Assembly: GCA_965240325.2 (NCBI GenBank)
Contig: OZ251224.1
Location: 2,046,001-2,110,000 of the forward strand
Direction of reading: 5' to 3'
Source of the DNA: Rebecca billardiae RCC1528
Taxonomy: Eukaryota; Protista; Haptophyta
Length of the DNA stretch: 64,000 bases
In this document: piece after piece, positions 1 through 64,000 of the stretch
Position numbering within the stretch: the first letter of the stretch is position 1
Layout of the letters: every line of letters begins with the position of its first letter
Position numbers and translations under genes: made by a program
Notes under the pieces: model-generated
The model's input: only the letters and a program-made list of their open reading frames with translations
Databases searched by the model: none
Told to the model about the DNA's origin: nothing

Positions 1-531
1 GAGCCCGAGCATGCTCTGCCGAGAGCGACGATGAGTGACGATGCCGGGGTCGTTCGCGTCGCACGCGACGAGAGGATTCGTTTGCCCGGGAGAGCGCCAC
101 AAAAGGGGCAGATGCGCCACACTGAATGAGCCTCAACTGTGTATGTCGCTGGGTAAACGCGGAATCTCGTTACATCATTGAGCTAGGAACGCGTTAAACC
201 CGCAATGATGTGCAAGTGGGCCGCACGTTCCAACGATGATGATGTTGACGAAGGCAAGTTCCTTCATGATCGTTGCGATCAGGGTCGACCTGGTCGCGCG
301 AGCCGTAGAGCCCGTCCGATTTTAGCCGTTGGGGGTACCACTTTTGATAGCCCCTTGTGCCGACGACGTCGCGTCGTCGCCGTGGCCGTGTGCGATGTGC
401 AATGGCGGTCTCCTAGCTAAGGTGCGTCCGAATTGGCGAATTCGGACGCTCGTAATCGTTCGGAGGCTCGAGCTGCCGGCGCTGGCTCCAGGCTCCGGGG
501 CCTGCGATCTACGGGACGCCGCGACGGCCTG

Positions 532-2055
532 TCAGCGATCCGAGCTCTCCACCTGTAGCTCCGCGCGCCTGAGGATGAGTGACCTGCGCGTGGCCGGGGC
601 CGAGTCGGCGGTGTGCGCCTCCGCGGCACCGGTCGCGATGCCCGCGGCCGGGCCAGTGGCGGCGTCGCTGCTGTCGAGCTCGGCGGATGCAAGCGCCACC
701 CTGCGCGCGCGCGCGCGGAACGACGCGAACGACGAGAGCAGCAGGTCCGAGACCGAGCTCACCAGCGCGGCAAACAGGCCGAGGCCGATCACGCAGAAGC
801 CCACGCCAAACAGGACGGCGGACGGCACGTGCGAGCTCAGCGTGAGGTCGCCCAGCCCCACCGTGCTCAGCGAGATGGTGGCCGCGTAGAACTTGTCGAT
901 CGCCGACCACGTGAGCCCGTCCTGCGTCGTGTACGGCGTGGCGGTGAGCGCGCCGAGCAGCCCGAGGTTGAGCGCGAGGATCACGGCCGTCTTGTGCCGC
1001 AGCAGCGCGAACGTGCGCACGTCCACGTGCGCGGCGCTGAGCGCGCGCTCGAGCTCCGGCAGCGTCACCAGCCCCGAGAGGTCGCGGTCGGCCGCGCTGA
1101 CCAGCGCCTCGAACTGCGACACGTCCACGCGCAGCACGCGCGCCTCGTGCAGGTCGGTGAGCAACGCGAGCACCTCGGCGTGCTCGAGCGCGCCCGAGCC
1201 GTTCGAGTCGTACGCGCGGAAGATTCGCTCGAGCGCGCGCGGCTTGCCGACGATGGCGCGCGACAGCGCCCAGATGACGGTGGACTCGATCACCTTGGCG
1301 ACGCGCGCGAGGCAGTACACCGCGACGCCGATCGTGCAGATCGCGAAGATCGCGGTGAAGAGCCGCCCCGCCTGCGTCTCGGGCGACGACGTGCCGTACC
1401 CCACGGTGGTCATCACCGTGAGCGTGAAGAAGAAGGGCGTGTACGAGAACGGCGCCCAGTCGTCCGCACGGCACTCCGCGCCGACGAGGTGCGTGCCGAG
1501 CGCCCCGCGGAGCTCGGCGGAGGCGTCCGCGCGTGAGAGGATGGCGTCGACTTGCGCGCTGAGCGTGCCTAGCTCCACGTTACGCGCCTCGCAAGCGCGC
1601 GCGCGCTCCAGCTCCGCCGCGGACTCGCACGCCACCAGCACCTCCGCGCCGAGCAGAGACAGAAAGATGATCACGGCGATGCTGTGGTACACGTCGAGCA
1701 AGCCGGAGAGGAGGCGGTGCGCGGTGGAGCCCACGTAAGAGCGCGTGCGCGCGGCGAAGAGGACGAGCGGTATCACCGTCGTTATGCCCAGCGCGACGAG
1801 CGTGAGGTGCACGTTGAGCGTCCGCCGCGCGCGCAGCGCGAGCGCGAGCCGTGCGAGGAGGTACGCGGCCATCGTGCCGTTCAGCAGCAGCGAGAAGCCG
1901 AGCGTGGCGCCGTGACACGCCTCGCGGCGACGCACGGGCTTCGCGTACAGCGCGCTCCACGTCTGCACGTGCGACGACGGCTGCGCGTTGAATGGGACGC
2001 GCAGAGTGCTCCCCCCTACACGCTCCATCGGCTGGTCGGCGGCGGCCGTCGCCAT
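532..2055 (-). CDS. Two-pore-domain K+ channel (K2P/TPK-like) with an EF-hand pair between the pore domains
   Basis: Two pore loops (TVMTTVGYGTSSP, ISLSTVGLGDLT), each flanked by hydrophobic helices. EF-hand loops DSNGSGALEHAE and DRDLSGLVTLPE. Single 507-aa ORF. Confidence 0.9.
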   Translation of the reverse strand: MATAAADQPMERVGGSTLRVPFNAQPSSHVQTWSALYAKPVRRREACHGATLGFSLLLNGTMAAYLLARLALALRARRTLNVHLTLVALGITTVIPLVLFAARTRSYVGSTAHRLLSGLLDVYHSIAVIIFLSLLGAEVLVACESAAELERARACEARNVELGTLSAQVDAILSRADASAELRGALGTHLVGAECRADDWAPFSYTPFFFTLTVMTTVGYGTSSPETQAGRLFTAIFAICTIGVAVYCLARVAKVIESTVIWALSRAIVGKPRALERIFRAYDSNGSGALEHAEVLALLTDLHEARVLRVDVSQFEALVSAADRDLSGLVTLPELERALSAAHVDVRTFALLRHKTAVILALNLGLLGALTATPYTTQDGLTWSAIDKFYAATISLSTVGLGDLTLSSHVPSAVLFGVGFCVIGLGLFAALVSSVSDLLLSSFASFRARARRVALASAELDSSDAATGPAAGIATGAAEAHTADSAPATRRSLILRRAELQVESSDR

Positions 2056-2349
2056 GAATTCATAGAATTCTTAAGCGCCGCTTGGCGGCACTCATCGGCT
2101 CAATGGCTCATCGGCTGCGCGGCGGCATGAAGGGCAAGTGGAGCGGAGCCGTATGGGATACTTTGACCGATGCTAAGACCCTCAGTGGCGCCCGTAGCCC
2201 GCCCGGCCGTGTCTGACGATTCTGCATGTCGCTGAGGTTGCGCTCGGATCGTCGAGAGTGTCATGTCCAACGCCGGGCTGTCCGGCGTCACGACTGACGA
2301 GCCTGAGGCTGACGTGAGCTGAGCGAACGCCTGGGAATACATAGGGAAA

Positions 2350-2628
2350 TCACACTGCCGGCACGGGTGTGCCTTGGCGTTCTTCTCTCAATGCATTCGC
2401 CCCACACCCCGCTCCGAGGGAAGCACGCGTCGCGTCGTCGATCAGCACGCGGATCACAAGCGAGCAGTCGTTGCATGGGGCAATTTCCTCGCCTTCGCGC
2501 AGCTCATCGAGGCTGATCGTGAAGCGGTCACCGCATGGGCACGCGTACGTGTACGTTTGAGTAGACTCGTCGAGCTCCATGTCGGTGAATGGCACCTCCT
2601 CGTACACAGGGCCCTCCTCGTCCTCCAT
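2350..2628 (-). CDS. DPH3: Diphthamide biosynthesis protein 3 (CSL zinc finger)
   Basis: MEDEEGPVYEEV...YTYACPCGDRF...IAPCNDCSLVIRV. ATG at 2628 inside ORF 2350..2790. Confidence 0.93.
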   Translation of the reverse strand: MEDEEGPVYEEVPFTDMELDESTQTYTYACPCGDRFTISLDELREGEEIAPCNDCSLVIRVLIDDATRASLGAGCGANALREERQGTPVPAV

Positions 2629-2900
2629 GGGCGCCGCGGGTGCGTGGGGCAGCCTCCTCCTGGCACGAGCCTCCGCCAGCTGACAACGGTGCCGCTTTGG
2701 CGGTCCTGGTGGAAGTCCGGAGCTCCCCAAGCCGTGCGCCCGGAGCGGCATTTTCACGACCTGGCACCGCCAGCGGCCGCAACCGTGCACACGTCCTCCG
2801 CGGTGCCGGTCCTACCCCCTGGAGGAGGAGCGGCGGCGGCCCGCCGCGCGAAGAGGCGCCTCCCGCGCTCTCGCGCCCATCAGCCGGCTCATCCGCGGCC

Positions 2901-3563
2901 ATGGGGCAGCTTTTCGGCAAGCCCAAGGGCAAGGCGGTCCCCGCGCAGGTGACGGACCACGACCGTAATTTGCTGCAGCTGAAGGTGCAGAAGGATCGGG
3001 TCAGCAAACACCGCACTGCGATTGCCGCGGCCATCGAGCGAGAGGCATCGGCGGCGAGCGAACGGATGGCCGCGGGAAACCGCGCGCTGGCGCTCGGGGC
3101 CCTGCGACGCAAGCGCTACTGGGAGCTGCACCTCGACAAGACCGACCAGATGCTGCTGCGCCTGGAGGAGGTCCTGGCGAGCATCGAGATGGCGCACGTG
3201 CAGAAGGAGGCGTTCAAAGGGCTCGAGGCGGGCACGCAGGTGCTCAAGGAGCTGCAGCGCGACCTCCCGCTCGAGAGGGTCGAGCGCATGATGAGCGAGC
3301 GCGACGACGCGCTGGCGATCCAGGAGGAGATCGACCGCGCACTCGCGGGAGCGTCGGCAGACGAGGACGTCGAGAAGGAGCTGGCCAAGCTGGAGGCAGA
3401 GGTCGTGGCAGACGCCCTCCCGGCCGCACCCACGACAGTCGTCGAGGGCCAGCACCGGGAGCAGGGTGCACCGGCCGAAAAGCCTTCGCCGGGCAAGTCT
3501 TCTGGGCGCGCACAGGCGCGCGAGGAAGAGGCGGCGGGCGAGCCTGTCGCCGTGTTAGCTTGA
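2901..3563 (+). CDS. VPS20: ESCRT-III subunit VPS20/CHMP6 (Snf7 family)
   Basis: Myristoylation-type start MGQLFG, then VTDHDRNLLQLKVQKDR, ALGALRRKRY, GLEAGTQVLKEL and an acidic C-terminal half. Confidence 0.9.
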   Translation: MGQLFGKPKGKAVPAQVTDHDRNLLQLKVQKDRVSKHRTAIAAAIEREASAASERMAAGNRALALGALRRKRYWELHLDKTDQMLLRLEEVLASIEMAHVQKEAFKGLEAGTQVLKELQRDLPLERVERMMSERDDALAIQEEIDRALAGASADEDVEKELAKLEAEVVADALPAAPTTVVEGQHREQGAPAEKPSPGKSSGRAQAREEEAAGEPVAVLA

Positions 3564-3828
3564 GGCCCGACGCCCGCGTAGCGACGGTCGTCCTGTGCGG
3601 CGTCTGCGCAAGGTTGCTCCGGCCGTCCTGCCATCTCGCATCGCCTTCGCGCGTGGTGTCGTACTCGTAGTAACTAGTGGCAAGGTCACGCCCAACGCCA
3701 ACGGGCCAACGGTGGCGTGATGGTTTCGTCTGTCTCGAGCGAAGGCTTCCGCTGCTGACAATGTGAAGCAGACTGCGCTGGTTCCGACTTCCGAGGGCTG
3801 GTTGGTTCCGAGGGCAACCTGGTTGAGC

Positions 3829-4908
3829 CAAGGGTGGTCAGGGTCGCCGACTCCAGCGGAGTCCGGCGCCGGAGCTTCGCTTACAGATTTTTGCAGCGGA
3901 GCGGCGCGCGCGGCCGCCGCCGCTGCGGCGGGCCGCTCGGGACGTGCACGGCGTGGGCTCGTGCGGCCGCTGCCGCGCACGCCGAGCGATCTGGCGCGGT
4001 GTCGCGGCTGGTTGATGGCCTCGCGCGCCCCAGCGCGCCGCGCGCCTTGCCTGACTTCGCCTGTCTCGCGCCTTGGCCGCCGTGCACTCATGCGCCGCCA
4101 AACCGCAAGCTCGGCATACCTCTCAGCCGAGCGAGCACGTGCCTTGCGCGACGCGACGCGGGCATTGCCGCCGGGCGACGTAGGCGTAGTGTGAGCGCGC
4201 GCCGTGAAGCCTCGGCGCGGATCGAGAGTGTCTTCAACGTCTCGGTCAGCTGTCGACAACTGCTGACGCATCAACCACCAATGGACATCACCACGGTCCT
4301 CCGTTGAACGATGGGATATCGCGACGCTGCGACTCGTGAACTCTAGTCGAGCGTTGTAGCCAAAACGACGAAGGCCACTATGACGTGTGTGTGAGCCTTG
4401 CGTGACGATGCGACGTGACGATCGCCCCGGCAAGAGAGTCAGTCGTGCAGCTTTCTGCACTGCTCAACGAACAGACGGTCCACGCGCGTACGCGGCATCA
4501 TTTCATTGTTCTCGATCCGCGCCGAGGCTTCACGGCGCGCGCTCACACTACGCCTACATCGCCCGGCGGCAATGCCCGCGTCGCGTCGCGCAAGGCACGT
4601 GCACGCTCGGCTGAGAGGTATGCCGAGCTTGCGGTTTGGCGGCGCATGAGTGCACGGCGGCCAAGGCGCGAGACAGGCGAAGTCAGGCAAGGCGCGCGGC
4701 GCGCTGGGGCGCGCGAGGCCATCAACCAGCCGCGACACCGCGCCAGATCGCTCGGCGTGCGCGGCAGCGGCCGCACGAGCCCACGCCGTGCACGTCCCGA
4801 GCGGCCCGCCGCAGCGGCGGCGGCCGCGCGCGCCGCTCCGCTGCAAAAATCTGTAAGCGAAGCTCCGGCGCCGGACTCCGCTGGAGTCGGCGACCCTGAC
4901 CACCCTTG
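3829..4908. mobile_element. Non-autonomous foldback DNA transposon with ~399-bp TIRs (P/Galileo-like termini CAAGG...CCTTG)
   Basis: Arm 3829-4227 is the reverse complement of 4510-4908 (2 mismatches seen), with a 282-bp spacer. Flanking direct repeat GTTGAGC at 3822-3828 and 4909-4915 is read as a 7-bp TSD. Confidence 0.8.
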
Positions 4909-4931
4909 GTTGAGCGGCTGTCTTGAAATTC

Positions 4932-6713
4932 ATGCCGGTGGTCGAGCGGCCCATCCGCCTCGAGGAGCGCGACGATGCGGACGTGGGGGGCTCGCCCGGC
5001 TTGCTGTTCGCCGACTACGAGGCGGAGCTCCGGCAGCGCGCGGTCATCGCGTCGAGCGCCATGGGCGCGCCGGCGACGGTCCGCCGCTTCGTCCACGACA
5101 TGGGCGGCGCAAAGCGCACGTTGAGCGCAAGGCCCTTCTTTGCACTCTCGTGGACGCCATCCTCCGCGGCGAGGAGCGCGCCTCGGCGGGCTGGCGCGTC
5201 GGCGGAGGCTTCTCCCGTGGCGGATGTGCCTGATGCCGCCTTCAGCTCCCCCGACGGCGGCATCCGTGGCACATCGCCGTCGCGCGTGCAGTCGGCCGTG
5301 GCAGGCGTGCTCTCGCGCGCGCGCGCCAGAGAAAAAGCCCGCGACGAGTCGGGCGGCGTGGTCGCGGCGGGCCGTGCGATGACGGCTCCGTACGACGTGG
5401 CACGTCTGTCCCCAGCGCTCTCCGCCGGCCCGTCCCCGCGGACGTCATCTGCCGGGGCCGCTGAGCCGAGCGCGGCGGAGCCAGCGGCCGGCTCGGCCGT
5501 CAGGCAACACTCGCCTCTGTGCCCGCGGCCGGCGGCGGTGCTCACGTCGCCGCCGCCGCGCACGGCAGGCGCGAAGGCGCGTGCCATCGAGCGCCCCGCC
5601 GGCTCGCCCACGCCCTCGCGCCCGCCGCTGGGGCCGTCCACAGGCGCGCAGCCGAGCTCTCGCGCCAGCCCGGCCGATGAGCGAGCCTCGCTCTCCGCTG
5701 CACTAGCGGGGGGCGTGAGCGCCGCGGCGGCGAGCCTGGCGGAGGGGGTGAGCGCGGCGGCGGCGGCGGCCGGCGCGGCCCTCTCCCCGCGCTCGCGCGC
5801 GCGCGCGCGCGCGGAGCAGCAGCTCAGCCCGGAGGAGCTCAGCGCTCGAGAGGCCTCGGTGGCCGCACGCGAGGATGCGCTTTCCGAATCGAACCTCCTT
5901 CTGTGCGCGCGGATGAGCTACTACCAGCAGCAGCTCGACGCGAAGCGGAGCGCGCTGGTCGAGCTGCAGGAGCAGCTGCTCGACGAGTGGAGCGGGGGCG
6001 CGCTGCTCGGCGAGGGCGAGGAGCGCGGCGGCGGCGGCGCGGGCGGCAGCGCGCGGATGCCGCGTGCGCGCAGCTCGCCCGAGCTTGCATCCGCTCTGGC
6101 CACGACCGAGGCGGCTGCCTACCTGCGCATCGCGGACAGGGGCGGCCCGCGCCGGCACGCGCGCGGCTCTGGTGCGCCGGGACACGCCGACGGCGCTGCG
6201 CGCGCGCGCTCGACGAGCCCGCCGATGCGCGGCTCGTCTGACGCGCCGAGAGGCGGCGGCAGCGCCTCGCCGCCCAAGCTGCCGGCATGGGCGGCGGCCG
6301 CGGCCACGGCCAGGCCCGCGCATCTCACGCTCGGCGCGGTGTCGCGGGCGCAGCTGCACGCGGCGTCAGGCGCGGCGACGGCGGGCGGCGCGCGGCGGCA
6401 CGCGCCCGCCGGCGTCGCGATGACGGTGCGCGAGCTGCGTCGCCTCCTCACCGAGTCGGCGCCGCCGCCGGCCGCCGCTCCGGCCAGGCCGACCGCGCGC
6501 CCTCTGGGCTCGGGCAGGGCCGTGCAGCGCGCCCGGCGGCCATCGGCCACGGGCTCACGCGGCGCGGCCAGCGGCGTGGCGCACAGCGCACGCGTCCCGC
6601 CGCCCACGGCAGCGAGCGCGGACCTGCCGCGAGGTCCGTACCTGCTCGCACAGAGCGGCGGCTTTGCCAAGCCGCCGCCGCCGCCGTCCCGGCAGCCACG
6701 CACCGGTGCCGGG

Positions 6714-6751
<38 letters not shown>

Positions 6752-7130
6752 ACGAGGTGCCGGCGTTGGCGCCGCGAAGGCTGCCACCATCCCTGCGCCG
6801 AGTGGACGCGGCCGCGCTTCCGAGCCGCGCCCCCAGCCCTCGTACGCACGCACCAGCATGTCGAGTATCAGGCCGAGGCGCATCGCTCGACCGCGGACGC
6901 CGCCCGCCTCGGCCAAGCTGGCCTCGCCGCCGCGTCGGCAGGCCTCGGCGTCGCCGCCGCAGCGGCAGGCCTCGGCGTCGCCCCCGCGGCGGCAGGCGTC
7001 GCCACCCACGCCCACTGCGCCCATCGCGCCCGCTGCCCCGCCGCCACCGCCGCCACCGCCGCCGCCACCTCCACAAAAGTCGCCGGAGCAGAAGGCAACG
7101 CCTCCGGCTCAGGGCGATGGCTCCGCCGCG

Positions 7131-7180
<50 letters not shown>

Positions 7181-7297
7181 GCCACCGCCGCCGCAGTCCA
7201 GACCGGGCGGCGGCGGGCCGCCACCGCCGCCGCCGCCTCCACCGCCGCCCGGCGGCGTGCGCGCGCCCACTGCGGCGGGCGGGCTCCAGCGGGCGTG

Positions 7298-7328
<31 letters not shown>

Positions 7329-9260
7329 TCGGCCGCGCCCGCCACCCCTCTCAAGGCGCTGCACTGGACCAAGCTCAAGCTGCCTCCGGGCGCGCAGAGC
7401 GGCAGCGTGTGGGGCGAGCTCTCGGCCGCGTCGCCCCCCGAGATCGCCGCCGAGCGTCTCGCGCAGCTCTTCGCGCGCGTCGCGCCCACGCCGCGCACGC
7501 CCGGCGGCGCGGGCGGGCGCGGCGCGGGCGCGAGCTCGGCGCGGCTTGTCGCGCTCTCTGTGAAGCGCGCAAACATCGTGGAGGTCTTCCTGTCCACGCT
7601 CAAGATGAGCCCGGCGGAGCTCGCGCGCGCGGTGCTCGCGCTCGACGAGGCGGTGCTGGACACGGAGATGGTCGACGGGCTGATGCACGTGCTGCCCACC
7701 GAGCTCGAGGCACAGCGGCTTCTCAAGGCGCGCTGCGCTGCCGAGCAGGGCGGGCCAGCGCTCAGCAAGCCGGAGGCCGCACTGGCAGAGCTGAGCACCG
7801 TGCCGCGGCTCGCGTCGCGGCTGCGCGTGTGGCACCAGCTGCGCACGTTCGACGCGGAGGCGGCGGCGGTGCGCGCGGAGATCGAGCAGATGGCCGACGC
7901 CGTGCGCGCCGTCCTCGGCTCCGCCGGCCTCAAGCGCTTCCTCTCCCTCGTCCTCCGATACGGCAACGAGCTCAACAGCGGCACGGCGCGCGGCGGCGCG
8001 CGCGCCATCTCGGTGGGCGCGCTCGCGCAGCTCGGCTCGTTCAAGTCGGCGGACGGCTCGACGTCGCTGCTGCGCTTCATCTGCGACGCGCACGCCGACG
8101 ACATCGCCGCGATGGTCTCCGAGCTCGGCGCGCTGCGCTCGCGCGTCGCGGAGGGCGCGAGCGAGCGCGCAGACCTCGCGAGCGCGGTCGCAGACGTGCG
8201 CACGTTGCTGCGCGACGTGGTGCGCGAGATGGCGGCGCACGACGTGAAGCGCGTGCGGCTCTCGCCGCCCAAGCCGGCGAGCGGCGGCGTCGAGCCCAGC
8301 GGCGCGGCGGGCGGCGGGCGGAGCGACACCGGCTACGAGTCCGGCTCGGACAACACGCGGCCGGACGGCGAGCGGCCGGGCGGCGCGGACGCGGAGCGAC
8401 GTATCGCGGACGAGGACGACGACGACGACGACGACCTCGACGATGTGGACGACTGCGACGTGCTCGACGGCACGGGCGGTCGCGACAAGTTCCTCACGGT
8501 GATGCCGCGGCTGTACCGAGAGGCACAGGCCACCATCGAGTCGCTCGAGGCCACGCTGCGCAGCTTCGGCGGGCTGGCCAGCCGCCTGGGCGAGTATGGC
8601 AGTGGCTGGGGCGTAGAGCCGAGCGGGAGCAGCGCAGCCGCCGAGGCTGGGTTTGGCGCAAAGGAGGCGGGCGTGGTGATCCGCATGCTGTCGGCTGTGC
8701 ACAAGCAGGCGCAGCAGACGCTCGCGGCGAGCCTGGAGGCGAAGCGGCGGCGCGAGCGCTCGCAGCGACAGCTGGGCACGCGGCGCGCCAGCGCGTCAGC
8801 CGCTATCACGGCCGGCGCACCCTGTGCCGCGCCCGCTGCTGCGCCCGCCGGACGCCCTCAGCCCGCCGTCGATGCCGGTCCCAGCGCGAGCGGCGGCGGT
8901 GAGCGTGGGCCAGCAGGACGGCCTCTCGCGACGGAGCCCCGTGCCGCGCCCGCGCCCGCCGTGGAGCCCGCGGACGCACCGGCTGTCCTGCGGCACGCTC
9001 CCGCCGACAGCGACGGAGGGACACCGCGCACCACACCACCACGGCTCGCCACGCGTGACATCTCCGCCGATGGCTCGCCTCGGTCGAGGAGTGCAGCTGG
9101 CGATCCCGCTGGGTGGAGGAGCGCCGCTGCGACGGGTGGCATGCTGGGCTCGTCGCCGCTAGGTGGCTGCAGCGCCGTGCGTACTAAGCTCCACTTCGCG
9201 GCGCCGCCGATGTGCTGCTCGACACGCAATCTCAGTAGTCGTGCTGAATCTGGCTCTTGA
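4932..9260 (+). CDS. Formin (FH1 polyproline + FH2 domain)
   Basis: Poly-Pro tracts at ~7040-7250. FH2 motifs LKALHWTKL, KRANIVEVFL and LVLRYGNELNSGTARGGA...LGSFKSADG. First ATG is 4932; introns in the long N-terminal part cannot be excluded. Confidence 0.9.
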
Positions 9261-9272
9261 CAATGTTGGTTA

Positions 9273-9400
9273 TGGCCCGCGGTCGTGCAGGGCGGAGCGC
9301 GTAGCGTGGAGCCCGCGCCGGGGGGCCTCAATACGTTGTCCAAAAGATCACTTATGGCCAGCGGTGCAGGGCGGAGCGCGCAGCGTGTCAGAGCGCCCAC
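9273..9400 (+). mobile_element. Truncated tandem 5'-end fragments of the asymmetric-end element family
   Basis: ttATGGCCCGCGG..TGCAGGGCGGAGCGCGTAGCGTGGAGCCC...AAAAGATC, then a second ttATGGCCAGCGGTGCAGGGCGGAGCGCG at ~9354. No 3' hairpin end found. Confidence 0.7.
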
Positions 9401-9692
9401 AATCCGCAGCCGTGTTAATGAACTTACATACCGTGTATATAGGTTATATGTCGGTCCGCGGTGGCGCCGCCGCGCGCGCTCTGATCAGCAGCACGGCCTG
9501 AGTTATTTCGCGGCGGGGGAGCGCTTGATGATGCGCCATAACAACGGCGGTGTACGTTCGGCCCTGATGAGGCCCCTCGTCCGACCTCGCTCAGACTACC
9601 ACGACAGACGACTGCGCCGACCAGTGCGGGCAGTGTCCAGCTGAGCCGCCGCACCGGCGCACGGTCTCACGCCTCTCACGGGCCTCATCGAC

Positions 9693-11168
9693 TCATACCC
9701 CCGCCCATGGTCCCACCAAGGACAACGGCGGCAGCTGCGAGATACGCTCGGGCTCGAGCCAGTCAGACAAACCGTCCGCGGCCATGATCCCTAGGCCCAA
9801 CGCTGCTGATCGCATGCCGCATGAGTACGCGCAGCTGTCCGCAGTCACGAAAAGTGCGTGGGTGAAACCGAATGCGGCGTGAGCCACGCGGCAGTGCGCG
9901 AGCGTGTGCACACGTGCAGGGAGCAGCTGCCCGTGCGAGTGGCCCAGGCCAAGCAGTCCATACCTACTGTGCCCAAACGTGTGCACGCTGCCGTCCGCGC
10001 CCACCACCGCTGTGCAGCAGAAGCCCGCGCTGGCGCGCACGGCGTGCACGCCTGCGAGCGCGTCGACGCGCCTCGGCTCGCGCTGGTGAGATTCGTCGCC
10101 GTGGCCGAGGCACCCGAAAGTGCCTGCGCCGAAGGAGTGCACGCCGCCGGCGGCATCGCACACCAGGCTGTGCACAAAGCTCGCGCTCACGTGCACCACA
10201 CGCACGCCGGCAAGCGCCTCGATGCGCCTCGGCGTGCGCTGACAGCGGTCGTGCTGCTCGCCGTGGCCCAGCTGACCTGAGCTCGAGGAGCCGCACGAGT
10301 AGACGGCGCCGCCGGTGTCGAGGAAGAGCGAGTGCGAGTGGCCGGCCGCCACGCCGCCCACGCGGACGCCTTGCAGCGCCTCCACGCGCTGCGGCTCGCG
10401 CCGCTCCTTCCCGTCGCCGTGGCCGAGCTGGCCGTACAGGTTGAAGCCCCAGCTGTACGCACTGCCCGCGGCCGTGACGGCGAGGCTGTGGCACTCCTCG
10501 GCGGCGATGCACACGACGGTCTCGCTCGCCAGCGCCTGCACGCGTATGAACTCGGCGCACTTCCGGTTCTCACCGTAGCCTCGCTGGCCACGCGAGTTCT
10601 TGCCGCACGCGTACACGGCGCCAGAGTCGCTCAGCGCGAGCATGTGACCCGACCCGGCTGCCACTGAGCACACGCGCACTTTCGAGAGCGAGTCAACTCG
10701 CGTTGGCACGAGCACCTCCGACGCGTCTGGGTGACCCAGCATGGCCGGGGGACGTTCATCGGTGGGTGTCTCGTCTTCATCGAACTCGCCGCCCTCCCCG
10801 CACGTGTGCAGCCCGCCGTCCGCGTCAACAAACGCACTCGCAGCCCTGGCCTCTGCGAGGTTGCACGCGACCGGAGCCACGTGGCCGAGCGCGAGCTGCG
10901 CGACGTGCTCGCGCGCGAACAGCTCTTCCGTCCACGTGCACACGCTTGGCGGAAGCGTGGCTGGCAGCGCTTGCTCATGCCCGCGCGCACGCGCGCGTGT
11001 ACGTAGCACGTGCTCGATCGGCGAGCGGCCGCCGGGGATGCCACGGAAGGTCCGCGAGGCCGCGTTCGCGCTCGCAAGGTCTCGGACGCTCTCGATGCGC
11101 GCGACGATGCACCCCAGCACCTCGATAGGCATGTGACTGAGCGTGCGCACATCGTCGTGCGCCGCCAT
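9693..11168 (-). CDS. F-box-like N-terminus + RCC1/BLIP-II repeat protein
   Basis: LSHMPIEVLGCIVARIESVRDL (F-box-like), followed by RCC1 repeats such as VAAGHSHSLFLDTGGAVYSCGSSSSGQLGHG. ATG MAAHDD at 11168. Confidence 0.85.
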   Translation of the reverse strand: MAAHDDVRTLSHMPIEVLGCIVARIESVRDLASANAASRTFRGIPGGRSPIEHVLRTRARARGHEQALPATLPPSVCTWTEELFAREHVAQLALGHVAPVACNLAEARAASAFVDADGGLHTCGEGGEFDEDETPTDERPPAMLGHPDASEVLVPTRVDSLSKVRVCSVAAGSGHMLALSDSGAVYACGKNSRGQRGYGENRKCAEFIRVQALASETVVCIAAEECHSLAVTAAGSAYSWGFNLYGQLGHGDGKERREPQRVEALQGVRVGGVAAGHSHSLFLDTGGAVYSCGSSSSGQLGHGEQHDRCQRTPRRIEALAGVRVVHVSASFVHSLVCDAAGGVHSFGAGTFGCLGHGDESHQREPRRVDALAGVHAVRASAGFCCTAVVGADGSVHTFGHSRYGLLGLGHSHGQLLPARVHTLAHCRVAHAAFGFTHALFVTADSCAYSCGMRSAALGLGIMAADGLSDWLEPERISQLPPLSLVGPWAGV

Positions 11169-11585
11169 CGCCCGAGTGGTGACTTGCTGCTTTGCCCGCA
11201 CCGAGGTTTAATTAAGTCCGGCTGCCCGGACACAGAGGCAAGCCCGTGCGCAAGCTGCCGCTGAGCTGGCGCTGCCGCAGCCACCGGCTGACAGTCGGCT
11301 ACTGAGACAGTATTGACAGTCGTCTGTATTGAAGTCGTACTGATCATCGATATGTAAGTGATGAACACCGCGGTCAGCTGGCTGATGACATTGGCACTGC
11401 GGGCTGATGAACAGTTGACAGCGCGGAGTCTAACTGAGAATAACCGCTGCTTTTCAGTTAAACCGCGTATACTGTACAGTGAGTACTGTACTCGCGATTG
11501 ATTTATCTAAGCCCGGACGGCCCGCACGACCTCGTATAAGCTGGCTGACTGGCTGTCAGACCGAATGTCAGCTGGCCATCAGGCA

Positions 11586-13721
11586 TCAGCGGCGCGCTTT
11601 GACCTTGGCAGCCTGCCTGCCACTTGGATCCGAGTCGTGCTTGCGCGATCGCTTGTCGCCCGAGGCGCGCGCGCCTCCACCGTCGCTGCTGTGGCCGCTG
11701 CGCCGCTCCGCATGTCCAGGTGGCTTGTGCCGCTGCGACTGGGCTCGATTCCGCGCCGCATCGGCGTGGGCCTTGCGCGGGGCATGCGCGCTGTCCGCCC
11801 CGGTCGGCACGCGCCGCCCCCCGTCTGCGCGCGCGAGCAGCTGCTGCGTCAGCGCAGCGCGCAGCTGGTCCCCGCGCACGTCAGCGCCGGGTGCGAGTGC
11901 CGCCCAGGGCGCGCTGGCGTCGCGCGCGCGCTCGGCGGCTCCGGCGGCGGCCATGGTTCCGTCAGCTCCTCGCGCGTCGGCGTCTGCGCCCAACGCGCTC
12001 AGTGGCTTGTGCGCCGGCAGCGTGCCGCAGCGCTCCTGCTCAAGGACGTCGCCGACGGCCGCGAGGGCGGCGTCGTAGTGCGCGGCGGTGGGCATCTCGC
12101 CCAGTCCGAGCGGCGGCAGGGGAGGCCCCCCCGGGAGACCCTCGCCCGTGTCGTCCAGCTCCGCCGGCTCGCGCGCGCCCGCGTCGTCCGGTGCGTCGGC
12201 GTCCGGCGCCGGCGGCGGCATGGGCTCTGCCTCGAGGTGCACTTGCCGCGCCGTGCGCTCCGCGCCGCGCAGCATCTTCTCAAAGTGCGCCCTCTGGTCG
12301 GCGGAGACGAGGGTGAGGCACGTCCCCGCACGGCCGGCGCGCGCGGTGCGGCCCGCGCGGTGCACGTACGTGCGCAGCCGCGCGGGCACGTCGTAGTTGA
12401 TCACGTGGCGCACGTGCTCGATGTCCAGCCCGCGCGCCATCGCGTCCGACGCCACGAGCAGCCGCACGCCGCCCGCGCTGAAGCCGGCGAGGGTGCGCTC
12501 GCGCTCGGCATGCGGGAGTGTACTCGAGTACTCGCGCGCGTCGCGGCCGAGCAGCTGCAGCAGCCGCGTGAGCCGGTGCGCGCTGTCCACCGAGCGGGTG
12601 AAGCACAGGACCACCTCGCCGCCGGTCCCCTCCGCCGGCCGCCTCGTCTCCGCCTCGGGTGCCGCCGCCTCCGCCCCCACCTCCGCTGCGGCCGAGAGCG
12701 CCGCTGCCCCCAGCAGCCCGTCCAGCAGCTGCAGCAGCGCGAGCGGCTTGTGCTCGCGCGCGCACACGGCAAACTCCTCGGCCAGCGTGCCCGGCATGGC
12801 GAAGTGCGCGCTGCCCACGCGCAGGAAGACGGGCCTGAGGAGGCGCAGCGCCGACGCCGTCTGCGGGTCGCTCGTCAGCGTGGCGGAGAAGAGCAGCTTG
12901 CGCAGGGGCGGCGCGCTCTGCGCCGCGCCCAGCGCACGCCACGCGCCCTCGCCCTGCACGTCGACGCGCGAGCTGATCGGCGCGTCGCCTGGCTCGGGCG
13001 TGCGCGCGGGCGTGAGGTTCGCCGCCTCGTACACCAGCGGGAGCCACTGGTCGTACGCCTGCGCCATCAGCCGGTCGGCCTCGTCGATCACCAGCCAGCG
13101 CACGTGCTGCAGCGTGAAGCCGGCGCGCGCGCGCACGTGGTCGACCAGCCGTCCGGGCGTGGTCACGAGGATGTCGACGGCGCTCACGCCGCCGAGGGCG
13201 GACGAGGTCGATGAGGACAGCTCATCCCCGCCCGCGCCGAGCAGCTGCGCGCGCTCGAGCGCGAAGGAGACGTCGCCAAGCGCCGTGCCGACCCGCAGGC
13301 CAGTCCGGTCGCATAGCGAGCGCACCACGCGTGCGACCTGCAGCGCGAGCGAGCGCGTGGGGAGGACGATCACGGCGGAAAGGCGTGGCACGACACGACC
13401 GACCAGCGCGTGCACCACCGGCACAGTGTACGCCAGCGTCTTGCCGCTGCCAGTCGGCGCGCTCACGCACAGGTCGCCCACGTGCTCGCTCGCCTCCGCA
13501 CGCAGGAGCCACGGGACGGCTGCGGCCTGGACGGCGAAGAGCTGGTCGTAGCCGAGCTCTTGGAGCGCGCCGACCACGCGCGGGTGCAGGCCGACGCTGC
13601 CGACAGGCACGCGCACATCGTCAGGCACGTCATGGAAGGGAAGCGGCGCGTCGTCGCTGTCATCCATGTCCGCCGTTCCGCCACGATCCACAAGCGTGAA
13701 TGAAGCCTTGGAAGGCGCCAT
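11586..13721 (-). CDS. DDX51: DEAD-box RNA helicase DDX51/Dbp6
   Basis: FAVQ Q-motif, DLCVSAPTGSGKTLAY, LPTRSLA, TPGRLVDH, DEADRL, LFSATL, SDAMARGLD, YVHRAGRTARAG. Start is 13721 or 13667. Confidence 0.88.
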   Translation of the reverse strand: MAPSKASFTLVDRGGTADMDDSDDAPLPFHDVPDDVRVPVGSVGLHPRVVGALQELGYDQLFAVQAAAVPWLLRAEASEHVGDLCVSAPTGSGKTLAYTVPVVHALVGRVVPRLSAVIVLPTRSLALQVARVVRSLCDRTGLRVGTALGDVSFALERAQLLGAGGDELSSSTSSALGGVSAVDILVTTPGRLVDHVRARAGFTLQHVRWLVIDEADRLMAQAYDQWLPLVYEAANLTPARTPEPGDAPISSRVDVQGEGAWRALGAAQSAPPLRKLLFSATLTSDPQTASALRLLRPVFLRVGSAHFAMPGTLAEEFAVCAREHKPLALLQLLDGLLGAAALSAAAEVGAEAAAPEAETRRPAEGTGGEVVLCFTRSVDSAHRLTRLLQLLGRDAREYSSTLPHAERERTLAGFSAGGVRLLVASDAMARGLDIEHVRHVINYDVPARLRTYVHRAGRTARAGRAGTCLTLVSADQRAHFEKMLRGAERTARQVHLEAEPMPPPAPDADAPDDAGAREPAELDDTGEGLPGGPPLPPLGLGEMPTAAHYDAALAAVGDVLEQERCGTLPAHKPLSALGADADARGADGTMAAAGAAERARDASAPWAALAPGADVRGDQLRAALTQQLLARADGGRRVPTGADSAHAPRKAHADAARNRAQSQRHKPPGHAERRSGHSSDGGGARASGDKRSRKHDSDPSGRQAAKVKARR

Positions 13722-13791
13722 TCTCATTCGTCGAATCGTCGTCGTGGCATTTGATCAGCAGCATGGTCGCGACGCCGGCACAGCAGTGGTG

Positions 13792-15982
13792 ATGACCGAC
13801 GAGGACGGCTCTGCGAGGGCGAGCGGCGGCACTGGCACTCCCGCCGCCGATGACCCCGCGTCCGTTGGGCAACCCGCCGCAGCTGCGCCTGCCGCCATAA
13901 AGACGCACACGCAAGTCCTCGCATCGGCGCCAGCCGATGCCCCGACAGCCGCACCTGCCGAGCAGCCCCCCGCGCAGGAGGAGGTGGCGGCCCCGACCCT
14001 GGACGAGCCAGACGTGCGTGACAGTGCCACCCAGCTCGCGGCTCCCGCGGAAGCGCACATGCCCGCGCCAGAGGCTGCCCTGTCGCCCGCAGAGACCGCG
14101 CCACGGGCCGAGCCCAAGGCCGAGCCAGCCGCTGACGTTTCGCCGAAGGAGGAGGAGGCGGCGGAGGACGGAAGCATGGAGGACGAGGAGGATGAGGACG
14201 ACGACGAGGAGGAGGAGGAGGAGGAGGAGGAGGACACGAAGAGCGGGGCAGCAGGCCCCGCTCAGACGAGCCGCGAGGCGCGCAAGGCTGAGCTGGCCTT
14301 TGCGCGCACGGCACGCGAGCAAGAGCAGCAGGTGGGCGCATGTGCCGCGCGCTCGAGGCGTGCGTGCGCGCCCATGCCTGCGCGCCGACGTCGAGCGCGC
14401 GCGCGCCTCACCCGCGCGTCTGTCCGTGCGCAGCTCAAGCGGCGCATCCGACGCATCCTCAAGGTGGACAAGCCGCGCTCGGAGGCAGACGAGGCGCTGC
14501 TCAGAGCGCACGCGGAGCTGGCGCGCGCCGAGCAGTGCGCGATCGAGCGCTCGACCGCCAAGCGCGACCGCGACGAGGCGCGCACGGCGGAGGTGGAGGA
14601 CTCGGCGGAGGAGCTGCGCGAGAAGGTGTCCGAGCTGGCGCGCTGGCTCAAGCACGCGAAGCACGCGGTGGTGTACACGGGCGCCGGCATGTCCACCGCC
14701 GCGCAGATCCCGGACTACCGCGGGCCTGAGGTACGCGGCGCGCACACGCGCTCCCTCGGCGCGCGGACGCGGATGGGCGGGAAGGCAGGGCTCGGGGGGC
14801 TCTGGGCCGTGGCGAGCCGTGGGCCGCCGGGCTGGCGGGCGCCGCGGCGCCGCCGCGCACCGTAGGCTGCCTGCGCCACCGCCCTGGGCTGCACGCGCCA
14901 TCCGCCAGCCGCGGAGTGCGGCGCTCGCGCGCGCCCAGGAGACTAACACGTGCACCCGGCATGCGGCGTGTATGCGCGCGCGGCCGTGCGCGCAGGGCGT
15001 GTGGACGCTGCGGAAGAAGGGCGTGCAGGCCACCATGCCCATCGCGTGGGAGGAGACGCGGCCGACGGGCGCGCACATGGCGCTGCGCACGCTCGTGCGC
15101 CGCGGCCGCGTGCGGCACGTCGTCTCCCAGAACGTGGACGGGCTGCACCTGCGCTCAGGCGTGGCGCCCGCGCAGCTCTCGGAGCTGCACGGCAACATCT
15201 ACCGGGAGGTGTGCACGGCGTGCGGCAAGCGGTACCTCCGCGCGCAGCACGTCACCGAGCGCTCCTCCTTCCACCACCACAAGACCGGCCGGAGCTGCGC
15301 GCTCAAGAAGTGCGCCGGCGCCGAGCTGCGCGACACGATCGTCTACTTTGGCGAGCGGCTGGACGACGCTGACCTCGAGAAGGCGCGCGAGGTCTCGAGG
15401 AAGGCGGACCTGGCGATCTTCCTGGGCAGCTCGCTCAAGGTGCTGCAGCACTACAAGTTCATCTGGGAGCGCTCGGGCGCGCACGGCGAGAAGCGCTTCG
15501 TCATCGTCAACCTGCAGTGGACGCCCAAGGACCGCGCGGCGCAGCTCAAGATCAACGGCCGGTGCGACGTCGTGCTCCAGCAGCTGCTCGGCGCGCTCAA
15601 CCTCAAGTGCGACGCATACTCGGAGCGCGCGGACCCGATCGCCGCGCTCGCGCCCAAGGGGGCGGCCGTGCCCGCCCCACACGCCGCTGCCGCTGCGCCC
15701 TCGCGAGCGCGCGCCCCGCCGAAGAGCCGCGCCTTCCCGAGCGTCGTGCGCGCCGCGGAGCCGCCGCGAGTTCCGGAGGCCGGTGGCGCGGCCGAGGACG
15801 CGCAGGCCGCCTCCGCCGCGGGCGACGCGTGCGGGCCGCTCACGCCGGCGTGCGACGCTGCTGCCGCACCCGCGGGCGTGGACGGTGTCTCCGCACACCA
15901 CGACGAGGCGGCAGCCAGTCTGGGCGAGGAGCAGCCGTCCGCGACGCGCAGCTCCAAGCGGCGCCGCACTGGGAGGAGGTAA
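13792..15982 (+). CDS. SIRT7: Class IV sirtuin, SIRT7-like; exons 13792-14331, 14434-14730, 14996-15982
   Basis: Splicing joins GAGMSTAAQIPDYRGPE|GVWT. Also SQNVDGLHLRSG, ELHGN, HKTGRSC, LGSSLKVL, IVNLQWTPKD. GT-AG introns, with branch point GACTAAC at 14941. Confidence 0.88.
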
Positions 15983-16607
15983 CTAGTCGTAGCAACGAGC
16001 GACAGCCGCGCCGGTGACTGTCGTCTCCTTGTGCCTCGCCTCCTTTATTGTGCCACGCCTGCTCTTCCGTCATCAGCCTTTATCTAGCGGCAGTGATATA
16101 GTATGTGGCAGGCCGGGTGAGCGTGGCGTTACGGTTAGGACCGTCAGTCTGTCAGACCGTGTCCGTGAGACGGTAAGACTACGTCTGTCTGGTTACGGCG
16201 CGCTGCGACGGCGTTCCGATATTGTTATTCTGAAAGCGCCAGCGGCGTACATGCGAAGTCTTCCGCCGAAGTGCGACTGACACTGCTAAGACAATAGACA
16301 TCGTACAGTAAGCCCGCCCGCCCGCGCAGCAAGTATAAACAAGGCGGGCCCGGCGGAACCTGGACCCGGGGCAGTCGTCTTTGATGGGCGCCCCCGGCCC
16401 CGAGTGATGGCACTCTCGAGACCGCGGCGCCTGGGCACCGTGGCAGTGGCCCATCATCGAGAAATATTCGAGTGGCAGCACGGAGGTCTGCCACGCTGTC
16501 AGACAGCAGTCCCGGTGTCGTGTCGTCGTCAGCAACAGACAGCTTCAGCAGGCGGAAGTTACTGCCCGGAAGTCATCGCTCGGCGTCAGCATGCCAGCGA
16601 TCTGATA

Positions 16608-18209
16608 TGACCGCGTTCCGCGGTCCTTTTCCGTAGAACGAACGTAGTTCAGGGCCCGCGGTGGCGGTGCACCCTCCGTCGCAGTCGTCTATTGACAGAC
16701 CAGTTGCATATGCCCGTACAACTAGACTCCAGCGGCGCGCCGCCGCCCGCCGCGCCGGGCGGGCCCATTGCAGCCGCCGGCGCGGCGCCGATTGTGTACA
16801 GGCGGATGCGACGAGGCGTGATCGACGCATGAGCGCGACTCCACGTGCACACCAGGCCACGCGGAGCTGACAGCCAGGGAGCACGGTGCGGGGCCGCGGA
16901 TTCGTTCGGGCCGCTGCTGCTGACCGCTGTCCCCGGGGTCACCCCCCGCGCCGGCAGCGCCCGGGATGATGCACTGGTCCGAGTAGGGTTCGACCAGCGC
17001 CTGCGCGACGGCCGACAGGCGGGCGCGAGGCGTGATCGACGCATGAGCGCAACTCTACGTGCACGCCAGGCCACGCGGAGCTGACAGCCCGATGGAGCAC
17101 GGTGCCGAGGTGCGAGGGCACCGGTGATCCGGTTCGCGCACTCGCCGCGCGTGCACGGGCAGCTGACACACCTCGATCAGGCTCGGCACGCGTTGCAGAG
17201 GCACGGCCAGCTCTGGGGACGTCACGCACCACCGTCGCCCGCGCAGCTCGTCCTCCTCGTAGAGTACCGTTCAGTTCCGAGGCGTAGCCCTCGCTCAGAG
17301 TCGACCGACGATGGACTCGGATCGTCGGCGCGCCTGCTCTCTCTCAATCAAGAAGAGTTCTGGGAGACCCCGGAAAGGCATGGCAAGGGCGGCGCGTGGT
17401 GAAGTCGAAGGCTCAGAGATCGATCAGTCCGGCATCAGGCGCCGCTGCCCCCGAGCTTGCGAGAGCCCGAACACAGGGCGGCGGCTGCGGCGCCGGCTCG
17501 CGGACGCGCCGGGGCCGCGCAAGGCCGCGCCGAGGCATCGACAGGGCGGCAGGGGCGGCGGGGGCGCGCGGAGTGAGCGGGGGCACGACGAACGCGATGT
17601 CGACGGCAGTCGGGACCCGCCGCAGCCGCGCGCTCCAGGCGCCATTCGCCGCGCGCACCTGCCCATCGCCGTCCTCACCCGTCGGTCGCTCGTGAGCCTC
17701 GTGCCCGTGGCTCGCCTCCAAACGCAGGCCGCCTCTGGTGGGCCGCCGCCCGGGGCCGCGCGCGGCCGCGCGCGCCCAACCAAGTCCGTTCGCGTCAGAT
17801 AGTATTGAGATATACGCCGAGCTTGGGCCCTCTGCTACTGACCCTTGCCTTGTCGGCTCCTGATACAGATAGGGCGCGATTGAATAGTTGATCAACTGAT
17901 TCAATGGACGTACATTGTCACATCGGTTCGCGGCAATCTCACTATCAAACTAAATCGCTCGTAACGAACCGTTACGTTAATGTCACGGCCGCTCACGTCC
18001 CGTCCATCGATTGAATAGGGGAATGTCGTGGACGCGGTTATTTCTCCGTAATGCATGTGTAGAGAGGGTCTCAAAAATCGAAACTCGGTCACCGCCAGCC
18101 CTAAAAATCGCCCCCGTCCCTTTTTTCTTGATCAAAGATCTTTTTGAAACGTGGTTAGGGCCCACGGAGCGGGCTCCACGCTGCGCGTTCCGCCCTGCAC
18201 CGCGGGCCA
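16608..18209 (-). mobile_element. Asymmetric-end non-autonomous element, copy A (~1.6 kb)
   Basis: On the minus strand it begins tcA|TGGCCCGCGGTGCAGGGCGG and ends CACCGCGGGCC...AAAAGGACCGCGGAACGCGGTCA|T. Its 3' ~1.1 kb is homologous to copy E; its 5' module is homologous to copies C and D. Confidence 0.88.
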
Positions 18210-18236
18210 TGATACTAAGCTATGATGTGTCACGTA

Positions 18237-18390
<154 letters not shown>

Positions 18391-18464
18391 AGAGTTGACC
18401 GATCGTCATCACTATTCACTGGCCACTCATCACTGTGAGTGTCCCGGTAACTGGCTGAGAGTGA

Positions 18465-20323
18465 TGGCCCGCGGTGTAGGGCGGAGCGCGTAGCGTGGAG
18501 CCCCGCCGGGGGCCCTCACTACGTTCAACGTTGTCAAAAAGATCTTTTGATCAAAGAAAAGGGGACGGGGGACGATTTTGAGGGCGGCTGTCGGAGGGTG
18601 AGTTTTCGCTTTTTTGAGGGGTACCTTGGCCCATTGCTCTGCATTAGCCCGAGACGCATTGACGAAATAGCCGCGCCCACTCCAATTCCGTATCTACGGA
18701 CGGACGTGAGTAATACGCAACCGCTGGACGTGCCTTTGTCAGTATATCTGGGTAGTGAACGAATATCTAGCTGCGATTTGTTGTAAATATTCATACGGAA
18801 CAAAACTTGGTCGCCAGCCCGGGACCAACCGGACCCAGGGCCGGACGTGTTTTTAAAAGTGCATGTGCACGGGGGTCCTACAGTAGCAGGGTATTCTACC
18901 AAGGGGGTTCCCGTTCAATCTTCCGACGATACGGTTGAACGTGCATGGTCGTAAATGGACATGGTTCCCGCGGAAGCCACTAGCTACAGTAGAGGGCGCA
19001 CTGCAGATGAAAAGATGATCACTCCGTACCCCCGTAAGGGCGCACTGCAGATGAAAAGATGATCACTCCGTACCCCCATAGTAGGGTATTCGTGATACGA
19101 ATACAGCACGCAGACGAAATTGCACTTGGGGCAAGGCCCTTGACGACTCGCGCCGGTGACGCCGGCGCGACCGCGACGCGTGGAACTGCGGAGCCCTTGA
19201 CTCGGACCGCCGGGACCGCGTGCGTGCGCGTGCCGCCGCAGTACGCCGCGGTGCGCGAGGTGGTGGCGGGGGCCGGCCGGCCGCTGCCTCTCGCCCTCGC
19301 ACTCTGCTCTCCCCGAGCGCGCCTGTCGCCTCGCAGGCCCCGCGTCTACTCCGTCTCGCCCGGCCCTCGCACTCCGCTCTCACCGAGCGCGCCCACCGGT
19401 CCGTGTCGTCTCGCCGGGCCGCGTGGCCGAGTCACGCCGAGTCGGCGCGCGCCCAACAACCTACCCGCAGGCGCGTTCGTCGCTCGAGGAGGAGCGAAGG
19501 GCGAGCCGAGTCCGGAGCACTACGCGAGCTCGTCGCTTGAGGAATGAGGACGGGAGCGTGCCGCGACGGCACGCCGCAGCGGAGATGAGCCGGAGTGCCG
19601 CCCGGAGCTAGTAGTGCGGCTGAAGGGCGAGCTCGAGCTCGCGAGCTCGCTCCTCGACGCCGAGCGCGAGCTCCTCCTCAACTCGGTCGTCGACCGCGCC
19701 GGAGGTGCAGCAGCAGCAACTCGGCGAGCACGCACGGCCACGGGCTGCCGATTTGTCACGGCCTGCCGCGCTGGCCGCCGCCGCTGCGTGCCTGCGTGGC
19801 TTCGAGGCCGACGCCGGCGGACGAGGAGGCGGCGGGCGAGCACGGCGCGGCGCGGTGGAGCAGGCGCGCACGCGCGGCGGCAGGCGCGACGCGCCGCTCG
19901 CCTCGTTCCACTCCGAGCTCCGCTCGGTCTCGCCTCTGGCGATCGGTGCGCGGCTGCGCAGCGCACCGGGGCCGCGGGGCCAGCAGTGCCCGCTGGCCGA
20001 GTGGCGCGCGCTCTCGCTCTGCCCGGGCACGAAGCGCGCCGGCTGAGCGACCAGCGGCCCGTCGTCGAGCGCATGGCGCAGCGCGAGCACCTCAAGCAGG
20101 TGCGCCCGCACGCCCGCCCGCGCCGGCCCGCGCCGCGCGGCGCCTCTCGCCCTGCGCGCGCGCGCCGCCCCGGCGGCCGCGCTTCCCGCCGCGCGGCCCG
20201 CGGCGACAGTCCTCGGCCCGCCATGTTAGTCAGAGTGTCAGACTGATCGACAGCAGCCGACGGAGGTTGCACCGCGGGCCCCTAACTACGTTGGTTCTAC
20301 GGAAGGACCGCGGAACGCGGTCC
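18465..20323 (+). mobile_element. Asymmetric-end non-autonomous element, copy B (~1.86 kb, unique interior)
   Basis: 5' tgA|TGGCCCGCGGTGTAGGGCGGAGCGCG...CAAAAAGATCTTTTGATC. 3' TGCACCGCGGGCCC...GGACCGCGGAACGCGGTC. Internal ~40-bp tandem duplication at ~18992-19077. Confidence 0.85.
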
Positions 20324-20419
20324 TATCCATGACGATCATGCAGACGAATTACACTATATATATGGATGAGGCGTTCGGCGGCCGTTCGGCAGTCAGGGGG
20401 CGCCGGGGCCGGCATTTAA

Positions 20420-21838
20420 TTATTGAGCGCCGGGCGCAGCTGCGGCATCGGAGGATTCCCCGGCTGCAGCCTGTGCTGCGCACCACGCGTTGCAGTGGGG
20501 CTTGTGCACCTTCCACGAGCTGCGCAGGTGCGCGCGGCAGCAGAAGACGGCCACGTGGCACCGCTCGCACTTCTTCAGACCACGACCTGTCCGTCCGCAC
20601 GTGATGCAGCATTGGGAGGCCACCTCACGCACGCCAGCTGCCCGGGCTAGCTCATCGAGCGCTGAATCTCTGAGGTCGGGATCGAGCTCGAAAGCACGGC
20701 GCAGCAGCCGCGCGCCCTCCTCCACGTCTTGCTCCACTCCGTGCTCCACGTCGGTACCCAGCATCGTAGTCGTTCCCAGCGCGGCGTGTGCACGTGCGTT
20801 CCCGCCATCAACAGCCAAGCGGATCCACCGCACTGCCTCGTCCAAATCCTCCTGCACACCCTTGCCATGCGCGCAGCACAGGCCCAGCTCGTTTTGCGCG
20901 GCTGCGTCGCCCTGCTCGGCCGCCAGCCGGTACCAGCGCACCGCCTCGCCCTCGTCCTGCGGCACGCCCTCGCCCTTCGCGCAGCACCAGCCCAGGCTGA
21001 ACTGCGCAGCTGCGTAGCCCTGTTCGGCCGCCAGCCGGTACCAGCGAACTGCCTCGCGCCAATCCCGCCGCACACCCACGCCTCTCGCATAGCACGCGCC
21101 TAAATTGTACTGCGCCTCAGCATCTCCCTGCTCAGCCTTCAACCGATATTGCCAGCGCGCCGCCGCGCCCCCGTCCTGCTGCACACCCTCGCCGTGCGCG
21201 TAGCACCAGCTCAGACTGTGCTGTGCTTGAGCAAAGCCCTGCTCAGCGGCCAGCCGGAACAAGCGCGCCGCCTCGCACCAGTCCTGCTGCACACCAGTCC
21301 CTTGCGCGTAGCACGCCCCCAGATGGCTCTGCGCCTGAGCGAAGCCCTGCTCGGCCGCCCGCCTGTACCAGCGCACTTGCTCGCTCGAATCCTGCTGCAC
21401 ACCCTCGCCTTGCGCGTAGCACGCGCCTAGATTGCACTGCGCCTCAGCATGGCCCTGCTCAGCCGCCAGCCGGTACCAGCGCGCCGCCTCGCCCCAGTTC
21501 TGCTGCACACCCCCGCCTTGCGCGTAGCAGCAGGCCAGATGGCACTGCGCTTGCGCACAGCCCTGCTCGGCCCCCAGCCGGTACCACCGCGCGGCTGCCT
21601 CGAGGTCCACGGGCTGAGCAAGCGCGCCTGCCACGCAGATGTCGCCCATTCTCGCCTGCGCATCGACAAAGCCGCGCTCAGCGGCGATGGTGTACAGGCG
21701 AAAGGCTTCGCGCTCGTTCTGCGCGACGCCGTCGCCAGCCTCCATCCGCCGCGCCAGAAGGAACGTCGCACGCACGTCGCCGCGCCCCGACTTGCGCCAG
21801 AGGAGCCTCACCACCACGGAAGCGTCGTCAGCTGCCAT
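20420..21838 (-). CDS. Sel1-like repeat protein with C-terminal MYND zinc finger
   Basis: About 9 SLRs (AARWYRLAAEQGHAEAQCNLGACYAQGEGV). C-terminal CITCGR...KKCERCHVAVFCCRAHLRSSWKVHKPHC. ATG MAADDAS at 21838. Confidence 0.9.
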   Translation of the reverse strand: MAADDASVVVRLLWRKSGRGDVRATFLLARRMEAGDGVAQNEREAFRLYTIAAERGFVDAQARMGDICVAGALAQPVDLEAAARWYRLGAEQGCAQAQCHLACCYAQGGGVQQNWGEAARWYRLAAEQGHAEAQCNLGACYAQGEGVQQDSSEQVRWYRRAAEQGFAQAQSHLGACYAQGTGVQQDWCEAARLFRLAAEQGFAQAQHSLSWCYAHGEGVQQDGGAAARWQYRLKAEQGDAEAQYNLGACYARGVGVRRDWREAVRWYRLAAEQGYAAAQFSLGWCCAKGEGVPQDEGEAVRWYRLAAEQGDAAAQNELGLCCAHGKGVQEDLDEAVRWIRLAVDGGNARAHAALGTTTMLGTDVEHGVEQDVEEGARLLRRAFELDPDLRDSALDELARAAGVREVASQCCITCGRTGRGLKKCERCHVAVFCCRAHLRSSWKVHKPHCNAWCAAQAAAGESSDAAAAPGAQ

Positions 21839-23930
21839 TGCGACCCGCCGCGGACACGCGCCGCGTTCCCGATGATATTGTATGATGTAAGAATACAGTA
21901 CCCCCATATTCAAATATTCGACGCACATGTCGTACAGTCTTACGACTTTATTAGGCGCTGGTGCGTGGTCCGGTCATCATCCCGACATTAGCATGTACAT
22001 CCCCCTCGACTTCTGCGGGCGTGGCCTCTACAGCATGCTGTAGCTACGTCCCTCTCAAGTGTCAGTGGCGCGTGCGTGGCCTCTGCATTCACTGCAGCCT
22101 CTTAGTGCTAGTGCTACGCCTTTGCTGTCCCATGGCTCGCCAGGCGGCGTCCGACAGCCAATGTGTTGACGACACCAAGTTGCCCTTGGGCTTGGGACCC
22201 TGACAAGAGTGACAAGGCTGAGCCCTGCTGAGGCGGACCCCCGGGGCCCCGCCGCTATGGGGAGTCACACTGGCAGTGCGTACAATCGGATTTATCGGGC
22301 CCGCACCGTTATTGGACACTGGCCTGCAGGCCCCTGGCCCTGCTGTCTCTGTCAGGCACCAGGCAGCCCCCCGAGGCGCAGGCTGCCGCCTTCCCATCAA
22401 GCTGAAGCTCAGCAGGATGGTGATGCCAGGACGACAGGCCCCTGGCCAAACTAGACACCGACTAGGCTAACCCTGACCCAGACAGACCCAGTCAAACAAG
22501 GCGAATGTGCCGACTGTACCCTATAGCGGCCAACTGCGCGGCTGGCAAGATCCTGCGCAACAGGGCACGCTACCCCCTGTGAGGAGCAGCAGGGAGAGGC
22601 GCTCAGCTGACACCTACCCAGGCGTGTTAGCTATCGCCACCACTCTACTCGCATTCCTTCTACTGTAAGCGGCCCACCCTGCCTTCATTCCATACTGTAG
22701 CTGAGCGGGTGAATCCATAATTCCATGCTCCTCACCGCCCGGGCCAGCTGCCTGGATCCCAGCCCAGCTGCTGGGCTCACTGACAGTCCCCGCTCCCTCC
22801 CCTCAGTCTCCGAGCTGGCTTACTGTACCCCCGCCCCCTCGGGAGGCGGGCTGTCCACAGTGGAGCTTGGTGTCAGGGCACTATGTGATACTATGTGTCT
22901 CAGTCTGGGGTTTGAGAGGTCGGGTGGGGGTGGTGGCTGGCTGGGGGCTGGCCAGTGCAGGGCTGGAGGCTTCGGCCGCCGGTCTGATCACCCGGAGCCC
23001 GGTTCTAAAGCGGAATTCATTACTGCTATTGTAAATAGTTGAACTACAATAGTAGCAGCAGCAGATGATGACAGTTGACATGAGCCTGTGAGCAATGGCT
23101 GGGTAATAGGGTATGCTACTCTAAAACACTACTATTGAGGAATAGACGCAGCTAGCTGAGGCTGAGATCGGTGCTTTCTGATAACTGTGCTCCGCTGTCC
23201 CGCGTGTGCGCGCCGCGTACTATACTACAGTATACTGTAGTCTGTAATGAGACTGAGAGTTCAATGAGTTCTTCTGAAGACCCGACGCCACGCTGCTGAC
23301 CGTTGTCACCACAGCGGCATGGCGCCCATGCGGATGACGATGGCACGACGCGACAGGCGCACATCGTCAGAGCAAGATACACGTAACATCGTCGTGATGG
23401 CATCACCACATGTACGAGTCATCTAGCCAGTGGCAGCAGGCCTTAGCAGTCGCGTGCGGCAGTGTCACTACTCAGCGTGCAGCTGCGTGGCGGTCGGCTA
23501 CTGAGTCGTAGTGATCATCACCAGAAATGAGCATTCAGAATGTTCGGCATCGTCATCAGCGCATGATGGGGGATCAAAACGATGACGTGCACTCGGCATT
23601 ATCAACCCTGTACACATGGTAGAGGTAGCCTTGTTGCCGTCTGCTAGTAACGATGTATCACACTCTGACGCGGACCGGCGAGACCGCGCATGGCAGTCGT
23701 GAGACGTCATACAACGCACGGTCAGTCCCTGACTGAGACCAGGAGACCGCCAATCCTTCTGACGGGGTGCCACGTGCACACAGGGGCAAGACTCAAACAC
23801 GAGACACGTGAAAAGAAGACTCAATAAGACGCGGCTTCACTTAACTTTCAAGTTGTCCGGGCGCGATCTGCTAGCGTCCATCCAACCGAGACGGGTTACT
23901 CTGAGAGCGCCTTGCACACAAGCAAACGCT

Positions 23931-24377
23931 TCAGCGCTTGAGCATGAGCTTCTTGGACATCGCCGAGACGTCGATATCTCCGAGAATGGAGTGCGTGATA
24001 TCGTGCATGGCTGCGTCGCTCAGGTTGTAGCGCTTCTTGAGTGTCTCTTCCTTCGCACGCGCCTCCCGTGAACGTTTGGTGCCGAGCTGGATGTTGCGGC
24101 GACGCAGCCACTCCGCGTTCTGCTTCTCCCAGTCGGAGTGTTTGTCGTCCTGCTCACGAGCCACGTCCAGGATCGGCTTCATCTTGTTCGCGAACGCGGC
24201 ATCAGTCGCCAGCTTCTTCTCGACGAGTTGGTCGATGTCCACCTTGCGATAGACGTAGTAGGCAGTGCCGTGGGCGCAGCGCGTGTCACTAGGCAGGCTC
24301 TCAAGGTCTTTGTGGGAGAGACTGTACTCCTTGAGCGCCTTCTTCTCGCTGATGACGTCCTTCGGGCCCCAGCTCAT
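23931..24377 (-). CDS. Hypothetical 148-aa protein, XPA C-terminal-like small domain
   Basis: Coding-like codon usage. VISEKKALKEYSLSHKDLESL...YYVYRKVDI resembles the XPA_C-type 'I.K..A...Y.L...DL' pattern; a second similar stretch is LKKRYNLSD. Confidence 0.5.
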   Translation of the reverse strand: MSWGPKDVISEKKALKEYSLSHKDLESLPSDTRCAHGTAYYVYRKVDIDQLVEKKLATDAAFANKMKPILDVAREQDDKHSDWEKQNAEWLRRRNIQLGTKRSREARAKEETLKKRYNLSDAAMHDITHSILGDIDVSAMSKKLMLKR

Positions 24378-24652
24378 GGTGGTGACGCGGTGCGTGTCGT
24401 GGGAGCTCGGTCGCCAGGTAGACGGTTGGCCTCACTGCGAAGCTTGTAAAAAAAGCGCGTTGAACAACTGCGCCGCGACCGCTCGCGCGAGCGTGTGGCC
24501 ACTGGTTTTTTATGTCGCGAGTTCATCGGCCGTTGCCCGTTGGCACTGTGGCAGCCTAGGCACCCGGACAAAAAGCAGAAGGGCCGGACGACCCCGTCTT
24601 TGGTTTGGAGCGGCACGAGGTGACAAGGGCCCCGCCGCATCGCCGTGACCTG

Positions 24653-26098
24653 ATGTCGCTCGCGCGCAACACCGCGCTCGGCCTTGCCGCTGGCGGCGTG
24701 TGCGTCGCGGCCTGGGTCCTCATCCGGCGTGCGGTGCGGCATCGGCACGCGCTGTGGCCGCTGCCCCGCAGGATACGCACGATTGCGCTCGACCTAGACC
24801 ACACGGTCGCGCGATATCACCCGCCTGCGCTGTACAGCCTCGTGCACGACTGCTGCGTCGATGCGCTGATCACGGATCACGGCTACCCCGAGTCGCTGCG
24901 CGTGCCGTACGACGCGTCGTGGTGCGCCATGAAGGGGCTCGTGCTCGACCTGGAGACCGGCGACTTCCTCTTGCTCGACGAGTACGGGACAGTGGCGCGC
25001 GCGCGCCACGGCTCATTGCCGTCAGGCACGCTCGACGCGGCGACGATCAAGGACCGCTACGGCGGGCCAGGGAAGGCCTGGCGGTGCGCTGAGGACCTCA
25101 CCAATGGCAAGCTCCGTGACTCGAGCTACTTCGCCTTCACGACCGGCTTCGACATCGGCCTCTCGCTCGTGTGCGCGCGGCTGGTCGACAGCGTGGACGC
25201 GAGCGCTAAAAAGGAGGGGCGTGCGCCCGTCTACGGCTTCATGCCTGACGTGCTGGCGGGGATGTGGAAGGCGTTCGGGCAGGACGCCTTCGCAGACGGC
25301 ACGGGCGGCTTCTTCAGCGCGCTGCGCGCCGAGCCCGCCAAGTACATCCCGCCGCGCCCGCGCGTGCGCGCGTGGCTGGAGCGGCTTCGCGCCGACGGTG
25401 TCAAGCTGATGCTCGTGACCAACTCACACGCGGACTTTGCGAGCTTCACGGCGAGGCAGGCGCTCGGCGAGGGGTGGGAAGGGCTGTTCGACGGGCTCGT
25501 GGCGAACGCGCGCAAGCCGCAGTTCTTCGGCTCCGAGGCGCCCTTCAGGGACGTCACCTGGCGCGAGGGCACGCCAACCGGACTCGCCGGCAGCCGTGAC
25601 GGCGAGCCACTCGCAGCACAGGATCGGCTGCCGCGCGGCCAATGGGTCGCTGGTGGCTCGAGCGCTGCGCTGGAGTCGGCGACGAACTGCCGCGGGCTGT
25701 CCGTCGCGTACGTCGGCGACCACTGCATGGGCGACGTGCGCCCTTCGCGTCTCGCCGGCTGGTACTCCATCGCGGTCGTCGAGGAGCTCGACGGCGGCCG
25801 CTTCCTCCTGCCCGCAGTCTGGGGTGGATCCTTCTGGTCGGCCGTGTCGATGCAGGGCGTGACGGACCTCTCCGTGCCGATGAGCTGGCTGGGCTTGTCG
25901 CTGCGCGCGCACTCGCACCTGATCATCGCCGACGTCGAGGCACTGGCCGATGGCCTCGGCGTGCACTGGGCGAACCCGATGCCTCCCAGGCCGCCTGCTG
26001 CATCGGCGCTGCTCCAGCTCGGCTTGCGCCGGTTCAAGTCCTCGCGCCGTCCAGACGGGCTTGCAGATTCTGATTCGTCCCACTCGCGCCGTCGCTGA
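24653..26098 (+). CDS. HAD-superfamily 5'-nucleotidase domain protein (NT5DC1-like)
   Basis: HAD motifs ALDLDHTVARY, KGLVLDLETG, LMLVTNSH, ARKPQFF, AYVGDHCMGDV and AVVEEL. Hydrophobic N-terminal anchor. Confidence 0.88.
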   Translation: MSLARNTALGLAAGGVCVAAWVLIRRAVRHRHALWPLPRRIRTIALDLDHTVARYHPPALYSLVHDCCVDALITDHGYPESLRVPYDASWCAMKGLVLDLETGDFLLLDEYGTVARARHGSLPSGTLDAATIKDRYGGPGKAWRCAEDLTNGKLRDSSYFAFTTGFDIGLSLVCARLVDSVDASAKKEGRAPVYGFMPDVLAGMWKAFGQDAFADGTGGFFSALRAEPAKYIPPRPRVRAWLERLRADGVKLMLVTNSHADFASFTARQALGEGWEGLFDGLVANARKPQFFGSEAPFRDVTWREGTPTGLAGSRDGEPLAAQDRLPRGQWVAGGSSAALESATNCRGLSVAYVGDHCMGDVRPSRLAGWYSIAVVEELDGGRFLLPAVWGGSFWSAVSMQGVTDLSVPMSWLGLSLRAHSHLIIADVEALADGLGVHWANPMPPRPPAASALLQLGLRRFKSSRRPDGLADSDSSHSRRR

Positions 26099-26202
26099 CA
26101 AAGCCTTATCCACACCGCCAGCCGCCTGACGGACTGCCGTCGTCCCGATATATACATAGCGCTATATATATTCATCACAGTGAGTTCTACTGTTCTCAGT
26201 TC

Positions 26203-27540
26203 TGGTCAGCCCGCGGTGCAGGGCGGAGCGCGCTAAGCGTGGAGCCCGCAGTGCGGGCCCGAACCACGTTTCAAAAAGATCTTTGATCAAATAAGAAAAA
26301 AGGGCCCGGGGCCGGGGCGATTTTCAGGGAGGTGGAGACCGAGTTTCGATTTTTTGAGACCGCATAGAGATTAGAGACCAAGGGCCTTGTAGAGACGTTC
26401 ATTCGGCGAGAAAAGACCGTGCCCACGATATTCCCTAAGTAAAGTGCGATCTGCGTGTGAGCCGGACGTGACTTTAACGTAACGGTTCGTTACGAGCGAA
26501 TCGTATTCGTCGTCCCGGATCGCGTGACTGACGTCCGGACTGGCCACATCCGGATCGGAGCGGTGACGTGCCCGGCGCACGATGGCGGATGGGACCAACC
26601 CCTGGCTGCCAGCGCGCCTGCACGTGCCTCCGGACCCGCCTCCGCTTGCTGCTCACGCAGTCAGCTGCGACCGTGGCGCATGATCGCAGAAGCAGTGCCG
26701 GCAGTACGGCCTGCATCAGCTAGTGCCGCGCCGTCGTGGCGCGCGCGGTAGTTGCGTTTGCAGGCGGCTCGCCGCTCGGCGACGGCACGCGCGTGCGGCT
26801 CAGGAGTCAGGTGTGTCAAATGCGGTCTCGTCGGCGCGCTTTCGCCTGCCACCTCGTGCACCCGTGCCGCCAGCTTCATCGTCTTCATGAGGACTGCTGC
26901 TGCTGTCGCCATCCGCTCTCCATCACCCCGAGTCGCGCGGCGCGCGCAGTAGCAGGGCGTACGGTCACTCCGCCCCCGTGCAACGGGTCAAGTGGCCAGA
27001 GTACGTCTGGTCGTCGTTGGCTGGCACGGGCCGCAGCGCTAAAGCACCCTGCTGTCACACCCGACTCCTTCAGTACTCCGAGCTCCGCGGCACGACTCAC
27101 TCGGCACGATCGCGGACGGGTCGGATCCGTCGATCCGAGCTGATCAGCCATCTGGAGTTGGACAGTTTGGCAGCTAGTAAAAGTTGTCAGACGGACGTCC
27201 GATGCCGATGGCACGATGGCGGACGGGTCGGATCCGAGCTGATCAGCCAGTTGGACATTTGGCATCAGCTAGTTGTCAGACGGACGTCCGATTTGACGGG
27301 TGCCGGGCCCGGGTGCGGTCTCAGGTCCGCTCCTGTGATTGTGTGAAGTGTGAATGAGTCTCGCGGGATCGCAGGCAGGGCGACGGTCGGACTATTAGTT
27401 CTAAGACTGTACTCTTCAGTCATCTCAGAACCGACTTCAACTGGCGAACTGCCACTACGGCAGAGAGCCACGATTGCACGGCCACCGCGTGCCCCCAACT
27501 GCGTTGATTCTATGCAGAAAAGGACCGCGGAACGCGGTCA
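26203..27540 (+). mobile_element. Asymmetric-end non-autonomous element, copy C (~1.34 kb)
   Basis: 5' tggtcaGCCCGCGGTGCAGGGCGGAGCGCG (extreme end degenerate)...AAAAAGATCTTTGATC. 3' AAAAGGACCGCGGAACGCGGTCA|T. Colinear with copy D. Confidence 0.85.
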
Positions 27541-27576
27541 TCTAATAAGCGCTGTAGCAGTAGCATGTATACATAG

Positions 27577-30500
27577 TGTTGTATTAATCCCGAATTTCCT
27601 CCGTGCACGATTTCTTTTCCTTTCCAGGCGCTTGGATCCAACCGCCAGGAGAGGTCGAGTCCCAGGTACTACTCGCTGTCGTACCTGCCCTCCCTGTGAA
27701 CCAGCGCGAGCGCGCTCGGCCCCTAATCCTATTGCTTTCGCCGCTGCCCGCAGGCGAACGCAAGCCGCCGGTTACGTATATACGTTTTCCCCCGGCGCTA
27801 TTGGTCTAACGACCGGCCTATCAGTTTACTGGTGGCCGCCGTTTGCCCTTGACGTTGACTTGTGACCCGTGTGGGACGACTCCCGCACCGCCCGCTCGTC
27901 CGCACGGACGACGCTGCTGACGACGTCCGCAGGGACACTGTGATAAGCCCCTGCGTGACCGGGGAACTGGTAAGGCGGAATAAACATCATGAGCTCACGC
28001 GTGTGAACCCACGTACCACCGGGCATGGCCCACCCAACCGGTCGCAGCGTCGCGGGTGTCGCGACGAACGCGCGGGCAATGATGCTCGCGTGCAGCGCGC
28101 TCTGCATTGAGCAGCCGAGTGAAAGCGCGCAGACGAACCAGATGCCCACGCACGGCGTGGTGTACGAGTTCGGTGACTACCAGAAGGACATCCGTTACGC
28201 AACCTCGAATGTCCTCCGCCTGCAGGGCGGCTGCACGCGCGGTACGAACCGCGCGAGCATTGACGTGCCCGCGTGTGGCACGACTTGCGGTGACGACACC
28301 GCGGCGGGGGCCTGGATGGTCCTCGTGATCGACAACGTCGAGCACGAGCTCGATGATGATGGGAAAGGAGACGATCCATACCCTTCACGGCATCCGCTGA
28401 GGCCGATGCTGCGAGCGCCCCGAACATCCTCACGAGAGGACAGCTGGACTGGGCGCGAGGTGCTGCTCGATGACGGGCAGCAGCAGGTGATACACTCAAA
28501 GGACGTGTACATCATTGATGAGCGGTCGCTGGTCGAGGGGAGGCACACTCCGTTCGCGACCAGCGATGACAGTGCCGAGCCCGAGACTGAGCTGGGAGAC
28601 GCCGCTGACGGCGAGCTCACCGGCGAGGGCGACGAGCATTTTGAGATTGAGGACGGCGCGGCCGATGACGGCGGCGCTGCTGCTCATGACGACGGTGGCG
28701 CGGCGAGCGAAGCTGCGCGACCGAGCGCCGACGGCGATGACGCCGGAGGCGATGACGACGCACGAGCTGGTGAGTCCGCGGCGCCCGAGCTGCCGCGCGA
28801 CTACGACCCGATGCGACGAGACCGAGCGAGGCGGAGCAGACCCGCCGCGCAGACGGTGCAGGCTGTGACCGAGGCAGCGTTCCAGGCCGCGGGCGAGGAA
28901 CCTACCAAGGAGAACAGCTTCGAGGCATTCGCTGCGACGACGATCGCGCGGATGAATGGTGTGCCGATCACCATCCCCACGACGTGGGACGAGGCGATGA
29001 AGTCGCCCGAGGCCAAGTTCTGGATGCAGGCCTGCCACGACCACCTCGACGCGCACGGCGTGAGACACACGTTCTTCGAGGTGATTGTGCCGGACAACAC
29101 GAGGACGATTCCTGTCAAGTGGGTGTTCGACGTGAAGACGCTTCCCGATGGCGAAGTGATCAAGTTCAAGGCGCGGCTGGTAACCCAGGGGTTCCGCCAG
29201 CGCGAGGGCATCGACTTCAATGAGGTGTTCGCCCCGACGATACGACCAGAACAGCTGCGGCTGATGCTCGCGGTCGCGCTCAAGGCCAAAGGCGTCTCGA
29301 TGACGGACGCGGCGAGCGCCAAGATCGTGGAGATGCGACCCGCCGACGTGCGGCACGCATACCTGAACAGCGACCTGCCGGAGGGCGAGGAGGTGATGAC
29401 ACCGCTCCCGCCTGGCTACACCCCGAAGAGCTCGACGCCGCTCGGCTCGAAGGTGGTCGCGAAGTTTGTGAAGGCGCTCCCAGGCATGCGCCAGGCCGGG
29501 CGCGTGTGGTACCTACACTTGCGTAAGTGTTTGCTCGAACATGGGTTCGAGCCGTGCCCGAGCGCGCCGTGCATCTACTCGAAGGCAGTCGATGGCGGCT
29601 ACGTGTTCGTCGGTCACTTTGTCGACGATCTGCTGATGATGAACATCTCGAAGGACAAGAACGCGTTGGACGCGCTGATGACGGCGTTGCTGACGCACTA
29701 CGAGATGCAGGGCGCGGACTGCCTGAGCAAGTTCCTTGGCGCCGAATTTGAGACCACGGTGGACGGACTTTTTACCCACCTGAACCAGTACACCGGTGAT
29801 GTGTGCGAGCGCTTCCACCTGAGTGGAGAGCGCCACCCACCGACCCCCGAGTGCAGCGAGACGCGCGAGATCCCCCGCCCGCTGCAAGCCCTCCTGCTGC
29901 GCGCTGACCGCCAGCACTACCAGGAGATGACCGGTGCCCTCATGTACTGCATGACGACGTGTCGCCCCGACATCGCACACGCTGTGAACATGCTGGCACG
30001 CCGGATGTCCAATCCCCGGCTCTACGACTTGACCGCCGCGAAGCGCACGCTCCGATACTTGCTCGGCACGCGTCGGCGCGGCATCCTCTTCCGGCACGCG
30101 ACGCACGCACAACACCCTGATTTGGTGGCGTACGCGGACTCGGACTGGGCGAACGATCGTGAAGATCGACGTTCTACGACGGGATACCTTGTTATGTACA
30201 ACGGGGTTCCGATCTCGTGGCACAGCGGACTGCAGAGCGTGGTCGCGTTGTCTACGTGCGAGGCGGAGTACATCGCGCTGAGCGAGTGCTGCCGCGAGGT
30301 GATCTACCTGCGCGACCTGGTCACGTTTTTGAACGAGCCGGTCGTGGAGCCCACGACGGTGATCTACGAGGATAACCAGGGCACGATCGATTTGACGAAC
30401 AACCCGGTGCACCACAAGCGCACCAAGCACATTGACGTGAAGTACCATTTCACGCGGCGCGCGCAAGCCGACGGCGCCGTGCTGATCCAGAAGGTGTCGA

Positions 30501-31037
30501 CCGACGACAACCGGTCCGACATCATGACCAAGGCTACCGCGACGAGTACTTTTCTCAAGCACGTCGTGGCGATACTGCATGCTGTTCCACCACCTCCGCC
30601 GCCTTCGGCATGATGTCGAGGGGGGGTGTTGTATTAATCCCGAATTTCCTCCGTGCACGATTTCTTTTCCTTTCCAGGCGCTTGGATCCAACCGCCAGGA
30701 GAGGTCGAGTCCCAGGTACTACTCGCTGTCGTACCTGCCCTCCCTGAACCAGCGCGAGCGCGCTCGGCCCCTAATCCTATTGCTTTCGCCGCTGCCCGCA
30801 GGCGAACGCAAGCCGCCGGTTACGTATATACGTTTTCCCCCGGCGCTATTGGTCTAACGACCGGCCTATCAGTTTACTGGTGGCCGCCGTTTGCCCTTGA
30901 CGTTGACTTGTGACCCGTGTCGGACGACTCCCGCACCGCCCGCTCGTCCGCACGGACGACGCTGCTGACGACGTCCGCAGGGACACTGTGATAAGCCCCT
31001 GCGTGACCGGGGAACTGGTAAGGCGGAATAAACATCA
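27577..31037 (+). mobile_element. Ty1/Copia LTR retrotransposon, internally deleted (RT-RNaseH only)
   Basis: LTRs 27577-27989 and 30627-31037 (TG...CA; differ by a 2-bp indel and 1 substitution seen). 5-bp TSD CATAG on both sides. PPT GAGGGGGGG at 30618-30626. Confidence 0.95.
28025..30613 (+). CDS. Copia pol remnant: integrase C-terminal tail, reverse transcriptase, RNase H
   Basis: VIHSKDVYIIDE, KWVFDVK, FKARLVTQGFRQREGIDF, HFVDDLL, CRPDIAHAV, YADSDWA, STCEAEY, YEDNQG, KHIDVKYHF, DIMTK. Confidence 0.93.
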   Translation: MAHPTGRSVAGVATNARAMMLACSALCIEQPSESAQTNQMPTHGVVYEFGDYQKDIRYATSNVLRLQGGCTRGTNRASIDVPACGTTCGDDTAAGAWMVLVIDNVEHELDDDGKGDDPYPSRHPLRPMLRAPRTSSREDSWTGREVLLDDGQQQVIHSKDVYIIDERSLVEGRHTPFATSDDSAEPETELGDAADGELTGEGDEHFEIEDGAADDGGAAAHDDGGAASEAARPSADGDDAGGDDDARAGESAAPELPRDYDPMRRDRARRSRPAAQTVQAVTEAAFQAAGEEPTKENSFEAFAATTIARMNGVPITIPTTWDEAMKSPEAKFWMQACHDHLDAHGVRHTFFEVIVPDNTRTIPVKWVFDVKTLPDGEVIKFKARLVTQGFRQREGIDFNEVFAPTIRPEQLRLMLAVALKAKGVSMTDAASAKIVEMRPADVRHAYLNSDLPEGEEVMTPLPPGYTPKSSTPLGSKVVAKFVKALPGMRQAGRVWYLHLRKCLLEHGFEPCPSAPCIYSKAVDGGYVFVGHFVDDLLMMNISKDKNALDALMTALLTHYEMQGADCLSKFLGAEFETTVDGLFTHLNQYTGDVCERFHLSGERHPPTPECSETREIPRPLQALLLRADRQHYQEMTGALMYCMTTCRPDIAHAVNMLARRMSNPRLYDLTAAKRTLRYLLGTRRRGILFRHATHAQHPDLVAYADSDWANDREDRRSTTGYLVMYNGVPISWHSGLQSVVALSTCEAEYIALSECCREVIYLRDLVTFLNEPVVEPTTVIYEDNQGTIDLTNNPVHHKRTKHIDVKYHFTRRAQADGAVLIQKVSTDDNRSDIMTKATATSTFLKHVVAILHAVPPPPPPSA

Positions 31038-31071
31038 CATAGTCAGTTAGTAAACTCGACTCGGTATTAAT

Positions 31072-31293
<222 letters not shown>

Positions 31294-31498
31294 TGCGTAT
31301 TCACAGACTGATTCACAGTACGACGCAGAATCACTGATCACTAATAAATTATAAGCCAGTGACCGTTGCCCGTTCAAAGTATAGCAATCAGAAAGTGGCC
31401 ATCAAACTGTCACCGCCAGCGCGGCAGTGAGGAAGCATTTGATCGGACAACAACTGAGGATATGGGTGCATCGGTCCTGGACCGTAGTCTGAATGTCG

Positions 31499-33345
31499 TC
31501 AGTTGGCTGGTCGGAAGAGGTGGAAGCCGTCCTCGGCTGTGCTGATGACCACGCCGGGCATCTGCGGGTGCCAGTGGAGCTCCTTCATATTGCTCTGTCC
31601 CTGGTGGACGAAGTACAGCTGAGCCGGGATGTCGGCGAGATCGTCTCGTCCTTTCTCGATCTGCTTCGCCTCGGGGTCGTCCTCCAGCGCGAGGTCCCAC
31701 AGAGTGAGCTGGTTGTCGGCCCCGGCGACTGCTATTGATGAGCTCTCGTTCGGGTTCCTGCGCGCGGGCGCGCGCAGAGCGCAAGGTGAGGAGCACGCCG
31801 CGCGCGGGTGGTGCGGGCTGCAATGCGATCGGCACGCTCACCATTCGACCGAGGTGATCGGCGCTTTGTGCCACGTGAACGAGGCGACCGGCTCGCCCGA
31901 GCGGAAGGTGCGCAGGTCCCAGATCTTGATCGAGCCATCGTCCGCTCCCGAGACGAGCAAGTAGGAGACCGACGTGTTCCACGAGATCACGTTGGCATCG
32001 GTCGCGTGCGCCTTGACGCTGAGGGCCATGCCGTCGCGCTTGCGCACGTCCCAGATGGCCACACGGGTGTCCGCGGAGCACGACGCGAACACCGTCGGCT
32101 CGACGGGGCTCCAGGCGATGTCCTGCGAGCGAGGGGGCGCGCGCGCGCGCACAGCGGAAGGGCCAGCACGCGAGTGAGTGGCCGCGCGCCGTCATGGTCA
32201 CAGGCGGTGTGGAAGCGGCGTTTTGGAAGGCCCGCCCAGTGGAGTTCGAGCGCGGGCCTAACGAGAATAACCGCGCGTGCTGTTGCTGCCCGTATGTTGA
32301 GTGGCATGGCATATGAGAGGCCGTGCCCTCGACCGTCGTGACAGCGAGTGTGTGAGCGGCGCGCGCGGGCGGAGGGCGGGGCCGTGCCATCGCAGCAGCA
32401 CACCTCCACTGAGGCCTCATGGCCAAGGTAGGGCGCGGCATCCACGGTCCACGTGCCCGCCGGCGAGGCGGACCACACGTGGATCCGCTTGTTGCACGAG
32501 CCCGTCGCCAAGCGCCCAGCCACCACCCGCGAGAAGTCGACCGCGTACCCCTCGTCACCGTGCCCATCGAAGGTGAAGAGCGGGGGCGGCGCGCTCACCT
32601 TGGCGCGCGCCGGCTCGGCGAGCGCGCCATACACTGCGCTCAGATCCCACAGCTGGACAGTTCCTCTGTCCGACCACGTCGCGCAGACGGAGGGCTGCTG
32701 AGGCATGAGGCACAGCCTGTTCACCGTGCCCTCGTGCTTCACCGCGCGATGCTCCATCAGCGGCTCCTCGTCGACCTCGTCGTCGTCGTCGTCCATGTCG
32801 TCGTCGTCGTCGTCGTGCTTCACGCGGCCGAGCTTGGAGAGCCTCATGCACAGCAGCTTGTTGTCGGAGGGCTGCGAGGCCTGCGTGCCCGCCACGAGTG
32901 TCGCTCCGAAAGGCGGCTTGGTGCGCGCATTCCCGAGCTCGTCCGGCACGATGGCGAACGAGAGGCACGGCCAGTCAGCATGGAACGAGTGCATCACGTC
33001 ATACGCGCTCGGGTCGAAGTCGAGCTCCTCGCCCGGCTGCAGGGAGTCCACGCCAGGGCGCCAGACCTGCGAAGGGCCAGTGTCGGCGTCATCGGCGTCG
33101 CCATCCGCCAAGCGCTGCGCCGCGAAGCCCGATGGGCCAGCATCACCCGAATCGGCGAGCACGGCGCCATCCTCGTCGTCGTCGTCGTCGTCCGCCGCCA
33201 ACACCTCCTCCTCCTCCTCGAACTCGTCCTCGGCCTCGTCCTCAAAGTCCAGGTCGTCCACCAGCTTCAATGGTGGCTCAGCCGCCTCGCCTTCGACCTG
33301 CATGGCCGCCCCGGCAGCATCCTTGCGCCCCTTTTTCTGCTTCAT
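31499..33345 (-). CDS. GRWD1: Glutamate-rich WD-repeat protein GRWD1/Rrb1; exons 33345-32404, 32122-31842, 31757-31499
   Basis: Acidic N-terminus, LDFDPSAYDVMH, WPCLSF, VAGTQA, EGYAVDFS, GHEASVE|DIAWSP, WHKAPITSVEW|NPNE, PAQLYFVHQGQSNMKELHWHPQMPG. GT-AG introns restore the frame. Confidence 0.92.
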
Positions 33346-34017
33346 GGCCGCTCTCGGCGCGCGCCACGGCCCCGCTCACGTGCCCAGGGCTGGCTACGCG
33401 GGCGCCAGTTTGTCGTCGTCGTCGCCGAATTATTTATTGTTCATCAAGAATACGCGGCCCGCCATTAATGTGCTCGATTTCCGATAATTTTGGAACAGCT
33501 GCTGTCGACTTCAGACTGCCCCTGCGCGTGAGTGTCGCGGCGCGGCCGGCGCGCGACAGCATTGCGGCTTCAGATCACTGCACGACGACTAGCGCGCGGC
33601 GCCTCCAGTGCCTATGTTAAAGTCCTCTGACCGACGAAGAATATAGGGATGGACCCGACGCCGCCTCTTAGCGAGACGGCTGGCTACTCCCTGAGAGACA
33701 CTCTCAATGTTAGTCACAGTCTTCGGAATAGTTCAATTTCTGAAAGAGCCTTAATCCTTATTAGAGGAATTTAGACGGTCCGGAGACCGTACCGTATAGG
33801 TGGCTGTAACAGATACGACTGCTCGTATGGTCCGCTATTCGCTGGGCGACGCCGCCCGGCGACGTCAGCGCTGACTCAGCTGACACGGGCCACGGCCTAG
33901 CGGGCCGTTCAATGACAGCATGTCATCCGGAAGCACAACGGAGACCCATGGCGCAGATCGCTCCTCGCCCGCGGGCGACAGCTACCGCGTGCGCCTCGCT
34001 CGCGAATGCTTTTGGCA

Positions 34018-35274
34018 TCAGAACGTGTGGTGGCCGACCGCGATCGCAGTCGTGAGGATGCCGAGCACGAGGAACGGCTGCGCCGCGGCCTGGTACTTGA
34101 CATCGTTGTTGATCGGGTCCTCCACAAACGTCACCTGCGAGTACATCTGCGGCAGGATCAGCGCGAGCAGGATGGCCGCGTAGCGCAGCTCGCCGATCGA
34201 GTAGAGGTACGCCGCGACGCCGAGCTGCGTCAAGTCGATCGCGCCGACGCACAGCCACTTCGCCGTGTCCACCCCGAACGCCACGGGCAGGGAGTTCATC
34301 CCGAGCTCGCGGTCGCCCTCGATCGACTTGAAGTCGTTCACGATGGCGATGCCCAGCCCGGCGATCGAGTAGAGGATGGTGAGGACGACCTCCTGCGGGC
34401 AGATCGTCGCGGCGTTGAACATGGCGTGCCCGCACCACCACGGCAGCGCGATGTACGACGAGCCAAGCGCGAATGTGCCGGTCCAGCCATTAGCCTTGAG
34501 CTTGAAGGGCGGTGCCTGTGCGGGCGGCGTGAGGGGCGCGCGGCGCGTGAGCCGGTGAGCGCGGCGCTTGCGTGCGCGCGCAGCCGCACGGGGCGGGTGT
34601 GCGGCGTGCGCAGCAGCGCGCACCGAGTACGTGTACGCGAGGATGATGCCGATCGTCGCCACGAGGCAGACGACCGGCCACTCGTGCTCCGCCCAGAAGT
34701 CGAGCCCGATCGCCAGCCCAATCCCACCGATCAGCAGCCCGTAGATCTGCTGGAACACCTCCGCCTCGGAGATGGCGCCCGACGGGATCGGCCGGTACGG
34801 CTCGTTGATGGCGTCGAGGTCGCGGTCATACCAGTCGTTGATCGTCTGCGTGAAGCCGCAGAGGATCGGGCCGGAGAGCATCATCGCGCCCACGGCCTTG
34901 AAGACGTCCTCGACGACCAGCCCGACGCTGTCGGTGGTCGGCGCGTCGCCAAAGAGGTTCCACACGGCGTGGTAGTTGCCCGACGCCGCCGCGCCGCAGG
35001 CGACGCCCCAGATCAGCGGGATCCACGTGGCAGGCTTCATGAGCTGGAGGCGGATCTTCCAGTTGAACGGCGCGCTCGTGTCCGCGGCTGACGCGTCTTT
35101 GAGACCGAGCAGTTGCCGCACGGCGCCGCTCTTCTCGTCCGCCGCCATCGCGGTGCGCGCACGATAGCCCATCGCGCGCGCGCGCACGACGCCCGCATTG
35201 CTGAGGCGACCGACCTGAGGCCGGTGTGCGCTCACAGCGCACGCGCACAGCAGCGCAAGCACGCACGTCCTCAT
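34018..35274 (-). CDS. chlG: Chlorophyll synthase with bipartite plastid-targeting leader; intron 34516-34623
   Basis: WKIRLQLMKPATWIPLIWG, QTINDWYDRDLDAINEPYRPIPSG, YS|APPFKLK, NDFKSIEGDR, NDVKYQA. Leader MRTCVLALLCACAVSA is followed by an Arg-rich transit peptide. Confidence 0.95.
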   Translation of the reverse strand: MRTCVLALLCACAVSAHRPQVGRLSNAGVVRARAMGYRARTAMAADEKSGAVRQLLGLKDASAADTSAPFNWKIRLQLMKPATWIPLIWGVACGAAASGNYHAVWNLFGDAPTTDSVGLVVEDVFKAVGAMMLSGPILCGFTQTINDWYDRDLDAINEPYRPIPSGAISEAEVFQQIYGLLIGGIGLAIGLDFWAEHEWPVVCLVATIGIILAYTYSVRAAAHAAHPPRAAARARKRRAHRLTRRAPLTPPAQAPPFKLKANGWTGTFALGSSYIALPWWCGHAMFNAATICPQEVVLTILYSIAGLGIAIVNDFKSIEGDRELGMNSLPVAFGVDTAKWLCVGAIDLTQLGVAAYLYSIGELRYAAILLALILPQMYSQVTFVEDPINNDVKYQAAAQPFLVLGILTTAIAVGHHTF

Positions 35275-35513
35275 CGTGTTGATGCACGTGACAGGCGTCC
35301 TATTTACTTGGCCTGGTTGCAAATGACGGGCGCATCCAAGCGATGTCCGGGCGCGGGCGCGGAAGTTGCGGTCCTCGTGAGTCCGGATTCGACTCAACTG
35401 CCCTGCCGCCCGCTCACCACTCCACTGGGACCGGGAGCCGCGCTCGAAAAGCAGTCGGTGGATCTCAGCAGCAGGGCTCGCCTCGAGGGCGCTCCACCTC
35501 GCGACGCGAGAAG

Positions 35514-36406
35514 ATGGCAGCTCTTCTGTGCAAGTTCATCTTCGTGGAGCCATGCAAAATGCTCGGCAAGGGCTGCGACGGCCTGATGAAGGCGTGCGAC
35601 AAGAGCTGCAAGTGCGTGTCCGACCTCATCAAGCCGATCACGGAGGCGCTGTGTGACTGCTCGCGCCCATTCACCTTCTTGACCTTCTGCGCCGCCTGCT
35701 TGCTTGGGGTGCCAGCGATCATGGGCATCCTGGGGCTCGTATCATCCGAGTGCGTGCTCGCCCACTGCGGCAGCCCGTGGCCGCCTCGCGCCGCCCCTCA
35801 CCTTGCGCGCGCGCGCGCGCCCACCCGCGCCGCACGGCCCCTCGCAGCACGGGCGCGGAGCAGTGCGCCAAGAGCGGAATCGTCACCAAGCTGGGGGTCG
35901 AGATGATCGTCTTCGTGGGCAACCTGGTCTTTGTCTTCTACGTGCACTCCAAATTCCCCGAGGCCGAGCCCTACAAGGAGGTGTGGAAGCGCTTCCACGA
36001 GATGTTCATGAACGATGTCTGGTTTGCGGTGTACTTCATCTTCTGGATCTTCAGTGTGGTGTGGACGTCGATGCTGGCGAAAGCGTCGGCCCAGGCCAAG
36101 AGCGACGGGTGCGAGGACATCGCACCGACCCTCATCTCCAACGCGGACCTGGCCACGATGATCGCGTACATCGCCCTCTTCTTGGGCCCGATCTTCACCT
36201 TCTGCACTCTGTGCGCCGTGCGCGTGAAGGAGCCCAAGGGTCGGCCCGGCGCCCGACCCGGCCAGAACACGGCCGGGCAGAACACGGCCGGGCCGGAAAC
36301 GGCCGGGCAGAACACGGCCGGGCAGAACCCGGCCGGGGGGCAGGCGCAGGGCGGCGCCAAGCAGGGCAGCATCAAGAAGCCTTGGCAGCGGCAGCCGATG
36401 GTCTAG
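35514..36406 (+). CDS. Uncharacterised ~4-TM membrane protein with Cys-rich N-terminus; intron 35750-35847
   Basis: GT-AG splice joins MAALLCKFIFVEPCK...VSS(D) to TGAEQCAK... in frame. Four hydrophobic segments; GQNTA-type repeats in the C-tail. Confidence 0.7.
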
Positions 36407-36828
36407 GCGTGCACAGTCCGCGATGCACACGTATCTGCATTGGCGCGTCCAATCAGCAGTGGGCTCTCGCGGCGCGGATCAGCCAGATACGCGGCCCAGC
36501 AGATGCGCGAGCGACGGTCGAGCAGCTTATTCCCCGCCCTGCGAGACAATTAACTTCGCGGGCGCAACCGGCGGGACGCGAGTTCAGCTTGTCTGGCCGC
36601 CAGCGGCCGCCGCGGCCGGTGCCGGTGTCGGTGACCCGCGGCGCTGGCGACGGCGTGCGCCCGCGCGCGGGGCCCCGCGGGAATCGGCCTTCAAAGCAAT
36701 ATTACTTGCACAATGATCATCATGGTAGTGCAGTGGGAAGCAGCTGACAGCAAAGCAGTTCGTCAGAGTTCTGATATGCGGATACTGATGCGGATATACG
36801 CTGCTGCTGATCGGATATATACTAATTA

Positions 36829-39680
36829 TGGCCCGCGCGGTGCAGGGCGGCAGTCAGAGCGCGCAGCGTGGAGCCCGCACCAGCGGGCCCGAACCACGTT
36901 TAAAAAAGATCTTTGATCATCAAGAAAAAAGGGACGGGGGGCGGCGGAAAAAAAGGGACGGGGGCGATTTTTAGGGCTGGCGGAGACCGAGTTTCGAGTT
37001 TTTGAGATCGCATTGAGAGGTCTATCAGGCCAAAAAAAACCGCTGCCCAGCTGATTCCCTTAAGTAAAGTGCGATCTGGACGTCAGCTGGACGTGACATT
37101 AGTGTAACGGTTCGTTACGAGCGAATCGTACTCGTCTTCCCGGATCGCGTTGTCAGACTGGGCACCAGTCCTCGAAGACACCGTTCCACAGGAGTCGCGG
37201 GTAAGTTTCCGCATCTACCCGCACGTACCGGCGGAGGCACGATCCGGCACTATCTCGGCCAGTCCGGAGCCCCAAACTGCTCCCTGGGAGTTTGGGGCTG
37301 CCTGACCCATCATCCGATGATGTGACCCCGTCCGCCTGCCCCTTCGGGGCCGGTCCTTAGCCCGCCTGGTCGCTTCCGGTGGACCTATCGCCCACACGCG
37401 CGGTAGGGAGCACCCACGCTTCTTCTTCAGTCTAACATGGTATCGGCGGTCAGCAACGAGACGCGCTCGTTACCGGACCCGACCTCGCTGGCGCAAGGAA
37501 CGCGCTCGCGCGCATCGCGCGTTGCGAGCTCGCGAGACGATTCACATCCAAGTCGGATGGTCCAAGGCAGGCTAGCCCAACCGCGGCAGCCTTCAAGGAG
37601 GAGGTGCTGACGTACCTCATTCCGACGACATTCGCGTCGTCATCGTGCGCCGAGTCGCACGCCCTGCTCAGATGCAGGAGGAGTCTCGACACCAAGTCGA
37701 TTGACTTCATGAATGCAGCCCTCGACCGCCAAGATGGCCGAGCAGCTTGCAAGGAGGAGATGAGGCGCGATCTACGCGTTCACTAGGCGACAGCGGGTAC
37801 GATCACGTCGATCGACACCGCGCGCCGCTCGATCATCTCCGCGCTCGCTATGTGCAGCTTCTTCGTGACACACGGTTGCGAGGCAGCGTCATTCTGCGGC
37901 CGAAGCCGACACAAGGTTCTACGCGTGAGACCAGTCCATGTCCCATTGCACCAGCCCACACGCGGTGGTGCACCGTCGCCGTCGACGCGACCCATCGAGG
38001 AGGAGCAGGCAGGTGGATCTCGGTAAGTCCACAGCAGCTGGCACGACCACACGATCACTCGATCAACTGCCTGGGGCACCACGCCCCCGTCGACGCCCAA
38101 GCCGAGCCCGAGCCTGGTCAGCCAGCTCGGCAGGCGTCCATTCACTGGAGTACGACTGCTCGGACGGATTCGCGAGCAACTCCAGACGTCCCTCGATCGC
38201 TGCTGCGATTCGCAGCTTCCGGACAGCTTGGCAGCTAAACAGTCGGGCACGCACACGCGCGCTCGCCTTACGCCCCCACTCACACTTACGCACACGCGCA
38301 CGCGCACTCAGGCACCGCACCTCGCTGTGGTCGGTGAGGAGGAGTGTCAGACTGGGCACCAGTCCTCGAAGACACCGTTCCACAGGAGTCGCGGGTAAGT
38401 TTCCGCATCTACCCGCACGTACCGGCGGAGGCACGATCCGGCACTATCTCGGCCAGTCCGGAGCCCCAAACTGCTCCCTGGGAGTTTGGGGCTGCCTGAC
38501 CCATCATCCGATGATGTGACCCCGTCCGCCTGCCCCTTCGGGGCCGGTCCTTAGCCCGCCTGGTCGCTTCCGGTGGACCTATCGCCCACACGCGCGGTAG
38601 GGAGCACCCACGCTTCTTCTTCAGTCTAACACGCGTGACGTCCGGACTGGGCCACATCCGGATCGTCGGAGGTGACGTGCCCCGGCGATGGCGGATATGC
38701 GGGACGGCGCCTGCACGTGCCTCCGGACCCGCCTCCCGCTTGCTGCTCACGCAGTCAGCTGCGACCGTGGCGCATGATCGCAGAAGCAGTGCCGGCAGTA
38801 CGGCCTGCATCAGCTAGTGCCGCGCCGTCGTGGCGCGCGCGGTACGGTTGCGCGTTTGCAGCGCTCGCCGCTCGGCGACGGCACGCGCGTGCGGCTCAGG
38901 TGTGTCAAATGCGGTCTCGTCGGCGCGCTTTCGCCTGCCACCTCGTGCACCCGTGCCGCCAGTTTCATCGTCTTCATGAGCACTGCTGCTGCTGTCGCCA
39001 TCCGCTCTCCATCACCCCGAGTCGCCGAGTCGCGCGGCGCGCGCGGTAGGCACTAGGCAGGGCGTACGGTCACTCACCCGTGCAACGGGTCAAGTGGCCA
39101 GAGTACGTCTGGTCGTTGGCTGGCACGGGCCGCAGCGCTAAAGCACCCTGCTGTCACACCCGACTCCTTCAGTACTCCGAGCTCCGCGGCACGACGACTC
39201 ACTCGGCACGATCGCGGACGCACCCTGCTGTCACACCCTCGACTCCTTCAGTACTCCGAGCTCCGCGGCACGACTCACTCGGCACGATCGCGGACGGGTC
39301 GGATCCGAGCTGATCAGCCAGAGTTGGACACAGTTTGGCAGCTACTAGTAGTAATTCCGATGCCGATGGCACGATCGCGGACGGGTCGGATCCGAGCTGA
39401 TCAGCCAGTTGGACATTTGGCAGCTAGTTGTCAGACGGACGTCCGATTTGACGACCGGTGCCGGGTGCGGTCTCAGGTCCGCTGCTGTGATTGTGTGAAG
39501 TGTGAATGAGTCTCGCGGTCGCGCAGGCAGGGCGACGGTCGGACTAATAGCTTCAGTCATCTCAGAACCGACTTCAACTGGCGAACTGCCACTACGGCGG
39601 AGAGCCGCGATTGCACGGCCACCGCGGGCCCCCAACTGCGTTGATTCTATGCAGAAAAGGACCGCCGCGGAACGCGGTCA
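36829..39680 (+). mobile_element. Asymmetric-end non-autonomous element, copy D (interrupted by a TRIM)
   Basis: 5' ttA|TGGCCCGCGCGGTGCAGGGCGG. 3' CACCGCGGGCCC...AAAAGGACCGCCGCGGAACGCGGTCA|T. Matches copy C once 37151-38636 is removed. Internal ~77-bp tandem duplication at ~39144-39297. Confidence 0.88.
37151..38631 (+). mobile_element. TRIM / small non-autonomous LTR retrotransposon
   Basis: 287-bp LTRs at 37151-37437 and 38345-38631 (TGTCAGACTG...CAGTCTAACA, no differences seen). PBS TGGTATC right after LTR1, PPT GAGGAGGAG before LTR2. 5-bp TSD CGCGT, present once at the homologous site in copy C. Confidence 0.93.
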
Positions 39681-39857
39681 TATATACGCTGACACTTAGA
39701 ACTCAGTCACGCACTGACTCACTGACGCACTACGCAGTCACGCCGGCGCCGACACTGCTCACACTAAGGTTCCACACGACACTCGACACCGAGCGACTGT
39801 GCCACGACGACCCCGAGCACACTCTGCGAACGTGAGATCGATTGGAACGAGACGGGC

Positions 39858-40803
39858 TCAGCTGCGCGTGCGCCGGCTGCGTGTCGAGCGCTGCCGCTCG
39901 CCAGCACCTGCGTTGCCAGCGGCGCCGGTGGCTTTGCTCGACTTCTTCCCAGGAACCACCGAGTTTGAGGCTGTCACAAAGCCGCCGGCCACTGCAGCCC
40001 CGCGCCCACGCTTGCGCACCCGATGCTCGTGCGAGGCGCTCCCCTCGCCTGCATCTCCATCGCTCGCCTTGCCATCGCCACCGCCACCGCCGCCGCCTGC
40101 CACGTCGCGCACTGCCGCCGAGCCGCGCCCGTGCTGGCTGAACACACTCAGCGCAGCCAGCTTCATCCGGACCACCGCGCGCGTGCTCACGAGGCTGGCC
40201 TTCAGTCTCATCCGCGAGTCGCGCTCCTTGGCCAGCTCGTCCGCCAGACCTGGGCGGGGATCCCTCGCTGCGGGGGACGCCAGCCATGGGTGCGCTGCCG
40301 CGCGCCATTGCACGGTGGGGCGGGGGCGGGGGGGGGGGGACAAGCCGCAGCGGTTCTGGGCGGGTGAGCCAGTCATCGCTGGGTGCGCGCGCGGGCGCCC
40401 GCAGAGATTGGGCGGGCGTGAACGCACCGAGTGCCTGCTCCGCAGTCAGCCGCTTCGCAGGATCGTTGCAAATCAGCTTGCGCACGAGGTCCTTCGCCGA
40501 GTCGCTCACGGGGTCCCACCACGGCGAGAGGAAGCCCCACTTGCCGTCTCGGATCTTGGTGAAGAGCTTCATGTTGTCTGTCGCGTAGAACGGAGGGAAG
40601 CCGCACAGCAGGATGTACAGGATGACGCCGATGGACCAGAGGTCGCACGCCTTCGTGTAGCCCGTGAGGGCAAGCACCTCCGGCGCGATGTACGACGGGG
40701 AGCCGCACAGCGTCTGCATCTGCGTCTCCTCGTCCGAGTTGAATTTTGCAAGCCCAAAGTCCGTGATCGCGACGCGATCGTCGTCGAGGTCGTCGGACAC
40801 CAT

Positions 40804-40852
<49 letters not shown>

Positions 40853-41322
40853 AGGTAGGCGATCGCACTGAGCAGGCACTTCACCAACGAGCGCGCCTCC
40901 TCCTCCGAGAACTTCTTCTTGGCCACGATGCGATCGAAGAGCTCGCCGCCGCGGCACAGCTGCATCACCAGATACAGCGTGTCTGGCGTATCGTACACGT
41001 CGTGCAGCGAGACGAGATTCTCGTGCTTGACGCGTCGCAAGATATCGACCTCGTTCGCCAGCCGCTGATCCTCGTCCTCGCGCTCCTTCACGCCCTTGGG
41101 GATAATCTTAATCGCCACCTCCGCGCCTGTCCCGCGGTGCACCCCGCGCACGACGCTGCCGTATGCGCCTTTGCCGAGCTCCTCGTGCAACTCGTACGTC
41201 TCACGCAGCCGAGCTTCGGCCGTGGACGCCTGGCCCGAAGCCGAGCCGTCCGCCGCGGCGTCCCCGCTCCAAAATGTCTGACCGCGCAGGCGCTCCCACA
41301 GGCCCAACATTGCGGAGGCCAT
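39858..41322 (-). CDS. CAMK-group Ser/Thr kinase (CaMK1-like); intron 40295-40427
   Basis: LGKGAYG, VAIK, GGELFDRIV, HRDLKPEN, DFG, CGSPSYIAPE, DLWSIGVILYILLCGFPPF. Splice gives EQAL(A)HPW. Confidence 0.92.
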
Positions 41323-41405
41323 CGCCGTTGAGGCGACCTCGCGGCGTGTCCGGACTCCGGATTGTGACGATCCGGGTTCGTGGCCGAAAATCAACAACGG
41401 TCAGC

Positions 41406-43166
41406 ATGGCGAAGGCGGCCAAGTTGCCCCTGCCGGGGCCACAGGCGAAGGACACGGCTACGGCCGGCGGTCGGCGATTTCGGCCGTACCTCGCGTTGGG
41501 ATCGTTGATCGTGTTGGTCCAGCTCCATCACCTCGTGCGCACATGGATGGTGCTGAGCGTGAGTCACACGGGGGGTGGCGTCGACGCAGTGCGGCGTGAG
41601 CTGCTCAGGCGGGCATGGCTGCCGCGCGCGTGGGCTGGCAGCGAGGAGGATGGCCCAGAGGACGAGGTCGAGCGCGCGGCTTGGAGACGCGTTGACCAGC
41701 TGGCTGCGCTCCTGGTCGGCGGTGCTGGCGCTGCCCGCGATGACACGACTTCTGCTGCGGTGCCGGGCGAGGGCACGCAGGCCGACGATGCGCGTTCCCA
41801 GCACGCCGATGAGAGCGAGGGCGCGGGCGCGGTCGTGGATGGAGAGGGCGAGGACGGCGAGGGCACGGGCGACGCCGATGCGGAGGCCGAGGAGGACGAG
41901 GCCAAGATGGACTCGCTCGTGCGCAGCATGGAGGGCTCTGCCGGCGCGGCCGCGGCCGCGGAGGACGAGGAGGAGGAGGAGAAGAAGGGCGGCGCAGAGG
42001 AGCTGGGCGGCGTGTCGATCACGCTCGTGTCGCAGACGAGCGAGGAGCGCGTGTGGATGATCGAGCACATGTGCGACCGGTGGCCCGGCGCGCTCGCCAT
42101 CGCCGTCCACGTGCGCGGAGACCCGCACAAAGTGATGGGCACGCACCGGCGCGTCGAGAAGTTTGGCGCGTGCTTCACCGACGGCGAGATGCGGCTGGCG
42201 CTCGAGGTGATCCACGCGCGGAAGGAGGAGCCGTACCCGATCAACAAGCTGCGCAACCTGGCGATCGCGCGCGTCTCCACCACCCACTTCCTCATCGTCG
42301 ACATCGACCTCTGGCCGTCCGCCGAGCTGTACAACGTGCTGATGTACGCGATGGCGCACGACACGCCCGTCGACGTGGACACGACCGACGGCGCGGGCAG
42401 GTCGGGCAGCGGCGGGGCGGAGGCCGAGCGCGAGCTGTCGCTCAAGTCCTCGCGGCTCGCGATCGTCACGCCTGCGTTCGAGATCTCCGGCTCGGCCTTC
42501 AACCTTCAGGGCCAGGCGCTCGCGCCGAAGGTGCCGCGCACGTTTGCGCAGCTGCAGGAGTGCCACAGCAAGGGCAACTGCCACGTGTTCAAGAAGACGA
42601 CGCACACGCACCGCTCGACGGACTACGCGCGTTGGTGGGACAACACGGACGTGGGCGCGTATCACATCAAATGCTTCGACTCGATTCGCTACGAGCCGTA
42701 CGTCGTCGTGCCGGTGAGTTGCCCTCGGCGCGAGCGCACGCGACTGCGAGCGCGTGTGCGCGCGACCGAGTGTGAGCGCGCGCGGCGGACAGCCCCAACT
42801 GATCAATCGCGTTGCCTGCCCACACGCCACCCGTGCTCGCCCCGCGCACGACAGACGGACCAGGCGACCACCCCTCGGTTTGACGAGCGCTTCAGCGGCT
42901 ATGGCAAGAATAAGATCGAGTTCATCCAACACCTGCGCATGGCTGGCTTCCGATTTGCTGTGATCGCGCGAGGCTTTGTCGTGCACGTCGCACACGAGAA
43001 GTCGCGGGCGTACCGCGCGTGGCTGGAGACGAAGGGCGCCAAGCGCGCGAAAACGAACGACATCTTCAATCAATTCATCTCGGAGCACATGCCCTCCGCG
43101 AGGATCGCGACGCCCCTGTGCAAGCAGGCCTTCAGCCATCAGGCAGCAATCATGATGGGTCAATGA
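41406..43166 (+). CDS. GT49 glycosyltransferase (LARGE/B4GAT1-like), type II membrane; intron ~42714-42854
   Basis: N-terminal TM and acidic stem, then ITLVSQ, YPINKLRNLA, FLIVDID (DxD), YEPYVV, FDERFSGYGKNK, FVVHVAH. Confidence 0.88.
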   Translation: MAKAAKLPLPGPQAKDTATAGGRRFRPYLALGSLIVLVQLHHLVRTWMVLSVSHTGGGVDAVRRELLRRAWLPRAWAGSEEDGPEDEVERAAWRRVDQLAALLVGGAGAARDDTTSAAVPGEGTQADDARSQHADESEGAGAVVDGEGEDGEGTGDADAEAEEDEAKMDSLVRSMEGSAGAAAAAEDEEEEEKKGGAEELGGVSITLVSQTSEERVWMIEHMCDRWPGALAIAVHVRGDPHKVMGTHRRVEKFGACFTDGEMRLALEVIHARKEEPYPINKLRNLAIARVSTTHFLIVDIDLWPSAELYNVLMYAMAHDTPVDVDTTDGAGRSGSGGAEAERELSLKSSRLAIVTPAFEISGSAFNLQGQALAPKVPRTFAQLQECHSKGNCHVFKKTTHTHRSTDYARWWDNTDVGAYHIKCFDSIRYEPYVVVPVSCPRRERTRLRARVRATECERARRTAPTDQSRCLPTRHPCSPRARQTDQATTPRFDERFSGYGKNKIEFIQHLRMAGFRFAVIARGFVVHVAHEKSRAYRAWLETKGAKRAKTNDIFNQFISEHMPSARIATPLCKQAFSHQAAIMMGQ

Positions 43167-43857
43167 TGCATAGCTATATCGTCTTAGTATCGCGACGATG
43201 ATGAGTCTCACTCATGAGTGAGCTAGATGACTGTATTTATAATCATTTATCTGTTGATAGTCACGCCGGGCCTACAGTCTGGGTGCTGGTCGATGCTTGA
43301 CGATCATTGAGGCAGCTTGGCTGGGTAGTTGTTCACAACACTCAGTAGTGACTAGTGACTCACCAGTGATAGGGGCCGCATAGGGCGGCGACAACTCATC
43401 CGCCTCATTATTTAAAATATATTAAATGTATTAAGGAGCTACTCGGCGGAGCTAAATTGCTTAGTGATATATTTAACGACGTGGCAGCATCGGATAAGCG
43501 TCAGGCTAATGCTACTTCGTCGGGGATAATTAAGAGCACGCAAGCTGGACCGCGGCGTGTGGTTGATGACCGAGTCTCCGTTTTTAGTTACAGCCGCCAT
43601 GACGCGACAAGGGCTTATTGGGTATCTCCAATTTGAGCGGGCCCGCGAGTTGCCAAGATGCGTAGGAATGATTCGTCGTCTACCCCACTTTTTGAGTGCT
43701 CCAAGCGCTCTTGAGCCCGATCTGAGTCGATCTCCACTCTATCCTACCGCGGCGAAGGTTGGCGACGTCGCATCATCAACCGAAGAGCGCGCCGAAGCCG
43801 AACTGCGAAAACAACATCCGCTGAAGGAGGAGGCGGGCGCGAGATCGGTGCGGGTCA

Positions 43858-44598
43858 ATGCCACATCCCGACGACCACGAGTGGAGCGCAACGCCGACGG
43901 ACGAGATGGACGAAGGCGACGAGGGTGGCCTCCAGGACGGACACCACGCGAACGACGAAGGTGAATCGCCAGCGGCTAACACCAGCCAGCCTGAGCAGAC
44001 CATCCAGCAGCTGCAGGACGGCAATGCCGAGTGTGCGCGCGATAACGCGCCCGCAACAAGCTTGGATGAAGACGGCTCACACGGCCTGGGGGTGGAGGTG
44101 AGTACCGAGGCGGGTACCATGCCGGCACTGGCGCCTGCTGCGAACGCCTCCCCGCAAGGAGCAGACCGAGACGACGAGGAGGCCACGCCCGCGGAAACAC
44201 CAGCAGCCGAGCAGCACGCGCAGCCCGGCGGCGGGAGCAGCGACGACGCGCCGGAGCAGGAGCAGGTGTGGTGGCGTGGGACGGTCCCGAAGACATCACG
44301 CTTCCTCGGCGTCTCAAGATACAAGGGCAAGTGGCGCTCGTTCATCTGCGCGCACGGCCGATGCAAGGAGCTGGGCAAGTTCGAGAGCGAGGTCGCGGCC
44401 GCGGAGGCGTACGATCGCATGGCGTTCTGGCTCCGGCTCGACCGCAAGCTCAACTTCCCAGTGCCTGGATCAGGCTTCACTCCGCTCAGCGAGGAGGAGC
44501 TGGCTTTCGCCAATCCAAGCCGCCCATTCACGAGCACTGAGGGCCGGGACAAGCGCCAGGCCTTCAGCCATCAGGCAGCAATCATGATGGGTCAATGA
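43858..44598 (+). CDS. Truncated chimeric AP2/ERF-domain protein (one AP2 domain; tail from the GT49 gene)
   Basis: TSRFLGVSRYKGKWRSFI...LGKFESEVAAAEAYD...LNFP. Ends QAFSHQAAIMMGQ*, identical to the GT49 C-terminus. Confidence 0.72.
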   Translation: MPHPDDHEWSATPTDEMDEGDEGGLQDGHHANDEGESPAANTSQPEQTIQQLQDGNAECARDNAPATSLDEDGSHGLGVEVSTEAGTMPALAPAANASPQGADRDDEEATPAETPAAEQHAQPGGGSSDDAPEQEQVWWRGTVPKTSRFLGVSRYKGKWRSFICAHGRCKELGKFESEVAAAEAYDRMAFWLRLDRKLNFPVPGSGFTPLSEEELAFANPSRPFTSTEGRDKRQAFSHQAAIMMGQ

Positions 44599-44663
44599 TG
44601 TAGCTATATCGTCTTAGTAGTTAGTATCGACGATGATGAGTGAGATGACTGTATTTATACTCA

Positions 44664-45993
44664 TGGCCCGCGGTGCAGGGCGGAGCGCGCAGCGTGGAGC
44701 CCGCTCCGTGGGCCCTAACCACGTTTCAAAATAAGATCTTTGATCAAAGAAAAAAGGGACTGGGCGGTGTTTTCCAGAGTGGAGGAGACCGAGTTTCGAT
44801 TTTTTGAGACCTCCTTACGCATGGATTAGCGTCGAAAAAGGGCGCGTCCGCCGTCTTGAATAGTGAACAGAGGAATCAACGAAACCCACGCCCAAGTGTG
44901 CCAGGCTGGGTAATTGTGGGTAGACTCTCGTTCATCAAGTGTAGTGCGCCGCCGCAAGATGCCAAGAACGACCGTTGACATAATAGTCCAACCAACTCCA
45001 ATAGTGCGAGACATCCGCCGCAGCTATCCGTATCGCGCTCGGCGTGTCCGCCGCGTTTTGTACGCCAGTCAGTTGCGACTTGCGAGAGGCAAGACGAGGG
45101 GGCGAGCCACGAGCGACCGACTCGTCGCACTCGCGAGGGGACGGGGTGAGGACGGCGATGGCCCCGCGATGGGAGGTACGCGCGGCGAGTGGCGCCTGGT
45201 GCGCGCGGCTGCGGCGGGTCCCGACTGACGGGCGACATCGAGTTCGTGCCCCGCTCACCCCGCGCGCCCCCGCCGCCCCGTGTCGACTGCCTGCGCGTCC
45301 GCCGCGCGTCGGGCCGGCGCCTGCGCCGCGGCAGCCGCCCTTTATTCGGGCTCTCGCAAGCTCGGGGGCAGCGGCGCCAGCCGGCGCCTGATGCCGGACT
45401 GATCGATCTCTGAGTCTTTGACTTCACCACGCGCCGCCCTTGCCATGCCTGGTGCCCTCGCACCTCGGCACCGTGCTCCCTCGGGCTGACAGCACCGCCG
45501 ACCGCGTGGCCTGGCGTGCACGTAGAGTTGCGCTCATGCGTCGATCACGCCTCGCGCCCGCCTGTCGGCCGTCGCGCAGGCGCTGGTCGAACCCTACTCG
45601 GACCAGTGCAAATCATCTAACTATCCTGGCGCTGCCGGTGCGCGGTGACCCGCGGGACAGCGGTCAGTCAGCAGCAGCGGCCCGAACGAATCCGCGGCCC
45701 CGCACCGTGCTCCCTGGCTGTCAGCTTCGCGTGGCCTGGCGTGCACGTGGAGTCGCGCTCATGCGTCGATCACGCCTCGTCGCATCCGCCTGTACACAAT
45801 CGGCGCCGCGCCGGCGGCTGCGAAGTGCGATGGGCCCGCGCCCGGCGCGGCGGGCGGCGGCGCGCCGCTGGAGTCTAGTTGTACGGGCATGCAACTCCGG
45901 GTCTGTCAATAGACGACTGCGATGGAGGGTGCACCGCCACCGCGGGCCCTGAACTACGTTCGTTCTACGGAAAAGGACCGCGGAACGCGGTCA
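44664..45993 (+). mobile_element. Asymmetric-end non-autonomous element, copy E (1330 bp)
   Basis: tcA|TGGCCCGCGGTGCAGGG...GGACCGCGGAACGCGGTCA|Tttatctgttg. The paralogous empty site at ~43242-43256 reads atcatttatctgttg. Confidence 0.92.
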
Positions 45994-46549
45994 TTTATCT
46001 GTTGATAGTCACGCCGGGCCTACAGTCTGGGTGCTGGTCGATGCTTGACGATCATTGAGGCAGCTTGGCTGGGTAGTTGCATTCACCACACTCACAAGTG
46101 ATAGGGGCATAGGGCGGCGACAACTCATCCGCCTCATTATTTAAAATATATTAAATGTATTAAGGAGCTACTCGGCGGAGCTAAACTGCTTAGTGATATA
46201 TAATGCTACTTCGTCATGGGTAATTAAGAGCACGCAAGCTGGACGCGGCGCGTGGTTGATGACCGATTCTCCGTTTTTAGTTACGGCCGCCATGACGACA
46301 AGGGCTAATTGGGCATCTCCAATTTGAGCGGGCCCGCGAGTTGCCAACATGCGTAGGAATGATTCGTCGTCTATCCCACTTTTTGAGTGCTCCAAGCGCT
46401 CTTGAGCCCCGATCTGAGTCGATCTCCACTCTATCCTACCGCGGCGAAGGTTGGCGACGTCGCATCATCAACCGAAGAGCGCGCCGAAGCCGAACTGCGA
46501 AAACAACATCCGCTGAAGGAGGAGGCGGGCGCGAGATCGGTGCGGGTCA

Positions 46550-48304
46550 ATGCCACATCCCGACGACCACGAGTGGAGCGCAACGCCGACGGACGAGATG
46601 GACGAAGGCGACGAGGGTGGCCTCCAGGACGGACACCACGCGAACGACGAAGGTGAATCGCCAGCGGCTAACACCAGCCAGCCTGAGCAGACCATCCAGC
46701 AGCTGCAGGACGGCAATGCCGAGTGTGCGCGCGATAACGCGCCCGCAACAAGCTTGGATGAAGACGGCTCACACGGCCTGGGGGTGGAGGTGAGTACCGA
46801 GGCGGGTACCGCGCCGGCACTGGCGCCTGCTGCGAACGCCTCCCCGCAAGGAGCAGACCGAGACGACGAGGAGGCCACGCCCGCGGAAACACCAGCAGCC
46901 GAGCAGCACGCGCAGCCCGGCGGCGGGAGCAGCGACGACGCGCCGAAGCAGGAGCAGGTGTGGTGGCGTGGGACGGTCCCGAAGACATCACGCTTCATCG
47001 GCGTCTCAAGATACCAGGGCAAGTGGCGCTCGTTCATCAACGTGCATGGCCGAGGCATGGAGCTGGGCAAGTTCGAGAGCGAGGTCACGGCAGCGGAGGC
47101 GTACGATCGCTGGGCGTACTATCTCGACCGCAAGCTCAACTTCCCAGAGCCGGGATCAGGCTTCACTCCGCTCAGCGAGGAGGAGCTGGCTTTGGCCAAT
47201 CCAAGCCGCCCATTCACGAGCACCGATGGCCGGGACAAGCGCCTGCGTGACCCCGCTTCGTGCAAGCGGCCCGAGAGGATGGCCGACCTCAGCTTCGGAG
47301 GGTCCTTGCACATGCCGCCGGCCAAGCGGGCGCGCCGTGCTGCAGCCGAGGGCGGCGAGGAGCAGGAGAGTGTGGCCGGGACCGGCCGCGGGCCGGCGGA
47401 AGCAGTGAGTGGTGCTCCAGAAGTCATCACAATCGACGGCGGCGACGACGGTGACGGTGCGGAGCAGACATCGCGCGCGCGCGCTGCTCGTGGCGCGCGC
47501 CCCAAGGCCAAGCAACCTTCGCCGTCGCCGCCGCAGAGAGCCCCCCCCACGTCGAAGTACAACGGCGTGTCGAAGAGCGGCGGCATGGCGCGCCCTTGGC
47601 AGGCACGCATCCAGAACGAGTCGCTTGGTGCGTTCGACAGCGAGCTGGAGGCGGCGAAAGCTTACGACGCCGCCGCCAGCCTGCCTCGGCGCCGCGTGCT
47701 GTTTGCTTGCAAGCTCAACCGCGACAAGTTTCCGGAAGATTTTGACCATCAGCGCGAGGCGCGGCGCCCGGACAGCCGCACCATGCACACACCGGCAGTG
47801 CCACCGCCCCAAACGGACGCGCAGGCCCCCGCAGCTCCGGCAGACGCCACGCTCCACGCCGGTGACGCGCCCATGTTCTCTGCACCCCGACCGGCGGCTG
47901 CGGACGAGGTGCAGTGCCCGGTCGGCGGTGCGACCACAACGATGCCAAACGCAAACACCGCGCAGCCACCGCACACGGCCACGGCGGCGCCCCAGACCGA
48001 CGATACGCCGCCGCCCGCTGCCGCACCACCGGCGATGCCGCCCACCGCCTCCGAGGCACCCGCCGCAGGCGCGAGCGCCGCGCCCAATTCCACCGCACAG
48101 GCCGCATCGTCACGCGCTGCTCCAACGCCTGCCGCTCCCAGCGCCGGCGACGGCCGCGGCGCCAACGTCAACGTGGATGCAGCCAAGACACCCGCGGAGA
48201 CTCTCGTGGCTGGCATGACGCTCATCAACGACATGGCACACCAGGACCCGAGCCTACGCGATCTCGTACGCCCAGTCATCGAGCAGCTCCTTGCGCAGAA
48301 ATAG
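46550..48304 (+). CDS. AP2/ERF transcription factor with two AP2 domains
   Basis: TSRFIGVSRYQGKWRSFI...LGKFESEVTAAEAYD...LNFP and TSKYNGVS...PWQARIQNESLGAFDSELEAAKAYD...KLN. NLS-like PPAKRARR. Confidence 0.88.
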   Translation: MPHPDDHEWSATPTDEMDEGDEGGLQDGHHANDEGESPAANTSQPEQTIQQLQDGNAECARDNAPATSLDEDGSHGLGVEVSTEAGTAPALAPAANASPQGADRDDEEATPAETPAAEQHAQPGGGSSDDAPKQEQVWWRGTVPKTSRFIGVSRYQGKWRSFINVHGRGMELGKFESEVTAAEAYDRWAYYLDRKLNFPEPGSGFTPLSEEELALANPSRPFTSTDGRDKRLRDPASCKRPERMADLSFGGSLHMPPAKRARRAAAEGGEEQESVAGTGRGPAEAVSGAPEVITIDGGDDGDGAEQTSRARAARGARPKAKQPSPSPPQRAPPTSKYNGVSKSGGMARPWQARIQNESLGAFDSELEAAKAYDAAASLPRRRVLFACKLNRDKFPEDFDHQREARRPDSRTMHTPAVPPPQTDAQAPAAPADATLHAGDAPMFSAPRPAAADEVQCPVGGATTTMPNANTAQPPHTATAAPQTDDTPPPAAAPPAMPPTASEAPAAGASAAPNSTAQAASSRAAPTPAAPSAGDGRGANVNVDAAKTPAETLVAGMTLINDMAHQDPSLRDLVRPVIEQLLAQK

Positions 48305-48822
48305 TCCCGCCTTGATGATTTAATTTGCCTGTTGATATGTAGTTATCTGCTGATCGTCAGCACTTCGTCCCAGCCTGGCTTGTTAATGTTTTATTAATTG
48401 GCGCGGCCGCGGGCTCAGCCGCAGGCGGCTGCAGCCGCTCAGCTTCAGCAGTCATCCCGGTAGCTAATCTGCTATCTCATCGTCATCATAATCGTCATCA
48501 TCAACTCCGAAATAAAGTACAGCAGGAATTAGTCGTAGTGATTCAATATTTATTAAATTAAATTACGACACCTAGGCGGCTGCTATATTCATTAACCCGT
48601 AGTAGTAGTAGTCAATAGACGCGTACACTAATGCGATCTAGTGTTGTAGTAGCCATACTGTTACTCCTCTCCGTCTCTCGTCATGTCGATCTGCTGATGA
48701 GGCCCCGCAACAAACACGGTACGTACGACACTGCAATCGGCGGAGGCACACAATGCGGCGGGCACTACGTGGAATATGGCCTTCGGGGCAAGAGGCCCTT
48801 GACGATCTGGCTTCGAATGAGG

Positions 48823-50130
48823 TTATCCGCCATTGGCGATCGTCACGCCGGTAGCACCAGGCCGCCACACGTTCGCAGCGTCCTGGTTGCCAACGCGCGC
48901 GATGCCCTTGACCGCCGGATTCTCGCCCTTCGCCTCGGCGCTGCCGTGGGCGTGCCACAACACGTTGTACGCGTTGACAAACTCGTCTATGTTCACGTAG
49001 CAGCCACGGAGCAGGCGCGTGCCGCCGTTGGACTCGTACCCGCGTCGCCCGTGCGCGAGCCTCCGGTTGCTGAACGCCAGCATCTCGCCCGGCTGCAGCC
49101 TGTACACCCAGCCGCGCTCGTCCTCCAGCCGGCCGATCAGCCGCTCGAACAGCGCGTACGCGCGGTAGTAGGGCTCCACGTCCTCCAGGGGCGCCTGCAG
49201 CGGCCCCTCGAACGGCGGGCTCCAGAAGCACGCGCTCACGCCGCCGCCGGCCGCGCGGACGATGTGCGGCCGGCGGTACCGCATGCTCACCGGCCGCTCG
49301 CGCGCGTGGTGCTCCTTCATGAACGTGGCGGGCACGCGCGCGAGCGTCTCAAACGCGTCGGGCTCCTCGATCGCGAGCAGCTCCGCCGCCTCGACCACGT
49401 CGACGAGGACGCTCTCGCCGCCGCTGACGCACGCGTCGAATTGGCGGCAGTGGAGGAACTGCAGGCCGGGTGGCGACTCGTAGTACGCCAGATCCTGGTG
49501 CAGGCCCAGCGCGCCCGACGTGTACGCCACGTTGATGGCGTTCGGCTGGTCGATCACGTCCCAAGCGCGCCCGTAGATCGTGGGCATCACCGGCGCGATG
49601 CGCTCGGCGAGCGCGCACACGGCGTCCGCCGAGTCTGGGACGCCGTCGACGATGCAGACGCCCGTCTCGGCGATGTGGCTCACCCACTTCCACAGCCCCT
49701 CCGTGCTCGCGCCATCGAGCACGGCGTCGCACGAGATGCGCGGCAACGGCCGGCGCGGCGCGTTCGGCGCGTGCGAAAACACCGCGGGGGACAAGAAGCT
49801 GTGCGCATGCTCGCGCAGCCACGGCACGTCAAAGGACGTGGCTGCATCAGCGCCTTGGTCTGCCCAGCTCATGGTGACCCGATCGCCGCCGTCCGAGATG
49901 GCCGCGTTCGCGAGCATCGAGGCGGCTGGCACGCTTGCAGGCGTGAGCGCCTTCTGATTGGAAGCGTTGCGGCGGGAGGGGCAGTTGTCGCGAAGCCAGA
50001 GCGCGTGGTACCGCGCTTCGAAGCCATCCGCAAACTCCAGCTGCAGGGAGCGCCCGTCCGGTGCGACGGCGAGCTTGAGCGCACGCAGATTTGCGGCCTG
50101 CGCGGGCGTTGAGGAGAGCAGGCGTCGCAT
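48823..50130 (-). CDS. Gamma-butyrobetaine dioxygenase-like (BBOX1/TMLHE, TauD family) 2OG-Fe(II) oxygenase
   Basis: WLRDNC N-domain, NVAYT..LGLHQDLAYYESPPGLQFLHC (HxD), NRRLAHGR, RLLRGCY. Mitochondrial-type leader MRRLLSS. Confidence 0.9.
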   Translation of the reverse strand: MRRLLSSTPAQAANLRALKLAVAPDGRSLQLEFADGFEARYHALWLRDNCPSRRNASNQKALTPASVPAASMLANAAISDGGDRVTMSWADQGADAATSFDVPWLREHAHSFLSPAVFSHAPNAPRRPLPRISCDAVLDGASTEGLWKWVSHIAETGVCIVDGVPDSADAVCALAERIAPVMPTIYGRAWDVIDQPNAINVAYTSGALGLHQDLAYYESPPGLQFLHCRQFDACVSGGESVLVDVVEAAELLAIEEPDAFETLARVPATFMKEHHARERPVSMRYRRPHIVRAAGGGVSACFWSPPFEGPLQAPLEDVEPYYRAYALFERLIGRLEDERGWVYRLQPGEMLAFSNRRLAHGRRGYESNGGTRLLRGCYVNIDEFVNAYNVLWHAHGSAEAKGENPAVKGIARVGNQDAANVWRPGATGVTIANGG

Positions 50131-50312
50131 CGTCACGATGACGCCGCCGACTCGGGGAGCCGCCGACGAGAGTACAACGGTGGGCCGAACAGGAAAGGCT
50201 GCGGCGGACGAACCTCTCGAGGAAATTGAAAATGACGCACGGGAAGCACCCGGAACCCGTCCGGTGGACTCCTCTGGCTCATCACAGTCCTTGCCAACGC
50301 CGGACTCGGACG

Positions 50313-51056
50313 ATGGCAGCGGCGGGTCCCGACGCGAATCGTCACGATGATGTCAACGGCCTCCCCCTGGACGCGCTGCGGCTGATCGTGGCGTGTCTGG
50401 ACGCCCGTTCGTTGCACGCAGCATCTCTGATCGGCCGTGGTGCGGCCATTGCCCGTGCAGCCCGCGACGACGCTGCGTGGGAGCTGCACTGCCTTCGAGA
50501 CTTTCCAGAACACATGCCCGTGCGCAACTCGGCTCATCGTCACTACTTGACTTGTCGCGAGCGCGTGCACGGCCCGCGGTATAGGCTGCGTGCATGCGCA
50601 CGTGGCCAGCTGCCATTCTTATCCTCGCTGGGAGGCGCGCACGCGCAGTCGCTGCCAACGACGCTGTCGTTTGGGATCGTGTGCGATATTGTGAAGCTGC
50701 ACGAGTGCTCGGAGTCCAAATACCGTGCCGCCGCTGCTTGGATCGGCCGACGCACCGCTGACGGGCCGGACGAGAAGCGGCTGAGCGCGGCACTGCGCGA
50801 GGCATACCAGTGCGTGTTCCCACCCTCTGGCACCGCCAGCAAGGCAGATCGGAACGCGCGCACGCGGAGCAGTGCCGGAAAGCAGATCAAGGGGCCGATG
50901 CTGGTGGACATGGGCGAGCCGGGGCAAAGAGAAGCCGAGCTTGCGGGGCTCCTCGACCAGCCGGCAGTGCGCACCTGCGTCGACTCCTACGGCAGATTCC
51001 TAGTCGCGCCCATCCGCGAGCCACGCTGGCTCCGCCACCACGCCACAACATTCTGA
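50313..51056 (+). CDS. F-box protein, unknown C-terminal domain
   Basis: GLPLDALRLIVACLDARSL...ARDDAAWELHCLRDFP. Confidence 0.7.
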   Translation: MAAAGPDANRHDDVNGLPLDALRLIVACLDARSLHAASLIGRGAAIARAARDDAAWELHCLRDFPEHMPVRNSAHRHYLTCRERVHGPRYRLRACARGQLPFLSSLGGAHAQSLPTTLSFGIVCDIVKLHECSESKYRAAAAWIGRRTADGPDEKRLSAALREAYQCVFPPSGTASKADRNARTRSSAGKQIKGPMLVDMGEPGQREAELAGLLDQPAVRTCVDSYGRFLVAPIREPRWLRHHATTF

Positions 51057-51259
51057 CGGCCGAGCCACGGCGCCCTCGGGGCCTGGCAACGTCGGAGTTG
51101 GCGCCGCAGGCCACTCTGGCAACTCTTATAGCAAATGTTTTCAATGGTAAAGCTCGTCATCAGACATGGACGCTTGCTGTCTCACTCACACTAATAGGCA
51201 GGACTGCGCTGGCATCTCACAGTCTCAGCAGCGGGGCCTTGCCAACAACAATAATAATG

Positions 51260-51294
<35 letters not shown>

Positions 51295-53487
51295 CAGTTA
51301 ATATGGTAGCCGTACGCTATAATTTTATAGACGATACACACGGACTGATGTCTGATCTGATGAGCGTTGATGAGCCGATCATCGTGACTGCGGCGCTCGC
51401 GGACCGTCGAGTCCTTCGACGACGGTCGAGTGCACCGCTGCACGCCACACTGGCGGCTAAGTTTATTTATAAGTTAAGTAGGTAATACTGGCTGCTGCTA
51501 CTACTAGAAGTGAGTACTACTGAGTACTGACTAATAATTACTCGTGAAGAAGTCAAGTCGTGGCTAGTTACTCTACGACTACTACTATAATTCTAGTACT
51601 AGTTACTACTAGTCATCAGGCTTATCAGCAGCAATATTTAATCCGAGCGGCACTACATAGCTAACTACAGCAGCACCTTGACTCTCAGCCACCGTGAGAC
51701 CGGCATGCTCCGACCTCGGATGTCTGGATGAGTCGGAGAGGGCGAGGCGATCGACGGATCGACCGAGAGTAGTCCGATACGCAGCCAGTACGTAGTCTCA
51801 AGTCTGTCGTCTGATGACTATAAGTGGACTCAGACTTTGTGCGCCGTCGCGGTCGCCAGCGTGCGCCGCCGTTCGGACCCGCTCACGCTGAGGCGGATTC
51901 AGACGTGCCAGACGAGACTATCCTTTGAGTGTTGACAGTGAGGAGTGAATAATGATGGTGAGTGGAACGTGTGACAGGCCGCGTCTGCGGACGGATGACT
52001 GAGCTGTGAGCAAACGAAGCCTTTCTGTGAGCCGCCGGCTTGACGCCGGCCTACGGGCCCCTGGCCCCCTGGTCACACACAAAAGTCCGACCGTTTGCAG
52101 CGAGGTTCCGACGTCGGACCGTCCGGCCGCGACACTCTGGGCTATGCCCGGCGCCGGTGGCCTCGACTGGCTACTACTGCTAGTTAGTAGCTACGACTGC
52201 TTTCGCCCTGCTTACAATAAATTCAATACACGTAGCATACTGAACTTAGTAGTACTTACCTGATTGGCACCGCCAATTTACACATATAATTATGTCAATA
52301 ACATGTGAGTATGACCGCCGGGCTCAGAGTCGCAGCCAGCGCGTGGATGTTACGCACATACGCAGCATAGTGCATACGGTCCGGGACGTACTTGTTACGT
52401 AAGCTACCCCATCAACTCAAGTCTCAGCAATGCTGCGTTACCTGACTGACGGCCTTCGAGCCCTCCTGACGACAGCCGCCTGACCCGTCACCGGCAGGCC
52501 CGCGTCTGGGCGCGCGCACCGCGGGCTGGCCGGCACCCGCCAGTGACCCGGTACGGTGCGGTACCGGCGGTCACGGCCCGCGCGCGCGCGCTCGTCCCGG
52601 GCAGATAGGGGTCGATCTCGTTACTCGTTAGTCGAGTAGGACTTCGATGGCGGCTGCTGATAGCCCGTAGCCGTCAGTCGGCCGCGATAAGCCTCGGATC
52701 AAATACTTATGTAACATATTACGACTATTAGCTAGTGAACGTGACCTGAATGAAGTCAGGGCTGGCACTAATCACCGGGCTGCAGAGTGTGACAGTCCGG
52801 ACGATGCGGACGGTACGACTACGAGTACGACCGCCGCAGATCATCTGAACAGTACTTGACCCCTGATGGACGGCCTCGGCCGGGTGGCACCCCGCCCTGC
52901 ACGGTACCCGACGCGGCTTTTGTTGGCGGTCTTGGCGGAAACACTTAACGCCGCCGAAACACGATCATCAGTCGTCACGACGACGGCATCGTCGCAGACG
53001 CATGCCGCGACGGCGCGACACGGTTCGTAACGGATTACCGGATTGAGCCACTCTCGGGCACTCTCATGCACTGTCCGACGGGCACTCTCATGCACTGTCC
53101 GACTCATAGACATACTACTCACTCAGACTGCTTCGTCTCGGAATAGTAGTAGCTTCAACAGTCATGGCGTTGCTGGCCGTTGGGCAAACGCCCGAAGTGG
53201 GCACGGGCCGGGGCCTGTGGTAATGCGCGGGCACTCAGTGCAGGCGGACGGAGTCCGAGGACTTCATGGGCCGCAGCTTCCGTATTGCCAGCAGCCCCGG
53301 GGCCGCTGTGTCCGCCGTGTCGTGCTGAGAAGCGTTCGCCAAAGCGCCACGATGCTGTGCAGGACCTGCAGGCACAGCTCAGATTGCTACACCATTGTGC
53401 ATGATCTGAGACGCCTAGATCAAGCCGCGGCCCATTCGAGCGCGTCCTCTCCCAGCCAGCAAGCGATGCACACAGCCACAAAGGTGC

Positions 53488-53852
53488 CTATTGCATGCCA
53501 TCCACCTGTTGTTGTGAGCGCGCTGCCATCGTCTGGCTCACGACGGTCATCGTGTCGAGGTAGCGGTCCATGCACTTCGCCAAGCAGGTCTGGTCGTTGT
53601 TATCCAGCTTCGCACCCGGCTTCACAATGCACTTGACGTAGCACTTGTCTGTGATTTTCTGCTCGGCGGCGCACGCGCGGCAGATCAAGGCAGGCAATGA
53701 GAACGCTGCTCTTCGCGGGCCAGGGGGGAGGGGCCCGGGAAGGCGTGCACGCTGGACTGCTGTCACACCTGGAACAGATCCTGGAGAGCTGCCGCCGCGA
53801 GCTCATTCTGCACCTTCTTCTTCGTGCCCTCCACGTCGAAGGGCTCGCCCAT
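53488..53852 (-). CDS. TIM13: Mitochondrial small Tim chaperone Tim13; intron 53659-53768
   Basis: VQNELAAAALQDLFQ|KITDKCYVKCIVKPG...CLAKCMDRY (twin CX3C). Confidence 0.9.
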
Positions 53853-54052
53853 CTTCACGCGAGCCGAACGATGGCGCCTGCTGACTGACACGTGGTTCTG
53901 CTTGGCGCTGGCGGATTGCTCAGCGCCCTTGGTCAGCCTTGGTTGCTCAGCGGCTGCTGCTCGGAACTCGATGGAGCTTCGATGGAGCTTCGTCATTTTC
54001 AGCGCCGGCGTCCAACCGCGGAAGGAACTCGACGCGGGCCAAACCGCAGCGC

Positions 54053-55557
54053 ATGATGGCGGGCATCTTCCTCCTTCCGCTCGCCCTCGCCGAGCAGCGA
54101 AGCGTGACCTGGTACTCCGAGCCGATCCATTTGCGGCCCTCGGAGGTCCACAATCGCGTGGGTACGCCAATTCGCCTGCCCCCCAGCCTCTCGCGCGACT
54201 TTGCCAACTCGTCGATTGCCGTGCGGTCGTTCACGGTGGATGTGGTGACTGTGGATGGCGGGAACGGCGAGGAGCGCAGCGTGCCCCTGCACGAGGCGTA
54301 CAACCACCACTACATTGTCTTTGCGGGGTCCAAGCACGGCATCGAGCAGCTTTACAACCACACGGCGGCCGACGGCTTCGATCCGCTCGGCGGAACATGC
54401 GAGAAGCCGCCATCCAACGAGCTGCTCAGCATGCGGACGCACAAGGCGCACCGCGCTGGCTTCACGCAGTTCGGCGGCGCGTCGGGCGCCGAGTTCCGCA
54501 ACAACCCGCACGATTACCCTGAGCCATACACGTACATCATCCCGACCCCGGAGCACGCGCTCGTCCTGCTGCACCTCATCAACCAGCAGCCGCTCGCGGA
54601 TGGCGCGGCGCACGCCGACGCCGAGGCGAGCCGCGGGCCGCCATACTTCGAGTGCCCGTGCACGCCGCAGCGAGATTTTGACCTGGCCGCTGGGACCATC
54701 GACGGCTGCTACCCGCGCCCGCCGTTCGAGTGCACGGACGCGCTCCGCGCGCAGCGCAACAGCGGCTGCTCTCTCGAGCAGTACTATGGCGGCTACCGCT
54801 GCTGCGAGCACGGCGTTTTCCTGGCAGACACGGCGAAGCACGACGTGCGGCGCGGGCCCGTGAGCACGTACATGCTCAAGTTCACGCTCAACTACCGCGC
54901 GCACCTGCCGGCGCACGATCGGCCGCTCCATCCTACCGCGTGCTGCGACGTGACGGAGGGCATGCGCACACCGAGCAGCCGGAGGTTTGGTGGCAACGTC
55001 GAGTACGACATCCCGCAGTGTGCCAAGGGCACGCCTACCGAGCAGTGCGTGCACGTGGCCACCAGCGTGCACCCCGTCGACTGGACGGGCCCAGAGGACA
55101 AGCACGATCCTAACGAGATAATCGAGGTGCGCGCGCGTGCGCCCGCGCCGAGATCCGCCCGGCCGGCACCGTGTCTCATCCGCCCTGCCCCCACGCGCTT
55201 GTGCCCGCCTGTCATTCTTGGCCAAATGCGCGCTCGCAGCTCGTCCATGCTGTGGGACACCTTCACGTGGGCGCGCTTCACATTGATCTCATCGACGAGC
55301 TCACTGGCCAGCTCATCTGCCGCTCGGTGCCGACGTACGGCTCATCCAAAGCGGCGGGCGACGAGGAGGGCTATCTCACTGGCATCCAGCCATGCGTGTG
55401 GGGCCCGCCGCCGCTGCCGCCACCGCCTCGATTCAAGCGCTCGCATCCAGTGCGCACGATTGCACACTACAACTCGACGAAGCCGCACGCGGGCGTGATG
55501 TCCCTCTGGCTGATGAGCGCAGCGGTCGTGGCTTCCCCCGCCGCTGCTAGCATCTAA
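54053..55557 (+). CDS. Stress up-regulated Nod19 (SURNod19)-like secreted protein; intron 55127-55239
   Basis: Signal peptide, VPLHEAYNHHY, ECPCT, YYGGYRCC, VEYDIPQC, GHLHVG, ICRSVPTYG..AGDEEGYLTGIQPC, YNSTKPHAGVM. Confidence 0.82.
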
Positions 55558-56012
55558 GCTAGCTCGCCGCAAATCGCGGTACTACGTGCGCGCGTGCTGG
55601 CCTTTACCATCGATCGTCGTCTGACCCGGTGGCCGGCGGCACCTGACGCGGAACTTGTTGGTGATTCGCCAAGCACGTGCTTGTAATTATGAATTACATC
55701 AGCCACATCATGCAGACTGATCGATGATCAGTCGATCATCGTCCGAAGATAATCTTAACTACTGTATTTGAATTGTTATTAGCGATATATATATATATAT
55801 ATATATTTATTTCGAGTTAATGGTGAAAAGGTCTCATCAATCTGACAATCAATAATCAGCGGCTGCCTAGCTGCCGCGCGCAGCGCGGGCGGCGTGAGTC
55901 GTGACAGCACGCGTTTAATATAAAATTGGCGGGTTTACGACTCTACGACTCTACGAGTAAGCTACTACGGTAGCTAATTCAAATTGAACTGAACTATATA
56001 TATATACCGCCA

Positions 56013-57077
56013 TCATAATGGCTTGCCGGAGGGCACGCAGTCTGCCGAAGACCGCGACAGATGCCTCTGCGATGGAGCCGCGGCCGCGTGGGTGGGAACG
56101 GGGCGCGCCGCAGACTGCACAGGCGGATGAGCAGGAGAGTTGCCAGAGAGGGTGTCGATCATCTGGCTCAGGCCACTTTTCGCCACCTCGTAGCCGAGGA
56201 AAGCCGCTGCAGACGACGGTGCCGCTTTGACGAGGCTCGGCACGACGCCGCGGAACAGCGCCGCCGCGCCCTCTTCGCGGCAGATGGTCACGAGGCAGTG
56301 CCCGAGGTTGCGGTACACGGGCACGCTGCGGAGCCCGGAGGCCTCCTGATGATGCGACGGCATGTGCACTCCCTGCATCTGCATGCGCTTCTTCGCTAGA
56401 TCGAGCGGGTAGACGAGAAGTTTGCTCACCGTGCCTGCCGTGGCGCCGTACAGCGTGAGTGAGCCGAGCTGGAGTGTCTCCGACGGCGTGAGCGCCTGCA
56501 GCCCCTCGTAGATGGCGAAGTTGAATCCCATGTAGGGCACGATCTGCACGATCGCAGGCGTGATCCCCTTGTAGAGGTCCAGCACGGTGGCCACCGGGGC
56601 GAGGACGATGCTGCGCGCGGTGTGGTGGATCGTGTGCTCTGTTCGCGTGTGACCGAGCACGGCGCCACGCGTACGCAGCACGTCCAGAGGGAACGTGGCC
56701 GCCGTCGCCACGGCGCCAGCGGCGCCACCGGCGACCATGCCGACGGCCATGGCTGAGAAGCCCGAGGACTCGGCTGCGCGCTTGATCGCCCCAAAGGTGC
56801 TGAACTGGACGGCGGAGTAGGCACAGTAGAGCTTAAGGGCGGGCAGGTTGCCCGCCCAGAAGGCCAGCGGGCCCTCCTTCCGTGCAATGTTGACTGCGAG
56901 CACCCCCATCTCGGCGAGGCTGCCAAAGCCCGTGACGCGGCCCACGTGGGTCGCGCGGGTGCAGAGCTGCATCCGAATCTTGATCACATCGAGTGGCGCG
57001 ATGACCATGCGCGCTGCCACGCCAGCAACCGCCCCGGCCGCGGCGTCGATAGCCCCATTCCCCTTTCCCTCGCGCAT
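56013..57077 (-). CDS. SLC25A19: Mitochondrial carrier, thiamine pyrophosphate carrier-like (SLC25A19/TPC1)
   Basis: Three PxDxxKxR-type repeats (PLDVIKIR, PLDVLRTR, PLDLAKKR), AFWAGNLPA..LY..YSAVQF and QIVPYMG. Substrate assignment is less certain than the family. Confidence 0.78.
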   Translation of the reverse strand: MREGKGNGAIDAAAGAVAGVAARMVIAPLDVIKIRMQLCTRATHVGRVTGFGSLAEMGVLAVNIARKEGPLAFWAGNLPALKLYCAYSAVQFSTFGAIKRAAESSGFSAMAVGMVAGGAAGAVATAATFPLDVLRTRGAVLGHTRTEHTIHHTARSIVLAPVATVLDLYKGITPAIVQIVPYMGFNFAIYEGLQALTPSETLQLGSLTLYGATAGTVSKLLVYPLDLAKKRMQMQGVHMPSHHQEASGLRSVPVYRNLGHCLVTICREEGAAALFRGVVPSLVKAAPSSAAAFLGYEVAKSGLSQMIDTLSGNSPAHPPVQSAARPVPTHAAAAPSQRHLSRSSADCVPSGKPL

Positions 57078-57209
57078 GCACAGGTGCGCACCTTCGACCC
57101 GGGAGCCACACGGGTACCGAGACACGAGCGATCGGAATCTCGCGGCCGCCCGCCAAGCCGAGCTCCAGACGAGCACAGCAGCTCAAAAGCAGCATGGCTG
57201 CCACTGGCG

Positions 57210-57533
57210 ATGACCGAGCAGTCTCAGTCCAAGCAAGAGGATTTGACTCAGCTGGTCGCGTCGCTGGAGACGCACTTTGTGGATCTTGAGCGCGAGCTCG
57301 CCGGCATCGCGAGCGACATCGAGACGTGCGACGCACTACTCGCCAAGTACGGGGACGTCTTCAGCCCATCACTCCACCATCTGCGACAGCTGTACGCGAG
57401 CAAGAAGTTGCGCATGCGTGAAATCGTCGAGCTGATGGAGGGATTCCACCGGCACATTTCCAGCGGGCGGCGGCTCGTGCGATCGATCGCCTCCGACCAG
57501 ACGGTTGCGCGCAACATCGTCTTCAGCCCGTGA
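57210..57533 (+). CDS. Hypothetical 107-aa coiled-coil protein
   Basis: Non-repetitive heptad-like composition (LTQLVASLETHFVDLERELAGI). Divergent from the carrier gene, like other gene pairs here. Confidence 0.6.
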   Translation: MTEQSQSKQEDLTQLVASLETHFVDLERELAGIASDIETCDALLAKYGDVFSPSLHHLRQLYASKKLRMREIVELMEGFHRHISSGRRLVRSIASDQTVARNIVFSP

Positions 57534-57853
57534 CTTCGGAGGGGTAATAACTCGGCGCCCGCCGGCCACGCGGCGGCCTGACAGGACGAAGGACAGGTCA
57601 GTCTAAAAGCGACTGTTCACGAGTCAGGACTGCTGGGCCTTGAAGGCTGGGCCGACGAACTCCAGACTCAGACAGAGCTGGTCGCTCGCAAGGGCGCTCT
57701 GCTCTGGAGCTTGGGCCCGCGGAGTCGTGCCCGCAGCCAGGCAGCCACTGAGCCACAACCCGGGGCCGGGCGGCCCCGGCGGGGAAAGACTGGAAGACTG
57801 AAGGACCAACCACGCATTCCGGCAAAACGTCGAAAACGATCGCAACGCAGCGA

Positions 57854-58609
57854 CACTCCAACCGGTCCAGACCTCAGGATTATCCTTAACGTGCACGCCA
57901 GTGGGCGCCCACTGGCGTGCACGTTAAAGGGTTTCGTCAGGTTGGCGCGCGCTGGGGCGGACGCTCCCGCCGCCACCTCGCTCTCGCCTTCCGCCGCCAG
58001 GGCGAGGCCGCGCGAAGTCCAGTAGATCTTCCGATGGGACGCAGCGGGGCGGTAGCGAAGCGGTGAACTACTGTCGCTTGCGCGTGGCGCAGCGCTTCGC
58101 GCCCTCGCACCTCGACGGTCAGCTGCAGGCCCGCGAGAGCGCGAGCGTGCGCCGCCGCCACATTCAGCCAGAGCCATGCCGCGCCTTGCCTGCCGAGGCA
58201 GCAAAGAGGCACGCACGTGAAGCCGCTGGGCACCATGGCGCGCGCCCACGACCGTACTGTCACATGGCTCACGCCGTCCTGGGATGCGCGCCTCGGGTTG
58301 CGCTCAGCGCGCGCATACTTTGCGGGGACGACAGCACGGCTGAAGCCGAGAGGCGGCGCACACGCCCGTGCGGGCTCAAGGCGCGGAGAAGATGGGCAGA
58401 CGCGAGTCGCCCGACGCAGGGCGGCGCAGAAAGGCTCTATGCCTCTGCCCGACGGCGTGCGCCATCGCCGCGTGCACGTCTACGACCACGGCGGCGCGGC
58501 AGCCGGCGGCGCCTCGCGGCGGATGGCTGTGGCGGCGCACGCGGCGCACACGGCGGGTTTTGAATTTCCGAGTTTCCCAAATCCTGAGGTCTGGACCGGT
58601 TGGTCAGTG
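57854..58609. mobile_element. Probable MITE-like element: 24-bp inverted repeats with an internal 42-bp perfect palindrome
   Basis: CCAACCGGTCCAGACCTCAGGATT (57858-57881) and its exact reverse complement (58580-58603). Outer CACT/AGTG. TSD not clean. Confidence 0.5.
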
Positions 58610-58771
58610 ACGATGGCGTCACCAAGGACCACCCTGGTTGGCGTCACCGCATGTCTCGAGGGTCGGAAATCGGAACAGACAAAACTTGCTGTGGCCGCCA
58701 CACCGATCTCGCGTCGGCAATCCTCGGCCTCGGCGTGCCCGATTGAGACAGCGGCTGGGCTGGGCAACGAC

Positions 58772-60304
58772 ATGTCGCCTCGCACCTCTCTCCTCATCGT
58801 GGGGGTGATGGCAGCGGTCGCGCCATGCGCAGGACTTGCCACGGCGTCCGTGCGCGGGGCGCAGCGCGTCATGCTTGGTGCTGGCGCGCGCGCCGCCAGG
58901 CCGATCATGCCGCCTGTGGCGCGCGCGGGGTGGGAGGTTCAGTCGGCGCTACGCCGCCGAGCGGTGGTCAGCTGGAGCAGCGCTACTGACGACGAGGATT
59001 CGCTCGAGTCCGACACCGCATCGGAGCCGCTGGAGGAGGATTTTGCCGTTGCAGATGACGATCCCGAATGCAGCATTGGCAACCCGACGGCATGTCTCCC
59101 GGAGGGCGGCCTGCTTTCCAAGCTGCTCGAGTGGCAGGAGAGCGGCGTCGGGGGCTTCGTTCTCCTTGCAGCCACGGCCGTGTCGCTTGGTCTCGCCAAC
59201 TGGCCGGCGACCAGTGCGGCATGGCTGAACGTTTGGACCGCGCCGCGGAGCCTTGCGGTGGCGGGTCATGCGCTCAGCCTCAAGGGCTGGGTGAACGAGG
59301 GGCTCATGGCCATCTTCTTTGTCGTCGTCGGGCTGGAGATCAAGCAGGAGCTGCGGGTTGGGTCCCTCAGGTCTCCGAAGAAGGCCATCCTACCGTGCAT
59401 CGCCGCGCTGGGCGGGATGCTCACCCCGATGGCGGTCTTCGCGGCACTCAACTACGGCCGCGCCGGCGGCTCGCTCGCTGCCATGGCTGTCCCGATGGCC
59501 ACTGACATTGCTTTCGCCATGGCGATCTTCTCTCTTTTCCAGAGCCGCATGCCCTCGAGCTCCTCCGCGTTCCTGCTCACTCTGGCGACGGTCGACGACC
59601 TCGGCGCGATCCTCGTCCTCGCGACGTGCTACGCGTCGCACATCGCTCCCATCTTCCTGGGCGGCGCCGCGCTCGTTTCGGTCGCGATGGCTGTGCTCGG
59701 CCGCCAGCAGGCGTCGAAGTCGGGCAAGGGCGACGTGAAGCTGTTCGTGGCGGGCGGATCGGCGCTCTGGTGGCTCCTGCTGCGCTCGGGTGTGTCGGCT
59801 GACATCGCCGGCGTCATCGTCGGCCTGTGCGTCTCCACGCGCGCCATGGCCAACGGCGAGGAATTCGCTGAGCGGCTGATCAGCTGGCTCTCGCCCCTCG
59901 CGACCTTCCTCATCATGCCCACCTTCGCGCTCGCCAACACGGCCGTGCCGCTCGCAGACGCGTTCTCGGCGACCGCCCGGCGCTCGCTGCTTCCGGCCTA
60001 CGGCATCGCCGCAGGCCTCCTCATCGGCAAGCCCATCGGGATCTTTGGCTTCACCTGGCTCGCCGAGAAGCTCAACATTGCCGCGCTGCCGACTGGGATG
60101 GACCTGCGCCATCTCGCGGTCGTGTCCGTGCTGGGCGCGATCGGCTTTACGATGTGCCTGCTGCTGACCGAGGTGTCGTTGCCGGCGTCACTGGCGGCCC
60201 TGCCCAAGCTGTCGGTGCTCATCGCCTCCGGCATCGCCTCCATCTTGGCCGCCGCTATGATGCGTTTCGGCCTCAAACCGATCGACCAGGCCAAGTTGGC
60301 CTGA
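58772..60304 (+). CDS. nhaA: NhaA-type Na+/H+ antiporter with probable bipartite plastid leader
   Basis: WVNEGLMAIFFVVVGLEIKQE, AALGGM, PMATDIAFA, FLLTLATVDDLGAI, GKPIGI, GIGFTM-like GAIGFTM. N-terminal hydrophobic signal followed by an Arg/Ala-rich segment. Confidence 0.9.
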   Translation: MSPRTSLLIVGVMAAVAPCAGLATASVRGAQRVMLGAGARAARPIMPPVARAGWEVQSALRRRAVVSWSSATDDEDSLESDTASEPLEEDFAVADDDPECSIGNPTACLPEGGLLSKLLEWQESGVGGFVLLAATAVSLGLANWPATSAAWLNVWTAPRSLAVAGHALSLKGWVNEGLMAIFFVVVGLEIKQELRVGSLRSPKKAILPCIAALGGMLTPMAVFAALNYGRAGGSLAAMAVPMATDIAFAMAIFSLFQSRMPSSSSAFLLTLATVDDLGAILVLATCYASHIAPIFLGGAALVSVAMAVLGRQQASKSGKGDVKLFVAGGSALWWLLLRSGVSADIAGVIVGLCVSTRAMANGEEFAERLISWLSPLATFLIMPTFALANTAVPLADAFSATARRSLLPAYGIAAGLLIGKPIGIFGFTWLAEKLNIAALPTGMDLRHLAVVSVLGAIGFTMCLLLTEVSLPASLAALPKLSVLIASGIASILAAAMMRFGLKPIDQAKLA

Positions 60305-60639
60305 GCCGGAGCGCGCGCGCACGCGACGCTGCACACGAGAAGCCACTCGCCAGCTTGGCAGCACCGTGCACGGCTGCTGCGGCCCGCCGATGATCTATGC
60401 CGTCGACGGACGGGCAGATATCGAGCAGCCAATCTGGCAAGTCCGTGCGTCGATCTGCCGCCGGATGTTCGCGACTACCAGTCACCACACCGTTGCTACT
60501 TGCTCCGACGCGACGACTATTGAGACTCATAGTGGCTAGTGCGCGCCGCTCCGCGCATCTGATGTATCGATCTGATGCATATCAATTATCATGCTGCATG
60601 TATTCCGGGATCCGGAATCTGCCAGGCGGCAGACGGAGA

Positions 60640-60790
60640 AAGATCGATCGAGACTCGAGAGATGAGACTCCGAGAGATCGATCGATCGATCCGGATATCG
60701 ATCGATCGATGCATGTATATATCGATCGTCGATCGATCGATGTACATCGATGTATATATATCATCGATCGATCGAGAGAGAGATGAGAGA
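60640..60790. repeat. Degenerate (GATC)n / (GA)n low-complexity tract
   Basis: Repeated atcgatcgatcg interspersed with gaga and tata. Confidence 0.85.
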
Positions 60791-61870
60791 GAGCTTATGA
60801 TTATATGAGAATGCTCCATGATGCAGTAGCTAGTCGCTAGACGACAGTTGTGAGACTCGACTACTATCGATGAGGCCTGGCAGCGGGTCCCACTGCTGTT
60901 TGTCACGGTTGAATGATCGATCCGATCGTCGGAGCAGCTTGCAGTTGCTGCTGCTGATTTATGTACTCAGCGACTGTATACTGTAATAGTACTGAGTTAC
61001 TAGCTACTGCTGAGACTAATAATTAACGTCCAGCCATGACCGCGACGATCAGCCGATCAGCGCACTTCCGCAGTATTATTAGTGTCTGAGCACTTCCATC
61101 CTCCATCCACTCTCCGCATCCAGTCACTGCCAAAGCCAAAGGCAAACGGAAGACTAGTCTAACCAGTGGCAGCTAATACGACAAGGCAGCGTGGAAAAGT
61201 TAAACGGCCGTCGCCAGCGAAGCCACTTGCCCACTACATTCTAATCATCACCGTCGTAGATCGACTCTATTAGGCCAGTGGCTATCTGCTGCTACAGTAG
61301 TCCGCACGGTCCGCTCCACTCACCACTGTGGATACATACTGCCTTCATCAATAAGTCCATAATATTAGCTCTGCTGCGATTGCCCCCTGCTGGGCGGCTC
61401 TCATGGCCTCGAGCTACAGGCCTAGCAATTATGTGAATTGACTGCGGATATCGTCCGCTCGTATAGCGCTGGCACCGGCTGATTTTTATTGCTATTTGCT
61501 GATGCTGCTGATGCCATAAATATATATAAAATATACGATTTCGTATGATATCATAATAAGCTGCATCACGCTGCTCATCATATCACCGAAGTTGACTGGT
61601 GTATATGATGAAGTGATGATAATTCGTCTGCGGCTACTTTCTAGCTCATCAGTAGCTAGCTGTAATACGACTATTAGTTACCAGCAGTCGGCGCGGAACC
61701 GCGGAGCCGGAAGGCGACGACGGATGCTGCCACCTGCCCCGGAGGCAGGCCACTGCACCGCTCCAAACTTCGGCAGTCAGCCCACGACACCGTCCGCCCC
61801 ACGCGGAGAGGAGTGATGACGAGGCATCTCCAGGGTTCGCCGCACACGGTGCCAGAGCAGGCGACGATTG

Positions 61871-62516
61871 TCAGCAGTCACGCTGATGGCTCAGAATCTG
61901 CTCCGCACCCATGTTGAGCAAGCACGTGAGTGTGTGATGATGCACAGCCTTGCCTGAGAGATATTCAGAGGCCTCATCCAGCGCAAACCATCGTCGACCT
62001 CTCTTCGACGACTCTTCCCACACGTCGAGCTCCTCGTCGACGAAGAGGACGAACGTGGCTGTTCGTGTGCGTGACGCATCATCCACAAAGTCGTCCAGGC
62101 GTGGCCCCACCCTGCCTAGCACACCAGCCTCTTCCATGGCCTCACGCTGGGCAGCACCGCTCGGTGATTCGCGTCCCTCGACACCGCCGCCAGGAAATAT
62201 GAACTTCCCTGGGGGACACGCATTGATGAGTGGGGTATGATCAGCCTGGCGAGCACGCACGCGTCACTCGCGCGGGCCGAGGTCCTGTCGCACCTTTTTT
62301 CTTGATGCTCTCCACGAGGAGCACGTCGATCTTGCCGCTCGAGGTGACACGAATGGGCGCGCAGGCTGCACGCTCTCGCAATCCAGCGAGGCCAAGCCGT
62401 CGCATCCAACTCCAGATGAAGCGCCATAGCCCTTTCCAAGACGGTCGCTGCAGGAAGACCGCCATGCTTGTGATGGCGTTCGCCTGGGCGATGGCGGCCT
62501 GCATTCGCGTCTTCAT
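61871..62516 (-). CDS. NUDIX hydrolase, DIPP/NUDT3-like; intron 62209-62293
   Basis: RERAACAP...VLLVESIKKK|GKFIFPGGGVEGRESPSGAAQREAMEEAGV (Nudix box), WEES..RGRRWF. Start is 62516 or 62504. Confidence 0.85.
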
Positions 62517-62633
62517 TTTCGATTTTAGTACAGCAGCAGCCACAGCCAATTAGTTGCCACAGCGCCACATTTTCGGCTGCTGTGCAAACCGTTCCGCGTC
62601 CGCGCCCGCGTACCGGCACCTAGGACCTCCAAG

Positions 62634-64000
62634 TCAAGCACTGCCGGCCGCCCGGACCACGAGGCGCGACTCAACCTGATAGAAGTTGGCAATCTCGCCG
62701 TCCCCGATACCGGGAACCGCACCGCGCATCTGCTCGCGGTGCGCGCGAGGATGGGCAGGCGCCATGTGAGGAATGGCCAGGCGGGTCCCAAGCGAACAGC
62801 GCGTGAATAGGTCGCTCGCCGACGGCGCGGTCTGGTGCGCGGCGTACCTGAAGCGCCATGGCACGGCGCAGGACGGCCCGCATGTTGGTGTTGGGGTCGT
62901 TCACAGCGAACGTGAACGAGCGCTGCGCGTAGGTCTCCACCCACCATCTGGGCACGCGCCACGCGAGGGATGTGAGCGCGCATGGTAATTCGTGAGGGTG
63001 AGGTACCGTACACCCAGTGCTCTTGGCGCGCTCGGGGTCTAGCGCGCAGCGCGCGCTCACCGTAGCGCCCGTGTGCCGAGCCCGGCCCTGCGGTGCGCTC
63101 TAGACACGAAGAGATGGTGCAGCTGCGGCAGGATGTCGTCGCTCTGCGACTGCCCGGAGTGGAGAATGTATCCGAGCGCCTCGGTTGCTGCGTCCGCGTC
63201 TTCCGCATGCGCGACTGGCACGAGCAAGTGCACGTGAAAGGGTGAGATGATCGCACCGCCGGTGGGGAAGAGGCCGATGCGCTCGTCCTCCGAATGGAAC
63301 TCGGCGCCGAGGCGGCGAAGGCGCTCGTCGGCATAGTTGGTGCAGCGCAAGAACGACAGGGGTGCCTCCTCCGCTGCTGCGCGGGCGTCCATCTGGGCGT
63401 CAATGCGTGCCGCGGCCGAGAAGAGGTTGGCCAAGATCGAGTCGCCTGCGCCCAGCCCACCAGCCAGGCGCTCGGCGCGCGCGAGCTGCGGCTGCTCACG
63501 AGGCTGTTGGGAAGTCGCGGCAGGCGCGACCTCAATGCAAGCCTCGGTATGCGGCCCCGTCGCCGCGGCAGTTGCGTCGGCTCGCCGAACGGGCTCGGGC
63601 CGATGGAACTGAGCCTCCGGCCGCAGGGCGCTGGGCGCACCCGAGCCATGCGCGAATCGCGCGGGCGCAGAGCCGACGGGCATGCCGCCGCCTCCCCCGC
63701 TCAGGCTGCACCCATGAAGCCTCGGCAGCACCGAGCGGGGGTTGTCTCCGGGCAGCTCGCACGCCATGGCACTGGTGGAGTCCGACGCGGTGTCCACGTT
63801 CTGGCCGAGGCTGGTGTGTTCCATGCGCCGAACCACCTGGAGGTAGCCCTCGCACTGCATGTGCTCCCATGCGTGCTGACACACGTCGCCCGCGCCCTCG
63901 CTGCCATCGGAGGATTCGTCGCCCGGAGCCGTGCTGTCGGCGAGCGCGGGCTCGGCACGCGAGAGCGTCGCGCGAGATGCGTCGCGCGAGATCGCGTCAT
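62634..64000 (-). CDS. GNAT-fold acetyltransferase domain protein, 5' end probably beyond the window; introns 62948-63060 and 62730-62847
   Basis: LHHLFVSRAHRRAGLGTRAL(R)|WWVE...FAVNDPNTNMRAVL (acetyl-CoA motif A, RxxGxG). The frame stays open to the window edge. Confidence 0.65.

Follow-up and report, generated by a model that had tools for sequence, protein, structure and literature searches.

The GC-rich 72-Mb genome of the alga Rebecca billardiae carries a family of ca. 1,000 mobile element copies that we interpret, with a probability of roughly three in four, as young, high-copy, and non-autonomous rolling-circle transposons of the Helitron2 type (HLE2). Its members share ends of the form GGCCC...GGTCAT and are typically found between a TNAT tetranucleotide and an A or T (TNAT^A/T; the caret marks boundaries throughout).

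Within the 64,000-nucleotide stretch of DNA analyzed here (the window), a tandem duplication comprises an empty copy (43120-44555) and a filled copy (44556-47243) of the same region, the latter containing the element that we call copy F (Table 1). In the alignment of these two paralogous copies, the empty one reads ...GTATTTATAATCAT^TTATCTGTTGATAG and the filled one ...GTATTTATACTCAT^GGCCCGCGG...CGCGGTCAT^TTATCTGTTGATAG, i.e., the extra DNA amounts to precisely one GGCCC...GGTCAT unit (or to a version of it cyclically shifted by up to 4 bases) and not a single target base is duplicated. Taking the element as GGCCC...TCAT, the insertion point falls between 43246 and 43247, and the TCAT to the left of copy F derives from the target, given that its second base varies among near-identical copies. 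The coexistence of an empty and a filled site in the window, as claimed in the original prediction, is thus borne out by an element of 1,330 bp inserted without duplication. Using the joined flanks of 35 copies as query against the collected DNA recovered only this pair and one other candidate flank-spanning match (L028), which likewise has C as its left N and is thus uninformative on which side supplies TNAT.

The tetranucleotides that had been listed before the six intact left ends of the window (TTAT, TTAT, TCAT, TGAT, TTAT, and TCAT) were the same when read again, and a seventh copy, at 26207, stands outside this set with a degenerate 5' end. Copy A1 starts at 9274 and runs for 82 nt until the left end of A2, which follows a TTAT, breaks into it at 9356, and no right end of either fragment was found within the window.

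Table 1. Coordinates of the element copies, the duplicated insertion site, and the terminal structures of copy F in the window.
Feature	Position	Strand	Basis
Two 5' fragments, A1 and A2	9274..9387	+	sequence
Copy B, 1.6 kb; left flank TCAT; right end GGTCAT, then ATC	16607..18208	-	sequence
Copy C, 1.86 kb; left flank TGAT; variant right end GGTCCT	18466..20324	+	sequence
Copy D, 1.33 kb; 5' end degenerate (CAGCCCGCGG); right end GGTCAT, then CTA	26207..27541	+	sequence
Copy E, 2.85 kb; left flank TTAT; right end GGTCAT, then ATA	36830..39681	+	sequence
Tandem duplication: gene 3' end and AP2-domain gene	43120..47243	+	repeat families D8, D19 and alignment
Empty target site: TCAT, then TTATCTG	43243..43246	+	paralogue alignment and sequence
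Left-flank tetranucleotide TCAT (instance of TNAT) of the filled site	44661..44664	+	sequence and alignment
Element copy F, 1,330 bp, non-coding, GGCCCGCGG...CCGCGGAACGCGGTCAT	44665..45994	+	sequence and alignment
5' hairpin of copy F (GGCCCGCGG ... CCGTGGGCC)	44665..44714	+	DNA fold -19.6 kcal/mol, z -2.45
5' arm of asymmetric terminal inverted repeat, 11 nt, GGCCCGCGGTG	44665-44675	+	sequence
3' arm of asymmetric terminal inverted repeat, CACCGCGGGCC	45938..45948	+	exact reverse complement of 44665-44675
3' hairpin GACCGCG-GAA-CGCGGTC	45976..45992	+	sequence and fold

For the insertion-site rule, 100 left and 100 right ends were taken in genome order and their flanks tallied by hand. TNAT precedes 86 of the 100 left ends (TTAT 43, TAAT 25, TCAT 10, TGAT 8) and, position by position, the left flank carries T at -4 in 93, A at -2 in 91, and T at -1 in 99 cases. 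A separate set of 57 flanks gave 56/57, 54/57, and 57/57 for the same positions, with binomial p values of 1e-27 to 1e-32 over a local background of ca. 28% T and ca. 27% A. The enrichment of T at -4 above AT-rich surroundings, which had been set as a test of the rule, is evident in both sets. Sister copies with near-identical 5' 220 nt differ in the left N (T, A, C, or G), which indicates that this base comes from the target and is not inherited with the element. A mirror reading, with the left TNAT belonging to the element and insertion taking place 5' of a strict TCAT, was rejected because N is not inherited.

On the other side, 95 of the 100 right ends are TCAT and 2 are TCCT, a variant that we found in a copy whose near-identical siblings carry TCAT. 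The C of the right-end TCAT is invariant and the left N is C in only ca. 11%; this TCAT is encoded by the element, in line with the predicted GGTCAT terminus. Conservation of the A in the tetranucleotide is slightly relaxed at either end (91-95% left, 89-97% right). The right flank had been described as unconserved, which did not hold up: of the 95 sites, 88 have A (63) or T (25) as the base following TCAT, the second base is T in 54, and the bias is significant in 36 sites that are unbiased for the right flank (p = 6e-8 and 2e-6). Positions -4, -2, and -1 each hold ca. 1.5-1.7 bits of information versus 0.55-0.65 bits at +1 and +2, making the target rule strongly asymmetric yet not strictly one-sided, so that the asymmetry and the lack of a palindrome remain from the one-sided preference originally proposed and a weaker A/T preference to the right has to be added. 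When the two flanks were compared in 35 paired copies, AT alone recurred, as target preference would predict, apart from a single case (L061) that is flanked by a 10-bp direct repeat. Because both sides have an invariant flanking T, cleavage as TNA^T or as TNAT^ would yield products of identical sequence.

A pattern scan of the genome detected 1,012 matches to the left-end 19-mer and 933 exact matches to the right-end 16-mer, and the reversed patterns of both motifs gave zero matches in the same genome; metagenome scans with both end motifs had no matches. Many copies are 96-100% identical at their ends, and subfamilies have in common only ca. 100-150 nt of 5' end sequence and 85-200 nt of 3' end sequence. 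Cargo is heterogeneous, with fragments of ubiquitin hydrolase (UCH) genes among it, and copy sizes range from 1.2 to 6 kb. A Pfam search with the longest open frames of eight copies of 3.4-6 kb retrieved UCH fragments only, and no Rep or recombinase gene lies inside any of 12 full copies compared. Close head-to-tail junctions were found 14 times genome-wide, 11 of them reading exactly GGTCAT^GGCCC and the remaining three having spacers that end in TTAT.

The ends of the family are built asymmetrically. The 5' hairpin takes in the 5' arm of the inverted repeat, with a T at or beside the 5' end, and its outer stem is retained in 15 of 16 diverged copies. The 3' arm ends 46 nt short of the element's 3' end, upstream of the 3' hairpin, and the two arms agree at 10 or 11 of their 11 positions across 46 paired copies. 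The 3' hairpin stops 2 nt before the end of the element, and the terminal TCAT (45991-45994) overlaps its foot. Tests for covariation in the 5' hairpin, the 3' hairpin, and the inverted repeat detected none, i.e., the arms are merely conserved.

These observations underlie the assignment to Helitron2, as the asymmetric inverted repeat, the 5' and 3' hairpins, the lack of target duplication, and the orientation-specific insertion that characterize these elements are all present. Points against the assignment are the lack of covariation, the slight softness of the A in the tetranucleotide, and the site itself: the rule usually given for HLE2 is insertion between T and T (PMC11417382), a configuration that the algal family shows at only 25 of 95 sites, with T^A at 63 of 95. 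FoHeli1 and FoHeli2 of Fusarium are a published exception to that rule. Absent target duplication, unmatched departures from AT, a non-palindromic site, and asymmetric ends together argue for a strand-specific, single-strand (HUH) mechanism and against a symmetric DDE dimer. The original prediction had favored a single-strand or recombinase mechanism over such a dimer, of which the strand-specific HUH part fits the duplication-free insertion, the lack of a palindrome, and the asymmetric ends, and the recombinase part is unsupported. Of the readings it had offered, the Helitron-like one and the one of a target mimicking the element's own end describe the same thing in two ways and can be merged, and its comparisons to IS200/IS605, Replitrons, and Cryptons found no support.

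As a working model, we propose that a Rep-helicase (HUH) transposase acting in trans would nick one strand at T-N-A-T in three places, i.e., at the donor flank (TNAT^GGCCC), at the 3' end past the 3' hairpin (GGTCAT^), and at the target (TNAT^A/T). The displaced strand would close at TCAT-GGCC, and this putative single-strand intermediate would be pasted after TNAT into AT-rich DNA in one orientation and without duplicating target bases, with both hairpins and the asymmetric inverted repeat serving to position the enzyme and to mark the end of copying. Observed directly are the ends, the target logo, insertion in one orientation without duplication, the mosaic of cargo, and tandem junctions that are exact. 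The fact that the 3' end itself obeys TNAT suggests a single nick-site specificity, which would also account for the exact head-to-tail junctions.

Two alternatives that do not invoke HUH chemistry appear highly improbable to us. An ISL2EU-like DDE transposon, spanning GGCCC...GGTC and moving by cut-and-paste with duplication of a 2-bp AT target site, would explain why AT flanks nearly every copy on both sides, and the outermost bases GGCCCGCG weakly resemble GACCGCG, the complement of the right end. However, departures from AT are never matched in copies with both ends, as L061 has GT on the left and AT on the right and an AT on the left is paired with CT on the right in L080, L004, and copy C. 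A palindrome around AT is likewise lacking (T at -4 in 93% versus A in 34% and T in 57% at the mirror position), the left N is free whereas the C preceding the right AT never varies, and of the two arms of the true, asymmetric inverted repeat, one is terminal and the other lies 46 nt inward. Even harder to credit is a Crypton-like tyrosine recombinase that would cross over in a short identical core (TCAT) shared by a circle and the target, though the absence of duplication, a 4-base motif common to target and element end, and a plausible TCAT-GGCC circle junction would suit it. The crossover region of such recombinases normally requires identity, but position 2 of the motif is free (T 43, A 25, C 10, and G 8 of 86); in addition, the 12 full copies compared contain no recombinase gene, and hairpins together with an asymmetric repeat are foreign to Cryptons.

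A different HUH enzyme without helicase that reads the hairpins and cuts at TNAT, be it a Replitron-type or other Y1 Rep or a TnpA similar to that of IS200/IS605, is improbable, though less so than these two. IS200/IS605 elements such as IS608 and IS91 elements resemble the algal family in their orientation-specific insertion, subterminal hairpins, absent duplication, and a tetranucleotide similar to the cleavage site of the other end, and the target tetranucleotide of the algal family, like that of IS200/IS605, indeed mimics the element's 3' end. Two haptophytes are reported to possess Replitron-like proteins (PMC10288648), and no RepHel element with the ends of the family was found in the stretches read. 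Against these points, IS200/IS605 and IS91 elements are prokaryotic and use a small Y1 or Y2 transposase, and Y1_Tnp (PF01797) has 0 matches in the 72-Mb algal genome while 6 of 14 control genomes match. The sole CRESS-type Rep match is one broken fragment between (TA)n tracts with no ends of the family nearby. Replitrons are moreover defined by short direct terminal repeats, whereas the algal elements have an asymmetric inverted repeat and two hairpins; their only repeated terminal motif is T-N-A-T, the left copy of which is target-derived.

For the favored Helitron2 reading, a candidate class of mobilizing enzyme is RepHel, which the genome encodes at five Helitron_like_N loci, including a 3,519-aa frame with Rep and PIF1 helicase on C23. 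Against this reading, no autonomous copy with the ends of the family was found in the RepHel stretches read (C7, C23, C33, and C39): these ends are absent from ca. 16 kb around the C7 copy, from 7.3 kb at the C23 copy (covering the Rep-helicase part and ca. 1.45 kb past its 3' end), from the 3' end of the C33 counterpart, and from the stretches read at both ends of the C39 frame. In the giant RepHel family (C23 and C33), the terminus is ...CCTCAAC and the flanks are GC-rich. DNA searches using the C7 flanks returned matches dominated by other repeats. A tblastn search of RepHel pieces against the collected DNA of the family matched one antisense fragment of 89% identity inside copy L013, which stems from the N-terminal region of the giant Helitron; we rejected it as a transposase and regard it as captured or adjoining DNA. 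There is a small chance that the family, despite its ca. 1,000 young copies, has no cognate RepHel with matching ends and is mobilized by a RepHel with unrelated termini or by an undescribed HUH enzyme. In the former case, recognition would need only the TNAT nick motif and generic hairpins; in either case, a single TNAT nick specificity would serve donor flank, 3' end or circle junction, and target, making for a simple and testable Helitron2 model. To our knowledge, biochemical reconstitution has been achieved for the Helitron1 element Helraiser only and for no Helitron2.

The closest match to the algal family is found in FoHeli1 and FoHeli2, Helitron2-like elements of Fusarium oxysporum that insert between TNAT and A (according to the text) or T (according to a figure legend; PMC5148889). 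They share the TNAT^A/T rule, asymmetric inverted repeats, hairpins at both ends, and the lack of target duplication, and the distance from the 3' arm to the end is 38-51 bp (PMC5148889) compared to 46 nt in the alga. Their 5' hairpin has a GAA loop, and the boundary T is equally ambiguous as an element base (PMC5148889). Differences are seen in the termini, with TCAG...ATATTTT being unrelated to (T)GGCCC...GGTCAT, and in the fungal autonomous copies of 5-6 kb that number tens to hundreds (PMC5148889), as opposed to ca. 1,000 gene-less copies in the alga. Unlike in FoHeli1/2, the 3' end is itself a TNAT in the algal family.

More generally, the hallmark of Helitron2 is a 5' terminus that is reverse-complementary to a subterminal 3' segment upstream of the 3' hairpin (PMC3627910). 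Helitron2 elements of Chlamydomonas and others are alike in their 5' T, a 5' arm located 0-2 bp from the end within a 5' hairpin, a 3' arm just upstream of the 3' hairpin, and unduplicated insertion after a T-rich tetranucleotide, and they include an occasional copy with a longer flanking direct repeat comparable to the single 10-bp case of L061 (PMC3627910). The distance from arm to end is 20-30 in Chlamydomonas Helitron2 versus 46 nt in the algal family, whose site is TNAT^A/T. Canonical Helitron1 elements have the form 5'-TC...CTRR-3', insert into A^T, and carry a single 3' hairpin ca. 10 nt from the end. The family resembles them in the location between A and T when read in the register TNA^T, in its 3' hairpin, in heterogeneous captured cargo, and in the absence of duplication. 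Its ends are TG...CA in this register, though, the foot of its 3' hairpin lies 1-2 nt from the end, and it has a 5' hairpin and an asymmetric inverted repeat, which sets it apart from Helitron1.

Helitron2-type elements are much less studied than canonical Helitrons. The TNAT^A/T rule has already been published for Fusarium and is now extended to an alga, so the family adds an algal case and not a novel type of mobile element. Annotation software built on T^T or A^T boundaries and on TC/CTRR ends would overlook this family or place it wrongly, and its ca. 1,000 copies form a clean natural data set on the target choice of Helitron2-type transposons.

The window covers positions 2046001-2110000 of contig C5 in a eukaryotic assembly of 72 Mb (41 contigs, 66% GC) and contains AP2-domain genes and numerous microsatellites. 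A gene 3' end and an AP2 gene are tandemly duplicated there, leaving two paralogues of one short AT-rich spot. One is empty (...GTATTTATAATCAT|TTATCTGTTGATAG, with TCAT at 43243-43246) and the other is filled (...GTATTTATACTCAT|GGCCCGCGG...CGCGGTCAT|TTATCTGTTGATAG) by copy F of a high-copy, gene-less family with GGCCC...GGTCAT ends. The filled paralogue exceeds the empty one by 1,330 bp, a single unit with zero bases duplicated, so that one of its two apparent TCATs is target and the other is element; the pair confirms that the window holds both states of one insertion site. A blastn search with copy F as query returned five further copies and two 5' fragments. The tetranucleotides preceding the six intact left ends are indeed TTAT, TTAT, TCAT, TGAT, TTAT and TCAT, as first read, and the right ends are GGTCAT four times and GGTCCT once. 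The window also carries an inverted repeat whose perfect 400-nt arms (3828-4227 and 4510-4909) are separated by 282 nt, and two 100% identical direct repeats ca. 3.05 kb apart (27576-27989 and 30626-31037), with long runs of (CA)n and (GA)n alongside (31064-31300).

Copies and fragments of the family in the window
Feature	Position	Strand
5' fragment	9274	
5' fragment	9356	
Family copy	16607-18208	minus
Family copy	18466-20324	
Family copy	26207-27541	
Family copy	36830-39681	
Copy F	44665-45994	

Across the genome, a 19-nt left-end motif has 1,012 matches and a 16-nt right-end motif 933, with 0 matches in the whole genome for the reversed-pattern control. Among 57 non-redundant left flanks, 56 have T at position -4 relative to the element, 54 have A at -2 and all 57 have T at -1; at -3 there are 32 T, 12 A, 7 G and 6 C. 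At p = 1e-27 to 1e-32 against a local background of ca. 28% T and 27% A, the TNAT observation is real and highly significant, and the -4 T clearly rises above its AT-rich surroundings. A hand tally of 100 left flanks in genome order, listed with a search pattern ending in a three-base code to expose the flanks, gave TNAT in 86 (TTAT 43, TAAT 25, TCAT 10, TGAT 8). Right ends in genome order, counted without a first sample biased by a query with three flank bases, are TCAT in 95/100 and TCCT in 2/100. The original prediction had called the sequence beyond them unconserved, but its first base is A or T in 88 of the 95 (A 63, T 25) and its second base is T in 54/95. ATAT opens 13 of 36 right flanks, seven of which continue as ATATATAT or longer; as the left-flank tetranucleotide it occurs in only 4 of 100. 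The proposed one-sided target rule is thus overstated in its label: the asymmetry stands, with about one-third as much information per position in the right flank as in the left, but strict one-sidedness does not. The downstream A/T preference may reflect a requirement for easily melted DNA.

In a tree of 56 copies, built from their 5'-most 220 nt, all four bases occur at N among near-identical sisters, and one such clade contains TAAT, TGAT, TTAT and TCAT together. The left TNAT is flank, since N is not inherited. The right tetranucleotide is inherited, because its C never varies, against a left N that is C in only ca. 11% of copies. A free left N beside an inherited right TCAT excludes both a 4-bp target duplication and the mirror reading, with the element landing 5' of a strictly required TCAT. 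A 2-bp duplication of AT, the bases found at both ends, is unlikely because, wherever both ends of a copy are available, departures from AT on one side never recur on the other (GT on the left with AT on the right in the copy at L061; AT on the left with CT on the right at L080, L004 and in copy C, 18466-20324) and because the site is not palindromic around AT. As for the cut itself, sequence cannot distinguish TNA^T, with a TGG...TCA element lying between A and T, from TNAT^, with a GGCC...TCAT element, since a T invariably stands on either side and the empty site comes out identical. The A of the tetranucleotide varies slightly on both sides, and the TCCT variant belongs to a copy with near-identical siblings that carry TCAT.

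Copy F opens with an 11-nt arm (GGCCCGCGGTG, 44665-44675) whose exact reverse complement, at 45938-45948, stops 46 nt short of the 3' end; across 46 paired copies, the two arms disagree at no more than one of the 11 positions. The 5' arm forms the foot of a 50-nt hairpin (44665-44714; -19.6 kcal/mol, z -2.45), and AT follows a 3' hairpin with the sequence GACCGCG-GAA-CGCGGTC (45976-45992). Covariation was absent from both the hairpin and the inverted-repeat analyses of family copies, and these structures rest on conservation and thermodynamics. All that the 12 full copies (1.3-6.1 kb) have in common is ca. 100-150 nt at the 5' terminus and 85-200 nt at the 3' terminus; their interiors are mosaics of unrelated blocks, including ubiquitin-hydrolase fragments. 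Ubiquitin C-terminal hydrolase (UCH, PF00443) fragments lie inside the copy at L064 (3119-4600) and, at L066 (4408-5205), outside a 3.66-kb unit between right ends at 3774 and 7440; both are probably captured host gene pieces. A 6.07-kb copy at L061 (G000:C1:3902000-3908300) has a 10-bp direct repeat, ACTACTTAGT, abutting both ends, perhaps an instance of the rare target duplications of variable length described for Chlamydomonas Helitron2, or else a tandem repeat pre-existing in the target; shuffled pairing gave a 9-10 bp repeat in 9/200 trials.

Of 14 close head-to-tail junctions genome-wide, 11 are exact (GGTCAT|GGCCC); the spacers of the other three are TAT, TATTAT or TACTATTAT, so that the downstream copy again follows TTAT. 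At L079 (G000:C1:1175770-1182870, near 3879-3900), two copies lie tail to tail with their 3' hairpins only 4 nt apart (GCGGTC-CGAT-GACCGC), so one lacks its terminal AT.

Strict orientation, the missing duplication and the non-palindromic site support the preference, voiced from the sequence alone, for a single-strand mechanism. The simplest model would be rolling-circle transposition, whose enzyme and intermediate we infer. A single nick specificity, T-N-A-T, would act on the donor left flank, the element 3' end (and with it the closed TCAT-GGCC junction) and the target. This would explain the orientation, the absent duplication, the element-encoded TCAT and the exact head-to-tail junctions, which could arise by insertion at another copy's TCAT or by read-through.

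Among candidate transposases, Helitron_like_N matches five loci, on C39, C7, C13, C23 and C33. The C23 copy joins Rep and a PIF1 helicase within a 3,519-aa frame, the C7 copy is without helicase, and a helicase search added one broken copy on C3. The giant RepHel (Rep plus helicase) family of C23 and C33 ends in ...CCTCAAC within GC-rich flanks. No ends of our family were seen within the stretches read at the C23, C33, C7 and C39 loci. Y1_Tnp had 0 matches in the whole genome, and the genome's single Viral_Rep (PF02407) match, at L093 (G000:C33:807600-809200, open frame 708-1592), had no family ends nearby. This Rep is a broken, endogenous CRESS-DNA-virus-like fragment (motifs HLQGY, YCSK and Walker A GKTGKS) of ca. 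55% GC in the 66% GC genome, flanked by (TA)n tracts. Just upstream of the C7 RepHel frame and cutting into it, L087 (G000:C7:289250-293249) holds two other very young repeats of ca. 893 bp and 675 bp, each with dozens of copies at 98-100% identity. At L013 (G000:C14:2323999-2327092, 1878-2662), an antisense piece of ca. 785 nt lies 378 nt inside the left end of a family copy; it matches the giant RepHel in its N-terminal coding region at 89% identity and is duplicated in part.

Replitrons, whose defining features are a Rep lacking a helicase and short direct repeats at the termini (PMC10288648), do not fit the family. Its architecture matches that by which Bao and Jurka defined Helitron2: a 5' repeat arm 0-2 bp from the end and within the 5' hairpin, a 3' arm upstream of the 3' hairpin, a 5' T, and no duplications save rare variable ones (PMC3627910). 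We conclude that the element is a new family within the Helitron2 type. Insertion of HLE2 elements is generally given as between T and T (PMC11417382), and TTTT precedes insertions of Chlamydomonas Helitron2 families. In Fusarium oxysporum, FoHeli1 and FoHeli2 insert after TNAT and before A (text) or T (figure legend), and their authors note the ambiguity over the boundary T (PMC5148889). The Rebecca billardiae family shares exactly this rule and this ambiguity, and its TNAT rule was thus already known from a published precedent.
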